A stretch of 48,066 bases of DNA from Acidiferrobacterales bacterium (GTDB taxonomy: Bacteria; Pseudomonadota; Gammaproteobacteria; Acidiferrobacterales; UBA6901), in assembly GCA_035256085.1 (NCBI GenBank), contig DATEYP010000055.1, positions 1 to 48,066 on the forward strand, written 5' to 3'. A program made the position numbers and the translations under genes. Of the stretch, positions 1-48,066 are shown one piece after another (within the stretch, counting starts at the first letter, position 1; each line of letters opens with the position of its first letter). A model generated the notes under the pieces. The model was not told the origin of the DNA and ran no database searches. It saw nothing but the letters and a program-made list of their open reading frames with translations.

Positions 1-145
1 TCTGGATGCCAGCCGCAAGGATACCGCCCCGGTGGATGTGCGCCGTGATTTGTTCGAGGCCATGAAGCAGGTGGCGCAGACCGGCCAGGGCCCGCAGGAG
101 CAGATCCCCAGCATGGGCTGCTCCATCAAATGGAAGGAAAACTAG
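1..145 (+). CDS. Thioredoxin-fold (AhpC/TSA-like redoxin) protein, C-terminal fragment; 5' end outside window
   Basis: Open frame from nt 2 to TAG at 143-145 reads ...LDASRKDTAPVDVRRDLFEAMKQVAQTGQGPQEQIPSMGCSIKWKEN. I recall the ...GCSIKW ending from thioredoxin-family proteins. It is absent from the ORF track because it has no in-window start. Confidence 0.45.
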   Translation, partial: LDASRKDTAPVDVRRDLFEAMKQVAQTGQGPQEQIPSMGCSIKWKEN

Positions 146-168
146 TCCTGCTGCTATCCCCTATTGTT

Positions 169-192
169 AACCCGGCATCCGGGTTTGTAATT
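169..192 (+). terminator. Possible intrinsic terminator after the redoxin fragment
   Basis: 7-bp stem AACCCGG/CCGGGTT (169-175 / 179-185), 3-nt loop, followed by TGTAATTT. Confidence 0.35.
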
Positions 193-348
193 TCCCCAGA
201 CAAATCCCTTGCAGAAACCGCAGGGAATCATCAGACAACCTCCCCATCATCGGATTTTCACATAGTGATTTTATGGGTTCTCAAGCCACGTAGTCCCGAG
301 CCGATAGCTTAACTGGGCGCCTGACACTAAAGCGGAATTTGCAACTGA

Positions 349-1869
349 ATGCCCGGGTACCGGAATACAACTGATAAGGGAATTTATCCAGCCATCATGA
401 ATCAGCCGATCATCAGAAACATTGCGCTTGTGCTGTTGCTGGCCCTGGCCGGCTCGGTGCTGACGCTGGGCAGCTTTTATCTCCATCTGCGCAATACCGC
501 CGACACCATCGCCTTTGCCGACATCGCCGGCCGCCAGCGCATGCTGACTCAACAGCTGCTCAACAATGCCCACATGGCCCTGACCGGACACGAAGGTGAC
601 GACGTGCTGCTGAGGGAGAGTGCCGAGCAGTTCAGCACGGCCCTGCAGGTCATGCGCCACGGCGGCAAGATACTCTCTTATGATCTGCCACCGGCACCGC
701 CAGAGCTTGGCCAGTCGCTGAACGAGCTGGATAACCGGTGGAAACCGCTCAGGGAGGCTGCCCTGGCGCTGGCCGGCGGCAGCGGGGGGCAGGCGGCCTA
801 TGACTATATACAGACACATGCCACGCAGCTCACGGAGGCCGCCAACGGCGTGCTGCTGGCGCACCGGACACACACCGGCGCGTTGCGCGATCGCATGCTG
901 CTTGTCCTCGGGGCGGTGATGCTGCTCGACCTTGTTCTGCTCGGCCTGGGCATCAATCTCGTGAGGCGTTACACCAAAGACCGCCACCGTGTCGAGGAAG
1001 CCCTGCGCCGTGACAAGCAGGAGCTGGAGGCGCTCAATGCCCGCCTGACCGAGGCGCACCAGCAGCTCATGCAGTCTGAGAAAATGGCCTCGATCGGCCA
1101 GCTCGCCGCGGGCGTGGCGCATGAGATCAACAATCCGGTCGGCTATATCAACTCCAACATCGGCGCACTGAAGCAGTATACGGTCGACCTGTTCTCGCTC
1201 ATCGATGCCTATGAGAAAACCGAGGGTCTGCTGCCGGATGAAAAGACCGCCGAGCTTCAAAGTCTCAAGGAACAACTGCAACTCGACTATCTCAGGGAGG
1301 ATCTCCAGCAGCTTCTGGATGAATCCCAGGACGGGGTGAACCGCGTCAAGCAGATCGTGAAGGATCTCAAGGAATTCTCGCACATCGGCGAGCAGCAATG
1401 GCAGTATGCGGATCTGCACCAGGGGCTGGACAGCACGCTCAATATCGTGCGCAACGAAATCAAGTACAAGGCCGAGGTCATCAAGGAGTATGGTACGCTG
1501 CCCCCGGTACGCTGCATCGTCGCACAGCTCAACCAGGTATTTATGAACACGCTGGTCAACGCGGCGCAGGCCATCGAGGAGCACGGCACCATCACCCTGC
1601 GCACCGGCACCGCCGGCGACGACTGGGTGTGGGTGGAGATTCGAGATACCGGCAAGGGTATTTCCAAGGAGCACCTCAAACGCATCTTCGATCCGTTCTT
1701 CACCACCAAGCCGGTGGGCAAAGGGACCGGGCTGGGTCTGTCGCTTTCCCACACCATCGTGGAAAAACACGGTGGGCGCATCGAGGTGGACAGCGAGGTG
1801 GGTAAGGGCACCGCCTTCAAGATCTGGCTGCCGGTAGATGCCGGGCAGGCGGCGCCGCGCAACAACTGA
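349..1869 (+). CDS. Sensor histidine kinase with PilJ/NarX-like periplasmic helical sensor domain
   Basis: 506-aa ORF. It has a TM helix (IALVLLLALAGSVLTLG), a GRQRMLTQQL motif typical of PilJ/NarX-type N-terminal sensor domains, a second TM and a coiled coil. H-box is SIGQLAAGVAHEINNP; ATPase N/G boxes are NTLVNAAQA, DTGKGI and GTGLGLS. Alternative start ATG 397. Confidence 0.9.
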   Translation: MPGYRNTTDKGIYPAIMNQPIIRNIALVLLLALAGSVLTLGSFYLHLRNTADTIAFADIAGRQRMLTQQLLNNAHMALTGHEGDDVLLRESAEQFSTALQVMRHGGKILSYDLPPAPPELGQSLNELDNRWKPLREAALALAGGSGGQAAYDYIQTHATQLTEAANGVLLAHRTHTGALRDRMLLVLGAVMLLDLVLLGLGINLVRRYTKDRHRVEEALRRDKQELEALNARLTEAHQQLMQSEKMASIGQLAAGVAHEINNPVGYINSNIGALKQYTVDLFSLIDAYEKTEGLLPDEKTAELQSLKEQLQLDYLREDLQQLLDESQDGVNRVKQIVKDLKEFSHIGEQQWQYADLHQGLDSTLNIVRNEIKYKAEVIKEYGTLPPVRCIVAQLNQVFMNTLVNAAQAIEEHGTITLRTGTAGDDWVWVEIRDTGKGISKEHLKRIFDPFFTTKPVGKGTGLGLSLSHTIVEKHGGRIEVDSEVGKGTAFKIWLPVDAGQAAPRNN

Positions 1870-2439
1870 CGAGACCATCCTCCCCGGTTTCACCCGGGCC
1901 GCTTTCACGGCACAGCAACAACATAGCAAATCTTCCAAACAGGGTATTTCGCCTGGCGGTATTTTCCCCGGGCTGTATTCGCCACTCAGTTATATTCCGC
2001 GCGCATAAGAGCCTCTAAGGATCAAAGACTTGAAAAGACCCAAGTTCCTTTGTTAACGTGACTGCATAAAAGCAAAAGGAGTGGTGTTGTTTCCTGAATA
2101 CCAGCTCGACTTCCCGGTGATCCGAGTATACTTTGTAACCGATTGTTTTTTATGAGGTGAGCGTCGTGAGTCGGGAATAAGCACTTGCCCAAAACGCCTG
2201 GATGAGAGAAAATCGCCTGCTCACAATTTTGCCAGCATGCAGATTGCGCCGCTTTTTGCGCCTGTTGCGACGCCAAACACAGTGAATATCCTGACCTCCT
2301 GCGTTTGCAGGTCAGCGGGAAATTCTGTTGGTGTGCTGGAAAATCTGTACCCGGTTTGGAAGGATGAATATTCGTCGTTGGCGGTAACTGCAGCCGGCGG
2401 CTAAAAGATAGTTCTGTTTATAACTTTTGGGAGATAGAC

Positions 2440-4440
2440 ATGCCATCACGTAGAGAGTTAGCCAATGCCGTCCGTGCCTTGAGTATGGATGCGGTGCAGA
2501 AGGCTAAGTCCGGCCATCCCGGGGCGCCCATGGGTATGGCGGACATTGCCGAGGTTCTGTGGAACAGCCACCTGAAGCATAATCCCTCCAATACCAAATG
2601 GGCGGATCGCGACCGCTTCGTGCTGTCCAACGGCCATGGCTCGATGCTGATCTATTCCTTATTACACCTCACCGGCTACGACTTGCCGATGGATGAGCTG
2701 AAGAAGTTCCGGCAGCTGCACTCCAGGACCCCGGGGCATCCCGAGTATGGCTACACCCCGGGCGTGGAGACCACCACCGGCCCGCTGGGGCAGGGTATTA
2801 GCAATGCCGTGGGTATGGCGATCGCCGAAAAGGCGCTGGCCGGGCAATTCAATCGCGACGGCCACCGGATTGTTGATCACTACACCTACACCTTCATGGG
2901 CGATGGCTGCATGATGGAGGGCATCTCCCACGAGGCCTGCGCCCTGGCGGGAACCCTCAAGCTGGGCAAGCTCATCGCCTTCTGGGATGACAACGGCATT
3001 TCCATCGACGGCCACGTGGAAGGCTGGTTCACCGATGATACCGCCAAGCGTTTCGAGGCCTATGGCTGGCACGTGGTGCGTAATGTCGACGGACATGACG
3101 CGCAGGCGATCGACAAGGCCGTCCATGAGGCCAAATCGGTCAATGACAGACCGTCGCTGATCTGCTGCAAGACCGTGATCGGCTTTGGTGCGCCCAACCT
3201 GTGCGGCAGTCATGACTGTCACGGCGCCCCGCTGGGCGATGACGAAATCAAGGCCACGCGCGAAAATCTGGGCTGGAGTCATGCGCCGTTCGAGATACCC
3301 GCAGACATCTATGCCGGCTGGGACGCCAAAAAGAAGGGCGCCGCCGCCGAGCAGCACTGGCAGCAGAAATTCGCCGCTTACAAGGCGGCCCATCCCGCGC
3401 TGGCGGCCGAATTCGAGCGCCGCGCCATCAAGGGTGAACTGCCGGCCGATTGGGCGGCCAAGTCCGCCGCCTTCGTCAAGGCCGCGGCCGACAAGGGGGA
3501 TGGTCCGGCCACGCGCAAGGCCTCGCAGAATTGCATCGAGACCTTTGCCGCTATCCTGCCTGAAATCATGGGCGGCTCTGCGGATCTGGCGCCATCCAAC
3601 CTGACTACCTGGTCCAAATCCAAGGCGCTGTCCGACACCGTCTCCGACGGCAACTATATCCACTACGGCGTGCGCGAGTTCGGCATGGCGGCCATCGTCA
3701 ACGGCATTGCCCTGCACGGCGGCTTCATCCCGTTCGGCGCCACCTTCCTGATGTTCTCCGAATACGCCCGCAATGCCCTGCGCATGGCGGCGCTGATGAA
3801 GATACAGAATATCAATGTATTCACCCATGACTCAATCGGTCTGGGCGAAGACGGCCCCACGCATCAGCCGGTGGAGCAGACCGCCACCCTGCGCATGATT
3901 CCGCGCATGTCGCTGTGGCGTCCCTGTGATGCCGTCGAGACCGCTGTGGCCTGGAAATCCGCTATCGAATACAAGCACGGCCCGACTTCCCTGATCCTGT
4001 CGCGCCAGAACCTGCCGCATCAGCCGCGCAGCGAGCAGCAGATCGCCAATATCGTCAAGGGCGGTTATGTGCTGAAGGATTGCGCCGGCACGCCGGAGCT
4101 GATTTTCATCGCCACCGGTTCCGAAGTGGCGCTGGCGGTCGGCGCCGCCGACGCCCTGACGGCCAGGGGCAAGAAGGTGCGCGTGGTGTCCATGCCCTCG
4201 GTGGACAGATTCGAGGCGCAGGATGAGGCCTACCGCGCGTCCGTCCTGCCGGCGGCGGTGACCGCCCGCGTGGTGGTCGAAGCCGGTGTGACGGCGTCCT
4301 GGTACAAATATGCCGGTTTCAAAGGCAAGGTGGTGGGTATCGATACCTTCGGTGAATCCGCCCCGGCCGGCGAGTTGTTCAAGCACTTCGGCTTCACGGT
4401 GGACAACGTCGTGAAGACTGCCGAGGCCGTGCTGGCATAA
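2440..4440 (+). CDS. tkt: Transketolase (Calvin-cycle cluster)
   Basis: 666-aa ORF with SD GGGAGA upstream. ThDP motifs are [14 protein letters not shown] and [13 protein letters not shown], with full-length transketolase architecture. Confidence 0.97.
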
Positions 4441-4456
4441 CGATTTCCCTATTTGA

Positions 4457-5572
<1,116 letters not shown>

Positions 5573-5610
5573 GTCGATCGGAGCGAAGAACTCTCGGAGA
5601 GTATGCAAGC

Positions 5611-6795
5611 ATGTCAGTTATCAAGTTGACCGATCTCGACCTCAAGGGCAAGCGCGTGCTGATCCGCGCCGATCTCAATGTGCCCATCAAGGACGGCAAG
5701 GTGACTTCCGACGCACGCATCACCGCCTCGATGCCGACCATCGAACATTGCCTCAAGGCCGGAGCCAGGAACGTGATGGTGATGTCGCACCTGGGTCGTC
5801 CCGAAGAAGGCGTGTATGACGAAAGCGCTTCACTGAAACCGGTGGCCGAGTACATGACCGGCCTGCTGGGCAAGCCGGTGGTCCTGGTCAAGGACTACCT
5901 CGACAAGCAACCGTCGCTTGCCGATGGCCAGGTGGCGGTGCTCGAAAACGTGCGCTTCAACAAGGGCGAGAAGAAGAATGTCGACGAAACCGCGCAGAAG
6001 TACGCGCAGCTCTGTGACGTATTCGTGATGGACGCCTTTGGCACGGCGCACCGCGCCCAGGCGTCGACCCATGGCGTGGCCAAGTTCGCACCGACTGCCT
6101 GTGCCGGCATCCTTCTCACTCAGGAACTGGACGCACTCACCAAGGCGCTGCTCAACCCGAAGCGGCCGATGGTGGCCATCGTCGGCGGCTCCAAGGTTTC
6201 CACCAAGCTGACCGTGCTCGAATCCCTGTCCGAGAAGGTCGATCAGCTGGTAGTCGGCGGCGGTATCGCCAACACCTTCCTCGCGGCCTCCGGCAAGAAA
6301 ATCGGCAAGTCGCTCGCCGAGGCCGATCTCATTCCGACCGCCAAGGCGTTGATGGAAAAAATGACCAAGCGCGGCGCCACCATTCCGATCGCGGTGGACG
6401 TGGTGGTCGGCAAGAAGTTCGACGCCAACGAACCGGCGGTGCAGAAAAACGCCGGCGACGTGGCCGACGACGACATGATTTTCGACATCGGGCCGAAGAG
6501 CGCCCAGCAGCTGGCCGACATCATCATGCAGGCCGGCACCGTGGTGTGGAATGGTCCGGTCGGCGTGTTCGAGTTCGACCAGTTCGGCGCCGGCACCAAG
6601 ACCATCGCCATGGCCATCGCCAACACCAGGGCCTTCACCCTGGCTGGCGGCGGCGACACCATCGCTGCGATCCAGAAGTACAATATCTTCGACAAGGTGT
6701 CCTATATATCGACGGCCGGTGGCGCGTTCCTGGAGTTCCTCGAAGGCAAGAAACTGCCGGCGGTGGACATCCTTGAGCAGCGCGCTAAACAATAA
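5611..6795 (+). CDS. pgk: Phosphoglycerate kinase
   Basis: The ORF track opens at 5524, but that extension reads through the repeat hairpin. ATG 5611 gives the canonical PGK N-terminus [25 protein letters not shown] (394 aa). Confidence 0.96.
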
Positions 6796-6802
6796 TACTT
6801 TC

Positions 6803-6889
6803 AGCCACAGATGAACGCAGATAAACGCAGATGTAAAAGCAGCATCTTGGTTTCTCCAGATCAGTGTTCATCTGCGTTTATCTGTGGCT
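6803..6889. repeat. Long hairpin built from ~10-nt tandem units (CAGATRAACG)
   Basis: Left arm AGCCACAGATGAACGCAGATAAACGCAGATG (6803-6833). Right arm GTTCATCTGCGTTTATCTGTGGCT (6866-6889) is its reverse complement. A related copy is at 31308-31434. Confidence 0.9.
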
Positions 6890-6909
6890 TAATTCAATAA
6901 GGAATCAAT

Positions 6910-8352
6910 TTGCTGCGCAGAACAAAGATTGTCGCCACCCTCGGACCCGCGACCGACGACCCCAAGGTTCTCGACAAGCTGTTCGAGGCCGGGGTGGATG
7001 TCGTACGCCTGAACTTTTCCCACGACAAACCCGAAGTGCACAGGAAGCGTGCCGAAGCCGCGCGCGAACGCGCGCATGCCCATGGCCGGCACGTCGGAAT
7101 TCTGGTTGATCTGCAGGGCCCGAAAATCCGTGTTGGCAAATTCAAGAACGGCTCAATCCAGCTCGCCGAGGGCGACATCTTTACCATCAATGTCGATCAC
7201 CCGCTCGATGAGGGGAATCAGCGGTGTGTCGGCACCACTTACAAGGCGCTGCCCGATGACGTGAGCCGCGGCGTCACGCTGTTACTCGACGACGGGCGCA
7301 TTGCCCTGTGGGTCGATCAGGTTTCCGGAACCGAGGTGATCTGCCGAGTTGTGGTGGGCGGCGTACTGTCCGACAACAAGGGCATCAACCGCCAGGGCGG
7401 CGGTCTGTCTGCCGCGGCCCTGACACCAAAGGATCGTGCCGACATCAAGACTGCGGCCGCCATGAGCGCCGATTATGTCGCCATCTCCTTCCCGCGCTCC
7501 GCCGCGGACGTTGAGGAGGCTCGCGCCTTGCTGCGCGCGGCCGGCGGCCACGGCGGTATTGTCGCCAAGATCGAACGCGCCGAAGCGGTCAAGGCAATCG
7601 AGGAAATCATTCAGGCGGCGGACGTGCTCATGGTGGCGCGTGGCGACCTCGGTGTGGAAATCGGCGATGCCGCGGTACCGCCGATTCAGAAGCGCATCAT
7701 CAAATTGGCGCGCCAGATGAACAAGGTAACGATTACCGCCACGCAGATGATGGAGTCGATGATCGAGAGTCCGATACCGACGCGCGCGGAGGTATCCGAC
7801 GTTGCCAATGCCGTTCTTGACGGAACCGATGCAGTGATGTTGTCGGCGGAAACCGCCGCCGGCAAGTACCCGGTGGCCGCCGTCGCCGCGATGGATCGAG
7901 TGTGCAAGGTGGCGGAGGAACAGGAGGAAGCGTTATTGCAGGAACGGCGCGCCTCATACCAGCACGTTGAGCGTGTCGACCAGGCCATCGCCCTGGCCAC
8001 CATGTACACGGCGAATAATCTGGGCGTAAAAGCGATTGCCGCCCTTACCGAATCCGGGGCGACCACCCTGTGGATGTCACGAATCTCGTCAAGTGTTCCG
8101 ATCTATGCCTTGACGGCGCAGGCCGAGACGCGTAGAAAAGTGACCCTTTACCGGGGCGTTTACCCGGTGGCCTTTCAGATCACGACATCGGACCACGCGA
8201 CGCTGAATCGCGAGGCCCTGGACGAGATGCGTCGCCGCGGTTCAGTACGCGACGGCGACATGGTCATTATCACCAAGGGCGATCTGACGGGCGTGATGGG
8301 CGGTACCAACGCCATGAAGGTTGCCGTGGTGGGTGGCCAACGAGAGAGTTGA
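6910..8352 (+). CDS. pyk: Pyruvate kinase
   Basis: 480 aa, TTG start with AAGGA SD. It has KIVATLGPAT near the N-terminus and the MVARGDLGVEI motif. Confidence 0.95.
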   Translation: MLRRTKIVATLGPATDDPKVLDKLFEAGVDVVRLNFSHDKPEVHRKRAEAARERAHAHGRHVGILVDLQGPKIRVGKFKNGSIQLAEGDIFTINVDHPLDEGNQRCVGTTYKALPDDVSRGVTLLLDDGRIALWVDQVSGTEVICRVVVGGVLSDNKGINRQGGGLSAAALTPKDRADIKTAAAMSADYVAISFPRSAADVEEARALLRAAGGHGGIVAKIERAEAVKAIEEIIQAADVLMVARGDLGVEIGDAAVPPIQKRIIKLARQMNKVTITATQMMESMIESPIPTRAEVSDVANAVLDGTDAVMLSAETAAGKYPVAAVAAMDRVCKVAEEQEEALLQERRASYQHVERVDQAIALATMYTANNLGVKAIAALTESGATTLWMSRISSSVPIYALTAQAETRRKVTLYRGVYPVAFQITTSDHATLNREALDEMRRRGSVRDGDMVIITKGDLTGVMGGTNAMKVAVVGGQRES

Positions 8353-8402
8353 AGTCTGTCCTGACCAAAATTACCTAGCGACCAACCGTTCTGGAGGAAA
8401 AC

Positions 8403-9467
8403 ATGGCACTTGCCACACTACGCCAAGTACTGGATCACGCCGCCGAGCACGCCTACGGTGTACCGGCTTTTAACGTCAACAACCTCGAACAGATGCGCGC
8501 CATCATGGAAGCGGCCGCCGAAACCGACAGCCCGGTGATCGTGCAGGCCTCGGCCGGCGCCCGCAAATACGCCGGCGCACCGTTCCTGCGCCACCTGATT
8601 CTGGCCGCCATCGAAGAATGGCCGCATATACCGGTCGTGATGCACCAGGATCATGGTTCGTCGCCGGCCGTGTGCCAGCGTTCCATTCAGCTCGGGTTCT
8701 CGTCCGTCATGATGGACGGCTCCCTCAAGGAAGACATGAAGACCCCGGCCTCCTATGAATACAACGTGGACGTGACCCGCCGCGTGGTCGACATGGCGCA
8801 TTCCTGCGGCGTGTCGGTGGAAGGCGAACTCGGTTGCCTGGGCTCCCTCGAAACCGGCATGGCCGGCGAGGAAGACGGCTCGGGCGCGGAAGGCAAGCTC
8901 GACCACTCGCAGCTGCTGACCGACCCGGACGAGGCCGCCGATTTCGTGAAGAAGACCGGCGTGGACGCACTCGCCATCGCCATCGGCACCAGCCACGGCG
9001 CCTACAAGTTCACGCGTCCACCGACCGGCGACATTCTCGCCATTTCGCGCATCCGCGAGATCCACAAGCGCATCCCCAACGTGCACCTGGTGATGCACGG
9101 TTCCAGCTCGGTGCCGCAGGAGTGGCTGAAGATCATCAACAGTTACGGCGGTGACATGGGTGAGACCTATGGCGTGCCGGTGGAAGAGATCGTGCAGGGA
9201 ATCAAGAGCGGTGTGCGCAAGGTGAACATCGACACCGACCTGCGCATGTCCTCGACCGGCGCGGTACGCAAGTTCCTGGCCGAGAACAAGAAGGAATTCG
9301 ATCCGCGCAAGTGGCTCGCCGCCTCGACCAAGGGCATGAAGGAAATCTGCAGGGCGCGCTACGAGGCATTCGGTTGCGCCGGCAACGCCTCGAAGATCAA
9401 GGTGCTGTCACTCGAAGCGATGACCACGCGTTACGCCAAGGGCGAGCTCAATCCCAAGGTCAACTGA
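8403..9467 (+). CDS. fba: Fructose-1,6-bisphosphate aldolase, class II (Calvin-cycle/CbbA subtype)
   Basis: 354 aa. Motifs are [19 protein letters not shown] and [13 protein letters not shown], with the length typical of CbbA-type class II aldolases. Confidence 0.95.
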
Positions 9468-9490
9468 GAAGACCGATGCCGGTGATTGAG

Positions 9491-9521
9491 AAAAGGGCCG
9501 CCTGAGCGGCCCTTTTCTTTT
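9491..9521 (+). terminator. Intrinsic terminator ending the tkt-gap-pgk-pyk-fba operon
   Basis: AAAA-GGGCCGC-CTGA-GCGGCCC-TTTTCTTTT. The stem is GC-rich with a 4-nt loop and a T tract. The A/T flanks could allow it to act in both directions. Confidence 0.8.
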
Positions 9522-9548
9522 GAAACGCGACTACACGAAGGCGTGGTG

Positions 9549-10016
9549 ATGCCGATGCGCTCGATCGAGAAATTTCCCTGCCCCTGCTGCGGATACCGGG
9601 TGTTCTCCCGACAACCGGGTTCGAGCGAGAAATGCCCGATTTGCCAATGGGAGGACGACCTCGCGCAGCTGCGCTTTCCGCGCCTGCCCGGCAGCGCCAA
9701 CCATGTCTCGCTCGAACAGGGACAGCTCAATTATGCCGACTGCGGCGCCGCCGAACGCCGCTATGTCGGCGGCGGGCGCAAGCCCTTCGATGTGGAGTCG
9801 CGCGAGACCGGGTGGCGTCCGCTCGATCCGGCGCGTGACAATATCGAGGAGCCACAGCGAGGCATCGATTATGCCGATACCTACCCGCTGTACGACACCA
9901 CCGTACTTAATACTGGCGCGCCACCTATTGGCGGCGCCTGGCCAGCTGAAGCCGGCGCCACGCCGTTGGTATTAGCACCTTGGTCGTATTCTTCAGACCC
10001 GTCGCTCGTGGTTTAG
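9549..10016 (+). CDS. Cysteine-rich CPCC-family protein (3' end possibly frameshifted)
   Basis: Start ATG 9549 gives MPMRSIEKFPCPCCGYRVFSRQPGSSEKCPICQWEDD, the CPCC / C-x2-C-x-WEDD signature. The track ORF from 9486 runs through the fba terminator. See the finding on the 3' frame. Confidence 0.7.
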   Translation: MPMRSIEKFPCPCCGYRVFSRQPGSSEKCPICQWEDDLAQLRFPRLPGSANHVSLEQGQLNYADCGAAERRYVGGGRKPFDVESRETGWRPLDPARDNIEEPQRGIDYADTYPLYDTTVLNTGAPPIGGAWPAEAGATPLVLAPWSYSSDPSLVV

Positions 10017-10089
10017 TGTTGCCTGCGTCGCGCGGCATCGGAAGTCCCATCCCGGCGCGGCACTAACCTGACCACAAAGGAGATGCGCC

Positions 10090-10566
10090 ATGAAGACATT
10101 ACCGCGGTGTTTTGTCCTGGCTGTTGTGCTTGCAACGGCGGGTATGGCGGGTGCCGCCACCGCGGCGGATTCGTCCGCCGCCGGTACGACCCTTACGCCC
10201 GATCAGCTCAAGTGGAAACCTTCGACTCGCGTGGCCGGCCTCGAGACCGCCGACATAATCGGCGATTCGACCAAGGGAGCGTATACCTTGCGGGTGAAGT
10301 TCCCGGCCAATTTCAAGATGCAGGCCCACAGCCATCCCGAGGACAGGAGCTACACGATTATTTCCGGGGTTTGGTACGTGGGTTGGGGCAAGAAACTCGA
10401 TGAATCCGTACTGAAGCCGCTGCCCGCGGGAAGCTTCTACACCGAGCCGGCGAACGTGCCGCACTTTGTCGCCACGAAGGGCGAACCGGCCGTGATTCAG
10501 ATTACCGGCACCGGAGCGACCGCAGTAAATTTCGTGGATCCGGCGCATGTGACGAAGAAGAAGTAG
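10090..10566 (+). CDS. Secreted cupin-domain protein
   Basis: 158 aa with SD AAGGAG and a Sec signal (MKTLPRCFVLAVVLATAGMAGAATA). Cupin metal motif is HSHPEDR ... PANVPHF. Confidence 0.8.
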   Translation: MKTLPRCFVLAVVLATAGMAGAATAADSSAAGTTLTPDQLKWKPSTRVAGLETADIIGDSTKGAYTLRVKFPANFKMQAHSHPEDRSYTIISGVWYVGWGKKLDESVLKPLPAGSFYTEPANVPHFVATKGEPAVIQITGTGATAVNFVDPAHVTKKK

Positions 10567-10628
10567 CGGTCAGGGTATGCCCGCGGCACGACCCGACGTA
10601 TGAGACTACGCATGGACAAGGTGATCGA

Positions 10629-11615
10629 ATGAAACCGCGATTGATCATCTCGCAGTTCTTCCTCGCATGCGCCCTGTCTGCACTGCACGCTGCCGACGCA
10701 GACACGACGGCACGAAAGACCCCGCTCATCGGCTTGTTCGTGCCCGATGGGCGTTATTGCGGCATCCCAGAATTCCGAGAGGGATTGCGCGAGTACGGGT
10801 ACATTGAGGGCCGCAACATCGTGATCGAGTGCCGTCACGCCGGTGGCCGTTTCGAAGATGCACCACGGGCCGCCCGCGAACTCATCCGCATGAACCCTGA
10901 TGTGATCGTGGCCCGCACTCATCCCATGGCGGAGGTGGCGCTGCAAGCCACGCGGGACATCCCGATTGTCACGGTCGTGAGCGGTGATCCGGTGGCCGCC
11001 GGGTGGGCAACGAGCCTTGCGCGACCGGGGGGCAATCTTACCGGCCTCACTTACTTTGCCTGGGATCTTTATGCCAAACGGCTTGAGCTGCTCAAAGCCG
11101 TGGTCCCCAACCTCAAGCGTGTCGGACTTCTTGTGCACCCCAGTGATTCGAAGAACCTGACCGAGATCTACTTGCGTGTCAGCCGCATGGCGGCCAAGGA
11201 ATTGGGGCTTGAGGTAGTAGCAATAGAAGTCAACGACAGAGCCGGAATCGAACGGGCGCTCGAAGCGATGGCGAACGCGAAGATCCAGGCAGTGCACGTT
11301 CTTGGCTACCTTCTGTTTGGCGAGGAAGCGCAGCTGATTGCTGATCTGGCGATGTTGCATAACCTGCCGACGATGCATTTCTTGCACGAGTTTCCGTCAA
11401 TGGGCGGGCTCATGGGATACGGGCCGGACTATCCGACGATGCGCCGGCGCATGGCACAGTACGTAGACAAGATTCTGAAGGGCGCCAAGCCCGCCGACCT
11501 GCCGATCGAGCAACCGGCGCGGTTCGTGTTTTCCATTAACCTTGCGACCGCGTACGAACTCGGGCTAAAGGTTCCGCCGTCGCTGTTGGCGCGAGCGGAT
11601 AAGGTGATCGAATGA
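10629..11615 (+). CDS. Periplasmic ABC-type substrate-binding protein, PF04392/COG2984 family (paralogue 1, class I)
   Basis: 328 aa with a signal peptide. It has the family ending ...YVDKILKGAKPADLPIEQP...RADKVIE and the Cys pair RYCG / IECRHAGG. By eye about three quarters identical to paralogue 6. Confidence 0.9.
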   Translation: MKPRLIISQFFLACALSALHAADADTTARKTPLIGLFVPDGRYCGIPEFREGLREYGYIEGRNIVIECRHAGGRFEDAPRAARELIRMNPDVIVARTHPMAEVALQATRDIPIVTVVSGDPVAAGWATSLARPGGNLTGLTYFAWDLYAKRLELLKAVVPNLKRVGLLVHPSDSKNLTEIYLRVSRMAAKELGLEVVAIEVNDRAGIERALEAMANAKIQAVHVLGYLLFGEEAQLIADLAMLHNLPTMHFLHEFPSMGGLMGYGPDYPTMRRRMAQYVDKILKGAKPADLPIEQPARFVFSINLATAYELGLKVPPSLLARADKVIE

Positions 11616-12601
11616 AACGCATAAAACTGTCGCTCGCGGGAATTCTCATCGCCGGCCTCTGGCTTGCCAGCGTGGGTGCCGACGCCGGTAGTGGAAAAGT
11701 CCCCCGCATCGGCTACCTGACGCTCTCGCCGCTACTCGAACCTCCATCGCCCGAGCGCGCCGGCTTCCTCAAAGGTTTGCGCGAGCACGGTTACGAGGAC
11801 GGCAAGAACATTATCATTGAATACCGCTCGGCCGAGGGCGACCCGGAGGCGCTGCCGTTTGTTGCCGAGGCGCTGGTGGCCAGCGGTGTCCGGCTCGTGG
11901 TGACGGCCGGCTATCCGGCGATCAAGGCAGTGCAGGATGCGAGCGACGCTGTGCCGATCGTGCTGCTGTTCGCCGCCGATCCGGATGCGACCGGCTTCGC
12001 AAAGAGCCTCGCGCGACCTGGCGGCAACATCACAGGCATGTCGATGCAGAACCGGGAGCTTGGTGCGAAACGCCTTGAGCTGCTGAAAGAGGCGGTGCCG
12101 GACATTCGACGTGTGGCGGTGCTGTGGGATTCGTCCAACCCGGTTCTAAAGCCGGAGTGGGAATCCACGCAGATGGCCGGACGCCGGCTGGGGATTCAGT
12201 TTATTTCTGCGGATGGCGCCAACGAGCCAAATTTCGAAAAGGCATTTGCACTGATTGTGAAGGCGCGGCCCGATGCGCTTGTCACATTCGTGGACCTGCG
12301 CCTGGCGAGCTACCGCCAGATCATTCCCGAGTTCGCCATCAAGCAGCGGTTGCCGACAATGTTCGCGCTGACGGCGTTTGTCGAGTCTGGAGGCTTCATG
12401 TCGTATGCGCCGGATTTCGAGGACCTGAGCCGCCGCTCGGCCGGATACGTGGACAAGATACTCAAGGGCGCCAACCCCGCGGAGCTGCCGATCCAGCAAC
12501 CCACGCACTATAAACTGGTGGTCAACCTCAAGACCGCCAAGATGCTCGGACTCAAACTCCCGGAGCGCATCCTGCAGCGCGCGGACAAGGTGATCGAATG
12601 A
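11612..12601 (+). CDS. PF04392-family substrate-binding protein (paralogue 2, class II)
   Basis: 329 aa with ATGA overlap to the upstream gene. Motifs are PRIGYL..SPL.EPPSPERAGF, IEYRSAEGDPE and LPIQQP...NLKTAK. Resembles paralogue 7. Confidence 0.9.
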   Translation: MKRIKLSLAGILIAGLWLASVGADAGSGKVPRIGYLTLSPLLEPPSPERAGFLKGLREHGYEDGKNIIIEYRSAEGDPEALPFVAEALVASGVRLVVTAGYPAIKAVQDASDAVPIVLLFAADPDATGFAKSLARPGGNITGMSMQNRELGAKRLELLKEAVPDIRRVAVLWDSSNPVLKPEWESTQMAGRRLGIQFISADGANEPNFEKAFALIVKARPDALVTFVDLRLASYRQIIPEFAIKQRLPTMFALTAFVESGGFMSYAPDFEDLSRRSAGYVDKILKGANPAELPIQQPTHYKLVVNLKTAKMLGLKLPERILQRADKVIE

Positions 12602-13581
12602 AACACATGCCCCTGTTGCTGATGGCAATCCTGGTCGCCGGTATCGGGCTCGCCGGCGCAGCCGCTGCCGCCCGTAGCGAGAAAATCCCGCGAGTCGGTT
12701 TCCTCGTGCTCGATGAGCGCCACTGTCGCAACGAGGCCTTCGCCGGGGGCCTGCGTGATCTCGGCTACATCGAGGGCAAGAACATCGTGGTCGAGTGTCA
12801 CCACGCCGGCGGGCGCGACGAGCGGCTCCCGCAGGTCGCCGAGGCGCTCGCGCGCAGCCGGCCAGATGTCATTGTCGCGCTCAACCATATCTGGGCGCAG
12901 GCGGCGCAACAGGCCACGAAGGACATCCCGCTCGTCGTCATCTCCAGCGGCGACCCGATTGCGTCAGGTTTCGCGGTGAGCCTCGCACGTCCCGGAGGTA
13001 ACATTACGGGTTTAACCTATTTCGCCACCGAGCTTAATGCCAAGCGCCTCGAATTCTTGAGAGCGCTCGTACCCGGCCTCAAGCGCGTCGCAGTGCTTAA
13101 AAATCCCAAATCTCCCCGCATTCTCAACGATGCCTACCTGCGGGAGGTGCGCGTTGCGGCCGAGGCCTTCGGGATCGAGCTTGTCGTCGTGGAGGCGACC
13201 AACGAGCCTGAGCTCGAGCGGGCCTTCGAGCAGATCGTGCAGGCCAAGGCGCAGGCCGTTTACATCCTCGCGACCCTCGTCTTTGCCGAGATGGGGCAGA
13301 CGATCGCCGACCTCGCGAAATGGAACAATCTGCCGACCATGCATTTCCACAAGCGCTATTCCATGCTCGGCGGTCTGATGGCTTACGCGCCCGACTACGA
13401 TACCTTGCATCGCCGCAGCGCAACGTATGTGGACAAGATTCTGAAGGGCGCCAAACCGGCGGACCTGCCGATCGAGCAGCCGGAACGCTTCGAGCTTGCG
13501 ATCAATCTCGCCACCGCGCGGGATCTCGGGTTGAAAGTCCCCCAGTCACTCTTGCTGCGCGCGGACAAGGTGATCGAATGA
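12598..13581 (+). CDS. PF04392-family substrate-binding protein (paralogue 3, class I)
   Basis: 327 aa with ATGA overlap and a signal peptide. It has RHCRNEAF / VVECHHAGG and ends RADKVIE. Confidence 0.9.
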   Translation: MKHMPLLLMAILVAGIGLAGAAAAARSEKIPRVGFLVLDERHCRNEAFAGGLRDLGYIEGKNIVVECHHAGGRDERLPQVAEALARSRPDVIVALNHIWAQAAQQATKDIPLVVISSGDPIASGFAVSLARPGGNITGLTYFATELNAKRLEFLRALVPGLKRVAVLKNPKSPRILNDAYLREVRVAAEAFGIELVVVEATNEPELERAFEQIVQAKAQAVYILATLVFAEMGQTIADLAKWNNLPTMHFHKRYSMLGGLMAYAPDYDTLHRRSATYVDKILKGAKPADLPIEQPERFELAINLATARDLGLKVPQSLLLRADKVIE

Positions 13582-14582
13582 GAGAAACGGCGAGAAACCG
13601 CAGATGGCAGTGGGGGGCGAGCGCGCTGATCTTGTGCGTCCCGGTATTGCTCCCCGCCGGCGCTTGGGCGGAGCCGAAGGCGGAACCGCCACGCATCGGC
13701 GTCCTCTCGTTCGACGAGCCGAATTGTCGCAGGAAGCCCTTCCTCGAGGGGCTGCTCGATCTTGGCTATATCGAAGGCAGAACCGTTGTGATCGAGTGCC
13801 AGCACGCGGGGGGCGATTACAGTAGGTTTCAGACGGCGGCCGATTTACTCGCGCGCAGCAAGCCGGCGATGATCGTTGCGTTCGGCAACCCGGCAACGAA
13901 AGCGGCCCAACGGGCTACCAAGGACATCCCAATCGTGATGCTAGGGAGCGGCGAGCCGGTGGAGTCCGGTTTCGCCGCGAGCTTTTCGCGGCCTGGCGGA
14001 AACCTTACGGGCATCTCGTATTACACGATCGAGCTCAATGCCAAACGGCTGGAACTCCTCAAGTCCGTTGTCCCACGGCTGCGCCGCGTCGCTGTCCTCG
14101 TGGACCCCGGGTTGCCTGAAGAAAACACCCAAGCGTTCCTTCGGGACATTCGCCAGGCGGCCACGGTGTTCGGCCTCGAAATCATTGCGGTCGAGTCAAA
14201 GGGCGCGGTCGATCTCGAACGCGCATTCGATGAAATCAAGAAGGCCAATGCGCAGGCCGTTCTGGTCTTGTCTTACATCGCCTTCATGCGAGATGCACAG
14301 GAACTTGCTGACATCACGAAATGGCGCGGGCTGCCATCGATTCATGCTTTCGCGTACTACCCCGCTCTCGGCGGATTGATGAGTTACGGGCCGGATTTCT
14401 GGCTGCTGCAACGCCGCGCCGCCGTTTACGTCGACAAGATTCTGAAGGGCGCCAAACCGGCGGAGCTTCCGATCGAGCAGCCGACCCGGTTCGAGTTCAG
14501 CATCAATCTCCAGACCGCCCGCGAGCTCGGGCTGAAGGTGCCGCAGGCGCTGCTGGAACGCGCGGACAGGGTGATCGAGTGA
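13578..14582 (+). CDS. PF04392-family substrate-binding protein (paralogue 4, class I)
   Basis: The track ORF from 13320 is read-through inside paralogue 3. ATG 13578 (ATGA overlap) gives MRETARNRRWQWGASALILCVPVLLPAGAWA (334 aa). It has PNCRRKPF / VIECQHAGG and ends RADRVIE. Confidence 0.88.
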   Translation: MRETARNRRWQWGASALILCVPVLLPAGAWAEPKAEPPRIGVLSFDEPNCRRKPFLEGLLDLGYIEGRTVVIECQHAGGDYSRFQTAADLLARSKPAMIVAFGNPATKAAQRATKDIPIVMLGSGEPVESGFAASFSRPGGNLTGISYYTIELNAKRLELLKSVVPRLRRVAVLVDPGLPEENTQAFLRDIRQAATVFGLEIIAVESKGAVDLERAFDEIKKANAQAVLVLSYIAFMRDAQELADITKWRGLPSIHAFAYYPALGGLMSYGPDFWLLQRRAAVYVDKILKGAKPAELPIEQPTRFEFSINLQTARELGLKVPQALLERADRVIE

Positions 14583-15562
14583 ACGCCGCATACCGACAGA
14601 TTACTGTCTTTCTGTTTAGCATCCTTGCGCTCAACGCCTACGCCGAAGGCAAAGCGCCCGCGCGTGTCGGGTTTCTCGCGTGGGATGCCGGCTCTTGCCG
14701 CAGCGAGGCGTTTATCTCAGGATTGCGCGATCTCGGTTATGTCGAAGGCAAAAACATCGTGGTTGAATGCCACCACGCCGGTGGGCGTTACGAGGGGCTT
14801 GTCCCGGCCGCTGCCGAGGCCGCACGGCGCAAGCCGGATGTGATCGTGGCCATCACGCACACCTATGCCGAAGCGGCAAAGCGCGCCACCCGGGACATCC
14901 CCATCGTGATGATCGTCGGCGGCGATCCGGTCGCCGCCGGTCTGGTCGCGAACCTTGCGCGTCCCGGCGGGAACATCACCGGTGTCGGCCACTTCAGCCC
15001 GGAGCTTAACGCCAAGCGCCTGGAGCTGCTCCGATCGGTCGCACCGCACATCAAGCGCGTGGCGGCGCTTTCCTTTCATGAAGGCCCTAACAACCCGTCG
15101 AGGATGGATGACCTTTTTGTGCGTGAAAGCGAGACGGCGGCCAGGGCCTTGGGCCTCGAGCTGCGGATCGTCGAGGTGCGGGGGCCGGACGACCTCGACC
15201 GCGCGTTCGCTGAGATCGCCGGGGCGCGGGCCGACGCGCTGGACATCCTGCCAAACCGCCTCTTTGCCGCGGAGGCGCAGCGCATCGCCGATCTGGCGAT
15301 GTGGCAGCGCCTGCCGGCGATCCATTGGTACAAGCCGTTCCCGGCGATGGGTGGCCTGATGGCCTACGGTGTGGACTATGATGCTGTGCATCGCCGCGCC
15401 GCAGTGTACGTGGACAAGATCCTTAAGGGCGCGAAGCCGGGCGATCTGCCGATCGAACAGCCGCCACGGTTCGAGCTGACCATCAACCTCAAGGCCGCGC
15501 ACGAGCTGGGGTTGAAGGTCTCGCAGCCGCTGCTGCTGCGTGCGGATAAGGTGATCGAATGA
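14579..15562 (+). CDS. PF04392-family substrate-binding protein (paralogue 5, class I)
   Basis: GTG 14579 overlaps the preceding stop (GTGA). It gives VNAAYRQITVFLFSILALNAYAEG (327 aa). It has GSCRSEAF / VVECHHAGG and ends RADKVIE. Confidence 0.85.
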   Translation: MNAAYRQITVFLFSILALNAYAEGKAPARVGFLAWDAGSCRSEAFISGLRDLGYVEGKNIVVECHHAGGRYEGLVPAAAEAARRKPDVIVAITHTYAEAAKRATRDIPIVMIVGGDPVAAGLVANLARPGGNITGVGHFSPELNAKRLELLRSVAPHIKRVAALSFHEGPNNPSRMDDLFVRESETAARALGLELRIVEVRGPDDLDRAFAEIAGARADALDILPNRLFAAEAQRIADLAMWQRLPAIHWYKPFPAMGGLMAYGVDYDAVHRRAAVYVDKILKGAKPGDLPIEQPPRFELTINLKAAHELGLKVSQPLLLRADKVIE

Positions 15563-16545
15563 GATCGCGCTTGTTCTTCTTTCTGATCCTGCTCGCGGGC
15601 AGCTTGCCTGCGTCGTCCGCCGGAGGTGCCGATACGACCGCCCGAAAGATCCCTCACATCGGCCTGCTCGAGCCCGATGAGCGGTACTGCCGCAACGAAC
15701 CCTTTATCGCCGGCCTGCGTGAGCTCGGCTACATCGTAGGCAAAAACATCGTGATCGAGTGCCGACACGCGAGTGGGCGCTATGAGGACCTGCCACTTAT
15801 CGCCCGAGAACTGGTCAGCCAGAGGCCCGATGTGATTGTGCCCCGCTCCCATCCGGTGGCCGAGGTGGCGCGCCAGGCCACGCGCGACATCCCGATCGTG
15901 TCGATCGTGAGTGGCGATCCGGTGGCCGCTGGGTGGGCAACGAGTCTGGCGCGGCCGGGAGGCAATCTCACGGGCATGACTTACTTCGCCTGGGATCTCT
16001 ATGCAAAGCGGCTCGAGCTGCTCAAGGCGGTGGTGCCCGACCTCAAGCGCGTCGGTCTGTTGATGGAGCCCAAACCGTCAAAGACCCTGAACGAGATGTA
16101 CTTGAGCGTGAACCGCGCGGCGGCCAAGGAGCTGGGGCTCGAGCTGGTGGTGATCGAAACCAACGACAGGGCGGAAATCGAGCGGGCGTATGAGGCGATG
16201 GCGGATGCGAACATCCAGGCCGTGCACGTTCTGGGATACCTGCTGTTTAGCGAGGAGGCGCAGCTGATCGCCGATCTGGCGATGCTGCACAACCTGCCGA
16301 CGATGCATTTCCTGCATGAGTTCTCCTCCATGGGCGGCCTCATGGGATACGGACCCGATTACCCGACGTTGCGGCGACGCCTGGCCGTGTACGTGGACAA
16401 GATCCTGAAGGGCGCCAAACCGGCGGACCTGCCGATCGAGCAGCCGACGCGGCTCGTGTTCTCGATCAATCTCGCGACCGCGCGCGAGCTGGGGCTGAAA
16501 GTTCCGGAGTCGCTGCTGTTGCGCGCCGACAAGGTGATCGAATGA
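15559..16545 (+). CDS. PF04392-family substrate-binding protein (paralogue 6, class I; close copy of paralogue 1)
   Basis: 328 aa with ATGA overlap. Long identical runs are shared with paralogue 1, e.g. SGDPVAAGWATSLARPGGNLTG, YFAWDLYAKRLELLKAVVP and LIADLAMLHNLPTMHFLHEF. Confidence 0.9.
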   Translation: MRSRLFFFLILLAGSLPASSAGGADTTARKIPHIGLLEPDERYCRNEPFIAGLRELGYIVGKNIVIECRHASGRYEDLPLIARELVSQRPDVIVPRSHPVAEVARQATRDIPIVSIVSGDPVAAGWATSLARPGGNLTGMTYFAWDLYAKRLELLKAVVPDLKRVGLLMEPKPSKTLNEMYLSVNRAAAKELGLELVVIETNDRAEIERAYEAMADANIQAVHVLGYLLFSEEAQLIADLAMLHNLPTMHFLHEFSSMGGLMGYGPDYPTLRRRLAVYVDKILKGAKPADLPIEQPTRLVFSINLATARELGLKVPESLLLRADKVIE

Positions 16546-17552
16546 GCACCGGGACCAGAAACCGAATGCGACGATCGGGCGCGGCGGCGCTGGTCCTGAG
16601 TTGCGCGGCGCTGCTCGCGTTTGCCGCGCAGGCGCAGCCGCCGGCGTCGGTCCCGCGCATCGGCTATCTTGTGCACTCGCCACTGACCGATCCGCCGTCG
16701 CCCGAGCGCGCCGGCTTTCTCCAGGGCCTGCGCGAGCTCGGCTACGAGGATGGCAAGAACATCGTCATCGAGTATCGTTCGGCCGAGGGCGACCCCGAGA
16801 TGCTGCCGTTCCTCGCGCAGGAGCTGGTGGAGCTCAAGGTGAAGGCCATTGTCGGGCTCGGCTCACCGGTGATCCGCGCCGCGCGGCAGGCGAGCAGTAC
16901 TGTTCCCATCGTCATGCTGTTTGCCGCCGACCCGGTCACGCTCGGCTTCGTGCACTCGCTCGCGCGCCCGGGCACCAACGTTACCGGCATGACGCATATG
17001 CCGGCGCAGCTCGGCCCCAAGCGACTTGAGCTGCTTAAGACCGCGCTGCCTCGTGTGGCGCACGTGGCAGTGGTCTGGGACGCGACGAACCCCGGGGTCG
17101 TGCCGGAGTGGAAGGCAATCGAGTCCGCGGCGCCTCGGCTCGGTGTGCGACTGAGCGCGGTGGATCTGTCGAAAATAAAGGACACAGATGCGCTGGGCGC
17201 GCGTCTGAACGTCCTGCGGCCGGACGCCATCACGACCATTATCGATCCGCACGTCGCGGCCTACCGCCAGTTCCTTCCGCGGTTCGCGCTCGAGCGGCGC
17301 ATCCCGACGATGTTCGATTGGAAACCCTTCGCCGAGGCGGGCGGCCTCATGTCCTATGTGCCCGATTTCCCGGACATGGCGCGGCGCGCGGCGGGGCATG
17401 TGGACAAGATCCTCAAGGGCGCGGACCCGGCGGAGTTGCCGATCCAGCAGCCGACCGAGGTACTGCTCACCGTCAATCTCAAGACCGCGAAGGCGCTCGG
17501 GATCGCTTTCCCGCAACCCATCCTGTTGCGCGCCGACAACGTAATCGAATGA
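16542..17552 (+). CDS. PF04392-family substrate-binding protein (paralogue 7, class II)
   Basis: 336 aa with ATGA overlap. Motifs are VPRIGYLVHSPLTDPPSPERAGF, IEYRSAEGDPE and LPIQQP...NLKTAK. It ends RADNVIE. Confidence 0.9.
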   Translation: MSTGTRNRMRRSGAAALVLSCAALLAFAAQAQPPASVPRIGYLVHSPLTDPPSPERAGFLQGLRELGYEDGKNIVIEYRSAEGDPEMLPFLAQELVELKVKAIVGLGSPVIRAARQASSTVPIVMLFAADPVTLGFVHSLARPGTNVTGMTHMPAQLGPKRLELLKTALPRVAHVAVVWDATNPGVVPEWKAIESAAPRLGVRLSAVDLSKIKDTDALGARLNVLRPDAITTIIDPHVAAYRQFLPRFALERRIPTMFDWKPFAEAGGLMSYVPDFPDMARRAAGHVDKILKGADPAELPIQQPTEVLLTVNLKTAKALGIAFPQPILLRADNVIE

Positions 17553-17673
17553 AATGGCCCGCACAGGTGTGCACTGGCGCGGCGCTGGTGCCGGGAACCG
17601 GTTACACCATCGGCGTATCGGCTATCTCGTGCTTCCGCCCTTGCTCGATCGTCCTTCTCCCAGGCGCGGATGA
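17549..17673 (+). pseudogene. 5' remnant of an eighth (class II) PF04392 paralogue
   Basis: ATG 17549 overlaps the stop of paralogue 7 (ATGA) and encodes the signal-like MKWPAQVCTGAALVPGTG. In a shifted frame, 17614-17673 reads RIGYLVLPPLLDRPSPRRG*, which matches PRIGYLVHSPLTDPPSPERAGF of paralogue 7. It is then truncated. Confidence 0.6.
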
Positions 17674-17755
17674 GCTGATCCAGTAAGCGCAGTAATATAT
17701 TATGGATTCGCGAGTCGGCGTTCCGCATCGCTTGGCGGCTGTTCCCGGAGGGACG

Positions 17756-20041
17756 ATGATCTTCCTGCGAAGGCTGCAAGGGAAGCTGTACAGCAAGTAC
17801 GCGGTCTACTTTGTCGCCTTGGTGAGCGCGGCGCTGCTCGCGAGTGGCGGCCTCGGCCTCTATTTTGCCTACCACGAGACGGGCGCGGCGTTGTTCGCGT
17901 TGCAGCGCGAGAAGGCATCGGGGGCCGCCGAGCGCATCGAGCAGTTCATGCGAGATATCGAGCAGCAGATCGGTTGGTCCCATTCGCCGGCGTTGCGCGA
18001 CACCCGGGCGCACGAGCAGCGTTACCTCGATTTTCTGCGCCTGCTGCGCCAGGCACCGGCGGTGACAGAGGTGCTGTGGCTCGACGCCAGTGGGCGCGAG
18101 CAGCTCAAGGTGTCGCGCCTCGGGATGGATCGCTTCGGGAGCGGGGCGGACTTCTCGGGCGACGTGCGATTTCTCGAGCCGCGCAAGGGCGCGACCTGGT
18201 TCAGTCCGGTCTACTTCCACAAGGAGACCGAACCCTACATGACGATCGCGATGCCAACGGGCCGGGACGGCGGCGCGACCATGGCCGAGGTGAACCTGAA
18301 GTTCGTCTGGGACGTGGTGTCGCGCATCCAGGTCGGCGCCACCGGCTACGCCTACGTCGTGGACGCGAGCGGCCGGCTCGTGTCGCACCCGGACATCAGC
18401 CTCGTGTTGCAGAACACCGACCTTTCGGCGCTGCCACAGGTGCGCGCGGCGCTGGCACCGGGGTCACTTGCGATTGCCGGAGCGCCGGATTCCGGCGAGG
18501 GACGCGATCGCGCGGGCCGGCCGGTGCTCGCGGCGTTTGCCCCCATCGCCAAGCTGGGCTGGATCGTGTTCGTGGAGCAGCCGCTCGCCGACGCCTACGC
18601 ACCGCTCTATTCCTTCACGGCGCGCATGGGCCTGTTGCTGCTGCTCGGACTGATCCTGTCGGTGGCCGCCGGCCTGCTGCTGGCGCGACGCATGGCGACG
18701 CCGATCAAGGCATTGCAGGCCGGCGCCGCCCAAGTGGGTGCCGGAGCACTCGACCACCGCATCGAGATACAAACGGGTGACGAACTCGAAGCCCTGGCCG
18801 AGGAGTTCAACCGCATGGCCGGACGCCTGCGCGATTCGTACGCCGGGCTCGAGCAGAAGGTCGACGCGCGCACGCGCGAGCTCGCAGCGGCCAATCAGGC
18901 CAAGTCACGCTTTCTTGCCGCGGCGAGTCACGACCTGCGCCAGCCGATGCACGCACTGGGGCTCTTCATTGCACAGCTGCGTGAGCGCGTGACCGAACCC
19001 GGGATGCTGGCGCTCGTCGGCAAGACCGAGTCGGCGGTGACGGCACTGCAGGAACTGCTCGATGCGCTGCTGGATGTCTCGCGGCTTGACGCCGGCATCG
19101 TGACCGCGACCATCACCGATTTCCGGCTTCAGCCGCTGTTCGCCCGGCTCGAGGCAGCATTCGCGCCGCAAGCCGAGCGCAAGGGATTGTGGCTGCGCGC
19201 CGCGCCGACCCGTCTCGCCGTGCGCAGCGACCCGGTGCTGGTTGAGCGCATCCTGCTCAACCTGCTTTCGAATGCGGTGCGCTATACCGAGCGTGGCAGC
19301 ATACTGATCGGTTGCCGGCGCCACGGACCGTACGTGTGCATCGAAGTGTGGGACAGCGGCGCCGGAATTGCACCGGAGTACTGCGAGGCGGTCTTCCAGG
19401 AGTTTTACCAGCTCAGCAACCCCGAGCGTGACCGGCGCAAGGGCTTGGGGCTGGGTCTTGCCATCGCGGCGCGCCTCGCGCGACTGCTCGACAGCCGCAT
19501 CGATCTGCGATCACGGCCGGGTAAGGGTTCGGTGTTTTCGATCGAGCTGAAGCGCGGCACGCCGCAAGCGGAAGCCGCGGCGGCCGGTGTGATCATACCC
19601 ACCGCAGTACTCCAGGGAGCGCGGGTGCTGGTCGTGGACGATGACGCATTGGTGCTCGATGCGATGGCCAGCCTGCTGACGCAGTGGGGCTGCCGGGTCA
19701 TCACCGCCGTGAACGGCACGGAGGCGCTCGAGCGGATCAGCGAGAGAGCGGGTGCGCCCGATGTCCTGCTCTGCGACTACCGGTTGCCAGACAACGAGAA
19801 CGGCGTGGACGTGATCGCGCGGTTGCGCGTGGCGGCGGGCCGGCAGATCCCGGCCACGCTGATCACCGGCGACACCGGGCCGGAGCGTCTACGCGAAGCG
19901 CGCGCGGCCGGCTACCCCTTGCTCCACAAACCGCTGCAAGCGGCGAAGCTGCGCGCCCTGCTCGAACAATTGCTGGCGACGCGCGTTAGTGTTTCGGTGC
20001 CGGCGAACGCGACGAATCAGGCGCAAGACCGAGGCGGTTGA
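17756..20041 (+). CDS. Hybrid sensor histidine kinase/response regulator with periplasmic Cache-like domain
   Basis: ATG 17756 follows SD GGAGGGA (the track ORF opens at 17702). Layout is TM, Cache-like region (VYFHKETEPYMTIAMP...GYAYVVDASGRLVSHPD), TM and HAMP. H-box is FLAAASHDLRQP, HATPase motifs are DSGAGI and GLGLGLAI, and a C-terminal REC domain follows (VLVVDDD...LLCDYRLP...LHKP). Confidence 0.92.
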   Translation: MIFLRRLQGKLYSKYAVYFVALVSAALLASGGLGLYFAYHETGAALFALQREKASGAAERIEQFMRDIEQQIGWSHSPALRDTRAHEQRYLDFLRLLRQAPAVTEVLWLDASGREQLKVSRLGMDRFGSGADFSGDVRFLEPRKGATWFSPVYFHKETEPYMTIAMPTGRDGGATMAEVNLKFVWDVVSRIQVGATGYAYVVDASGRLVSHPDISLVLQNTDLSALPQVRAALAPGSLAIAGAPDSGEGRDRAGRPVLAAFAPIAKLGWIVFVEQPLADAYAPLYSFTARMGLLLLLGLILSVAAGLLLARRMATPIKALQAGAAQVGAGALDHRIEIQTGDELEALAEEFNRMAGRLRDSYAGLEQKVDARTRELAAANQAKSRFLAAASHDLRQPMHALGLFIAQLRERVTEPGMLALVGKTESAVTALQELLDALLDVSRLDAGIVTATITDFRLQPLFARLEAAFAPQAERKGLWLRAAPTRLAVRSDPVLVERILLNLLSNAVRYTERGSILIGCRRHGPYVCIEVWDSGAGIAPEYCEAVFQEFYQLSNPERDRRKGLGLGLAIAARLARLLDSRIDLRSRPGKGSVFSIELKRGTPQAEAAAAGVIIPTAVLQGARVLVVDDDALVLDAMASLLTQWGCRVITAVNGTEALERISERAGAPDVLLCDYRLPDNENGVDVIARLRVAAGRQIPATLITGDTGPERLREARAAGYPLLHKPLQAAKLRALLEQLLATRVSVSVPANATNQAQDRGG

Positions 20042-20648
20042 CGGCGACGATGGCCTGCGCGCGGCTCGCTACCTTGAGGGTGCGCAGGATGGCGGTGACA
20101 TGGATCTTGACCGTCGCCTCGGCAATGTTCAGCTCGCGACAGATCTGTTTGTTCGACTTGCCCTGCGCCATCAGCGCCAGCACGTCGCGCTGGCGGTCCG
20201 TGAGGACCACTTCCGCAGCCGAGGCGGGCGCAGCGCCGAAGGCCTCGTCCGTGCCGATCAACGCTGCGGGCGGGAGATAGCGACCGCCGGCCAGCACCAA
20301 GTGCAGCGCGCTCAACATGACCTCGTTGGTTGACGACTTGGGGATGAATCCCATCGCGCCACTGACAAGTGCCTCGCGCACCGTGGCCGGATCCTCGAGC
20401 GCCGAGAGCACCACCACCGGCAGCGACGGGTAATCACGGCGCAATTCCGGCAGTAACACCAGTCCGCCGACTCCCGGGAGACTGAGATCGAGCAGTAACA
20501 GGTCGAGATCGGGATGCTCGGCGATGGCGAGTCGCGTGCCATCGCAGTCCGCGGCCTCCAGTACGTTCACACCTGATCCAAGCTGTGCGAGTACGTGCCG
20601 CAAGGCTTCGCGAATCAACTCATGGTCGTCAGCGACCAGTATCTTCAC
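19986..20648 (-). CDS. LuxR/NarL-family response regulator (REC + HTH)
   Basis: GTG 20648 is preceded by GGGGAGGGA (the track ORF extends to 20720). REC motif is KILVADDHELIREAL...LLLLDLSLPG. LuxR HTH is LTDRQRDVLALMAQGKSNKQICRELNIAEATVKIHV. Confidence 0.9.
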   Translation of the reverse strand: MKILVADDHELIREALRHVLAQLGSGVNVLEAADCDGTRLAIAEHPDLDLLLLDLSLPGVGGLVLLPELRRDYPSLPVVVLSALEDPATVREALVSGAMGFIPKSSTNEVMLSALHLVLAGGRYLPPAALIGTDEAFGAAPASAAEVVLTDRQRDVLALMAQGKSNKQICRELNIAEATVKIHVTAILRTLKVASRAQAIVAVNRLGLAPDSSRSPAPKH

Positions 20649-20933
20649 GGAATCCCTCCCCGTTACCGGCTGGGTATCTCCTACCACCAAGGTATTACAA
20701 CCATTTTCTCCGTAGCACACAAGTCTGGTCGCATCGCGGGGGTTTGCGACTCGCCGCGAGGTATCCGGTAGCGACCAATGTCGTAGTGCTTCTGTGCGAT
20801 TTCACTTTGTGGTCAAACACGAAACAATTTCCTCCACAACAGGGTAGGGAGTCGAGAGGAGCGATACCGCAAGGGCTGTGCTGATGAGGGTGTCATGAGG
20901 CAGCTAACGGCTGCCAGTACCGAGGAGGGTGTC

Positions 20934-22091
20934 ATGGAACAGGAACTGAATCTCTGGTTAATCGGTGGTGGATTGTTGCTCGGTGTGCTGTTCGGGGTCA
21001 TCGTGCAGCACTCGCGTTTCTGCGTGCTCGCGGCGGTCAGTAACTGGGTGCTGATGCGCGATCTGCGGCAGGCGCACGGGTATCTCGCCGCCGTGACGGT
21101 GGCCGTGACCGGCGTCGCGTTGCTGGAATTCTCTGGAATGGTGCCGGTGAGCGAGTCGATCTACCGCGGTGCGCGCATCGACTGGCTCGGCGCGATCGCC
21201 GGCGGCGCGGTGTTCGGGGTCGGCGTGGCGCTCGCCGGCGGTTGCGCCGGGCGGCTGCTGGTGCGCGCGGCCGAGGGCAGCGCCGGCGCACTGGTCGCGC
21301 TTATCGCTGTCGGCGTCGGGGCGGCGGTCTGTGCTTACGGCGTACTGGCGCCATCGCGTACTGGACTCGCGGAGTCGACCGCCCTCACGCTGGCCTCGGG
21401 CGACAGCTCGCTGACTGTGCTGCTTAACATGCCGTTCTGGGTTGCCCCTGCGGCGGTGGCGGTCAGCGGAGTTCTGGCGATCGCCGCCGGTGTGCGACGT
21501 CACGCGAGCGGCGGCATGGTGCTCGCGGGGACCCTGATTGGCGCACTGATCGTCGCCGGATGGATCGTAACCGGCTACCTCGCACGCGATGAGTTCGCAG
21601 TAGCAGTGCACCGTCCCGCCTCGCTCGCGTTTGCCGGCCCGCTCGCGCAGTTCATGCGCTATGTGACAAGTGGCGAGATCACCGGTAACGGCTTTCCTCT
21701 AGCGCTCATGGGTGGCGCGCTGGCCGGCGCTCTGGCCAGCGCGGTGTCACGCGGCAACTTCCGTTGGACGATGCCCGCGGCCCCGGAGTTCATACGCACC
21801 GTCGTTGGCGGCGGGCTCATGGGGATCGGCGCGGTATTCGCGGGTGGCTGCAACATCGGCCAGGGCCTGACCGGCGTGTCGACGCTCTCCCTCGCATCGC
21901 TGCTCGCCATCGCGGGCATGGCGATCGGCATGCGTATGGGTCTCGCATGGTTGTTGCACATGGATCAGGCGCATGGCAACCACGGTCATCGTTTTGCTCG
22001 CTGGCAGCACGTGCTTCGCGAGCGTCTCACCGTCGCACGCGAACGTAAGCAGTTGGCGCCACATGCGAACGGGAGCAACTGCTGTAGCTGA
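20934..22091 (+). CDS. YeeE/YedE-family sulfur-compound (thiosulfate-type) transporter
   Basis: Polytopic membrane protein with two conserved Cys-containing segments (QHSRFCVLAAV and FAGGCNIGQG). ATG 20934 is preceded by AGGAGGG. Alternative ATG 20895 has an almost identical SD context. Confidence 0.85.
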   Translation: MEQELNLWLIGGGLLLGVLFGVIVQHSRFCVLAAVSNWVLMRDLRQAHGYLAAVTVAVTGVALLEFSGMVPVSESIYRGARIDWLGAIAGGAVFGVGVALAGGCAGRLLVRAAEGSAGALVALIAVGVGAAVCAYGVLAPSRTGLAESTALTLASGDSSLTVLLNMPFWVAPAAVAVSGVLAIAAGVRRHASGGMVLAGTLIGALIVAGWIVTGYLARDEFAVAVHRPASLAFAGPLAQFMRYVTSGEITGNGFPLALMGGALAGALASAVSRGNFRWTMPAAPEFIRTVVGGGLMGIGAVFAGGCNIGQGLTGVSTLSLASLLAIAGMAIGMRMGLAWLLHMDQAHGNHGHRFARWQHVLRERLTVARERKQLAPHANGSNCCS

Positions 22092-22124
22092 CTTGAACCG
22101 GCCGTTACGGCCAAGGAGGTTGTC

Positions 22125-22739
22125 ATGAAAACAAAGACGGCGTTTTTCCTGGTGCTTACCCTGCTGTCCGGTCTTGCTGCCTGTGGCGGCGGAGAGGGCG
22201 GCGGGGATGGGGTTAGCGGCGGAGGGTCGAGCGCAGCACCCGTCAGTTCCTCGAGTGACGCGCGATTCGTCGTGCGCGATATCGCGGACGGTGTAATACG
22301 CCGCAATCTGCTGCCTTCATTGAACAACGGGAGCCATTGGGAGACGCTCGTCCCTGGACTATCAGGTACGGCGAGCGTGTCCGGGACCGAGACCTACTCC
22401 GTGGGGCAGTCGTGTGGTACCAACTGCGTGAGAACATCGGCAAACGTCAATATCACCGTGATTTTCAACGGTTACGCTGTCATGTCCGCCAACAACACCA
22501 GGACTACCCTGACCGGCACAGTTACTTACACAGACTACACGTGGTACCAGCAATCGGGTTTGACCTACAGCTCCGGCGGGAGTGTGAGTGTTGGTGGTAA
22601 TGGTGTGAGCTACAACATCGCGGAGACGAGCGGGAATTTTGCCTATAGCGACACACTTACGTTCGACGCGAGTGGCAGCGACCCGGCCTACGTGAACGGT
22701 TGGTGCCGGCCAAGCAATGGGACGACCTATAGCTTTTGA
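22125..22739 (+). CDS. Lipoprotein of unknown function
   Basis: 204 aa with lipobox LSGLAAC, a Gly-rich tether (GGGEGGGDGVSGGG), then a Thr/Ser/Tyr-rich, probably beta-rich domain. I did not recognise a family. Confidence 0.65.
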   Translation: MKTKTAFFLVLTLLSGLAACGGGEGGGDGVSGGGSSAAPVSSSSDARFVVRDIADGVIRRNLLPSLNNGSHWETLVPGLSGTASVSGTETYSVGQSCGTNCVRTSANVNITVIFNGYAVMSANNTRTTLTGTVTYTDYTWYQQSGLTYSSGGSVSVGGNGVSYNIAETSGNFAYSDTLTFDASGSDPAYVNGWCRPSNGTTYSF

Positions 22740-22821
22740 CGCTGCTGGGTCAGAATGTACTGGGTGAAATCGAGTCGGGGTGATTTTGTACGATCATCGT
22801 AGTGCAGAAAGGCACCGGGTG

Positions 22822-22926
22822 AGGCGCGACAATATCGAGGAGACACAGCGTTTGATCGATTACGGCGACACCTACTCGCTCGCCGACACCCACAGTGCTT
22901 TATGTTGGCATCGGTTGGCCATCTGA
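22822..22926 (+). pseudogene. 3' fragment of a CPCC-family paralogue
   Basis: Reads RRDNIEETQRLIDYGDTYSLADTHSALCWHRLAI*. It aligns codon for codon with 9829-9905 of the intact CPCC gene (RDNIEEPQRGIDYADTYPLYDTTVL), with about three quarters of nucleotides identical. There is no upstream part and no start. Confidence 0.6.
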
Positions 22927-23155
22927 CTCGCTCAAGTACCGCGTCATCCGCTCGTCATTTTCCTCGCCGGCCAAGATGTAGACATGGCGGTCATTTGTTG
23001 ATCCGCGTCAATACCTTATTCGTCCCAGAGTGCTATACAGCGAGAGGCCATGGATTGCAGCCGGTATGCTATGCAGCCACTCGGAACCCCTCTGTAAGTC
23101 TGTTGTTGCCTCAATGTGCAACTGCGTTAACTCACTGAATCACTCTGGAGGGGCC

Positions 23156-23529
23156 ATGAAAACGAGCTGGGTTGTGACCGGGCTGTGCGGCGGGATATTT
23201 GCAGGAATGGCGTTGTGGTCTGTTGCAGACGGGGTGCCGTCGTCGTATACGGCTTCGCCTGAGGTATAAAGGTGCTGGCCGAAAACGACGAGATGCGCGT
23301 GGTGCTTGCTACTTGGCCACCAGGGCACAAGGACAAGGGTCATTCACATCCCATGGCCGCGGTTTTCACGATCAAAGACTGTCAGGCGCGGATTTCAACG
23401 CCCGAAGACGCTGCGCGAGAAGTCAAAAACAAGGCTGGTTCGGCGCGCGTCAACGCGCCGGTAAAGTCGCACACGTTTCAAAACATCGGCAAGACCGAGT
23501 GCCAACAGATGCTGGTGGAACACAAGTAG
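23156..23529 (+). pseudogene. Secreted cupin-domain protein split by a frameshift (signal-peptide ORF 23156-23269 + cupin ORF 23272-23529)
   Basis: SD GGAGGGG then ATG 23156 encodes MKTSWVVTGLCGGIFAGMALWSVADGVPSSYTASPEV*. The next frame continues (GI)KVLAENDEMRVVLATWPPGHKDKGHSHP..., the usual start of a mature small cupin. The two parts are 1 frame apart at 23260-23272. The 85-aa cupin part could still be expressed from GTG 23272. Confidence 0.55.
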
Positions 23530-23803
23530 TAGGCACGGTGGGTGGGGTCGATCGGCATCGAATGGCCCCGCCCAGTTGATAGGGTGGTTCCCATGGCATT
23601 CCGACAGCTACAGTCATAGACAGGTCAAGCAAATGAAGTGCTGGAGCAAATCGCTCATCAGACCGTGGCATCCGGTTATCGGCTATTCTTGACAAGCGGG
23701 GAGCGTTCGCGTTCCCTTAAGGATTGCATGGTACGTATAGCGTGTGTTCCAGAGACACCCTTGTATTCTTAATGTAGTTTCAACCAGCAGGAAGGGAACA
23801 TTC

Positions 23804-24250
23804 ATGATCATTAGCCTACGAGCTATGGCAATTGCCGTGCTGAGCGTTCTGTTGCTTGGCGGTTGTTCAGCCGGTATCTCCGGCTCCGTGCGCATGGTTG
23901 ACCGCAACAACAAGCCGATTGCGGACGCTCCCCTTGAAGGGATTGTTGTTAACATGATCAACACGTCTTCGGCAGTGGAGCAGGCCTCGCACTCGGTCAG
24001 AACCGACAAGAAAGGGCATTTCGAAGCCGGTTCCGACAAGATCAAGCCAGGTGTCTACAAAATAGAGGTCAGCGAGCCTGGTTATGTCGCCGCCACCAAG
24101 ACCATTGAAGTCAAAAAATCCTCCCGCTCGGTCGATCTGGACCTTAGACAGTTGCCGAAAGGCGCTTCGCAATCCTACCGCGGCATGAAGTCCGACAAGG
24201 ACAAGATCATCAATCCGGGTGAGGTCAATATCCAGCCGCCTTCCATGTAA
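23804..24250 (+). CDS. Lipoprotein with carboxypeptidase-regulatory-like (Ig-like) domain
   Basis: ATG 23804 follows AGGAAGGG (the track ORF opens at 23744). Lipobox is LLLGGC. The segment IKPGVYKIEVSEPGYVAATKTIEV is typical of CarboxypepD_reg/PEGA-like beta-sandwich domains. Confidence 0.75.
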   Translation: MIISLRAMAIAVLSVLLLGGCSAGISGSVRMVDRNNKPIADAPLEGIVVNMINTSSAVEQASHSVRTDKKGHFEAGSDKIKPGVYKIEVSEPGYVAATKTIEVKKSSRSVDLDLRQLPKGASQSYRGMKSDKDKIINPGEVNIQPPSM

Positions 24251-24265
24251 CCGGCACACGTTCAG

Positions 24266-24298
24266 CGCGCCGGCCGATTCCGGCCGGCGCGGCATTTT
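24266..24298 (+). terminator. Possible intrinsic terminator
   Basis: 11-bp GC stem CGCGCCGGCCG / CGGCCGGCGCG, loop ATTC, followed by GCATTTT. Confidence 0.5.
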
Positions 24299-24328
24299 CA
24301 ACTATAGCGAGAGTCAGGGAGTCCTAAC

Positions 24329-26899
24329 ATGCGAGCGAGAATACTGTTCGGGTCGATGCTGGCTATTCTGGTCCTGGTAGCGGCCTGCACTGCCAAACCG
24401 ATTGGTTTTGATCTGGAAGTGAATGTCCAGCTCGACGGAAAGCCGGTCAAGGATGCCAGTATTACGGTCGATGGTGTCCCCGAAGGCAGCACGGACGCGC
24501 GTGGTCGCTTCGCCAAGACTCTGTCGCGATCACCCGAGAAGCCGATTCATCTTGCGGTGCAGAAGGAAGAAGGCAAGTTCCGCGCCAAGACCTGGGAGAA
24601 GACATTTTCGATCAAGTCGCGCAAGGATACTGAGCCGGTGGAAAAGCAGAGCCTGACCGCCGAGTTACAGCGCTTTGTGACGATTCTCGTGACCCAGGCC
24701 GACCAGCCGCTGGCTGGCGCATCTGTCTCCGTCGACGGCAAGGATCTCGGTCAGTCGCAGGCGAACGGCACCGTTGAACATGTCTTCGGCAAATGGCCGA
24801 AGAATGGCCTGCTCGTGGGCGTGAAGAAAGACGGTTACGGCGAAACCCGTTTCGCCTATCGCGGTGAATCCGGCGATCGCATTAATGCCGGTCTTTACAC
24901 CGAGGCAGTGGTCACGATCGAGGTGCTGGAAGACCAGAAGGGACGGACGCGTCCGATCAAAGGTGCGGCGGTCACGGTCGGCGGAATCGCGGCCGGCAGC
25001 ACCGGCGACAATGGCGTGTTGACCTACCGGCACAAGGGGACCTTTGGCGAGACCGTGCCGGTGCGTATCAGTGCCGCCGGTTTTGCACCGTCGAGCAGCA
25101 CGCGCCCGGCGCTGCTCGGCGGACAGAATCGAATCAAGCAGTATTTCCATTCGGCCGTTGCCGAACGCCCGCGCACCGCAGTGCTGAGCTTCGCCGCCAA
25201 TACCGCCGGCGAGGACATCTCGGATGTCGTCAAGAAGTTCGAGGAGAGCTTCAACAAGGAGTTGTTCGATTCCAAGACGTTCAAGTCGGTGCCGGCCGCC
25301 ACCGCGCGCGAGCTCATGGGGCGCTCCAAGCTCAGCGTCGACAAGATCAAGACCAGCGACTGGCGAAATACCGGCCTCGGCAATGCGGTGGATGTAATCG
25401 TGTTCGGCAGCATTTCACGCGGCGAGGACGACGATTATGTCATCGAGACCAGTTTCTACCAGTCGAACGGCAAGCTGGCGCTGACCCAGGCGGCCGTCGC
25501 CGGCAGCGGCGGAAGCTGGCGCGTCGGCCGGGCGGTGAACGAAATCGTCTCAAACGTGCTGGCCGCCTATCCGATCTCCGGAACCGTCATCGCCGGGAAT
25601 GACGAAGGCGCACAGATCAATCTGGGCAGGGGCCAGTTCGCCATCGGCGGCGACGATATCTTCTTGCTGCAGTCGACCAGGCGCGACGAAAACGGCCGGA
25701 TCACCGGTTACAGCGACGCCGGCACCATGAAGGTGCGCCGCCGCCGCGACGACCAGACCGATCTGCAGATGGAGTCGCTGCGCGCGCCGCCGCGCGCCGG
25801 CGACCGCGTGACTCGCCTCGATGTCTCGGTGCGCGCGGCCGGCACCGACCGCATCACGGTAGCCGTGAAGGGCGGCGTGGGCAAGGAAGGCGCGGCGCTG
25901 ACCGGCACGAATGTCTACCTCGACAACCGCTGGGCCGGAACCACCAACCGTGCCGGCGAGGCCAGCGTGCCGCTCAAGCTCGGACGCAATTACCGGCTGA
26001 TGGTCTATCGCCACGGCTACGGGCAGGCGACTCGCAAGATCAAACCGGGCAAGCCCGGCGAGCGCTACGAGTTCGGGCTCAAGTCCTTCAGCTCGCAATT
26101 CACGGCCGAAAGCGAGCCGTCCGGCGCCTCGGTTTCAATCGATGACAACCGCGTCGGCAGCACACCGATTACCAAGCCGCAGGCGGTGACGTTCGGCTTC
26201 CACACCGTGCGCGTCGAGGCTGGCGGCGATTATCGGGCGTGGGAAGAGGTGGTGGAGTTCAGCAAGAAAGAGGAGAAACGCACCGGCGCCAACCGCATTG
26301 TCCTGCACAAGGACTATCTCAAGCTCGGCGAGCAGGCCGAGGCCGCCGGCCGCCTCGAGGACGCCATCCGCCTGTACTCGTCCGGAACCCGGGAACATCC
26401 GGACTATGCCGATCTGCATCACCGTCTCGGCCAGCTCTATTATGACGGCAAGCGCGATTACGACCGCGCCATCGCCGAGTTCGAGTCGGTGCAGGCCATC
26501 CCCGCGGTCGAGGAACTGGTCTACAAACAGTACGCGATCGTCTACACCAATCTCGGCAAGGCCTATTACGCCAAGGGCGCGCAAGTGTACCGCGCGAACC
26601 GCGGCGAGGCGGTGCAATACTATGCCAAGGCCGTCAAGGCGCTCGACCGCGCACGCGAGAATACGCGGTTCTTTCCGAACGAGCGCCACGACGAAGCCGT
26701 GCACGATACCTATTACTATCGTGCGCTCGCCTACCAGAATCTGTACGACGCCACCCAGCGCGAGGCCCTGTCCACAAGCGTGGAGCTTGCCTGGCTGGAG
26801 TATCTGGACACGTTCCCGTCCAAGTTGCGCGGCAATCCGGAGTATGACCAGATGCGCGAATCGGCGGAGAAGCTGGCCAAACAGGTACAGGGAAAATAA
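24329..26899 (+). CDS. Large mosaic lipoprotein: repeated Ig-like (CarboxypepD_reg) domains, TolB-N/LpoB-like module, PEGA domain, C-terminal TPR repeats
   Basis: 856 aa with lipobox LVAAC. It has at least four ~70-aa repeats of the pattern ...G(A)xVxVDG...G.T...G. A central AVLSFAANTAGEDIS...VDVIVFGSISR segment resembles the AVLPF-type TolB-N/CsgG/LpoB fold. PEGA-like segment is SEPSGASVSIDDNRVGSTP...HTVRVEAGG. The tail is TPR-like (AIRLYSSGTREHPDYADLHHRLGQLYY...). Confidence 0.75.
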   Translation: MRARILFGSMLAILVLVAACTAKPIGFDLEVNVQLDGKPVKDASITVDGVPEGSTDARGRFAKTLSRSPEKPIHLAVQKEEGKFRAKTWEKTFSIKSRKDTEPVEKQSLTAELQRFVTILVTQADQPLAGASVSVDGKDLGQSQANGTVEHVFGKWPKNGLLVGVKKDGYGETRFAYRGESGDRINAGLYTEAVVTIEVLEDQKGRTRPIKGAAVTVGGIAAGSTGDNGVLTYRHKGTFGETVPVRISAAGFAPSSSTRPALLGGQNRIKQYFHSAVAERPRTAVLSFAANTAGEDISDVVKKFEESFNKELFDSKTFKSVPAATARELMGRSKLSVDKIKTSDWRNTGLGNAVDVIVFGSISRGEDDDYVIETSFYQSNGKLALTQAAVAGSGGSWRVGRAVNEIVSNVLAAYPISGTVIAGNDEGAQINLGRGQFAIGGDDIFLLQSTRRDENGRITGYSDAGTMKVRRRRDDQTDLQMESLRAPPRAGDRVTRLDVSVRAAGTDRITVAVKGGVGKEGAALTGTNVYLDNRWAGTTNRAGEASVPLKLGRNYRLMVYRHGYGQATRKIKPGKPGERYEFGLKSFSSQFTAESEPSGASVSIDDNRVGSTPITKPQAVTFGFHTVRVEAGGDYRAWEEVVEFSKKEEKRTGANRIVLHKDYLKLGEQAEAAGRLEDAIRLYSSGTREHPDYADLHHRLGQLYYDGKRDYDRAIAEFESVQAIPAVEELVYKQYAIVYTNLGKAYYAKGAQVYRANRGEAVQYYAKAVKALDRARENTRFFPNERHDEAVHDTYYYRALAYQNLYDATQREALSTSVELAWLEYLDTFPSKLRGNPEYDQMRESAEKLAKQVQGK

Positions 26900-26901
26900 T
26901 C

Positions 26902-28149
26902 ATGCCGATCGGTCGCCGGGGCAGAGCTGCGGCACTCGGCGCCAGTCTGCTGGCCACTGCCCTGACGGCTATGGGCGAATCCGTACCGCAGGTAGAGCTG
27001 ATCCCCGAATACATCCGTGCGCTTCCGGGCAGCGACGGGCGCGACAGCAACGATTCCAGCCCGATCTGGGCACCGGGCGGAGCGCTGCTGGCCTTCGAGC
27101 GCGCCGAGGAATCGCGGCGCGAGATTGTGCTGATGCGCCTTGACGGCACGCCGGTCAGGACGGTTTATTACCAGGCGAGCGGGGCCGATGACGGCCTCGA
27201 TACGCTGCTGCCCGGACTGGGCCTGGCGACGAGTTACAACTCCGGACTGGCGTGGTCGCCACGTGGCGAACGCTTCGTGTTCATGAGCAATGCCGGCGAA
27301 GGGAACTACGATCTCTATCTCGGCAGCCAGCAAGGCAAGACCAGCCAGCGCCTGACCGACAGCCCCCAGAAAGACGGTCTGCCCGACTGGTCGCCGACCG
27401 ACAACACCGTGGCGTTTGTATCGGGCCGCGATGGCGGCGCGCAGCTGTACCTGCTTGAGGTCGACAGCCGGCGCATTGCCTCGGTGTCGATGGGTGACAA
27501 GGCCTATCTCTATCCACGCTGGTCGCCGGATGGCCGGCGCATTGCCGCGATCTATGGCGCCAACGAGAACCACGACATCGTACTGATCGAAGGCGACCTG
27601 CGCGCGGTGTTGCGGCCCGCGCCGGTTGTGGTCGATTCCGCTGGAAGGCGGGGCGCAGACAAAACGCCATCGCCCGCGCCGGTCAAGCCTGCACCCCCGC
27701 CGGTGAGCCAGCGCGCGCTCACCACCTGGCGGCATGATGACCTCAGTCCGTCCTGGTCGCCGGACGGCAAACGCATTGCGTTTTATACCAATCAGAACGC
27801 AGACGACGATCCCAGGATCTGGGCGATTGCCGTGCTCGATTCATCCGGGGCGACACCGGGCGAGGGCGCGGAACTCGTGGCACAGGTGGTGGCGCGCAAT
27901 GTCATCCCGGATGTAACCATGGGACCGGCGTGGCTGCCGGACAGCCGGCGCATCGCCTACGTGCGCAACGACAAGCACGATTACAGTCCGATTTATCTGG
28001 TGGATGTCGACAGTCGCCAGCACTGGCGGCTGCAGACCGGGACCAACATCAACCATGATCTCGCGGTGTCACAGCAAGGGGTGCTGGCATTCCGTGCCCA
28101 GGTGAATCAATGGGACCGGATCTTTCTGGCGAAACTCCCTGACCGATAA
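26902..28149 (+). CDS. TolB-like periplasmic PD40 beta-propeller protein
   Basis: 415 aa with a signal peptide. At least six PD40 repeats are present: SPIWAPGGALLAF, LAWSPRGERFVF, PDWSPTDNTVAFVS, PRWSPDGRRIAA, PSWSPDGKRIAFY and PAWLPDSRRIAYV. A Pro-rich insert is also present. Confidence 0.85.
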   Translation: MPIGRRGRAAALGASLLATALTAMGESVPQVELIPEYIRALPGSDGRDSNDSSPIWAPGGALLAFERAEESRREIVLMRLDGTPVRTVYYQASGADDGLDTLLPGLGLATSYNSGLAWSPRGERFVFMSNAGEGNYDLYLGSQQGKTSQRLTDSPQKDGLPDWSPTDNTVAFVSGRDGGAQLYLLEVDSRRIASVSMGDKAYLYPRWSPDGRRIAAIYGANENHDIVLIEGDLRAVLRPAPVVVDSAGRRGADKTPSPAPVKPAPPPVSQRALTTWRHDDLSPSWSPDGKRIAFYTNQNADDDPRIWAIAVLDSSGATPGEGAELVAQVVARNVIPDVTMGPAWLPDSRRIAYVRNDKHDYSPIYLVDVDSRQHWRLQTGTNINHDLAVSQQGVLAFRAQVNQWDRIFLAKLPDR

Positions 28150-28154
28150 TCCCC

Positions 28155-29594
28155 ATGCGTCGCATTCGCCTGATTCTCATTCTGCTGTGTACCGTTCCGG
28201 GTGCGGTCCTGGCCGCGGGCGGCAGCCTCAAGCAGGCGACCCAGCTGCTGGACCGGAACTATTACGAATCGGCCGCTGCCATGTTGCGCGCCGGGGTGAG
28301 TGGCGGAGATTCCGCCTCGGTGGCGTTTCTGCTCGGACGCGCCTACCTGCGTAACGCCCAGTTGCAGCACGCCCTGCATCGCTCGTCGCTGGTCACCGGC
28401 AATCGCTACCTGCGCAAACTCGCCACCCAGGCCGGTCGCGACCGCAGTCGCTATGCGGCGCTGTATTACGGTGAGACTCTGCTCGAGTCTGGCAGCAAGC
28501 AGGCCGGCATTGAGCAGCTGCAGAAATTTGCCGCGCAGGCCGGAATTGCCATAGCCCACCGGCAGATTGCCGAAGTGCGGCTGGCCGCGGCGCGCGGCGG
28601 CGCGCTGCCTGCTGCCCAGGGACTTGCGCTCGAGGCGCGCACCGAATTGGCCGTGGCGCTCAGCCGCAAGGCCGCGAAACAACCTGAGCCCGTGGCGCTG
28701 CTGGACCAGACGCTCGCCGAGCTGCGCGGAAGTGGCGGCGCCCTGCCGGTGCGGGCTGTCACCAATGCCGTGGCGGTGTACACGCGGACCGGCCAGTACG
28801 ACAAGGCCTTGGCACTGCTCGGCAGCGAAGATCTCGGCCGGCCCTCGTATCAGGAGACCCTTGGCAAGAGCAAGACCCTGCGCTTTTACGATGCCGCGTT
28901 GCTCGGCAATCTCGCCGCCCTGTACCAGGCGGCCGGCGAACAGCAGATGGAGCAGGCGCGCAGCGATGCGCGCCTCAAGGCGGTCGTCGCCTATTTCCTG
29001 GCCGATGCCTGGCTGGCCCAGGGTCGCGCGGACAAGGCCGGCGCGCAACTGGCCGGCGGCGGCGAGCTGCCGCCGGCATATCGCGAGCGCGTGGCCATGA
29101 TGCAGGCGGCCGTCGAGGTACGCGGCAACCAGGGCCAGAAGGGCAATGCCGCATTCACGGCGCTGAGCGCCAAACACGGCCAGGATCCGGTGCTGCTCGG
29201 CGAACTATTGATGCTCTGTGTGCAGGCCAAGGCCAAGTGCGGTGACGTTGCCAACGCCGCCGAGATGCTCGCCGCCACCGGCCAGGGCGAGCGGTTCCGC
29301 GGCCTGCACCGCGCCATTGGCATGCAGCATGCCGGGGCCGGACGCCACGATCGCGCCCTGCAATATCTCGAGACCGCGCGCGACAAGAGCAACAAGAACC
29401 GCATCGACACCAATGACCCGTTGCTGCTGGTGCAGCTCGCCGATCTGTACCTGGCGACCAAGAGCTTTTCAGAGAACCTCGAGATCTATTTCGAGCTGAG
29501 CAAAGAGTTTCCGGCCGTGCGCCAGTTGCAGGAGTTGGGTCAGGGCATCTATTCGATGGAATACCGCAGTGCCGGCGATGTGAAGATTTTCTGA
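28155..29594 (+). CDS. Secreted all-alpha (TPR-like) repeat protein
   Basis: 479 aa with a signal peptide (LILLCTVPGAVLAAGG). The composition is Ala/Leu-rich and helical with TPR-like segments. I did not recognise a specific family. Confidence 0.65.
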   Translation: MRRIRLILILLCTVPGAVLAAGGSLKQATQLLDRNYYESAAAMLRAGVSGGDSASVAFLLGRAYLRNAQLQHALHRSSLVTGNRYLRKLATQAGRDRSRYAALYYGETLLESGSKQAGIEQLQKFAAQAGIAIAHRQIAEVRLAAARGGALPAAQGLALEARTELAVALSRKAAKQPEPVALLDQTLAELRGSGGALPVRAVTNAVAVYTRTGQYDKALALLGSEDLGRPSYQETLGKSKTLRFYDAALLGNLAALYQAAGEQQMEQARSDARLKAVVAYFLADAWLAQGRADKAGAQLAGGGELPPAYRERVAMMQAAVEVRGNQGQKGNAAFTALSAKHGQDPVLLGELLMLCVQAKAKCGDVANAAEMLAATGQGERFRGLHRAIGMQHAGAGRHDRALQYLETARDKSNKNRIDTNDPLLLVQLADLYLATKSFSENLEIYFELSKEFPAVRQLQELGQGIYSMEYRSAGDVKIF

Positions 29595-29612
29595 TACGGG
29601 AGGGAGACAGCC

Positions 29613-31283
29613 ATGAACGAGGAGCGAGCCATGATCAAGACCATAGTGAAGATGCTGGGCGCCGCCATGCTGCTGGGCGGCGTGGCCAACGGCCAGGCCG
29701 CAGAACCGGCCGCGGCGCCGAAGGTGCCGCCGGTGGCGGCCTCAAGCGGGGTGCTGAGCTATGGCGAATACGGCCGTCCGACCACGCTCGACCCGATCAC
29801 CAACAACGACATGATTGCCCTGCGCATCACCGAACTGGTGTTCAACGGGCTGGTCGGTATCGACAACAAGCAGCAGATCGCGCCGGAACTGGCCGAGAGC
29901 TGGGACATGTCCCCGGATGGCCAGGTCTACACCTTCCGGCTGCGCAAGGACGTGCGCTGGCATGCGCGCCCCGGCGAGGAGCCGCGGCCGTTCAGCGCCG
30001 ACGACGTGGTATTCACCTACAAGATCATGATGCACCCCAAGACCATCACGCCGCTCAAGGTGCGCTACGAGTTCATCGATGAGGTGAAAAAACTCGACCG
30101 CCACACCGTGCGCTTCACGCTCAAGCGCCCGATCATGAACGCCCTGCCGAAATTCACGTTCAAGATCATTCCGGAATTCGGGTTGAGCAACTCCGCCTAC
30201 CTGGCGCGCGACGATGCCTTTGTGCAGAAGCCGATCGGCACCGGTCCGTATCAGTACAGGGAAACCACCGCAAACGGCGAGATCGTGCTGGAGGCCAATC
30301 CGCATTACTTCAGGGGCGCGCCAAAGATCGCGCGCTTCGTGGCCAAGCCGTTCGCCGACCAGAACATCATGAATCAGGCGCTGATGTACAACAACATCGA
30401 CATGTCGGTGCTGGTCAATCCGCGCAACGTGCCGGAGATCCAGGGCGACAAGCGCCTGCGCCTGCAGCCGTACAACGCGTTGTCCTATTCATTCTTCGGC
30501 TACAACGTGCGCAACCCGCAGCTCGCCGATGCGCGCGTGCGCAAGGCCTTCACACTCGCAATCAACCGCAAGGAGATGCTGAACGCCTTCTTCAACAACC
30601 AGGGCACGGTCATCTCCGGCCCGTTCGCGCCGGGTTCGTGGGCGTATAACCTGGACGTCAAGCCGCTGCCGTACAATCCGGACGAGGCCGAGAAGCTCCT
30701 CGTCCAGGCCGGGTACAAGAAGGGCAGCGACGGCATCATGGCCAAGGCCGGCAAGAAACTCGCGCTTTCTCTGAAGGTGCCGATCGCCCAGGAGAGCGAG
30801 GCGACCAAGCGCGTGGTGCTGGCCTTCAAGAATTACCTGCAGCGGATCGGCGTGCAGGCCGATGTGGAGTTCCTCGAATGGCAGGCCTGGAAAGAGGCGG
30901 TGTTCCTGACCCACGATTTTGACATCATGTTCGCGTCGTGGGTGTTCGATGACTCGGCCGATATTTCCTCGTTGTTTCATTCGGCCGAGATCGGCGCGTG
31001 GCGCAACAACTTCGGCGGCTACTCCAACCCGGAGGTCGACAGCCTGTTGGTCGAATCGAAGCTGACTCTCGACCACGAAAAGCGCCGCACCATCTACCGC
31101 AAGCTGCACGAGATGCTGGCCGAGGAGAGCCCCTACACCTTCTTGTGGACGCTGACCAACTATGCGGCCTATCACAAGAAGGTGCGTGGCGTGCAGATTC
31201 ACCCGTACAAGTTCTTCTCCTATGCCGATACCTGGTTTATCGGCGAGGCAGAAGGAAAAGCCGGGGCCGCGGTCAAAAAGTAA
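29613..31283 (+). CDS. ABC transporter substrate-binding protein, family 5 (peptide/nickel/opine type)
   Basis: 556 aa with a signal peptide. The family-5 N-terminal pattern is TLDPI...ELVFNGLVGIDNKQQIAPELAESWDMSPDGQVYTFRLRKDVRWH. Alternative start 29631. Confidence 0.9.
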   Translation: MNEERAMIKTIVKMLGAAMLLGGVANGQAAEPAAAPKVPPVAASSGVLSYGEYGRPTTLDPITNNDMIALRITELVFNGLVGIDNKQQIAPELAESWDMSPDGQVYTFRLRKDVRWHARPGEEPRPFSADDVVFTYKIMMHPKTITPLKVRYEFIDEVKKLDRHTVRFTLKRPIMNALPKFTFKIIPEFGLSNSAYLARDDAFVQKPIGTGPYQYRETTANGEIVLEANPHYFRGAPKIARFVAKPFADQNIMNQALMYNNIDMSVLVNPRNVPEIQGDKRLRLQPYNALSYSFFGYNVRNPQLADARVRKAFTLAINRKEMLNAFFNNQGTVISGPFAPGSWAYNLDVKPLPYNPDEAEKLLVQAGYKKGSDGIMAKAGKKLALSLKVPIAQESEATKRVVLAFKNYLQRIGVQADVEFLEWQAWKEAVFLTHDFDIMFASWVFDDSADISSLFHSAEIGAWRNNFGGYSNPEVDSLLVESKLTLDHEKRRTIYRKLHEMLAEESPYTFLWTLTNYAAYHKKVRGVQIHPYKFFSYADTWFIGEAEGKAGAAVKK

Positions 31284-31307
31284 GCAATAAATCTAAAAAC
31301 GGTGTTT

Positions 31308-31440
31308 AGCCACAGATGAACGCAGATTAATGCGAGATGAATCTTGCCGTTGATGCACCGAGGTCGTTCACCCTTTTGGTGGGCTGGCCAATACAGGCGT
31401 GCATTGAATATCGTATATATCTGCGGTTAACTGCTTTTTT
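31308..31440. repeat. Second, more degenerate copy of the CAGATRAACG-type hairpin, ending in a T tract
   Basis: AGCCACAGATGAACGCAGAT (31308-31327) is identical to 6803-6822. The degenerate right arm is ATCTGCGGTTAACTGC (31419-31434), followed by TTTTTT. Confidence 0.7.
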
Positions 31441-31452
31441 AGGATAAATAAT

Positions 31453-31478
31453 GCCGGCCGGTCGCGTGACCGGCCGGC
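31453..31478. other. Perfect 11-bp GC hairpin in the SBP-permease spacer
   Basis: GCCGGCCGGTC-GCGT-GACCGGCCGGC. Confidence 0.8.
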
Positions 31479-31529
31479 GTCATTGTTCGTATGAGCGCAT
31501 AACGAGAATCAGCGGGGCGGGGGAGTGAC

Positions 31530-32495
31530 GTGCTCAATCTGAACGCCTGGAAGCCGGTCGCGTCGCTGCTGTTGCGCGAACTCGCCGTGACGACGGCGTT
31601 GTTGTTCGGGGTGAGTCTGGTCATCTTCCTGATTTTGTATGCCGCGCCCGGCGATCCGTTCGCCGCGCTGCTCGGCGGACGCATGCTGTCCGACAGCGAG
31701 CGCGCCGCTGCCTATGAGGCGCTTGGCATTTCACAAAGCTGGTACGGCCAGTATCTTTCCTGGCTCGGCAATTTGCTGGTCGGTGATTTCGGCGTGTCGA
31801 TGCGTTCCGGCCAGCCGGTCATCCAGGAGATCATGGCCAGCGGCGGGCGCACGCTGTTCCTGACGCTCGGGTCGCTGGTCGTGACGCTGGCGGCGGCGGT
31901 GCCGATTGGCGTGTACGCCGCGCAGCAGCCGGGCGGGCGGCGCGCCTGGGCACTGACCATGTTCAGCTACCTGGTCTCGGCGTTGCCGACATTCTGGATC
32001 GGCTATCTCGTGATTTACCTGTTCACCAGCCAGTTCGGCATGCTTCCGATCCTGTCCGGGACCGGTGAGCCGCAGCCGTATGAATGGCTTTATGTTCTGC
32101 TACCGGTGCTGGTGCTGGGTCTCGGCAACGGCGCGTTTGCCGAGGTGGTGCGCTACGTGCGCGAGGAGACCGGCCGGGTGCTGGGCGAGGAATACGTGCG
32201 CACCGCGCGCGCCAAGGGTGCCGCCGTGTGGCGGCATGTCTACAAGGAAGGGCTGCTGCTGCCGGTCGCGGAGATCATCGCCTCGAAGATGCCGTTCGTG
32301 CTCGGCGGGGCGATCATCGTCGAGCAGGTGTTCAACTGGCCGGGTCTGGGCCGGCTGGCCTGGCAGGCCGCCCAGGACCGTGACTTTCCGGTAATCCTGG
32401 CCATCACCCTGATTGCCGCGGTGGTCGTCCGTCTCGGCAGCCTGCTGCACCGCATGGTGTATGTCGCGGTCAATCCGCGCGCCTCGCACGAATAA
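31530..32495 (+). CDS. Peptide ABC transporter permease (DppB/OppB-like)
   Basis: 321 aa with a GTG start. The N-terminal pattern FLILYAAPGDP and the EAA-loop region EEYVRTARAKG are typical of OppB/DppB. Confidence 0.9.
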   Translation: MLNLNAWKPVASLLLRELAVTTALLFGVSLVIFLILYAAPGDPFAALLGGRMLSDSERAAAYEALGISQSWYGQYLSWLGNLLVGDFGVSMRSGQPVIQEIMASGGRTLFLTLGSLVVTLAAAVPIGVYAAQQPGGRRAWALTMFSYLVSALPTFWIGYLVIYLFTSQFGMLPILSGTGEPQPYEWLYVLLPVLVLGLGNGAFAEVVRYVREETGRVLGEEYVRTARAKGAAVWRHVYKEGLLLPVAEIIASKMPFVLGGAIIVEQVFNWPGLGRLAWQAAQDRDFPVILAITLIAAVVVRLGSLLHRMVYVAVNPRASHE

Positions 32496-32508
32496 CCGGG
32501 AGCCGCCA

Positions 32509-33402
32509 ATGAGCCGCTACTACCAGCCGCACGACACCGTCAGCGAATATTCGGAGATTCGCAGCTGGCGCAGCGCATCGCTGGTCGATCGCGCATACGT
32601 CGGCTACGGGCTGGCGGTCGTGGTACTCGTGGTGCTGTCCTACCTGCTTGGCATGTTCGGCTGGTTGCCGCACGACCCAGAGGCGATGGACCTGGCCACC
32701 ATGCTGGTCGGACCGCTGACCGAGAATTATGTGCTCGGCACCGACTATATGGGGCGCGACCTGTTGACGCGCCTGATCCTCGGTATCCAGGCCTATTTCC
32801 TGCCGGGGTTGCTGTCGATCGCCATCGCGCTGTCGCTGGGCGCGGCACTGGGGGTGCTGGCCGGCTACCACGGCGGGCGCAGCAAGGTCGCGGTCACCTA
32901 CGTCACCAACCTGGTCGATTCCCTGCCGCGGCTGGTGCTGATGCTGCTGGTGATCGCCGCCTTCAAGCCCGGCATCTACACCATCATGGTGGTGCTCGGC
33001 CTGACCACGGCACCGACGGTGGCGATGCTGGTGCAGGGCAAGATCATGATGCTCCGCGAGCGTAATTTCATCGAGTCGGCCGTGGCGCTCGGCATCTCGC
33101 CGGGACGCATCATCCTCAAGCACATCCTCTGGTATAACTGCCGCGCGCTGCTGTTGATCCAGGCGACGCTCGGCATGGCCGAGGCGGTGCTGCTCGAAAC
33201 CAGCCTCAGCTACCTCGGTTTCGGTGTGCAGGAGCCGACACCGTCATGGGGCAACATGGTGCAGTCTGGCGCCAATTACTTGTTGCAGGGAAATTTCTGG
33301 GTATCGACCGCGCCGGCGCTGGCCATCCTGTTCACGGTGCTTGGATTTCACCTGCTCGGCGACGGCCTCAACAACATGTTCGAAGGAAAGCGGCAACGAT
33401 GA
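32509..33402 (+). CDS. Peptide ABC transporter permease (DppC/OppC-like)
   Basis: ATG 32509 (MSRYYQPHD...); the track ORF from 32413 overlaps the previous gene. It has LGTDYMGRDLLTRL and the EAA loop ERNFIESAVALG. Confidence 0.9.
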   Translation: MSRYYQPHDTVSEYSEIRSWRSASLVDRAYVGYGLAVVVLVVLSYLLGMFGWLPHDPEAMDLATMLVGPLTENYVLGTDYMGRDLLTRLILGIQAYFLPGLLSIAIALSLGAALGVLAGYHGGRSKVAVTYVTNLVDSLPRLVLMLLVIAAFKPGIYTIMVVLGLTTAPTVAMLVQGKIMMLRERNFIESAVALGISPGRIILKHILWYNCRALLLIQATLGMAEAVLLETSLSYLGFGVQEPTPSWGNMVQSGANYLLQGNFWVSTAPALAILFTVLGFHLLGDGLNNMFEGKRQR

Positions 33403-34493
33403 GCGCCATCCCGCTGCTGCGTATCGAGGATCTGCGCACCTATTTCTTTTCGCGCGCCAAGCAGGCGTTCATCCGTTCGGTGGATGGCGTCGATCTCGAA
33501 ATCGCGCGCGGCGAAACGCTCGGCATCGTCGGTGAATCCGGCAGCGGCAAGAGCGTCAGCATGCATTCCGCGCTGGGGCTGGTTACCGCCACGCCCGGCG
33601 TGATCAGCGGGCGCGCGGTCTTTCACGACGAGGCGCCGCGCGATCTGCTGGCCGGGCTTGATGCCTGCACGCGCCTGGAGCGGCGCGATGACCGCATCAT
33701 GTCGGTGGAGAAGGATAACCGCGCCTGGCAGAAGCAGGTTGAGCGCAATCTCGCCGGGGTGCGCGGTGGCAAGATCGCCATGATTTTCCAGAATCCCAAG
33801 GCGGCGATGAATCCCTACGAGACCATCGGCGCGCAGATCAGCGAGGCAGTACGCCTGCACACCGCGATCAAAGACCCGGCCGCGGCACGCGAGCGCGCGT
33901 TGCATTGGCTGGAGGCGGTGCGTATCGACTCGCCGCGCCTGCGTTACGACAACTATCCCCATGGCCTCTCGGGTGGCATGTGCCAGCGCGCCATGGTGGC
34001 GATGGCGCTGGCCGCCGAGCCGCGCCTGCTGGTTGCCGACGAGCCGACCACCGGCCTCGATGCCACGATTCAGGCGCGTATCGTCGAGCTGCTGGAGGAA
34101 CTCAAGACACGCTTCGGCATGACGCTGGTGCTGATCAGCCACGACATCGGCGTGATCGCGCGCTTGTCCGACCGGATCGCGGTGATGTACGGCGGACAGG
34201 TGCAGGAGTCCGGGCCGGCGGCCATGCTGCTTGAGCAGAGTGAGCTGGGCCATCCCTACACCCATGCGCTGCTGGCCTCGATGCCGCGCGCGAAAAATGT
34301 GAAGCATGGCGGCCGCCTGCCAGCCATCGAGGGCGAGGTGCTCGATACCATCAACGTGCCGCGTGGCTGCCGGTTCCGCGAGCGCTGCCAGCGCATCCAC
34401 GATGGCATTCGTGCGCGTTGTGCCGAGCAGGAGCCGGAACTGGTCGAGGTAACGCCGGGACGGCGCGTGCGCTGCTGGCTGTACCAGGCCTGA
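33399..34493 (+). CDS. Peptide ABC transporter ATP-binding protein (DppD/OppD-like)
   Basis: ATG 33399 overlaps the upstream stop (ATGA). Walker A is GESGSGKS, signature is LSGGMCQR, Walker B is LLVADEPTTGLD. The C-terminal oligopeptide-type Cys-rich extension is present. Confidence 0.92.
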   Translation: MSAIPLLRIEDLRTYFFSRAKQAFIRSVDGVDLEIARGETLGIVGESGSGKSVSMHSALGLVTATPGVISGRAVFHDEAPRDLLAGLDACTRLERRDDRIMSVEKDNRAWQKQVERNLAGVRGGKIAMIFQNPKAAMNPYETIGAQISEAVRLHTAIKDPAAARERALHWLEAVRIDSPRLRYDNYPHGLSGGMCQRAMVAMALAAEPRLLVADEPTTGLDATIQARIVELLEELKTRFGMTLVLISHDIGVIARLSDRIAVMYGGQVQESGPAAMLLEQSELGHPYTHALLASMPRAKNVKHGGRLPAIEGEVLDTINVPRGCRFRERCQRIHDGIRARCAEQEPELVEVTPGRRVRCWLYQA

Positions 34494-34506
34494 CAGGGGA
34501 ACCGAC

Positions 34507-35517
34507 ATGACGCCGCCGCTTCTGGAAGTGAAAGGCCTGAGCAAGCATTTTTCCCAGCGGCGTGGCCTGTTCCGTATGCTCTCGGGAACTGCCGCCGGCA
34601 CCATCCCGGCCGTGGACGACGTGAGTTTCACACTAGCCGAGAACGAAACCCTGGGACTGGTTGGGGAGTCCGGTTGCGGCAAGACCACCACCGGCAAGGC
34701 GATTCTCAAGCTTATGCCGGTCACGGCCGGCGTGATCCGCTATCGCGACCGGGACATCACGCCGCTGTCGCCGGCGGAATTCCAGCCGCTGCGGCGCGAG
34801 ATCCAGATGATCTTCCAGGACCTCGATGCCGCGCTCAATCCGAAGATGCGAATCGAGAGCATCCTGCACGAGGCCATCGCCCTGCGCGAGCCGGAGCTCG
34901 ACGCCGATGACCTGCGCCGCCGCGCCTACGATTTGCTCGAACTCGTCAACCTCAAGAAGAACAAGTTGGCCAACTTTCCTGCGGAATTGTCGGGTGGCGA
35001 GAAGCGGCGCATCGGCATCGCGCGCGTACTGGCGGTGCGTCCGAAACTGATCGTCGCCGACGAACCGACCAGCGCCCTCGATGTCTCGATCCAGGCCCAG
35101 GTCATTAACCTGCTGCGCGACCTTCAAGACCAGTTCGGGTTGTCTTATCTGTTCATCTCGCACGACCTGCCGCTGGTTGAACTGGTCAGTCACCGGGTGG
35201 CGGTGATGTATCTGGGCCAGATTGTCGAGCTTGGGCCCGCGCCGCGTATCGCGCATGCGCCGCGCCACCCTTACACCTCGGTACTGTGGTCGTCACTCGC
35301 CGAGAAGCGCTCCCAGGAAGCCGTCAGCGTTACGGCCCCGACCTGGGGAGTCTTCGACTTCGAGCGCCCGAGCGCCGGTTGTCGCTTTGCCCCGCGTTGC
35401 CCGGTGTATGCCGCGCGCGGCAAGCCGCCCGAGTGCACCGATCCGTGCAACGCCCCGCGTCTGCGCGAAATTGAACCTGGCCACGTCGTCGCCTGCCATT
35501 TCCCCCGTGAGCCCTGA
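34507..35517 (+). CDS. Peptide ABC transporter ATP-binding protein (DppF/OppF-like)
   Basis: 336 aa. Walker A is GESGCGKT, signature is LSGGEKRR, Walker B is LIVADEPTSALD. Confidence 0.92.
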   Translation: MTPPLLEVKGLSKHFSQRRGLFRMLSGTAAGTIPAVDDVSFTLAENETLGLVGESGCGKTTTGKAILKLMPVTAGVIRYRDRDITPLSPAEFQPLRREIQMIFQDLDAALNPKMRIESILHEAIALREPELDADDLRRRAYDLLELVNLKKNKLANFPAELSGGEKRRIGIARVLAVRPKLIVADEPTSALDVSIQAQVINLLRDLQDQFGLSYLFISHDLPLVELVSHRVAVMYLGQIVELGPAPRIAHAPRHPYTSVLWSSLAEKRSQEAVSVTAPTWGVFDFERPSAGCRFAPRCPVYAARGKPPECTDPCNAPRLREIEPGHVVACHFPREP

Positions 35518-35720
35518 TGCTCCTGTGAGCATCAGGCGGTTGCTCGCGCACCCCTGAGCAAGAATCGCAAGGCGCGCCCTGCGATGGATAGCAGCAAGGC
35601 ACATGAAGGCCGTACTCAGAACACAACAACAAGTGGCGGCCGATCCGTCATCCGTTTGATGTGCTCTGGATCAGCGGCTTCATCGGTGCCAGGTTCGGGC
35701 TTCCTTGAGTCGAACCGAGG

Positions 35721-36650
35721 TTAACCCTTCCTTCTTGCTGCCGGCCGGAGCGCTGTTGGTGTCCCGTGTGCCTCGGTCATTAGAAACTTTTTGAATGCCT
35801 CGGCCGCTGCCGAGAGTCTTTTTCCCTTGCGGTGCACCACGAACCAGTGACGCATGATGGGGAAGTCTTCGATATCGAGCATCACCAGCCGTTTCAGGGT
35901 CAGTTCCTGTTCGATCGTGGCGCGCGAGAGCAGTCCCAGCCCCAACCGTGCCTGTACGGATTGTTTGATCGCCTCGTTACTGCCGACTTCCATGCCGGTC
36001 TTGAGACGCATGCCACGTTCGTTGAAGAATCGCTCCATGGCGATGCGTGTGCCGGAGCCCGATTCGCGCACCAGGAAGGTTTCATCCTGCAGCCGGGTCA
36101 GCGGGATCTTCTTCTTGCCGGCGAGCGGGTGATCGGGTGGGGCGACCACAACCAGCGGGTTGTCCATAAATACCTGCGCCTCGACATCGGCCTCGGCCGG
36201 CGGCTGGCCCATGACCACGAGATCGACGGTGTTCTCGGCCAGTTGCCGCAGCAGCGTCTCGCGGTTGGTCACATCCAGCGAGACGGTCACGTCCGGATAG
36301 CGGCGCGAGAAACTGCCAAGCAGGGTGGGAATGAAATAGTTGGCGGTGGTGGCGACCGAGATGCGCAGCCGCCCGCCGCCGAGCCCCTTCATTCTATTCA
36401 GCACACCTTCGAGCTCATCGAGTTGCTGGGTGATGGCGCGCGCGTAACCCAACACCTCGGCCCCGGCTTCGGTGAGATGGATGCGCTTGCCGAGTTGTTC
36501 GAAAAGCGCAATCCCGAGACTCGCTTCCAGCTGTTTCACCTGCATGGAAACAGCGGGTTGGGTCAGGTGCAGTTCCTCGGCGGCGCGCGTGTAATTCAGG
36601 TGGCGCGCCACCGCTTCAAAGACCTTGAGTTGGCGCAGCGTCAGGTGCAC
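35721..36650 (-). CDS. cbbR: LysR-family transcriptional regulator CbbR
   Basis: 309 aa with the LysR HTH MHLTLRQLKVFEAVARHLNYTRAAEELHLTQPAVSMQVKQLE. It is divergent from cbbL with a 152-bp spacer, which is the classic cbbR position. Confidence 0.92.
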   Translation of the reverse strand: MHLTLRQLKVFEAVARHLNYTRAAEELHLTQPAVSMQVKQLEASLGIALFEQLGKRIHLTEAGAEVLGYARAITQQLDELEGVLNRMKGLGGGRLRISVATTANYFIPTLLGSFSRRYPDVTVSLDVTNRETLLRQLAENTVDLVVMGQPPAEADVEAQVFMDNPLVVVAPPDHPLAGKKKIPLTRLQDETFLVRESGSGTRIAMERFFNERGMRLKTGMEVGSNEAIKQSVQARLGLGLLSRATIEQELTLKRLVMLDIEDFPIMRHWFVVHRKGKRLSAAAEAFKKFLMTEAHGTPTALRPAARRKG

Positions 36651-36802
36651 AGCGATGTCCCCGAATTGAGCATATATAAAAGCTTATCATAATTATCATT
36701 ATATATGACTATTGTTTATGGTGTTACAGGCGTAGGGTATGCCCACTTTCAAGGGCCGCACGCCCAGCAACCACTGACCGAATTTCTTAACCAGGAGGCC
36801 AC
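36651..36802. promoter_or_regulatory. cbbR-cbbL divergent control region (probable CbbR operator and cbbL promoter)
   Basis: AT-rich block at 36668-36725 in otherwise GC-rich DNA. TTATCAT is directly repeated at 36684 and 36693, and several T-N11-A LysR-type motifs are present. SD AGGAGG lies before the cbbL ATG. Confidence 0.55.
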
Positions 36803-38233
36803 ATGAGCCAAGGCAAAGTGAAGACCTACAAAGCAGGTGTGAAAGAGTACCGCGAAACCTATTGGATGCCGAACTACACGCCGAACGAAACCGATATCCT
36901 GGCGTGCTTCAAGATCACCCCGCAGGCCGGTGTGCCGCGTGAAGAGGCCGCCGCCGCCGTGGCCGCCGAGTCGTCCACTGGCACCTGGACCACGGTCTGG
37001 ACCGACCTGCTGACCGATCTCGATTTCTACAAGGGCCGCGCCTACCGCATCGAAGACGTGCCGGGCGACGACACCTGCTTCTACGCCTTCGTGGCCTACC
37101 CGATGGACCTGTTCGAAGAAGGTTCGGTGGTGAACGTGTTCACCTCGCTGGTCGGCAACGTGTTCGGCTTCAAGGCCATCCGCGCGCTGCGTCTCGAGGA
37201 TGTGCGCTTCCCGATTGCCTACGTGAAGACCTGCGGCGGCCCGCCCCAGGGCATCCAGGTCGAGCGCGACATCATGAACAAGTACGGCCGTCCGCTGCTC
37301 GGCTGCACCATCAAACCGAAGCTCGGCCTGTCCGCCAAGAACTACGGCCGCGCCGTGTACGAGTGTCTGCGCGGCGGTCTGGACTTCACCAAGGACGACG
37401 AGAACGTCAACAGCCAGCCGTTCATGCGCTGGCGCACGCGTTTCGACTTCGTCATGGAAGCCATCCACAAGGCGGAGAAGGAAACCGGCGAGCGCAAGGG
37501 TCATTACCTGAACGTCACCGCGCCGACCCCGGAAGAGATGTACAAGCGCGCCGAGCACGCCAAGTCCATCGGCGCGCCGATCATCATGCACGACTACATC
37601 ACCGGCGGTTTCTGCGCCAACACGGGCCTGGCCAACTGGTGCCGGGACAACGGCATGCTGCTGCACATCCATCGTGCCATGCACGCCGTGCTCGACCGCA
37701 ACCCGCACCACGGCATCCACTTCCGCGTCCTTGCCAAGATCCTGCGCCTGTCGGGCGGCGATCACCTGCACACCGGCACCGTGGTCGGCAAGCTCGAAGG
37801 CGACCGCGAGGCCACCTTGGGCTGGATCGACCTGCTGCGCGAAAAGTTCATCAAGGAAGATCGCTCACGCGGTATCTTCTTCGATCAGGACTGGGGCTCC
37901 ATGCCGGGCGTGTTCGCTGTCGCCTCCGGCGGCATCCACGTGTGGCACATGCCGGCGCTGGTCAACATTTTCGGTGACGACTCGGTGCTGCAGTTCGGTG
38001 GCGGCACGCTTGGCCATCCGTGGGGCAACGCCGCCGGTGCGGCCGCCAACCGCGTGGCGCTCGAAGCCTGCGTCGAGGCGCGTAACCAGGGCCGTGAGCT
38101 GGAGAAGGAAGGCAAGGAGATTCTCACCAATGCCGCCAAGTCCAGCCCGGAACTGAAGATCGCCATGGAGACGTGGAAAGAGATCAAGTTCGAGTTCGAC
38201 ACCGTCGACAAACTCGACGTGAAGCATAAGTAA
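36803..38233 (+). CDS. cbbL: RuBisCO large subunit, form IA
   Basis: 476 aa. It has [30 protein letters not shown] and the catalytic [10 protein letters not shown]. Green-type form I sequence with downstream cbbS-cbbQ-cbbO (the IAq arrangement). Confidence 0.98.
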
Positions 38234-38236
38234 AGG

Positions 38237-38319
38237 CAGATACAAGATACAAGGGAAAAGATACAAGCAAGCAAGGCATCGGCTTTTACTTGAATCTTGT
38301 ATCTTGAACCTTGTATCTG
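38237..38319. repeat. Hairpin built from GATACAA heptamer units in the cbbL-cbbS spacer
   Basis: Left arm CAGATACAAGATACAAGGGAAAAGATACAAGCAAGCAAGG. Right arm CTTGAATCTTGTATCTTGAACCTTGTATCTG is its imperfect reverse complement. Confidence 0.85.
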
Positions 38320-38377
38320 ACTTCCAGAGCGCCGGTCAAAGTCGCGCAACTGAAACGAACATTTAGGAGTAACAGAC

Positions 38378-38734
38378 ATGAGTGAGATGCAAGATTACAA
38401 ATCAAGCCTGACCGACACGACCAGCCGCAAGTTCGAGACCTTCTCCTACCTGCCGGCCATGACCAGCGATGGCATCAAGAAGCAGGTGGAGTATCTGGTG
38501 AAGCAGGGCCTGAACCCGGCCATCGAGCACAGCGAGCCGGAAAACGCCTTCGACCACTACTGGTACATGTGGAAGCTGCCGATGTTCGGCGAGACCAACG
38601 TGGACAAGGTGCTGGCCGAGGCCGAGGCCTGCCACAAGGCGCACCCGAACAACCACGTGCGCCTGATTGGCTACGACAACTTCAAGCAGTCGCAGGGCGC
38701 CTCGATGGTGATTTTCCGCGGCAAGATGAAGTAA
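38378..38734 (+). CDS. cbbS: RuBisCO small subunit
   Basis: 118 aa with [19 protein letters not shown] and RLIGYDN. Confidence 0.97.
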
Positions 38735-38760
38735 GTCGTTACCTGGCAAGGGTAAGGAAA

Positions 38761-38797
38761 GCCCCTGCTCGGGTAACCGGGCAGGGGCTTTTTGTTT
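38761..38797 (+). terminator. Strong intrinsic terminator after cbbS
   Basis: 12-bp stem GCCCCTGCTCGG / CCGGGCAGGGGC with one G-U pair, loop GTAA, then TTTTTGTTT. Confidence 0.85.
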
Positions 38798-38804
38798 AAT
38801 GGGA

Positions 38805-38962
38805 TTGAACCGCCAAGAACGCCAAGAACGCCAAGAACGCCAAGATTGTCCAAGTTGTTCCTGGAGGCTCGGGGTGATTCAGCAGAGGTGAACTTATAAC
38901 GAAGCCGTCCTTGGCCCTTTAACCCATATTCCTTGGCGTTCTTGGCGTCCTTGGCGGTTCAA
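38805..38962. repeat. Long hairpin (about 30-bp arms of CGCCAAGRA units, about 95-nt loop) upstream of cbbQ; ORF-less relative of the 39815-40284 cassette
   Basis: Left arm TTGAACCGCCAAGAACGCCAAGAACGCCAAGAACGCCAAG. Right arm CCTTGGCGTTCTTGGCGTCCTTGGCGGTTCAA is its reverse complement with 1 mismatch over about 30 nt. Confidence 0.9.
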
Positions 38963-38979
38963 CGTGTAGTTGAGAGGAC

Positions 38980-39816
38980 ATGAGCATGAGCAAAACAGCC
39001 GTGAAGACCGCGGACACAATGGATGTCAGTCAATATCTGGTGACGCAGGAACCGTACTACCGGCCAGTGTCGAACGAAGTTGAACTGTACGAGGCCGCCT
39101 ACAGCGTGCGCATGCCGGTGATGTTGAAAGGCCCGACCGGTTGCGGCAAGTCGCGCTTTGTCGAGCACATGGCGTGGAAGCTAAAGAAGCCGCTGATCAC
39201 CGTGGCCTGCAACGAGGACATGACCGCCTCGGATCTGGTTGGCCGTTATCTGCTCGATGCCTCCGGCACCAAGTGGCACGATGGTCCGCTGACCGTGGCT
39301 GCGCGCATCGGCGCGATTGCCTATCTCGATGAAGTCGTCGAAGCGCGCCAGGACACCACCGTGGTCATCCACCCGCTGACCGATCATCGCCGCCAGTTGC
39401 CGCTCGAGAAGAAAGGCGAGATGGTGAACTGCCATCCTGACTTCCAGCTCGTGATCTCCTACAACCCGGGTTACCAGAGCCTGATGAAGGATCTCAAGCA
39501 ATCGACCAAGCAGCGTTTCGGTGCCATCGATTTCGATTACCCGAATGCGGAAGTGGAATCCGAAATCATCATGCACGAAACGAGGGTCGACAAGGCAACC
39601 GCCGAGAAGCTGGTGCAGATCGCGCACCGTGCCCGCAACCTCAAGGGCCATGGTCTCGATGAAGGCATCTCGACCCGCCTGCTGACCTACGCCGGCGCGC
39701 TGATCGCCAAGGGCATTGCACCTCGGGCCGCCTGCCAGATGACCCTGGTGCGTCCGATCACCGATGACCCGGACATGCGCGATACGCTGGACGCGGCGAT
39801 AAATACATATTTTTAA
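38980..39816 (+). CDS. cbbQ: RuBisCO activase subunit CbbQ (MoxR-type AAA+ ATPase)
   Basis: 278 aa. N-terminal QYLVTQEPYYRP, Walker A GPTGCGKS, Walker B IAYLDEVVEA. Alternative start ATG 38986 has better SD spacing. Confidence 0.96.
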   Translation: MSMSKTAVKTADTMDVSQYLVTQEPYYRPVSNEVELYEAAYSVRMPVMLKGPTGCGKSRFVEHMAWKLKKPLITVACNEDMTASDLVGRYLLDASGTKWHDGPLTVAARIGAIAYLDEVVEARQDTTVVIHPLTDHRRQLPLEKKGEMVNCHPDFQLVISYNPGYQSLMKDLKQSTKQRFGAIDFDYPNAEVESEIIMHETRVDKATAEKLVQIAHRARNLKGHGLDEGISTRLLTYAGALIAKGIAPRAACQMTLVRPITDDPDMRDTLDAAINTYF

Positions 39817-40284
39817 ACCGCCAAGACGCCAAGGACGCCAAGAAAAACAAACGGAATAGAAAAATGGAACCGAGCAAGGAGCTTGATAATCTGACGAACT
39901 CAGTAATTGGGGCGGCGATAGAAGTTCATAAACACCTTGGTCCGGGCTATCTTGAGAGTGTTTATGAAGAGGCGCTTGGCATAGAGCTGACGGAGCGCGG
40001 CATTCCGTATCGTCGACAACACCCTGTCTCGGTGTCGTACAAAGAGAAGACCGTTGGTGAAGGAAAGCTGGATGTGCTGGTAGCCGACAAATTGATAGTT
40101 GAGCTGAAGGCGGTTGAAGCACTGTTGCCGGTACACAAGGCGCAGGTAATCTCCTATCTCAAGGCGACCAGGTTTCATCTCGGCTTGTTGATCAACTTCA
40201 ATGTATCCGTGCTTCGCGATGGTATTCAGCGAATCATTTATTCAAATTGATTTTCTTGGCGTCCTTGGCGCCTTGGCGGTTCAA
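39815..40284 (+). mobile_element. Inverted-repeat cassette carrying a GxxExxY gene; fills the whole cbbQ-cbbO spacer
   Basis: Left IR is AAACCGCCAAGACGCCAAGGACGCCAAGAAAA (39815-39846). Right IR is TTTTCTTGGCGTCCTTGGCGCCTTGGCGGTTCAA (40251-40284). They are reverse complements with 2-3 mismatches and share the TTGAACCGCCAAG... terminus of the 38805-38962 hairpin. The interior is visibly more AT-rich than the flanks. Confidence 0.6.
39864..40250 (+). CDS. GxxExxY protein (PD-(D/E)XK nuclease-like small protein)
   Basis: 128 aa with the diagnostic GPGYLESVYEEAL motif (G-x-x-E-x-x-Y). It also has ...DVLVADKLIVELKAV... and LLINFN, typical of this family. Confidence 0.88.
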   Translation: MEPSKELDNLTNSVIGAAIEVHKHLGPGYLESVYEEALGIELTERGIPYRRQHPVSVSYKEKTVGEGKLDVLVADKLIVELKAVEALLPVHKAQVISYLKATRFHLGLLINFNVSVLRDGIQRIIYSN

Positions 40285-40292
40285 GAAAATAT

Positions 40293-42626
40293 ATGACAGT
40301 CGATCTCAAGGAATACCACGCCCTGCTCGATGAGCTGCACCCACAGGTGCGCACCACGCTCGAAGCGAGCTTTGCCGAAGCGGCGCGGGTGATGACCCCG
40401 CAGGGGCTGCACAACTGGCTGGAAGGCGCCAAGGGCCTGTCACAACTCGGCCGCGGCAATGAGTTGGTCATTACCTACATCCAGTCCATGCCGGCCGTGG
40501 CGAAGGAAGCCGGAGAAGAAGTCATCAAGGATGCCATCATCGCCGCGATGAAGCTGTCGTCGATGGTGAGCGGTGAAGTCATCCAGCTCATGTTCGGCAC
40601 GCTGCCGACCGCCGCGCACCGGCTGGGCGATGCCGAGCTGCTGCGCGGTTACCTCGGGTTGATCCACCAGCTGTCGTCCAAGGTGCCGCGTGGCCTGCGA
40701 CCCATGTTGTCGCATCTCGACGAGTTGCTGGCCAAGCTGACGCTCGGCGGCCTGCGCCGCTGGGCGCTGTGGGGCGCGCAGGCGCACCTGCGCGACTTTG
40801 CCACACAACTGGCGTACTTCGATCTCAAGAGCGCCGACAGTCAGGCGATGTTGCAGAAGGAGCGGCGTGGCACGCTGTTCTTCGACAACCAGCGCAAGCT
40901 CAATTTCTATTTGCGCGCCTTCTGGGGTCGCGACTTCTTCATGCGCCCAACCTCGGGCGATTTCGAGACCCGCGAAGGCTACAAGCCGTTTATTGAAACG
41001 CGCGTCATTCATATGCCGGACGCATTCGATGATTTTGCCGGGCTGCCGGGGAAGGATCTGTATCGCGCCACGGCCGCGCACGCCGCCGCGCACCTGGTTT
41101 ACACGAAAAAGCCGATGTCCATGGAGCAGCTCAACCCGGCACAGATGTTTATCATCGGCCTGTTCGAGGATGCGCGTGTCGAGGCCTTGGCGGTGCGCGA
41201 ATTCCCGGGAATGAAGCAGATGTGGTCGGCGATCCATGCCAAGGTGCGGGAAGTGAGTTGCCCGACCAGCCCGGTCGTGAGCCTGCTCGAACGGCTGGCC
41301 TATGCCTTGCTGGACGAGGGCTACCACGATGATGACGGCCTGATCCAGGAAATGTCGGGCGCGTTCCGTGGCGAGTTTGCCAAGCGCCCGGAAGACAACC
41401 AGCTCAGCTGGGACCTTGGCGTCACGCTTTACAACAAGCTCGGCGAGCGCGGCGGCATCCCGAGTCTGCGCGTGCTGGAATCGATAGCGATTCCCTACCG
41501 TGACGACAATCGCTACTGCTGGGCCTCGGATGAAATTGCCTGGCACGCGGCCGAGTACGTCCCGGCACCGAAGCAGGTGCGCAAGTATGTCTCGGCGCTG
41601 GAGATGGCGCACGAGGTCGATTGCGAACTGGCCGGCGACGACGCCCAGGAGATCTGGGTGATCAACACGCCGTTCTATCTCGACCAGGAAGGCTGCACGA
41701 TTAATGAACTGGAGGGAAAGGAACCTGTTTCCGAGCCCTACCATTACCAGGAATGGGATTACAACGTGCAGTTGCATCGCCCGAGCTGGGCGACGGTGCT
41801 GGAAAAGCGCCAGAAGAAGGGCGACCCGCAGGAAATCGACCGGATTTTGATCGAGAACCGGCCAGTGGCCTCGCGCCTTCGCCACATCATCGACGCCATG
41901 CAGCCGGAGGGCGTGCAGCGCTTCCGTCGCCAGGAAGATGGTGTTGAGATCGATCTCAACGCCGCGATCCGTGCCATGATCGACATCCGCATGGGCGAGA
42001 TGCCGGACCAGCGCATCAATATCCGCATCGAGCGCAAGGTGCGCGACCTCGCGCTGCTGGTGCTGCTCGACCTGTCGGAATCGACCAATGAGAAGCTGGG
42101 CGATTCCGAGAAGACCGTCATTCAGCTGGCGCGCGAAGCCACCTCGCTGTTGTCCTGGGCCATCGACCGCGTCGGCGATCCGTTCGCCATCCACGGCTTT
42201 GCCTCAGACGGCCGCCACGACGTCGAGTATTACCGCTTCAAGGACTTCGACGACAGCTACGACGACGAAGCCAAGGCCAAACTCGCCGGCATGCAGGGCG
42301 GACTGTCGACCCGCATGGGCGCGGCGCTGCGCCACGCCGCCACGTTCCTGTTCAAGCAGCGCGAGCAGAAGAAGCTGATCCTGCTGGTCACCGACGGCGA
42401 GCCGGCCGACATCGACGTGCGCGATCCGCAGTACCTGCGCCACGACACCAAGAAGGCGGTGGAAGAACTGGCGGCCCGCGGCGTGCGTACCTTCTGCCTG
42501 ACGCTCGATCCGAATGCCGACGACTATGTCTCACGCATCTTCGGTCCCAAGGGCTACATGGTGGTCGATCGCGTCGACCGCCTGCCGGAGCGTTTGCCGA
42601 TGCTGTATGCCGGTCTGACACGCTGA
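40293..42626 (+). CDS. cbbO: RuBisCO activase adaptor CbbO (von Willebrand factor A domain)
   Basis: 777 aa. The C-terminal vWA has MIDAS LLDLSEST...LLVTDGEPADID. The position after cbbQ and the NorD/CbbO-like N-terminal region support the call. Confidence 0.95.
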   Translation: MTVDLKEYHALLDELHPQVRTTLEASFAEAARVMTPQGLHNWLEGAKGLSQLGRGNELVITYIQSMPAVAKEAGEEVIKDAIIAAMKLSSMVSGEVIQLMFGTLPTAAHRLGDAELLRGYLGLIHQLSSKVPRGLRPMLSHLDELLAKLTLGGLRRWALWGAQAHLRDFATQLAYFDLKSADSQAMLQKERRGTLFFDNQRKLNFYLRAFWGRDFFMRPTSGDFETREGYKPFIETRVIHMPDAFDDFAGLPGKDLYRATAAHAAAHLVYTKKPMSMEQLNPAQMFIIGLFEDARVEALAVREFPGMKQMWSAIHAKVREVSCPTSPVVSLLERLAYALLDEGYHDDDGLIQEMSGAFRGEFAKRPEDNQLSWDLGVTLYNKLGERGGIPSLRVLESIAIPYRDDNRYCWASDEIAWHAAEYVPAPKQVRKYVSALEMAHEVDCELAGDDAQEIWVINTPFYLDQEGCTINELEGKEPVSEPYHYQEWDYNVQLHRPSWATVLEKRQKKGDPQEIDRILIENRPVASRLRHIIDAMQPEGVQRFRRQEDGVEIDLNAAIRAMIDIRMGEMPDQRINIRIERKVRDLALLVLLDLSESTNEKLGDSEKTVIQLAREATSLLSWAIDRVGDPFAIHGFASDGRHDVEYYRFKDFDDSYDDEAKAKLAGMQGGLSTRMGAALRHAATFLFKQREQKKLILLVTDGEPADIDVRDPQYLRHDTKKAVEELAARGVRTFCLTLDPNADDYVSRIFGPKGYMVVDRVDRLPERLPMLYAGLTR

Positions 42627-42652
42627 CGAAAGCAAGGCCGACGAAAACAAGA

Positions 42653-43315
42653 ATGAAAGACATCGAAGACCTGGTCTCCGGATTTCGCCGTTTCCAGCAA
42701 CGTTATTTTGGCGAAGAACGCGAGCTGTACGAGCGGCTGGCGCGCGGCGGCCAGTCGCCGCGCATCATGGTCGTCGGCTGCTGCGATTCTCGCGTCGATC
42801 CGGCGCTCATCACCGACTGCGACCCGGGCGACATGTTCGTGGTGCGCAACGTCGCCAATCTGGTGCCACCCTACGAAACCGGCGGCGGCTATCACGGCAC
42901 CAGCGCGGCGCTGGAATTCGCGGTGCGTGGCATCGGCGTGGAACACATCATCGTGCTCGGCCATGCGCGCTGCGGCGGCATTCGCTCGCTGATGGGCGAG
43001 TCGGGGGTCAAGGGCGGCGCGGAATTTATCGGCCCGTGGATGTCCATCGCCGAGAGCGCGCGAAAAGCGGTGCAGCAGGAACACGGGGACGAATCGTTCG
43101 ACCAGCAGTCGCGCGCCTGCGAACTGGCGGCGCTGCGTGTCTCGCTCGGCAACCTCAGGAGCTTCCCGTTTGTGCGTGAGGCCGTGGCGGCCGGACGGCT
43201 CGGTGTGCATGGCTGGTATTTCGATATCGAAAAGGGCGAGCTGCTGCGATACACACCGACCCGCGACCGGTTCGAGCCGGTGGTCGGCGGCCTCGGAGCC
43301 GAACCCGTCGCCTGA
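42653..43315 (+). CDS. Beta-class carbonic anhydrase
   Basis: 220 aa. Zn ligand and catalytic motifs are VVGCCDSRVDP and VLGHARCGGI, with the FRRFQQ N-terminal helix. Confidence 0.93.
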   Translation: MKDIEDLVSGFRRFQQRYFGEERELYERLARGGQSPRIMVVGCCDSRVDPALITDCDPGDMFVVRNVANLVPPYETGGGYHGTSAALEFAVRGIGVEHIIVLGHARCGGIRSLMGESGVKGGAEFIGPWMSIAESARKAVQQEHGDESFDQQSRACELAALRVSLGNLRSFPFVREAVAAGRLGVHGWYFDIEKGELLRYTPTRDRFEPVVGGLGAEPVA

Positions 43316-43335
43316 TTCCGGGGCGGGAGATCCGG

Positions 43336-43490
43336 ATGCCGCTCGTCGACATGAAGGACATGCTCGACCATGCCTGCCGCGAGCGGGTTGCGGTCGGTGC
43401 GTTCGATCTCTTCGGTCTCGACTTCCTTGAAGCTATCGTGGGCGGCGCCGAGGCACAGCGCGCGCCGGTGATTCACAATGGTAAACCCCC
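43336..43490 (+). pseudogene. N-terminal fragment of a class II (ketose/fructose) bisphosphate aldolase
   Basis: MPLVDMKDMLDHACRERVAVGAFDLFGLDFLEAIVGGAEAQRAPVI... matches the class II aldolase N-terminus for about 48 aa. The frame then runs into the repeat element and loses all similarity. Confidence 0.7.
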
Positions 43491-43509
43491 GGCTCTGCCG
43501 GAGGACTCC

Positions 43510-43703
43510 CCGGAGTTTGACCGTCACGACGGCCACAAAATATTTCCCTCCCCCTGCCAAGGGGGAGGGCGAGGGAGGGGGTGTACTGTTAACGGTATGC
43601 ACGGACCGTCTCATCTCACCCCCATCCCAACCTTCCCCCTTCAAGGGGGAAGGAGAATAATGATTCGCCGCCATCCGGTGGCTCACGGTGTTATCGGGCG
43701 CCT
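43510..43703. repeat. MITE-like repeat, copy 1 (three conserved hairpins)
   Basis: The 169-bp core (43535-43703) is about nine-tenths identical to 44617-44785. Hairpins are CCCTCCCCCT-GCCA-AGGGGGAGGG and CCTTCCCCCT-TCA-AGGGGGAAGG. Confidence 0.9.
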
Positions 43704-44052
43704 TTGACGACTGCTTGGATGCAGGAGGTAGAGCAACGCAGGGAGCAGTTGCCGAGGCGCTCACAAAATAAGCCCCCGGTTTTTCCGGGGTCAGTTAACT
43801 TTGTCGCTGGTTGAATCGCTTTTCGGGTATTACGACTTCGAACTGGCGATAGCGGCGACGCTGGCGTCCGCGCGCCGTGCGGCCGTGCCGGGTCACTGGC
43901 AGGCGACGGCTTGTGTCACGCGCCTGCCGGAGTGACCGCCATGCGATACGCGGGCCTGGCTCAACGGTGAGAGGGCGCGGGCGTTTTACCTTGACGTCCG
44001 GCAAGCCCTGCTTCAATCTCCGCTTCGAGATATCAAGAACAAGGAAACCGGT

Positions 44053-44484
44053 ATGACACGACCTGTCTCACGCTATGCCGGCCTGACACTGCGCGCGGCC
44101 GAAGACATCGGCCTCGCGGTCATCGGCCTGGCCACGATTGTCGCCGGCTGGCAGGAAGTTCAGGCCATGCTGACCGCCGGCAAGGTATCCCTGGCCGATC
44201 TGCTGTTGATGTTCATTTATCTGGAGGTGCTGACCATGGTCGGTCTGTACTTCGAGTCGGGCAAGCTGCCGGTGCGCTTTCCGCTCTATATCGGCATGGT
44301 GGCGCTGGCCCGGTACCTCATTCTCGACATGAAGGACCTGGATGTGTGGCGCATGCTGGGTGTAGCCCTCTCCATCGTGCTTCTGGCCGCCGCCGTGCTG
44401 GCCATCCGTTATGGCCATGTCCGGTATCCCTACCTGGAAGATGGAACGTCGACACGCCACGCCGGTTCGCGCAACAAGCGCTGA
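44053..44484 (+). CDS. PsiE-family (phosphate-starvation-inducible E-like) membrane protein
   Basis: 143 aa with four predicted TM helices. The pattern DLLLMFIYLEVLTMV...FPLYIGMVALARYLIL is typical of PsiE-like proteins. Confidence 0.75.
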   Translation: MTRPVSRYAGLTLRAAEDIGLAVIGLATIVAGWQEVQAMLTAGKVSLADLLLMFIYLEVLTMVGLYFESGKLPVRFPLYIGMVALARYLILDMKDLDVWRMLGVALSIVLLAAAVLAIRYGHVRYPYLEDGTSTRHAGSRNKR

Positions 44485-44602
44485 ATAACTGTTCTGGGTC
44501 CAAGAGAATTTCTAAAACCAGGGCCATCCCTGGCCTCTCAATGGTTCGGATCCATGCGAGGGCCGTGGCGATTTCCGCGTTTCACCGCTGGATTTTTTCA
44601 TC

Positions 44603-44785
44603 CGGGGTTTGGCGGTCACAAAATATTCCCCTCCCCCTGGAAGGGGGAGGGCGAGGGAGGGGGTACCGTGTCAACGGCATGCACGGACCGTCTCACCTCA
44701 CCCCCATCCCCACCTTCCCCCTTCCAGGGGGAAGGAGAATAACGATTCGCCGCCATCAGGCGGCTCACGGGATTATCGGGCGCCT
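44603..44785. repeat. MITE-like repeat, copy 2 (direct orientation)
   Basis: See copy 1. Stems are conserved while loops differ (GGA vs GCCA; TCC vs TCA). The third hairpin is GCCGCC-ATCA-GGCGGC. Confidence 0.9.
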
Positions 44786-44921
44786 GCCGATTTCGTGGTC
44801 GAGATTCCCGGCGATCAGCCGCCCTTCCTGCCTGACGAAATCCACGAAGGCCTGCCCAACGGCGGCGCGCACTGGTTACCGTTTCCCTCGATAATCCAAG
44901 GTTCCTGTAGACTGATCCCTC

Positions 44922-45458
44922 ATGGCGAGAAAACTCATAAAGCGCTACATGCCGGATGTGCACAAAATCCGTGCCCATAAACACGTGCGCATGTTCGGCA
45001 AGCTTCTGCACGAACCCAACCTCTGGCACCTCAACCGGTATTCCGTTTCCGGCTCGTTCGCCGTCGGGCTGTTCTGGGCGTTTGTGCCCATACCGTTCCA
45101 GATGATCCCGTCGGCCGCTACCGCCATCTGGCTGCGCGTCAACCTGCCGATTTCGGTGGCGCTGGTGTGGATCACCAACCCGTTCACCATGGCGCCGGTC
45201 TTCTACTTCAACTACAAGCTGGGTTCATGGCTCCTGCGTCAGCCGGCGCAGGACGTGAGTTTCGAGTTCACCCTCGACTGGGTTACCCAGCAGCTTGGCG
45301 CCATCTGGCAACCGTTCTTTCTCGGTTCGTTCGTGGTCGCGGGGCTCGCCTCGGCAGCCGGCTACTGGGCCATGCGCGGCTTCTGGCGCCTGCAGACCGT
45401 GCGTCAATGGGAACGGCGCAAACATGCTCGGGAGCACCGGCGGCACGGACGGCGCTGA
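44922..45458 (+). CDS. DUF2062-family membrane protein
   Basis: 178 aa. N-terminal ...LLHEPNLWHLNRYSVSGSFAVGLFWAFVPIPFQM...TNPFTMAPVFYFNYKLG matches the DUF2062 pattern as I recall it. Confidence 0.75.
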   Translation: MARKLIKRYMPDVHKIRAHKHVRMFGKLLHEPNLWHLNRYSVSGSFAVGLFWAFVPIPFQMIPSAATAIWLRVNLPISVALVWITNPFTMAPVFYFNYKLGSWLLRQPAQDVSFEFTLDWVTQQLGAIWQPFFLGSFVVAGLASAAGYWAMRGFWRLQTVRQWERRKHAREHRRHGRR

Positions 45459-45629
45459 CCCTGAGTTTGGAGACTTGATGGCAGTTCGTCTCCTTACGGC
45501 CAACGGACTAAACCGCTCGCGCGGTAGGGTGGCCTCGATGGGGTACCCACGGGTAGCTGATATCTGAGGCTCTGTTTCGTATGTTGTGAACCGAGGCAAT
45601 CCGCCTCATTTCACGACAGGAGCAGAGCC

Positions 45630-46505
45630 ATGAACAAACCCACTCACCGTATCTCACCGCTGCGTCAACGCATGATCGAGGACATGCGGATGCGCAAACT
45701 CTCACCCAAGACGCAGGCCGCTTACATTCGCACCGTGCGGCAATTGGCTGGCTATCTTGGCCACGCGCCCGATACCGCCACCGTCGAAGATCTTCGGAAC
45801 TACCAGTTGCACCTGGTCGACCACGGCACCTCGCCGGTCTCGCTCAATGCGGCCATCACGGGGCTTAAGTTCTTCTTTGGCATCACGCTGGATCGTGGCG
45901 AGTTGATGGCCCGGATGCAGCCGGTGCATGTCCCGCACAAACTGCCCGTGGTGTTGAGCCGTGAGGAGGTCGCGCGCCTGATCGCCGCCGCCGGCAACCT
46001 GAAGCACCAGACGGCGCTCTCGGTCGCCTACGGCGCCGGACTGCGCGCCGCCGAAGTGGCGGCGCTGAAGGTCGGTGACATCGACAGCCAACGCATGATT
46101 CTGCGCGTCGAACAGGGCAAGGGCAGCAAGGACCGCTACGTCATGCTCTCGCCGGTGCTGCTCGAACGCCTGCGTACCTGGTGGCGGGTGGCCCGGGCCC
46201 AAGGCAAGATGCTCGATGGCGGCTGGCTGTTCCCCGGTCTGAACCCGATCGACCCACTCTCCACCCGACAGCTCAACCGCGCCGTGCACGCCGCGGCCGC
46301 CGCCGCGCGCCTCGACAAGCGCGTCTCGATGCATACCTTGCGCCATTGCTTTGCCACGCACCTGCTGGAGCAGAAGGTCGATATCCGTGTGATCCAGGTT
46401 CTGCTTGGCCACAAGAAGCTCGAGACCACCGCGCTCTATGCCCAGGTGGCCACCGAAATCCTGCGCGCCGTGGTCAGTCCCCTGGAGGGAGTGCGATCCG
46501 CGTAG
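45630..46505 (+). CDS. Tyrosine recombinase/integrase (IS91-associated type)
   Basis: 291 aa. The N-terminal SAM-like domain is followed by catalytic residues in AGLRAAEV, HTLRHCFATHLL and LLGHKKLETTALY. Confidence 0.9.
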   Translation: MNKPTHRISPLRQRMIEDMRMRKLSPKTQAAYIRTVRQLAGYLGHAPDTATVEDLRNYQLHLVDHGTSPVSLNAAITGLKFFFGITLDRGELMARMQPVHVPHKLPVVLSREEVARLIAAAGNLKHQTALSVAYGAGLRAAEVAALKVGDIDSQRMILRVEQGKGSKDRYVMLSPVLLERLRTWWRVARAQGKMLDGGWLFPGLNPIDPLSTRQLNRAVHAAAAAARLDKRVSMHTLRHCFATHLLEQKVDIRVIQVLLGHKKLETTALYAQVATEILRAVVSPLEGVRSA

Positions 46506-46515
46506 GGCGCTTGTC

Positions 46516-47709
46516 GTGCAACGCCCTGCCCTGGAGGTCGCGGATATCTTCCGTGCCCACGGGCCGGCCTTCCGGCACATCGAGCGCGGTCACGTAAGCC
46601 TCGGCCAGCTCAAGGTCATGTCGGCCATTGAGCAGTGTCGTAGCGCCGCGCTCGGCGGGCACGTGCTGCGCTGTTCCGCCTGCGCGCAACCCCAGATCGC
46701 CTACAACTCCTGCCGCAACCGGCACTGCCCCAAATGCCAGGGAGCCGCCGCGCAACGCTGGCTCGAGGCGCGCGAGGCCGATCTGCTGCCCGTGGACTAT
46801 TACCACGTCGTTTTTACCTTGCCCGCCCCGATCAGCGCCATCGCCTACACCAACAAGGAGGTCATCTATAGTATGTTGTTCGAGCTGGCCGCCGAGACAC
46901 TGCGCACCATCGCCGCCGATCCCCGGCACCTGGGCGCGCGCATCGGCCTGACCCTGGTCCTGCACACCTGGGGCTCGGCGCTGACCCACCATCCTCACGT
47001 GCACGGCATCGTCCCCGGCGGTGGCCTCTCGCCCGACGCCGATCGGTGGGTCCCCTGTAAGCCGGGGTTCTTCCTGCCGGTGCGCGTGCTCTCGCGCCTG
47101 TTCCGGCGGCGTTTCCTCGAAGAACTCCAGAACGCCCACCGTCGTGGCGAACTGCGCTTCTTCGGCGAGTACGCCGCTTTGTCCGAGCCCACGGCCTTCG
47201 CCCACTGGCTCGCGCCGCTGCGCGAGGGTGAGTGGGTCGTCTATGCCAAGCGCCCGTTCGCCGGACCCGCGGCGGTGCTCGCCTACCTGTCCCGCTATAC
47301 CCACCGGGTCGCCATCTCCAATAGCCGACTCCTTTCCATGGATCAACGGGGTGTGACCTTCCGCTGGAAAGACTACCGGGACCATGGCCGAACACGCCAC
47401 AAGACCATGACGCTGAGCAGCCCGGAGTTCATGCGCCGGTTTCTGCTGCACGTGCTGCCGAGCGGATTTCATCGTATCCGCCACTATGGGCTGCTCGCCA
47501 ATGCCAGGCGCCAGCACCACCTCGCCACGGTTCGCGAACGGCTGCACCAGCCCGCGCCACCGGTCTTGGTCGACCCCGAGGAGCCCCGCATCGCGAACCG
47601 ATCTGGCCCGCCCACCTTCGTTTGCCGGCACTGCGGGGCACCGATGATCATCATCGAGATCGTCGCGCGCGCCCGGCACATCCGTGCGCCGCCGGGCCCG
47701 CCAGGATGA
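46516..47709 (+). CDS. IS91-family HUH (Y2) rolling-circle transposase
   Basis: GTG 46516 gives VQRPALEVADIFRAHG, the usual IS91 Tnp N-terminus. Zn-finger is CSAC...CRNRHCPKC, HUH motif is THHPHVHGIV, Tyr motif is YLSRYTHRVAISNSRL. The track ORF from 46405 overlaps the integrase. Confidence 0.9.
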   Translation: MQRPALEVADIFRAHGPAFRHIERGHVSLGQLKVMSAIEQCRSAALGGHVLRCSACAQPQIAYNSCRNRHCPKCQGAAAQRWLEAREADLLPVDYYHVVFTLPAPISAIAYTNKEVIYSMLFELAAETLRTIAADPRHLGARIGLTLVLHTWGSALTHHPHVHGIVPGGGLSPDADRWVPCKPGFFLPVRVLSRLFRRRFLEELQNAHRRGELRFFGEYAALSEPTAFAHWLAPLREGEWVVYAKRPFAGPAAVLAYLSRYTHRVAISNSRLLSMDQRGVTFRWKDYRDHGRTRHKTMTLSSPEFMRRFLLHVLPSGFHRIRHYGLLANARRQHHLATVRERLHQPAPPVLVDPEEPRIANRSGPPTFVCRHCGAPMIIIEIVARARHIRAPPGPPG

Positions 47710-47982
47710 CTCACTGCCCGCTCTGCATCACGACACCGTTGGCACGACATCGATCCGTGCCGGCGCGGTCACCTATTGGCCTTTGTCGAGAAAGGCCCGT
47801 ATCGAAAGCGTCGCCACGACAACCGCTAGCCTGTTTGCGTGTCGGGATTGCCCGCATCGCCACCCTTGCCGTTGAGTTGGTCGCCACGATCGTGGCCTCC
47901 CACGGCAATGTGAATGTTCCAATCGCCATAGCACTTCGCTATCACTGAACCGCGTCATCACTCCCCGCGGTTTCCTCCCTTG

Positions 47983-48061
47983 AGGATTGTGCGACACCTG
48001 CCCGTTAGGTTCCGTGGCACTCTGGCAGTCCTGCGCGTGAGGGCAGGTGTCGCACAATCCT
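47983..48061. repeat. Perfect 21-bp inverted repeat (hairpin), candidate IS91 ori/ter structure
   Basis: AGGATTGTGCGACACCTGCCC (47983-48003) and GGGCAGGTGTCGCACAATCCT (48041-48061), separated by a 37-nt loop. Confidence 0.9.
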
Positions 48062-48066
48062 TAACA

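Follow-up and report, generated by a model that had tools for sequence, protein, structure and literature searches.

The 48,066-nt stretch of DNA analysed here (hereafter, the window) contains genes for secreted proteins packed against the gene of a family-5 substrate-binding protein (SBP). This arrangement raises the question of whether the SBP belongs functionally with the secreted proteins or only with its ABC importer, and of what such a set might do in the envelope.

Layout, spacing and hairpins of the cassette

All nine cassette genes lie on the forward (+) strand. The first, g0 (23804-24250), encodes a small Ig-like outer-membrane-type lipoprotein of 148 aa, and its start was assigned to the ATG after GGAAGGG. 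It is followed by gA (24329-26899), a multidomain lipoprotein of 856 aa; gB (26902-28149), a secreted PD40 beta-propeller of 415 aa; gC (28155-29594), a secreted all-alpha TPR-like superhelix of 479 aa; and gD (29613-31283), the periplasmic family-5 SBP of 556 aa. The open reading frames of gA to gD were found exactly where the sequence-only reading had placed them, and its gaps of 2, 5 and 18 nt (gA-gB, gB-gC and gC-gD) were reproduced. An in-frame ATG at 29631 in gD corresponds to a residue conserved in orthologues; with this start, the gC-gD gap would be 36 nt. Further downstream are gE (31530-32495), an ABC permease with BPD_transp_1 (Pfam 6.2e-26) and an N-terminal extension, and gF (32509-33402), a second ABC permease (BPD_transp_1, 1e-14) whose start was placed at a Met kept among orthologues. 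The ATPases are encoded by gG (33399-34493; Pfam ABC_tran and a C-terminal oligo_HPY domain) and gH (34507-35517; ABC_tran 4.4e-31, oligo_HPY 1.1e-11). The start of gG overlaps the stop of gF (-4 nt), which is the family median. The conserved unit is the nine-gene cassette g0-gH (23804-35517), permeases and ATPases included, and exceeds the earlier description.

Tight gene spacing by itself is ordinary in operons; the cassette was raised above chance by order and strand conserved in 85 related loci, not by spacing. The earlier argument that spacing links the SBP more tightly to the secreted proteins than to the permeases failed across the family, in which the TPR-SBP and SBP-permease gaps had medians of 57 and 77 nt, about equal. 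The SBP-permease spacer does carry a hairpin, as first read; its length is 246 nt rather than 247 (gE GTG at 31530), and one strong hairpin was found (31451-31480; 13 bp, 10 of them G-C) within a larger fold (z = -2.4). Its core is that of the palindrome directly 3' of g0, where a G+C-rich hairpin (24266-24298) with the core GCCGGCCG-ATTC-CGGCCGGC and a following TTTT is, judged by its sequence, likely a partial terminator or mRNA stabiliser. This palindrome core occurred only twice in the window, behind g0 and behind the SBP gene, and was absent from 100 shuffles. Hairpins with dG <= -15 kcal/mol were located behind the SBP gene in 30/56 related loci. Because a hairpin after the SBP gene in ABC operons (malE-malF type) is a usual means of raising the amount of binding protein, we did not take the spacer hairpin to indicate that the permease genes are regulated separately. 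RNA-run contigs of one relative, assembled from metatranscriptomes in which DNA may be present, bridged the junctions gA-gB and gC-gD.

Distribution, the sister family and cyclic-dinucleotide links

The sequence-only reading had proposed to follow the co-occurrence of the gene quartet across genomes. The results indicated that gene order and strand were identical in 85/85 related loci, up to the point where each contig ends. These loci, all from MAGs or metagenome contigs of uncultured carriers, were labelled Pseudomonadota, Nitrospirota, Thermodesulfobacteriota and Rokuibacteriota (at least four phyla). A gA relative was encoded by 122 GTDB species genomes, and the carriers, none of them cultured, numbered more than a hundred bacteria of soil and groundwater. 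The cassette flanks were unrelated, with the best shared flank gene present in 8 of the 61 loci having more than 3 kb upstream. Gene-tree clusters mixed phyla; one SBP cluster at less than 22% distance contained Nitrospirota, Rokubacteria, Geobacteraceae and Acidiferrobacterales. As part of the explanation we favour below, the operon, present in one copy in the window, may be self-contained and horizontally spread. Mean identity to the window proteins was 0.68 for gD (62-83% across phyla), 0.64-0.66 for the ATPases and 0.40-0.46 for g0, gA, gB and gC; no other component of the cassette is as conserved as the SBP.

A sister family was also detected, with gA-like proteins of about 930-1130 aa (194 representatives at E <= 1e-30). 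In 6/6 of its loci, a small lipoprotein, the gA-like protein, a propeller and an SBP were encoded together, no permease or ATPase gene was found within 10 kb, gC was absent, and a gene for a PilZ protein lay 3' of the SBP-containing set. The sister-family SBP showed 42-46% identity to gD, and the gA-like protein showed 23-25% identity to gA. With no transporter gene close by in this family, the core module cannot have import as its function. The claim that the SBP belongs functionally with the secreted proteins was upheld by the invariant order across at least four phyla, the unrelated flanks and the SBP kept in the sister family. An ordinary oligopeptide importer operon standing by coincidence behind unrelated envelope genes would fit the common domain families of all parts and the tight spacing normal in bacteria, but the nine-gene order was invariant in the 85 loci regardless of flanks, and the SBP remained with the envelope genes where the transporter was absent. 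The synteny data as they stand contradict this explanation, and we give it almost no weight.

Cyclic-dinucleotide elements were observed in many relatives. The RF01051 c-di-GMP-I riboswitch was located directly upstream of g0 in 27/76 related loci with 300 nt of upstream sequence, scoring 48-53 bits against a gathering score of 35. The covariance model search returned 26 strong copies plus the one at locus L069, and eight pairs showed compensatory change. All 24 extracted copies (24/24) had A at the G20-equivalent position (A20, the cGAMP-type signature). The riboswitch terminator overlaps the P1 3' strand, and the overlapping part forms the terminator 5' arm. A GGDEF gene was present within 4 kb upstream in 18/72 loci and downstream in 1/43. 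In one locus (L016), the adjacent REC-GGDEF gene encodes the motif INDTFGH with the usual Asp, which we take as the mark of a conventional diguanylate cyclase rather than of a Hypr (cGAMP) enzyme. In the window, the cassette lacks both the riboswitch and a GGDEF neighbour. Because a riboswitch or a diguanylate-cyclase-type gene accompanies the cassette in many relatives, we tentatively placed the system in the surface-attached lifestyle programme.

These links also bear on a second explanation, in which the lipoproteins, propeller and SBP would form an envelope or surface device (attachment, matrix handling or ligand sensing), with the SBP as sensor or structural subunit, the importer as a later add-on and nutrition beside the point. 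Binding proteins such as LuxP, ChvE and TorT act in signalling. The sister family would fit well, keeping the SBP without permeases or ATPases and adding a cytoplasmic PilZ c-di-GMP receptor, as would the riboswitch or GGDEF neighbour at about half of the type-1 loci and the resemblance of the gA Ig-like arrays to pilins and S-layer anchors. However, the importer was never lost in the window's type, and its permeases and ATPases were strongly conserved, which indicated that transport is under selection there; orphan SBPs can, moreover, work with transporters whose genes lie at other sites of the genome. We consider this explanation unlikely on balance, though worth keeping in view.

Envelope proteins, the binding protein and the importer

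The domain content as first read, namely CarboxypepD_reg/PEGA in both lipoproteins, a PD40 propeller, TPR and SBP_bac_5, was borne out. The g0 protein consists of one CarboxypepD_reg/PEGA-like beta-sandwich (Pfam CarboxypepD_reg 3.2e-09, PEGA 9e-05); its body was poorly conserved, and its C-terminal tail, D.IINPGEVNIQPP.M, was invariant in 76 orthologues. A lipobox was present in 67/76 g0 orthologues, with Ser (36/67) or Ala (29/67) and never Asp at +2, and in 77/80 gA orthologues; only one case of Asp at +2 was found among the lipoboxes of both. Judged from these motifs, g0 and gA are lipoproteins without an inner-membrane retention signal.

The gA model (AF2, pLDDT 84.7) begins with three Ig-like beta-sandwiches (about 25-275), an alpha/beta TolB_N-like domain (282-413) and a beta domain (417-496), followed by CarboxypepD_reg (508-584), PEGA (588-660) and a C-terminal TPR domain (663-855), the most conserved part in the conservation map. 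Pfam detected PEGA (9e-16) and TPR. Foldseek matched the model to Ig-like arrays (the B. anthracis TIE protein, Gram-positive pilins and SlaB), to TolB (E about 4e-5 to 2e-4, probability 0.98-1.00) and to TPR proteins. The gB protein has five PD40 repeats (Pfam 2.4e-28) and a variable Pro-rich insert at about 235-270; domain searches yielded neither a TolB N-domain nor a peptidase domain. In gC, a weak TPR_19 match, a beta-hairpin (232-244) and two invariant Cys (355, 362) were found. Its AF2 model (pLDDT 91.1, pTM 0.90) matched only generic TPR scaffolds in Foldseek (Tom70/71, APC/C subunits; TM about 0.33), and there were zero PDB matches by sequence. The gC C-terminal tail, SAGDVKI[FNL], is conserved and disordered in the model. 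An outer-membrane channel was neither encoded in the cassette nor conserved adjoining it in the neighbour survey of related loci.

The sequence-only reading had offered, as one interpretation, a paralogous Tol-Pal-like accessory set in which murein-derived peptides are captured or released and then imported by way of a receptor resembling MppA. The PD40 propeller, the TolB_N-like domain in an adjacent gene, the TPR proteins and the small outer-membrane lipoprotein do recall TolB, CpoB and Pal. Homology at the family level was not recovered: gB scored 139.7 bits where the TolB equivalog (TIGR02800) has its cut-off at 343, and at most 55 bits against PDB TolB entries, and E. coli TolB matched gB in the PD40 repeats only (26% identity; hhalign probability 0.6%). 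The likeness of gC to CpoB fared no better (hhalign against E. coli CpoB, probability 6.7%). From the proposed LpoB/TolB-N-like module in gA, a weak TolB_N match survived (Pfam E 0.022; NCBIfam TolB E 0.0024, residues 276-398), and LpoB gave no Pfam match. MppA, at 97 bits, proved a distant relative of gD, whose best solved relative scored 217. Furthermore, the cassette contains no TolQRA and no peptidoglycan-binding or peptidoglycan-processing domain, and g0 has no OmpA_C/Pal domain. This interpretation is very improbable.

The gD protein matched SBP_bac_5 (Pfam 4.2e-84) and fell under every NCBIfam equivalog cut-off. Its solved relatives were, best first, CcNikZ-II (8efz, 217 bits), B. subtilis AppA (209), CjNikZ (172), DppA (160) and MppA (97). 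The two nearest, of which one binds nickel and the other a nonapeptide, were about equal. The invariant gD motif SWVFDD aligns with the W-x-x-D Asp through which DppA holds the amino group of the peptide; DppA Arg355 was not kept in the alignment. The best NCBIfam matches of gE and gF were Opp2B (222 bits) and Opp4C (212 bits), each with a cut-off of 350. Uptake of nickel, cobalt or a metal chelate by a NikZ/Opp2-type system with accessory envelope proteins could account for the Ni(II)-binding CcNikZ-II and CjNikZ standing first and third, for the nickel permease Opp2B as the best match of gE, and for the alignment of the conserved NikZ Arg with an invariant gD Arg. Against this, the double-His prong that is the nickel signature of NikZ is absent (PYKFFSYA at its position; HH in the last 90 residues of 1/64 gD orthologues), AppA scored nearly as well, every NCBIfam match lay under its cut-off, and boxes for Fur, Zur and NikR showed no enrichment upstream. 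Metal uptake therefore appears improbable.

Proposed mechanism and comparison with known systems

We favour, at a probability of roughly 45%, an outer-membrane-anchored envelope complex that has the SBP as a core subunit and that, in the window's cassette type, would feed the ABC importer. The predicted module core comprises g0, gA, gB, gC and gD, with gD as an integral member and not merely a pump receptor. Suspended from the outer membrane via its Ig-like stalk, gA may span the periplasm and assemble with gB and gC as a scaffold. The tails of g0 and gC, invariant and disordered, may dock in propeller or TPR grooves. This scaffold would hold or load gD, which would bind a peptide-like ligand and pass it to the permeases; in the window's type, the envelope module is joined to a complete Opp/Dpp/Nik-family importer (gE-gH). 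The hairpins behind g0 and gD may raise the amounts of both proteins over the downstream genes, and in many relatives, a cyclic dinucleotide would turn the operon on (GEMM-I riboswitch, antiterminator logic).

The cassette proteins were not represented by a curated family, solved structure or paper in Pfam, NCBIfam, PDB or the papers searched, and the statement that no characterised system has a like composition held for the same sources as examined. Like the Opp/Dpp/App/Nik systems (PepT, TC 3.A.1.5; B. subtilis AppA-AppBCDF, E. coli DppABCDF, NikZ of C. jejuni and C. carboxidivorans), the cassette has one family-5 SBP, two BPD_transp_1 permeases, two oligo_HPY ATPases and a hairpin between the SBP and permease genes. 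Unlike them, all of its importer components lie under the curated equivalog cut-offs, the NikZ HH-prong and DppA Arg355 are missing, the SBP gene is always preceded by four dedicated envelope genes, conservation is higher in the SBP than in the ATPases, and the sister-family SBP has no transporter nearby.

In the central part of gA, the TolB_N-like domain followed by a beta domain is reminiscent of FlgT (Vibrio flagellar H-ring), LpoB, PelC and CsgG, which form rings or adaptors beneath the outer membrane. The beta domain of long gA relatives approached Pfam FlgT_C (E 1e-5, 26.2 bits, cut-off 27); gA of the window gave no FlgT_C match in Pfam, and the window has no flagellar context. In regulation, the 27 related loci with an RF01051 aptamer and then a terminator whose 5' arm overlaps P1 appear similar to GSU1761 GEMM-Ib, and this ON-switch layout has been described for the Geobacter pgcA/GSU1761 riboswitch (PMC6140456, PMC6456294). 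The cassette operon is not among the riboswitch-controlled genes named in those two papers, and the window, unlike the GEMM-I/GEMM-Ib regulons (Vibrio c-di-GMP; Geobacter cGAMP), has no riboswitch.

PorE (PG1058) of Porphyromonas type IX secretion is an outer-membrane-anchored periplasmic lipoprotein with TPR, beta-propeller and carboxypeptidase-regulatory-like domains and a proposed scaffold (PMC5053529). The cassette contains the same three building blocks, a likeness of parts by description. PorE is one polypeptide with an OmpA_C peptidoglycan-binding domain in a Bacteroidota secretion system, whereas the cassette distributes its blocks over four proteins, has no OmpA_C and is linked to an SBP or importer. 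In comparison with E. coli Tol-Pal (TolB, Pal, CpoB), family-level homology is absent, the TolB_N-like domain and propeller are on separate proteins, g0 is a beta-sandwich and not OmpA_C, and there is no TolQRA motor. CpoB has a coiled-coil and three TPRs, whereas gC is a 479-aa superhelix. As in Tol-Pal, however, the genes for a periplasmic PD40 propeller, a TolB_N-like alpha/beta domain, TPR proteins and a small outer-membrane lipoprotein adjoin one another, and this analogy suggests that the cassette may form an envelope-bridging scaffold.

Conservation, spacing and setting of the nine-gene cassette

The sequence-only reading had described four closely packed genes for secreted proteins. 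All four ORFs were recovered at exactly its coordinates (gA, 24329-26899; gB, 26902-28149; gC, 28155-29594; gD, 29613-31283), and the gaps of 2, 5, and 18 nt between them were reproduced, the first reading TAA-tc-ATG. An alternative in-frame ATG of gD at 29631, behind GAGGAG, corresponded to a residue conserved in orthologues; with this start, the third gap would be 36 nt. The start of the described module, 23804, was that of g0 (23804-24250, forward strand). The conserved unit was wider than this module and consisted of nine genes (g0 and gA to gH; 23804-35517, forward strand) in the order small lipoprotein, large lipoprotein, propeller, helical protein of about 487 aa, family-5 binding protein (SBP), two permeases, and two ATPases.

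Full-length relatives of gA formed 32 clusters (40-83% identical, about 855 aa each) and came only from metagenomes and MAGs. The loci of three relatives had the identical gene order and entirely different flanking genes. When GTDB was scanned with one genome for each species, 122 genomes had a relative; 80 loci were kept, MAGs throughout. The kept loci were labelled Gallionella, Sideroxydans, Burkholderiales, Acidiferrobacterales, Sulfurifustaceae, Rokubacteria, Desulfobacterales, Desulfuromonadales, and Geobacteraceae, and many were labelled Nitrospirota. Gene order was checked by tblastn with the nine window proteins, and order and strand were retained in every locus up to the contig limits. 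Clustering of flanking ORFs (61 loci with more than 3 kb upstream) revealed no partner common to more than eight loci, and no conserved outer-membrane channel or regulator was observed beside the cassette among the clustered ORFs. The sequence clusters of both gA and gD mixed phyla, so that the cassette has been transferred horizontally as a block. Collectively, the sequence comparisons showed a self-contained nine-gene unit that spreads horizontally. Four Nitrospirota loci (L018, L028, L057, L062) carried insertions of 0.6-1.7 kb between the two permease genes.

The close spacing had led the sequence-only reading to link the SBP more tightly to the scaffold genes than to its permeases. In the window, the first permease gene (gE, forward strand) started at 31530, 246 nt behind gD, and the spacer contained a hairpin at 31451-31480 (13 bp, 10 G-C pairs). 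The spacer as a whole folded somewhat more stably than shuffles (z = -2.4). A palindrome core, GCCGGCCG..CGGCCGGC, occurred in only two copies in the window, directly behind g0 and directly behind gD. Across the family, the median gaps were 89 nt (g0-gA), 56 nt (gA-gB), 40 nt (gB-gC), 57 nt (gC-gD), 77 nt (gD-gE), 41 nt (gE-gF), -4 nt (gF-gG), and 33 nt (gG-gH). The spacing argument thus failed family-wide (57 versus 77 nt), since the SBP gene is generally no closer to the scaffold genes than to the permeases, and the 246-nt spacer is a local peculiarity of the window. Strong hairpins were found behind the SBP gene in 30 of 56 loci. In ABC operons of the malE-malF and hisJ-hisQ type, such hairpins boost the level of the binding protein; by analogy, the hairpin behind gD would not imply separate regulation. 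In a soil metatranscriptome, contigs from a relative with about 85-90% identity bridged the gA-gB and gC-gD junctions and covered all genes, which is consistent with one transcript, although such assemblies can contain DNA. The RNA runs held relatives only (6-8% of words); they showed expression of a relative and did not inform on regulation.

The cassette in the window lay between a Calvin-cycle cluster and cbbR-cbbL-cbbQ-cbbO, a setting not shared by the other loci. The former (2440-9467) comprised Calvin-cycle and glycolysis genes (tkt, gap, pgk, pyk, and class II fba), and the latter (35721-43315) comprised cbbR-cbbL(-cbbS)-cbbQ-cbbO and a beta-carbonic anhydrase gene. With Calvin-cycle and cbb genes on both sides, the host is therefore a chemolithoautotroph. 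Directly behind fba, a Cys_rich_CPCC protein (176 aa; domain match 1.6e-25) was encoded at 9486-10016. Seven tandem paralogous ABC_sub_bind (PF04392) genes with overlapping starts and stops occupied 10629-20041, with a hybrid histidine kinase gene (dCache-HAMP-HisKA-HATPase-REC) behind them and no adjoining permease or ATPase genes; array and kinase together look like a sensor array. A Sulf_transp gene was located at 20895-22091. The region of about 1 kb upstream of the cassette (22740-23800) had a lower G+C content (0.56) and no long ORF, with one short ORF lacking a Pfam match (23199-23579), and carried an imperfect palindrome, GGGAGCGTTCGCGTTCCC, beside TTGACA at about 23690. This region may be an insertion scar or a promoter/operator region. 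A tyrosine recombinase (Phage_integrase) gene and then an IS91-family (Y2_Tnp) transposase gene were found near the window end (45630-47709).

Domains, folds and the candidate ligand of the binding protein

The domain assignments of the sequence-only reading agreed with Pfam and NCBIfam. The small lipoprotein g0 matched CarboxypepD_reg/PEGA. The 856-aa lipoprotein gA matched CarboxypepD_reg, PEGA (9e-16), TPR, and, weakly, TolB_N (E 0.022), with an NCBIfam TolB match at residues 276-398 (E 0.0024). The gB protein contained five PD40 repeats and was a propeller only, with no TolB N-domain and no peptidase domain, and gC gave only a weak TPR_19 match. The SBP gD matched SBP_bac_5 (4e-84), and the genes behind it encoded two BPD_transp_1 permeases (gE, gF) and two ABC_tran/oligo_HPY ATPases (gG, gH). 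In gG (33399-34493), the ABC_tran models matched in two stretches, with an extra segment of about 50-60 residues (approximately 70-125) separating the Walker A region from the remaining domain. The AF2 model of gA (pLDDT 84.7) showed three beta-sandwiches, an alpha/beta domain (282-413), a beta domain, two further beta-sandwiches, and a TPR domain, and the TPR end was the best-conserved part. Foldseek matched this model to Ig-like arrays (the B. anthracis TIE protein, Gram-positive pilins, and SlaB) and to TPR proteins. The high-confidence gC model (pLDDT 91, pTM 0.90) was a TPR-like superhelix with one beta-hairpin, for which Foldseek returned generic TPR scaffolds only and the PDB sequence search no match. 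These results showed the domain and fold composition of the cassette proteins.

A lipobox was present in 67 of 76 g0 and 77 of 80 gA orthologues; the +2 residue was Asp once only. Under the Lol sorting rule of Proteobacteria, the near absence of Asp from this position suggests an outer membrane location for g0 and gA. Across some 70 genomes, the C-terminal tails of g0 (...IINPGEVNIQPP.M) and gC (...SAGDVKI[FNL]) were invariant while the remainder of each protein drifted, and the gC tail was disordered in the model. Both tails may serve as docking peptides for the propeller or a TPR groove.

The cassette had been compared with a paralogous Tol-Pal accessory set. Foldseek also matched the gA model to TolB (E about 4e-5 to 2e-4, probability 0.98-1.00). 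At the level of families, the likeness was not borne out. The supposed TolB-like propeller, gB, scored 139.7 bits against a TIGR02800 cut-off of 343.15, with only the propeller covered, and BLASTP with E. coli TolB gave 26% identity over the PD40 repeats only. The gA profile matched E. coli TolB with a probability of 0.6%, and the gC profile matched E. coli CpoB with a probability of 6.7%. The LpoB-like module proposed within gA had no counterpart among the Pfam and NCBIfam matches at E <= 0.1. As for Pal, g0 carried CarboxypepD_reg and lacked OmpA_C, and TolQ-, TolR-, and TolA-like genes were absent from the cassette. Tol-Pal membership was rejected, as similarity was limited to PD40 repeats and the profile comparisons reached only 0.6% and 6.7%; judged by its sequences, the cassette resembles Tol-Pal in building blocks, not in family.

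The transporter genes had the PepT (Opp/Dpp/Nik) importer architecture in one operon, with SBP_bac_5, two BPD_transp_1, and two ABC_tran + oligo_HPY proteins. Every NCBIfam match to the characterised equivalogs (OppA-F, DppA-F, NikA-E, GsiA-D, SapA-F, and Cnt) was far below the curated cut-off (Opp4A, 198 versus 650 bits; DppA, 165 versus 1005; NikA, 158 versus 393). The best solved relatives of gD were CcNikZ-II (8efz; Ni(II); 217 bits), B. subtilis AppA (nonapeptide; 209 bits), CjNikZ (Ni(II); 172 bits), DppA (dipeptide; 160 bits), and MppA (3o9p; murein tripeptide; 97 bits). MppA, which had been put forward for comparison, was not the closest family-5 relative, falling well behind 8efz and AppA.

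A nickel ligand was suggested by the presence of 8efz and 4oet among the three best PDB matches. NikZ-type Ni(II) binders have as their signature a double-His (HH) prong near the C terminus (bioRxiv 10.1101/2022.10.03.510666). In gD, the stretch aligned to LGHHGVGF of CjNikZ was PYKFFSYA, and only one of 64 orthologues carried HH in its final 90 residues; the assignment of gD as a NikZ-type nickel binder was rejected for lack of the prong. The chelator-carboxylate Arg of NikZ had a counterpart in the Arg of the ESEA.KRVVLAF motif of gD, kept in nearly all 64 orthologues; for CjNikZ Arg344, the comparison was by the stretch that should hold it, the residue number not being traced in the alignment. 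Because DppA likewise has an Arg at this position, the residue is not specific to NikZ. Consensus scans for Fur, Zur, NikR, and sigma-54 in 76 upstream regions performed no better than shuffles, and metal or sigma-54 regulation of the cassette was rejected on this basis. The GWTGD region of DppA, with Asp408 (W-x-x-D, peptide alpha-amino group), aligned to the invariant SWVFDD of gD, a correspondence by alignment only. The position of DppA Arg355, the dipeptide carboxylate clamp, was Val of a conserved LKVPI motif in gD. The missing clamp would fit longer ligands, such as those of AppA or OppA, and our best guess from these alignments is a peptide-like ligand longer than a dipeptide.

Cyclic-dinucleotide links and a sister family without transporter

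The regions upstream of g0 shared 8-mers that led to a conserved RNA element, the c-di-GMP-I riboswitch RF01051 (Rfam, 48.5-52.6 bits versus a gathering score of 35). A custom covariance model, R1, built from 22 copies, gave 26 strong matches (102-128 bits), all directly upstream of g0; one further copy at L069 (Rfam, 53 bits) brought the total to 27 related loci. The riboswitch loci were L012-L022, L027, L032, L037, L039, L044, L045, L053, L060-L062, L066, L069, and L081-L085 (for example, L027:9199-9337 and L017:4284-4426). The element was located 87-276 nt upstream of the first cassette gene, with an overlapping terminator. Eight base pairs showed compensatory changes, and 0 of 500 shuffles reached the observed values. 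In all 24 extracted copies, the nucleotide corresponding to Vc2 G20 was A, which is the mark of GEMM-Ib aptamers that are cGAMP-selective or bispecific (PMC6140456, PMC6456294). The 3' strand of P1 overlapped the 5' arm of the terminator, which was followed by a T-run. GSU1761 has a riboswitch ON layout in which the ligand turns the gene on (PMC6140456, PMC6456294); given the P1/terminator overlap, ligand binding should by analogy turn the operon on.

A GG[DE]EF protein was encoded within 4 kb upstream in 18 of 72 loci, usually ending 300-420 nt before g0, and downstream in only 1 of 43 loci. The upstream proteins had REC-GGDEF and REC-GAF-GGDEF architectures (Pfam). A riboswitch and/or a GGDEF neighbour was found at 39 loci, so that about half of the transporter-bearing (type-1) loci are linked, with the riboswitch counted among 76 loci and the neighbour among 72. 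These results showed that the cassette is associated with cyclic-dinucleotide control in relatives. The window's own copy had no riboswitch, GGDEF neighbour, or PilZ protein: Rfam gave no riboswitch match at E <= 0.1 over 22700-36800 and no relevant match on the cassette region, and R1 gave none. In a Burkholderiales MAG, a canonical c-di-GMP-I riboswitch (L010:10555-10640; G at position 20; 72.6 bits) lay about 300 nt behind the final cassette gene, at the contig end, and presumably controls the next gene beyond it.

A search of 1.84 billion representatives with the gA profile yielded 194 proteins at E <= 1e-30. Of the best 150, most were 930-1130 aa long and matched gA from about residue 116 onward. 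These long proteins had PEGA, CarboxypepD_reg, and TPR domains, and the beta domain behind their TolB_N-like domain matched FlgT_C just below threshold. In this sister family (type 2), all six loci examined contained two uncharacterised genes, a small CarboxypepD_reg lipoprotein, a gA-like protein, a PD40 propeller, an SBP_bac_5 protein, and a PilZ protein (36.8 bits versus a cut-off of 22.5), and no permease, ATPase, or gC gene lay within 10 kb in any of them. Over its full length, their SBP shared 42-46% identity with gD; it kept the invariant motifs and was the best-conserved part; identities to gB and gA of the window were 29-36% and 23-25%. From this composition and SBP conservation, the old core therefore consists of lipoprotein(s), propeller, and SBP. 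Rfam gave no matches on the six loci. Divergent heptosyltransferase, KdtA-like, and RNase E/G genes were located upstream of the type-2 loci (L087-L092; e.g., L087:9593-17024).

Among the type-1 proteins, gD was the most conserved (62-83% identical across phyla; mean per-site identity 0.68), compared with 0.64-0.66 for the ATPases and 0.40-0.46 for the other envelope proteins. We regard this conservation as unusual for an SBP, and it may reflect additional interaction surfaces. The results showed that the SBP is exceptionally conserved and persists with no transporter nearby. The central intuition of the sequence-only reading, that the SBP belongs with the secreted proteins, found its strongest support in the type-2 family, where the SBP is kept without a transporter.

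A candidate envelope machine and its relation to known systems

The envelope proteins of the cassette may be assembled into one outer-membrane-anchored complex, and a peptide-like ligand would be handed to the importer. We tentatively propose, at a probability of about 35%, an undescribed envelope machine, in which an outer-membrane-anchored, periplasm-spanning complex of Ig-array lipoproteins, PD40 propeller, and TPR proteins has the SBP as its obligatory and most constrained component. It would be switched on by cyclic dinucleotides (GEMM-I in one clade, PilZ in the sister family), with the ABC importer as an optional output module and not its reason for existing. The module is widespread among uncultured bacteria that cycle iron, sulfur, and nitrogen in aquifers, soils, and sediments, and it passes from phylum to phylum as a unit. 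Few operons of wholly unknown function stand behind a GEMM-I riboswitch, and as one of them the module gives c-di-GMP/cGAMP signalling a concrete new output for study, with five protein families that could be named.

The sequence-only reading knew of no characterised system of this composition, and literature searches on the domain combination yielded no paper on the cassette. In the type IX secretion system, PorE is a single outer-membrane-anchored periplasmic scaffold with TPR, propeller, and carboxypeptidase-regulatory-like domains (PMC5053529). The cassette has these three blocks in common with PorE, a likeness of composition only. However, PorE is a single lipoprotein with OmpA_C, whereas the cassette distributes its blocks across four proteins, with no OmpA_C and no type IX genes. 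The prevailing view of Gram-negative binding-protein-dependent ABC importers is that a receptor diffusing freely in the periplasm suffices. The cassette challenges this picture: its receptor is in permanent association with four envelope proteins dedicated to it, has a lower rate of evolution than the ATPases, and survives in a sister family with no transporter nearby. Together, these features point either to a novel mode of ligand delivery across the envelope or to a non-transport role of an SBP.

Follow-up and report, generated by a model that had tools for sequence, protein, structure and literature searches.

The intervening sequences (IVSs) of 23S rRNA, known from Coxiella and Leptospira, have a long terminal stem around a small ORF of about 120–130 aa, which codes for the S23p four-helix bundle, and carry variable-copy tandem short repeats in or beside their arms. 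They lie in helix 25 or 45 of a transcript whose two sides must remain functionally joined. RNase III cuts the Coxiella IVS out in vitro; the stem of this IVS measures 28 bp, and its tandem heptamers read GACAGAT (PMC4990558). In REPIN/RAYT systems (REPtrons), the gene for a nuclease, an HUH/Y1 transposase of the IS200/IS605-like type, lies between inverted copies of the hairpin repeat (REP) that belongs to it, a species-specific palindrome of 20–40 nt tagged GTAG or CGTC. Intergenic hairpins without cargo are far more numerous in these systems, which show largely vertical inheritance, no target-site duplications, selection on the enzyme and a separate repeat type for each enzyme. Free-standing homing endonuclease genes, such as those of T4-like phages and of the Vsr/DUF559 group, are small nuclease genes between conserved genes and are polymorphic for presence and absence. 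MITEs and eukaryotic Foldback elements have terminal inverted repeats, and their short non-coding derivatives outnumber the coding copies.

In the window analyzed here, a stretch of 48,066 nt from an Acidiferrobacterales bacterium, the spacer of about 470 nt between cbbQ and cbbO is a single copy of a hairpin cassette (Table 1). An earlier note on this DNA had claimed that an inverted-repeat hairpin with a GxxExxY gene inside it fills this spacer, and the arms, the intact ORF and the fold z-score confirm this. An inverted-repeat search gives extended arms of 56 nt that are 84% complementary, within which TTAAACCGCCAAGACGCCAAGGACGCCAAGAAA and TTTTCTTGGCGTCCTTGGCGCCTTGGCGGTTCAA form a near-perfect core of 33–34 nt. 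Each arm consists of tandem 8–9-nt units with the consensus RCNRAG plus 2–3 nt, here GCCAAG, and arms of this type end in TTGAACC and GGTTCAA. Folded as RNA, positions 39800–40300 reach −179.4 kcal/mol, a value that none of 100 shuffles equals (shuffled −142.7 ± 6; z = −6.1); both the in silico fold and the comparison with shuffled sequence had been proposed in the note, and the arms pair far better than the shuffles. The finer placement holds as well. The left repeat overlaps the cbbQ stop codon (TAA, 39814–39816, within the left terminus), the right repeat ends 8 nt ahead of the cbbO start (arm end 40284, ATG 40293), these 8 nt (GAAAATAT) contain no Shine-Dalgarno sequence, and the G+C content of the cassette is below that of its flanks (0.46–0.51 vs 0.64–0.68). 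The right arm begins 1 nt past the GxxExxY stop codon. At the stem base, cbbO positions −10 to −1 pair with the final cbbQ codons, and the CbbQ C-terminus (...DAAINTYF, then stop) is conserved in relatives. A reading of the cassette as an intrinsic terminator was rejected because no T-run follows position 40284; a terminator scan flagged nothing there. An Rfam search over 38600–40500 gave nothing real, with one sub-threshold sRNA match (E = 0.79) and no rRNA match.

Table 1. Features of the cbbS–cbbO region, in window coordinates
Feature	Position	Strand	Description
cbbS, RuBisCO small subunit	38378..38734	+	ORF; PF00101 RuBisCO_small on identical contigs L288-L290
Terminator-like G+C hairpin and T-run after cbbS	38760..38797	+	AGCCCCTGC...GCAGGGGCTTTTTGTTT; outside repeat element
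Cargo-less hairpin	38805..38962	.	Left arm TTGAACC plus four CGCCAAGAA-type 9-mers
Cargo-less hairpin, right arm	38929-38962		Ends in CTTGGCGGTTCAA; hairpin loop ~80 nt
cbbQ, MoxR-type AAA+ Rubisco activase subunit	38980..39816	+	PF07728/PF08406 CbbQ_C on identical contigs
Cassette left arm	39813..39845	+	TTAAACC plus GCCAAG units, 8-9-nt period; weaker pairing over 39803-39858
GxxExxY gene	39864..40250	+	128 aa, intact ORF between arms
Cassette right arm	40251..40284	+	TTTTCTTGGCGTCCTTGGCGCCTTGGCGGTTCAA; weaker pairing over 40239-40294
cbbO, VWA-domain adaptor subunit of CbbQO activase	40293..42626	+	PF00092 VWA on identical contigs

A second hairpin, overlooked in the earlier note, lies in the cbbS–cbbQ spacer 850 nt upstream of the cassette; it has the same TTGAACCGCCAAG termini, carries no cargo and also folds stably as RNA (−78.8 kcal/mol, z = −6.6). 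The hairpin count for the source genome covers the window, which holds these two copies. Between cbbS and this element is a terminator-like hairpin that was read by eye, a simple scanner with an 8-nt loop limit not having flagged it; an equivalent hairpin and T-run are kept in relatives (L121, L282, L295). The activase encoded by cbbQ and cbbO has the stoichiometry Q6O1 (PMC4660213). The statement in the note that the two genes are normally adjacent stands for most relatives, with a spacer of at most 150 nt in 53 of 73, but not as a rule, as spacers range from 6 to 1271 nt and contain various inserts.

The cassette gene codes for a member of a very large family (7,990 of 8,000 scored candidates match PF13366/TIGR04256 in one search). 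Its product matches the TIGR04256 GxxExxY profile (3.6e-43; 146.6 bits, cut-off 35; profile positions 2–116 of 116) and PF13366, PDDEXK_3 (4.3e-42; 143.6 bits, cut-off 22; positions 2–117 of 117). The GxxExxY signature is present (G28-x-x-E31-x-x-Y34), the PD-(D/E)XK catalytic residues are intact (D70, E80-x-K82, Q94-x-x-x-Y98), and E31, D70, E80, K82, Q94 and Y98 are each at least 99% conserved among 147 homologs. An AlphaFold model (pLDDT 94.3) has an alpha/beta nuclease core whose closest solved folds are lambda exonuclease, LHK-Exo and Cas4 SSO0001, in weak matches confined to that core (E about 1e-3, TM about 0.5); a search of the PDB by sequence returned no relative. On profile, residues and model, the protein is a predicted nuclease of the PD-(D/E)XK class, a minimal version of the RecB/Cas4/lambda-exonuclease type. 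The gene is under purifying selection (omega, dN/dS, 0.04–0.13), and a scan found no promoter-like site upstream of it. No PADLOC or PHROGs model matches the protein, and a defense or toxin reading is therefore without support. Divergent GxxExxY paralogs were not found within the loci analyzed. A 2012 survey gives the function of the family as 'Unknown' (PMC3424549), and our literature search found no biochemistry of any member.

Further copies of the termini, for which the note had suggested a search, exist in the window and in other loci. At least 120 loci, spread over many phyla, have termini of the form TTGAACCGCCAAGN1-3CGCCAAG, most terminus pairs being 60–250 nt apart; complete genomes with such termini include Lacipirellula limnantheis I41 and Sorangium So ce1099 and So ce513. 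Nearly all sampled terminus loci are empty, with no GxxExxY gene near the termini in any of the 120, and hairpins without cargo far outnumber those that carry one. In the first 120 loci, some termini lie far enough apart to leave large 'loops'; a cargo reading of these was rejected, as they are host genes between two separate hairpins, except for an HNH gene in L069. Among 50 cargo-less hairpins, 27 lie in co-directional, 13 in convergent and 10 in divergent intergenic regions.

Approached from the gene, the association is systematic. Arms bracket 57 of 73 GxxExxY homolog loci, spread over at least ten phyla, with scores that exceed the 99th percentile of dinucleotide shuffles; 52 score above all 730 shuffles, and a significant bracket is absent in 16. 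Separate loci have the same arm sequences, and the combination of a gene-in-hairpin cassette with many empty hairpins recurs in at least ten bacterial phyla. Distant members of the family (39–45% identity) are bracketed too, in Bacteroides, Bernardetia and Sphingomonas, as are the GxxExxY genes of Gemmatirosa and Prevotella; some distant genes are flanked by direct, not inverted, repeats (L378, L475). The unit type of the arms differs among loci but agrees between the two arms of one locus, and for non-GCCAAG types the two arms are concordant in 14 loci, where 0.85 would be expected (p<=1e-4). Arm conservation is far above neutral expectation: from synonymous divergence, about 51% of positions should differ between the arms of the window and those of L282, but 4 of 67 nt do. 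The suggestion that GxxExxY genes travel as hairpin cargo is strongly supported by the 57 bracketed loci, the distant members, presence and absence among relatives, and one relocation described below. A literature search of limited scope found no prior description of the association and no paper that ties PF13366/TIGR04256 to any DNA or RNA structure. The spread and build of the cassettes and empty hairpins point to a kind of genomic element that is widespread and apparently undescribed.

The earlier note had also pointed to a resemblance to ORF-bearing IVSs, which is upheld as architecture. Cassettes with S23p (PF05635) cargo and tandem-heptamer arms are found inside 23S rRNA, where they are true IVSs (L383, L430), and between protein-coding genes (L397, L429, L488). 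The IVS analogy is therefore a real architectural kinship. The cbb cassette shares with IVSs the terminal stem around a small ORF, the tandem short repeats and a position in a transcript that must keep a functional connection across the insert. It differs in lying in an mRNA spacer rather than an rRNA helix, in carrying a PF13366 protein rather than S23p, and in having RCNRAG-type units of 8–9 nt and a TTGAACC terminus rather than heptamers; moreover, the Coxiella ORF is decaying, whereas the GxxExxY ORF is under strong purifying selection. Cargo and arms are specific to each other, S23p occurring with heptamer arms and GxxExxY with 8–9-mer arms. Neither the window nor any of 180 GxxExxY loci contains an S23p gene, and a search of 173 such loci for 23S rRNA gave no match. 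Judged from its length, the stem could serve as an RNase III substrate, and cleavage there is plausible.

The features of REPIN/RAYT systems given above, from the nuclease gene between inverted copies of its cognate hairpin to the largely vertical inheritance, recur in these cassettes, and the same scan recovered a genuine REPtron (L101). However, the GxxExxY protein is a predicted RecB/Cas4-like nuclease instead of an HUH/Y1 transposase, its arms are 30–35 nt of tandem 8–9-mers with a TTGAACC terminus instead of tagged palindromes, the arm sequence is common to several phyla, and the gene lies within a single hairpin, sense to the host operon. Like MITEs and Foldback elements, the hairpins have terminal inverted repeats and short non-coding forms that outnumber the coding copies. 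Foldback arms are likewise composed of tandem short repeats. Unlike those elements, the hairpins have neither a target-site duplication nor a DDE transposase, and the empty loops show no evident descent from a coding copy. At 110 hairpins, no consistent direct repeat was found at any of six offsets, and MITE-type transposition was ruled out because target-site duplications are absent.

In its genomic placement the gene is predominantly sense to both neighbors (57 loci, against 7 antisense), and in annotated genomes it separates fabD from fabG or follows radA or ade. The cbbQ–cbbO junction holds a GxxExxY cassette in the window and in L121, L281-284 and L293-295. The comparison of this spacer among relatives that the note had proposed shows that presence of the cassette varies: L204 has an empty site with a 23-nt spacer, L205 and L213 have other occupants, and inserts in relatives include a different ORF of roughly 100 aa and genes for a DUF559 protein or a methyltransferase. 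In L213 the DUF559 gene is flanked by palindromic repeats of its own (GGGAGAGGG palindromes). The cassette is thus neither present in all relatives nor restricted to this position, as copies lie elsewhere. Cassettes of separate lineages have occupied the same junction (L308, L323, L358, L370), one lineage with different arms. The sole documented relocation (L285-287), which nests in the cbb clade, took along fragments of cbbQ and cbbO of about 28 and 35 nt, and this flank argues against transposition from clean hairpin ends. In other cassette pairs, synteny breaks off close to the hairpin. Most highly similar pairs are syntenic, which indicates that inheritance is mainly vertical and movement rare. 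GxxExxY genes occur in 8 of 72,556 plasmid records, those being megaplasmids or chromids, and in none of 50,697 phage records; 2.9 million viral contigs contain no close relatives, and the hairpin terminus is found in only 14 viral contigs. Given this scarcity, ordinary mobile replicons are not the carrier.

The explanation we favor, to which we give an even chance, is that the cassette belongs to a hairpin system akin to both REPIN/RAYT and IVSs, the nuclease of which would act on its own arms, with effects of the RNA stem included. The GxxExxY nuclease would recognize the DNA form of these arms, as a hairpin, a cruciform or tandem units in duplex, and would cut at them, thereby propagating or maintaining the hairpin population. 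Its gene, inside one hairpin, would rely on read-through from the host operon for its expression. In the transcript, the stem would seal off the insert and place the cbbQ stop and the cbbO start side by side at its base, and we propose that an insertion between coupled genes is tolerated for this reason. RNase III probably cleaves the stem as well, as it does IVS stems, and a cut would favor cbbQ over cbbO output, matching the Q6O1 complex. We infer the link between nuclease and arms from co-occurrence, specificity and analogy. Against this model stand the 120 sampled hairpins with no GxxExxY gene nearby, the 16 unbracketed homologs, the direct repeats in L378 and L475, the mainly vertical inheritance, the flank taken along in the one relocation and the lack of target-site duplications, and against its RNA part the lack of a G.U excess on the sense strand (see below) and the 10 of 50 cargo-less copies in divergent regions.

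A purely RNA-level, IVS-like element, the reading of the earlier note, is an unlikely alternative. The hairpin would then exist for RNase III cutting, with arms kept for RNA structure and a nuclease unrelated to them, and cleavage would free a monocistronic GxxExxY mRNA and part cbbLSQ from cbbO. The stem of more than 30 bp (z = −6.1), the excision of like-built IVSs by RNase III in vitro (PMC4990558), the identical S23p cassettes in rRNA and between genes, and the 57:7 sense orientation at genes with no promoter-like site all fit such an element, and the Q6O1 stoichiometry would gain from uncoupling. Yet selection for an RNA strand leaves no trace in the mismatches, G.U being no more frequent than A.C on the transcribed strand (106 vs 129, p = 0.15), and this strand-symmetric complementarity of the arms fits maintenance at the DNA level. 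Conservation of arm nucleotides across phyla and strict cargo-arm specificity exceed the needs of a generic double-stranded RNA stem, empty copies lie in divergent intergenic regions too, and a nuclease with an intact active site kept at an omega of about 0.07 is left unexplained.

We consider it quite unlikely that the gene is a free-standing homing endonuclease gene, which would cut empty cbbQ–cbbO junctions, or other particular intergenic sites, in cells without the gene and be copied in by repair, the hairpin only insulating it. Abundant empty hairpins with identical arms would be unexpected for such a gene, and homing genes lack both the conserved bracketing hairpin and the large cargo-less population. 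Near-identical GxxExxY proteins, and proteins 60–70% identical, occupy many unrelated sites, a pattern not easily squared with long site-specific targets, and mostly vertical, syntenic inheritance under sustained purifying selection is not the gain-decay cycle typical of homing genes. What homing would explain is the insertion between conserved co-transcribed genes (cbbQ/cbbO, fabD/fabG, radA/...), the empty (L204) and occupied alleles in relatives, and the repeated occupation of one junction by separate lineages, one with different arms; PD-(D/E)XK-fold homing endonucleases are known in the Vsr/DUF559 group (table in PMC3424549). Very unlikely, in our judgment, is a domesticated operon part, in which the hairpin would be a host regulator of the cbbQ:cbbO ratio or of upstream mRNA stability and the GxxExxY protein a housekeeping enzyme in historical association with it. 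The cassette has been kept at the junction, with ORF and arms conserved, across lineages with dS above 2 (saturated), and the cbbQ stop region and cbbO −10 to −1 pair with each other at the foot of its stem, both as expected of a regulator. Close relatives nevertheless manage with the 23-nt spacer of L204 or with other inserts (the ~100-aa ORF, DUF559 or methyltransferase genes), the same cassette is found in unrelated operons and phyla by the hundreds, and the specific pairing of arms with cargo argues that protein and arm are functionally linked.

In the cbb operon, the cassette is predicted to act as a structural device through which the genes of a Q6O1 complex tolerate 470 nt inserted between them, and it may also adjust their ratio. 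For the PF13366/TIGR04256 family, systematic nesting in a conserved hairpin gives a concrete, testable candidate substrate. The finding also bears on annotation, as many spurious 'hypothetical proteins' are explained as reads across GCCAAG-type repeats. It links three things that have been treated separately, namely REP-like intergenic hairpins, small 'selfish-looking' nuclease genes in operons, and ORF-bearing rRNA IVSs, and suggests a hypothesis for the origin of IVSs as one placement of a general cassette. Extending the favored reading, in which the nuclease would act on its own arms, we tentatively propose, at somewhat less than even confidence, that GxxExxY nucleases and their hairpins may form an unrecognized cross-phylum class of self-propagating or host-symbiotic DNA elements, a PD-(D/E)XK counterpart of REPIN-RAYT, with S23p IVSs and DUF559-in-palindrome cassettes as sisters. 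If this is true, three large families and the decades-old puzzle of IVS origin would share one explanation, that of small proteins acting on the hairpins that carry them.

The coordinates of the arms, the 128-aa ORF and the cbbQ stop codon bear out the layout described in the earlier note, in which a GxxExxY gene and two hairpin arms fill the cbbQ-cbbO spacer (see table). As that note also held, no Shine-Dalgarno sequence is present in GAAAATAT ahead of the cbbO ATG, and the G+C content is lower in the cassette than in its flanks (0.46–0.51 versus 0.64–0.68). The inverted repeat exceeds what shuffled sequence yields: the cassette RNA folds at -179.4 kcal/mol, versus -142.7 +/- 6 in dinucleotide shuffles (z = -6.1). 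A repeat search gives longer arms, of 56 nt and 84% complementary (39803–39858 versus 40239–40294), and in the predicted fold the last cbbQ codons, paired with the ten bases right before the cbbO ATG, form the base of the stem. No sigma-70-like promoter is found within 38300–40600. A search for further copies of the termini reveals a second hairpin, without cargo, that had been overlooked (hairpin 1; fold z-score -6.6). Since the two window hairpins have identical termini, their arms are not inverted repeats of arbitrary sequence but consist of 8–9-nt units in series, with TTGAACC as the constant end. On its two sides cbbQ has hairpin 1's right arm and the cassette's left arm; these are mutually complementary, and the entire gene thus lies within an alternative long-range pairing (or an inverted repeat in the DNA). 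Spurious ORFs for GVLGVLGG-type peptides run over GCCAAG arms, such as that at 38671–38853 on the minus strand.

Features of the window, of related loci and of distant GxxExxY family members (window positions unless a locus is named)
Feature	Position	Detail
Terminator-like hairpin	38760–38797	ends a few bases 5' of hairpin 1; kept in relatives
Hairpin 1	38805–38962	cbbS-cbbQ spacer
Hairpin 1, left arm		TTGAACC, then four CGCCAAGAA-type 9-mers
Hairpin 1, loop		~80 nt
Hairpin 1, right arm	38929–38962	TTCCTTGGCGTTCTTGGCGTCCTTGGCGGTTCAA
cbbQ	38980–39816	TAA stop at 39814–39816
Cassette, left arm	39813–39845	TTAAACCGCCAAGACGCCAAGGACGCCAAGAAA
GxxExxY ORF	39864–40250	128 aa
Cassette, right arm	40251–40284	TTTTCTTGGCGTCCTTGGCGCCTTGGCGGTTCAA
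cbbO ATG	40293	GAAAATAT directly 5'
G/C-rich palindromic repeat	43527–43660	CCCTCCCCCTGCCAAGGGGGAGGG ... CCTTCCCCCTTCAAGGGGGAAGG; 82% identical to L027 5244–5379
~100-aa ORF, relatives	L281–L284 1784–2104	cbbS-cbbQ spacer
~100-aa ORF, relatives		cbbQ-cbbO spacer in L202, L203, L206–L212
Bacteroides finegoldii		radA / gene / FAD protein; arms TTCACCACAGAGGACGCAGAGGACACGGAG and its complement
Bernardetia		ade / gene / guanylyltransferase; ACAGAG-unit arms
Sphingomonas		fabD / gene / fabG; arms TTCACGCGAAGGCGCGAGGACGCGA / TCGCGTCTTCGCGGCTTCGCGTGAA, 92% complementary
Gemmatirosa		gene between two hairpins; GCAGAG-unit arms
Prevotella		gene, then three tandem empty hairpins annotated as protein; ACAAAT units

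Across phyla, a single protein family goes with a conserved cassette architecture, which upholds the earlier suggestion that GxxExxY genes are hairpin cargo. Homologs were sampled at 80 loci from genomes (57–78% identity, at least 10 phyla) and 80 from metagenomes; 57 of the 73 testable loci are bracketed by arms above the 99th percentile of dinucleotide-shuffled downstream flanks, and 52 of the 73 lie above all 730 shuffles. Typically, the left arm ends 0–50 nt 5' of the ATG and the right arm starts 0–30 nt 3' of the stop codon. GCCAAG is the commonest arm unit, and ACAGAG, GCAAAG, ACAAAG, GCAGAG and GCCAGG are also found; non-GCCAAG units match in type between both arms at 14 loci, versus 0.85 expected (permutation, p <= 1e-4). 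Distant members in annotated records (32–47% identity) are built likewise. The ‘hypothetical protein’ WP_147278314.1 of Prevotella nigrescens (L380 1889–2320, NZ_CP082843.1), which spans three 120-nt tandem ACAAAT-unit hairpins, is a spurious ORF read over the hairpin copies. The scan for bracketed ORFs had an unplanned positive control in a classical REPtron, a RAYT-like gene (IS200-type, HHRRSIRLKGYDY motif) between REP-like hairpins (L101 4928–5524).

Empty hairpins are abundant. An exact scan for TTGAACCGCCAAGN{1,3}CGCCAAG, with one genome per species, identifies at least 120 loci in phyla that include Planctomycetota, Chloroflexota, Verrucomicrobiota, Cyanobacteria, Myxococcota, Armatimonadota and Lentisphaerota, and in several proteobacterial classes. 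Among the matches listed, paired termini are mostly 60–250 nt apart, and a GxxExxY homolog is missing from all 120 (tblastn, with a working control). Larger ‘loops’ were rejected as cargo, as they consist of host genes that happen to lie between one hairpin and another; only L069 (404–1050) departs from this, with an HNH endonuclease gene (PF01844) between good GCCAAG-type arms, the sole non-GxxExxY cargo found for this arm family among the matches listed. The ends of 110 well-formed hairpins are TTGAACC/GGTTCAA, their outer flanks are weakly A-rich and T-rich, and no target-site duplication is found in them at any offset.

The 128-aa ORF belongs, at full length, to TIGR04256 (3.6e-43) and PF13366 (4.3e-42), and its protein has no close solved relative. 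The best fold matches of its AlphaFold model (pLDDT 94.3, pTM 0.87) are lambda exonuclease, LHK-Exo and Cas4 SSO0001 (E ~1e-3, TM ~0.5), and these place the modelled protein in the RecB/Cas4/lambda-exonuclease branch; the E...D...ExK...QxxxY residues, at least 99% conserved in 147 distinct homologs, are consistent with this assignment. The protein matches no defence or phage family, and the GxxExxY family hardly occurs on plasmids and is absent from phage records. Both nuclease and arms are under strong constraint, and arm changes are compensated. The dN/dS is 0.04–0.13 in the cbb-resident clade, relocated copy included; between the window and the related locus L282, the ORF dS of 0.86 predicts ~51% difference at neutral sites, and just 4 of the 67 arm positions are different.

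Cassettes are oriented in the operon sense: among 95 distinct contexts, the gene is sense to both neighbours in 57 and antisense to both in 7, a bias that fits expression by read-through. Their presence is polymorphic. No GxxExxY cassette lies in the cbbQ-cbbO spacers from 80 CbbQ relatives; the check for empty sites finds one of 23 nt in L204 (CbbQ 94% identical), and the 51-nt spacer of L205 (CbbQ 92%; ~3772–3823) is an ACAGAG-type mini-hairpin (TTTTTAACCACAGAGATCACAGAACACACAGAG...CTGTGGTG) that starts right at the TAA stop, the same site thus being taken by a different arm variant without cargo. Other relatives carry a methyltransferase gene or a conserved ~100-aa ORF here. This ORF has an acidic tail (MNRPTAYVGIHADVYGGMTDIGRMIRDAW...DDEDE), stands beside cbb genes in many relatives, has no Pfam match, is absent from the window (tblastn), and may encode a so far uncharacterised accessory factor for Rubisco or its activase. 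The cassettes at this junction in the window lineage, L281–284 (88% identical; CbbQ and CbbO each 87%, global alignment), L293, L294/295 and L121 form one clade of a neighbour-joining tree; in L295 the element's own TTGAACC supplies the cbbQ TGA stop. The cbb-sited copies of L308, L323, L358 and L370 group apart from this clade, that of L370 with GCAGAG arms, which makes repeated colonisation of the junction probable.

Across all loci, most highly similar pairs keep their synteny throughout the regions compared, so inheritance is mainly vertical; in a few pairs, breakpoints fall 21–41 nt outside the termini or inside the arms. One relocation is present. Homolog P0003 (88% identical), which nests within the cbb clade, lies between a GGDEF-EAL gene and truD (L285 2923–3459). 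Its homology to the cbb-site cassette extends for 537 bp at 90.6% and then ends, and includes 24 nt of the cbbQ 3' end (AAINTYF and stop) and 27 nt of the cbbO 5' end (MSIDLKD). The unit that moved therefore comprised the hairpin together with some 28 and 35 nt of flanking sequence, which roughly matches the extended stem base.

In the 23S rRNA intervening sequence (IVS) of Coxiella, RNase III cuts a terminal stem of 28 bp, and a variable number of tandem GACAGAT heptamers lies just inside that stem (PMC4990558). The GxxExxY cassette is likewise stem-armed, with tandem short repeats and a small ORF, but sits in a protein-coding operon. A scan for three GACAGAT-type heptamers identifies at least 120 loci in many phyla, with 15 strict GACAGAT...ATCTGTC hairpins among the matches listed. 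Cargos bracketed by heptamer arms are four-helix-bundle proteins (L383 is confirmed as PF05635, or S23p, at 8.5e-28). The heptamer cassettes of L383 and L430 interrupt 23S rRNA genes and so are true IVSs, and those of L397, L429 and L488 lie among protein-coding genes. The heptamer loci listed hold S23p seven times and GxxExxY once, the latter a divergent member with direct repeats, and S23p is found in none of 180 GxxExxY loci; in these sequences, each cargo type goes with its own arm type. The IVS resemblance proposed earlier is thus architectural kinship within a sister system, and IVSs would be one of the settings taken up by a wider class of hairpin cassettes with tandem-repeat arms. A DUF559 (PF04480) gene between GGGAGAGGG-type palindromes in the L213 cbbQ-cbbO spacer looks like a third, analogous cargo/arm pairing; these repeats resemble the G/C-rich repeat of the window and occur without cargo in the L251 spacer.

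A stem selected solely as sense-strand RNA should have more G.U pairs than A.C mismatches. No such excess is found in 87 loci (106 G.U versus 129 A.C, p = 0.15); the strand-symmetric complementarity fits maintenance of the arms at the DNA level. RNase III cutting is compatible with this symmetry, since the enzyme could act on a near-perfect stem in either case. We give roughly even odds to a composite in which the nuclease would target its own arms as DNA and so propagate or maintain the hairpins, as RAYT does for REPINs, while on the mRNA the stem would exclude the insert, set the cbbQ stop beside the cbbO start, and likely be cut by RNase III. CbbQ and CbbO form a Q6O1 complex (PMC4660213), and such juxtaposition would explain why an insert is tolerated between their genes. 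Left unexplained by a nuclease acting on its own arms are two low-G+C genomes in which ~50-nt direct repeats, each holding a small hairpin, and not inverted arms, flank a distant GxxExxY gene (L378 1404–1912; L475 ~4630–5310, reverse-strand coordinates). In our estimate a purely RNA-level element is unlikely, that the gene homes to specific sites is somewhat less probable, and that the cassette is a domesticated part of the operon is more doubtful again.

A 2012 superfamily survey lists the function of GxxExxY as unknown, with multiple transfers (PMC3424549); no paper dealing with hairpins was found in the literature searched on GxxExxY, PF13366 or TIGR04256, and further papers could exist. 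GxxExxY hairpin cassettes are classed here as IVS-like and REPtron-like, with a substantial chance that they represent a distinct class of element.
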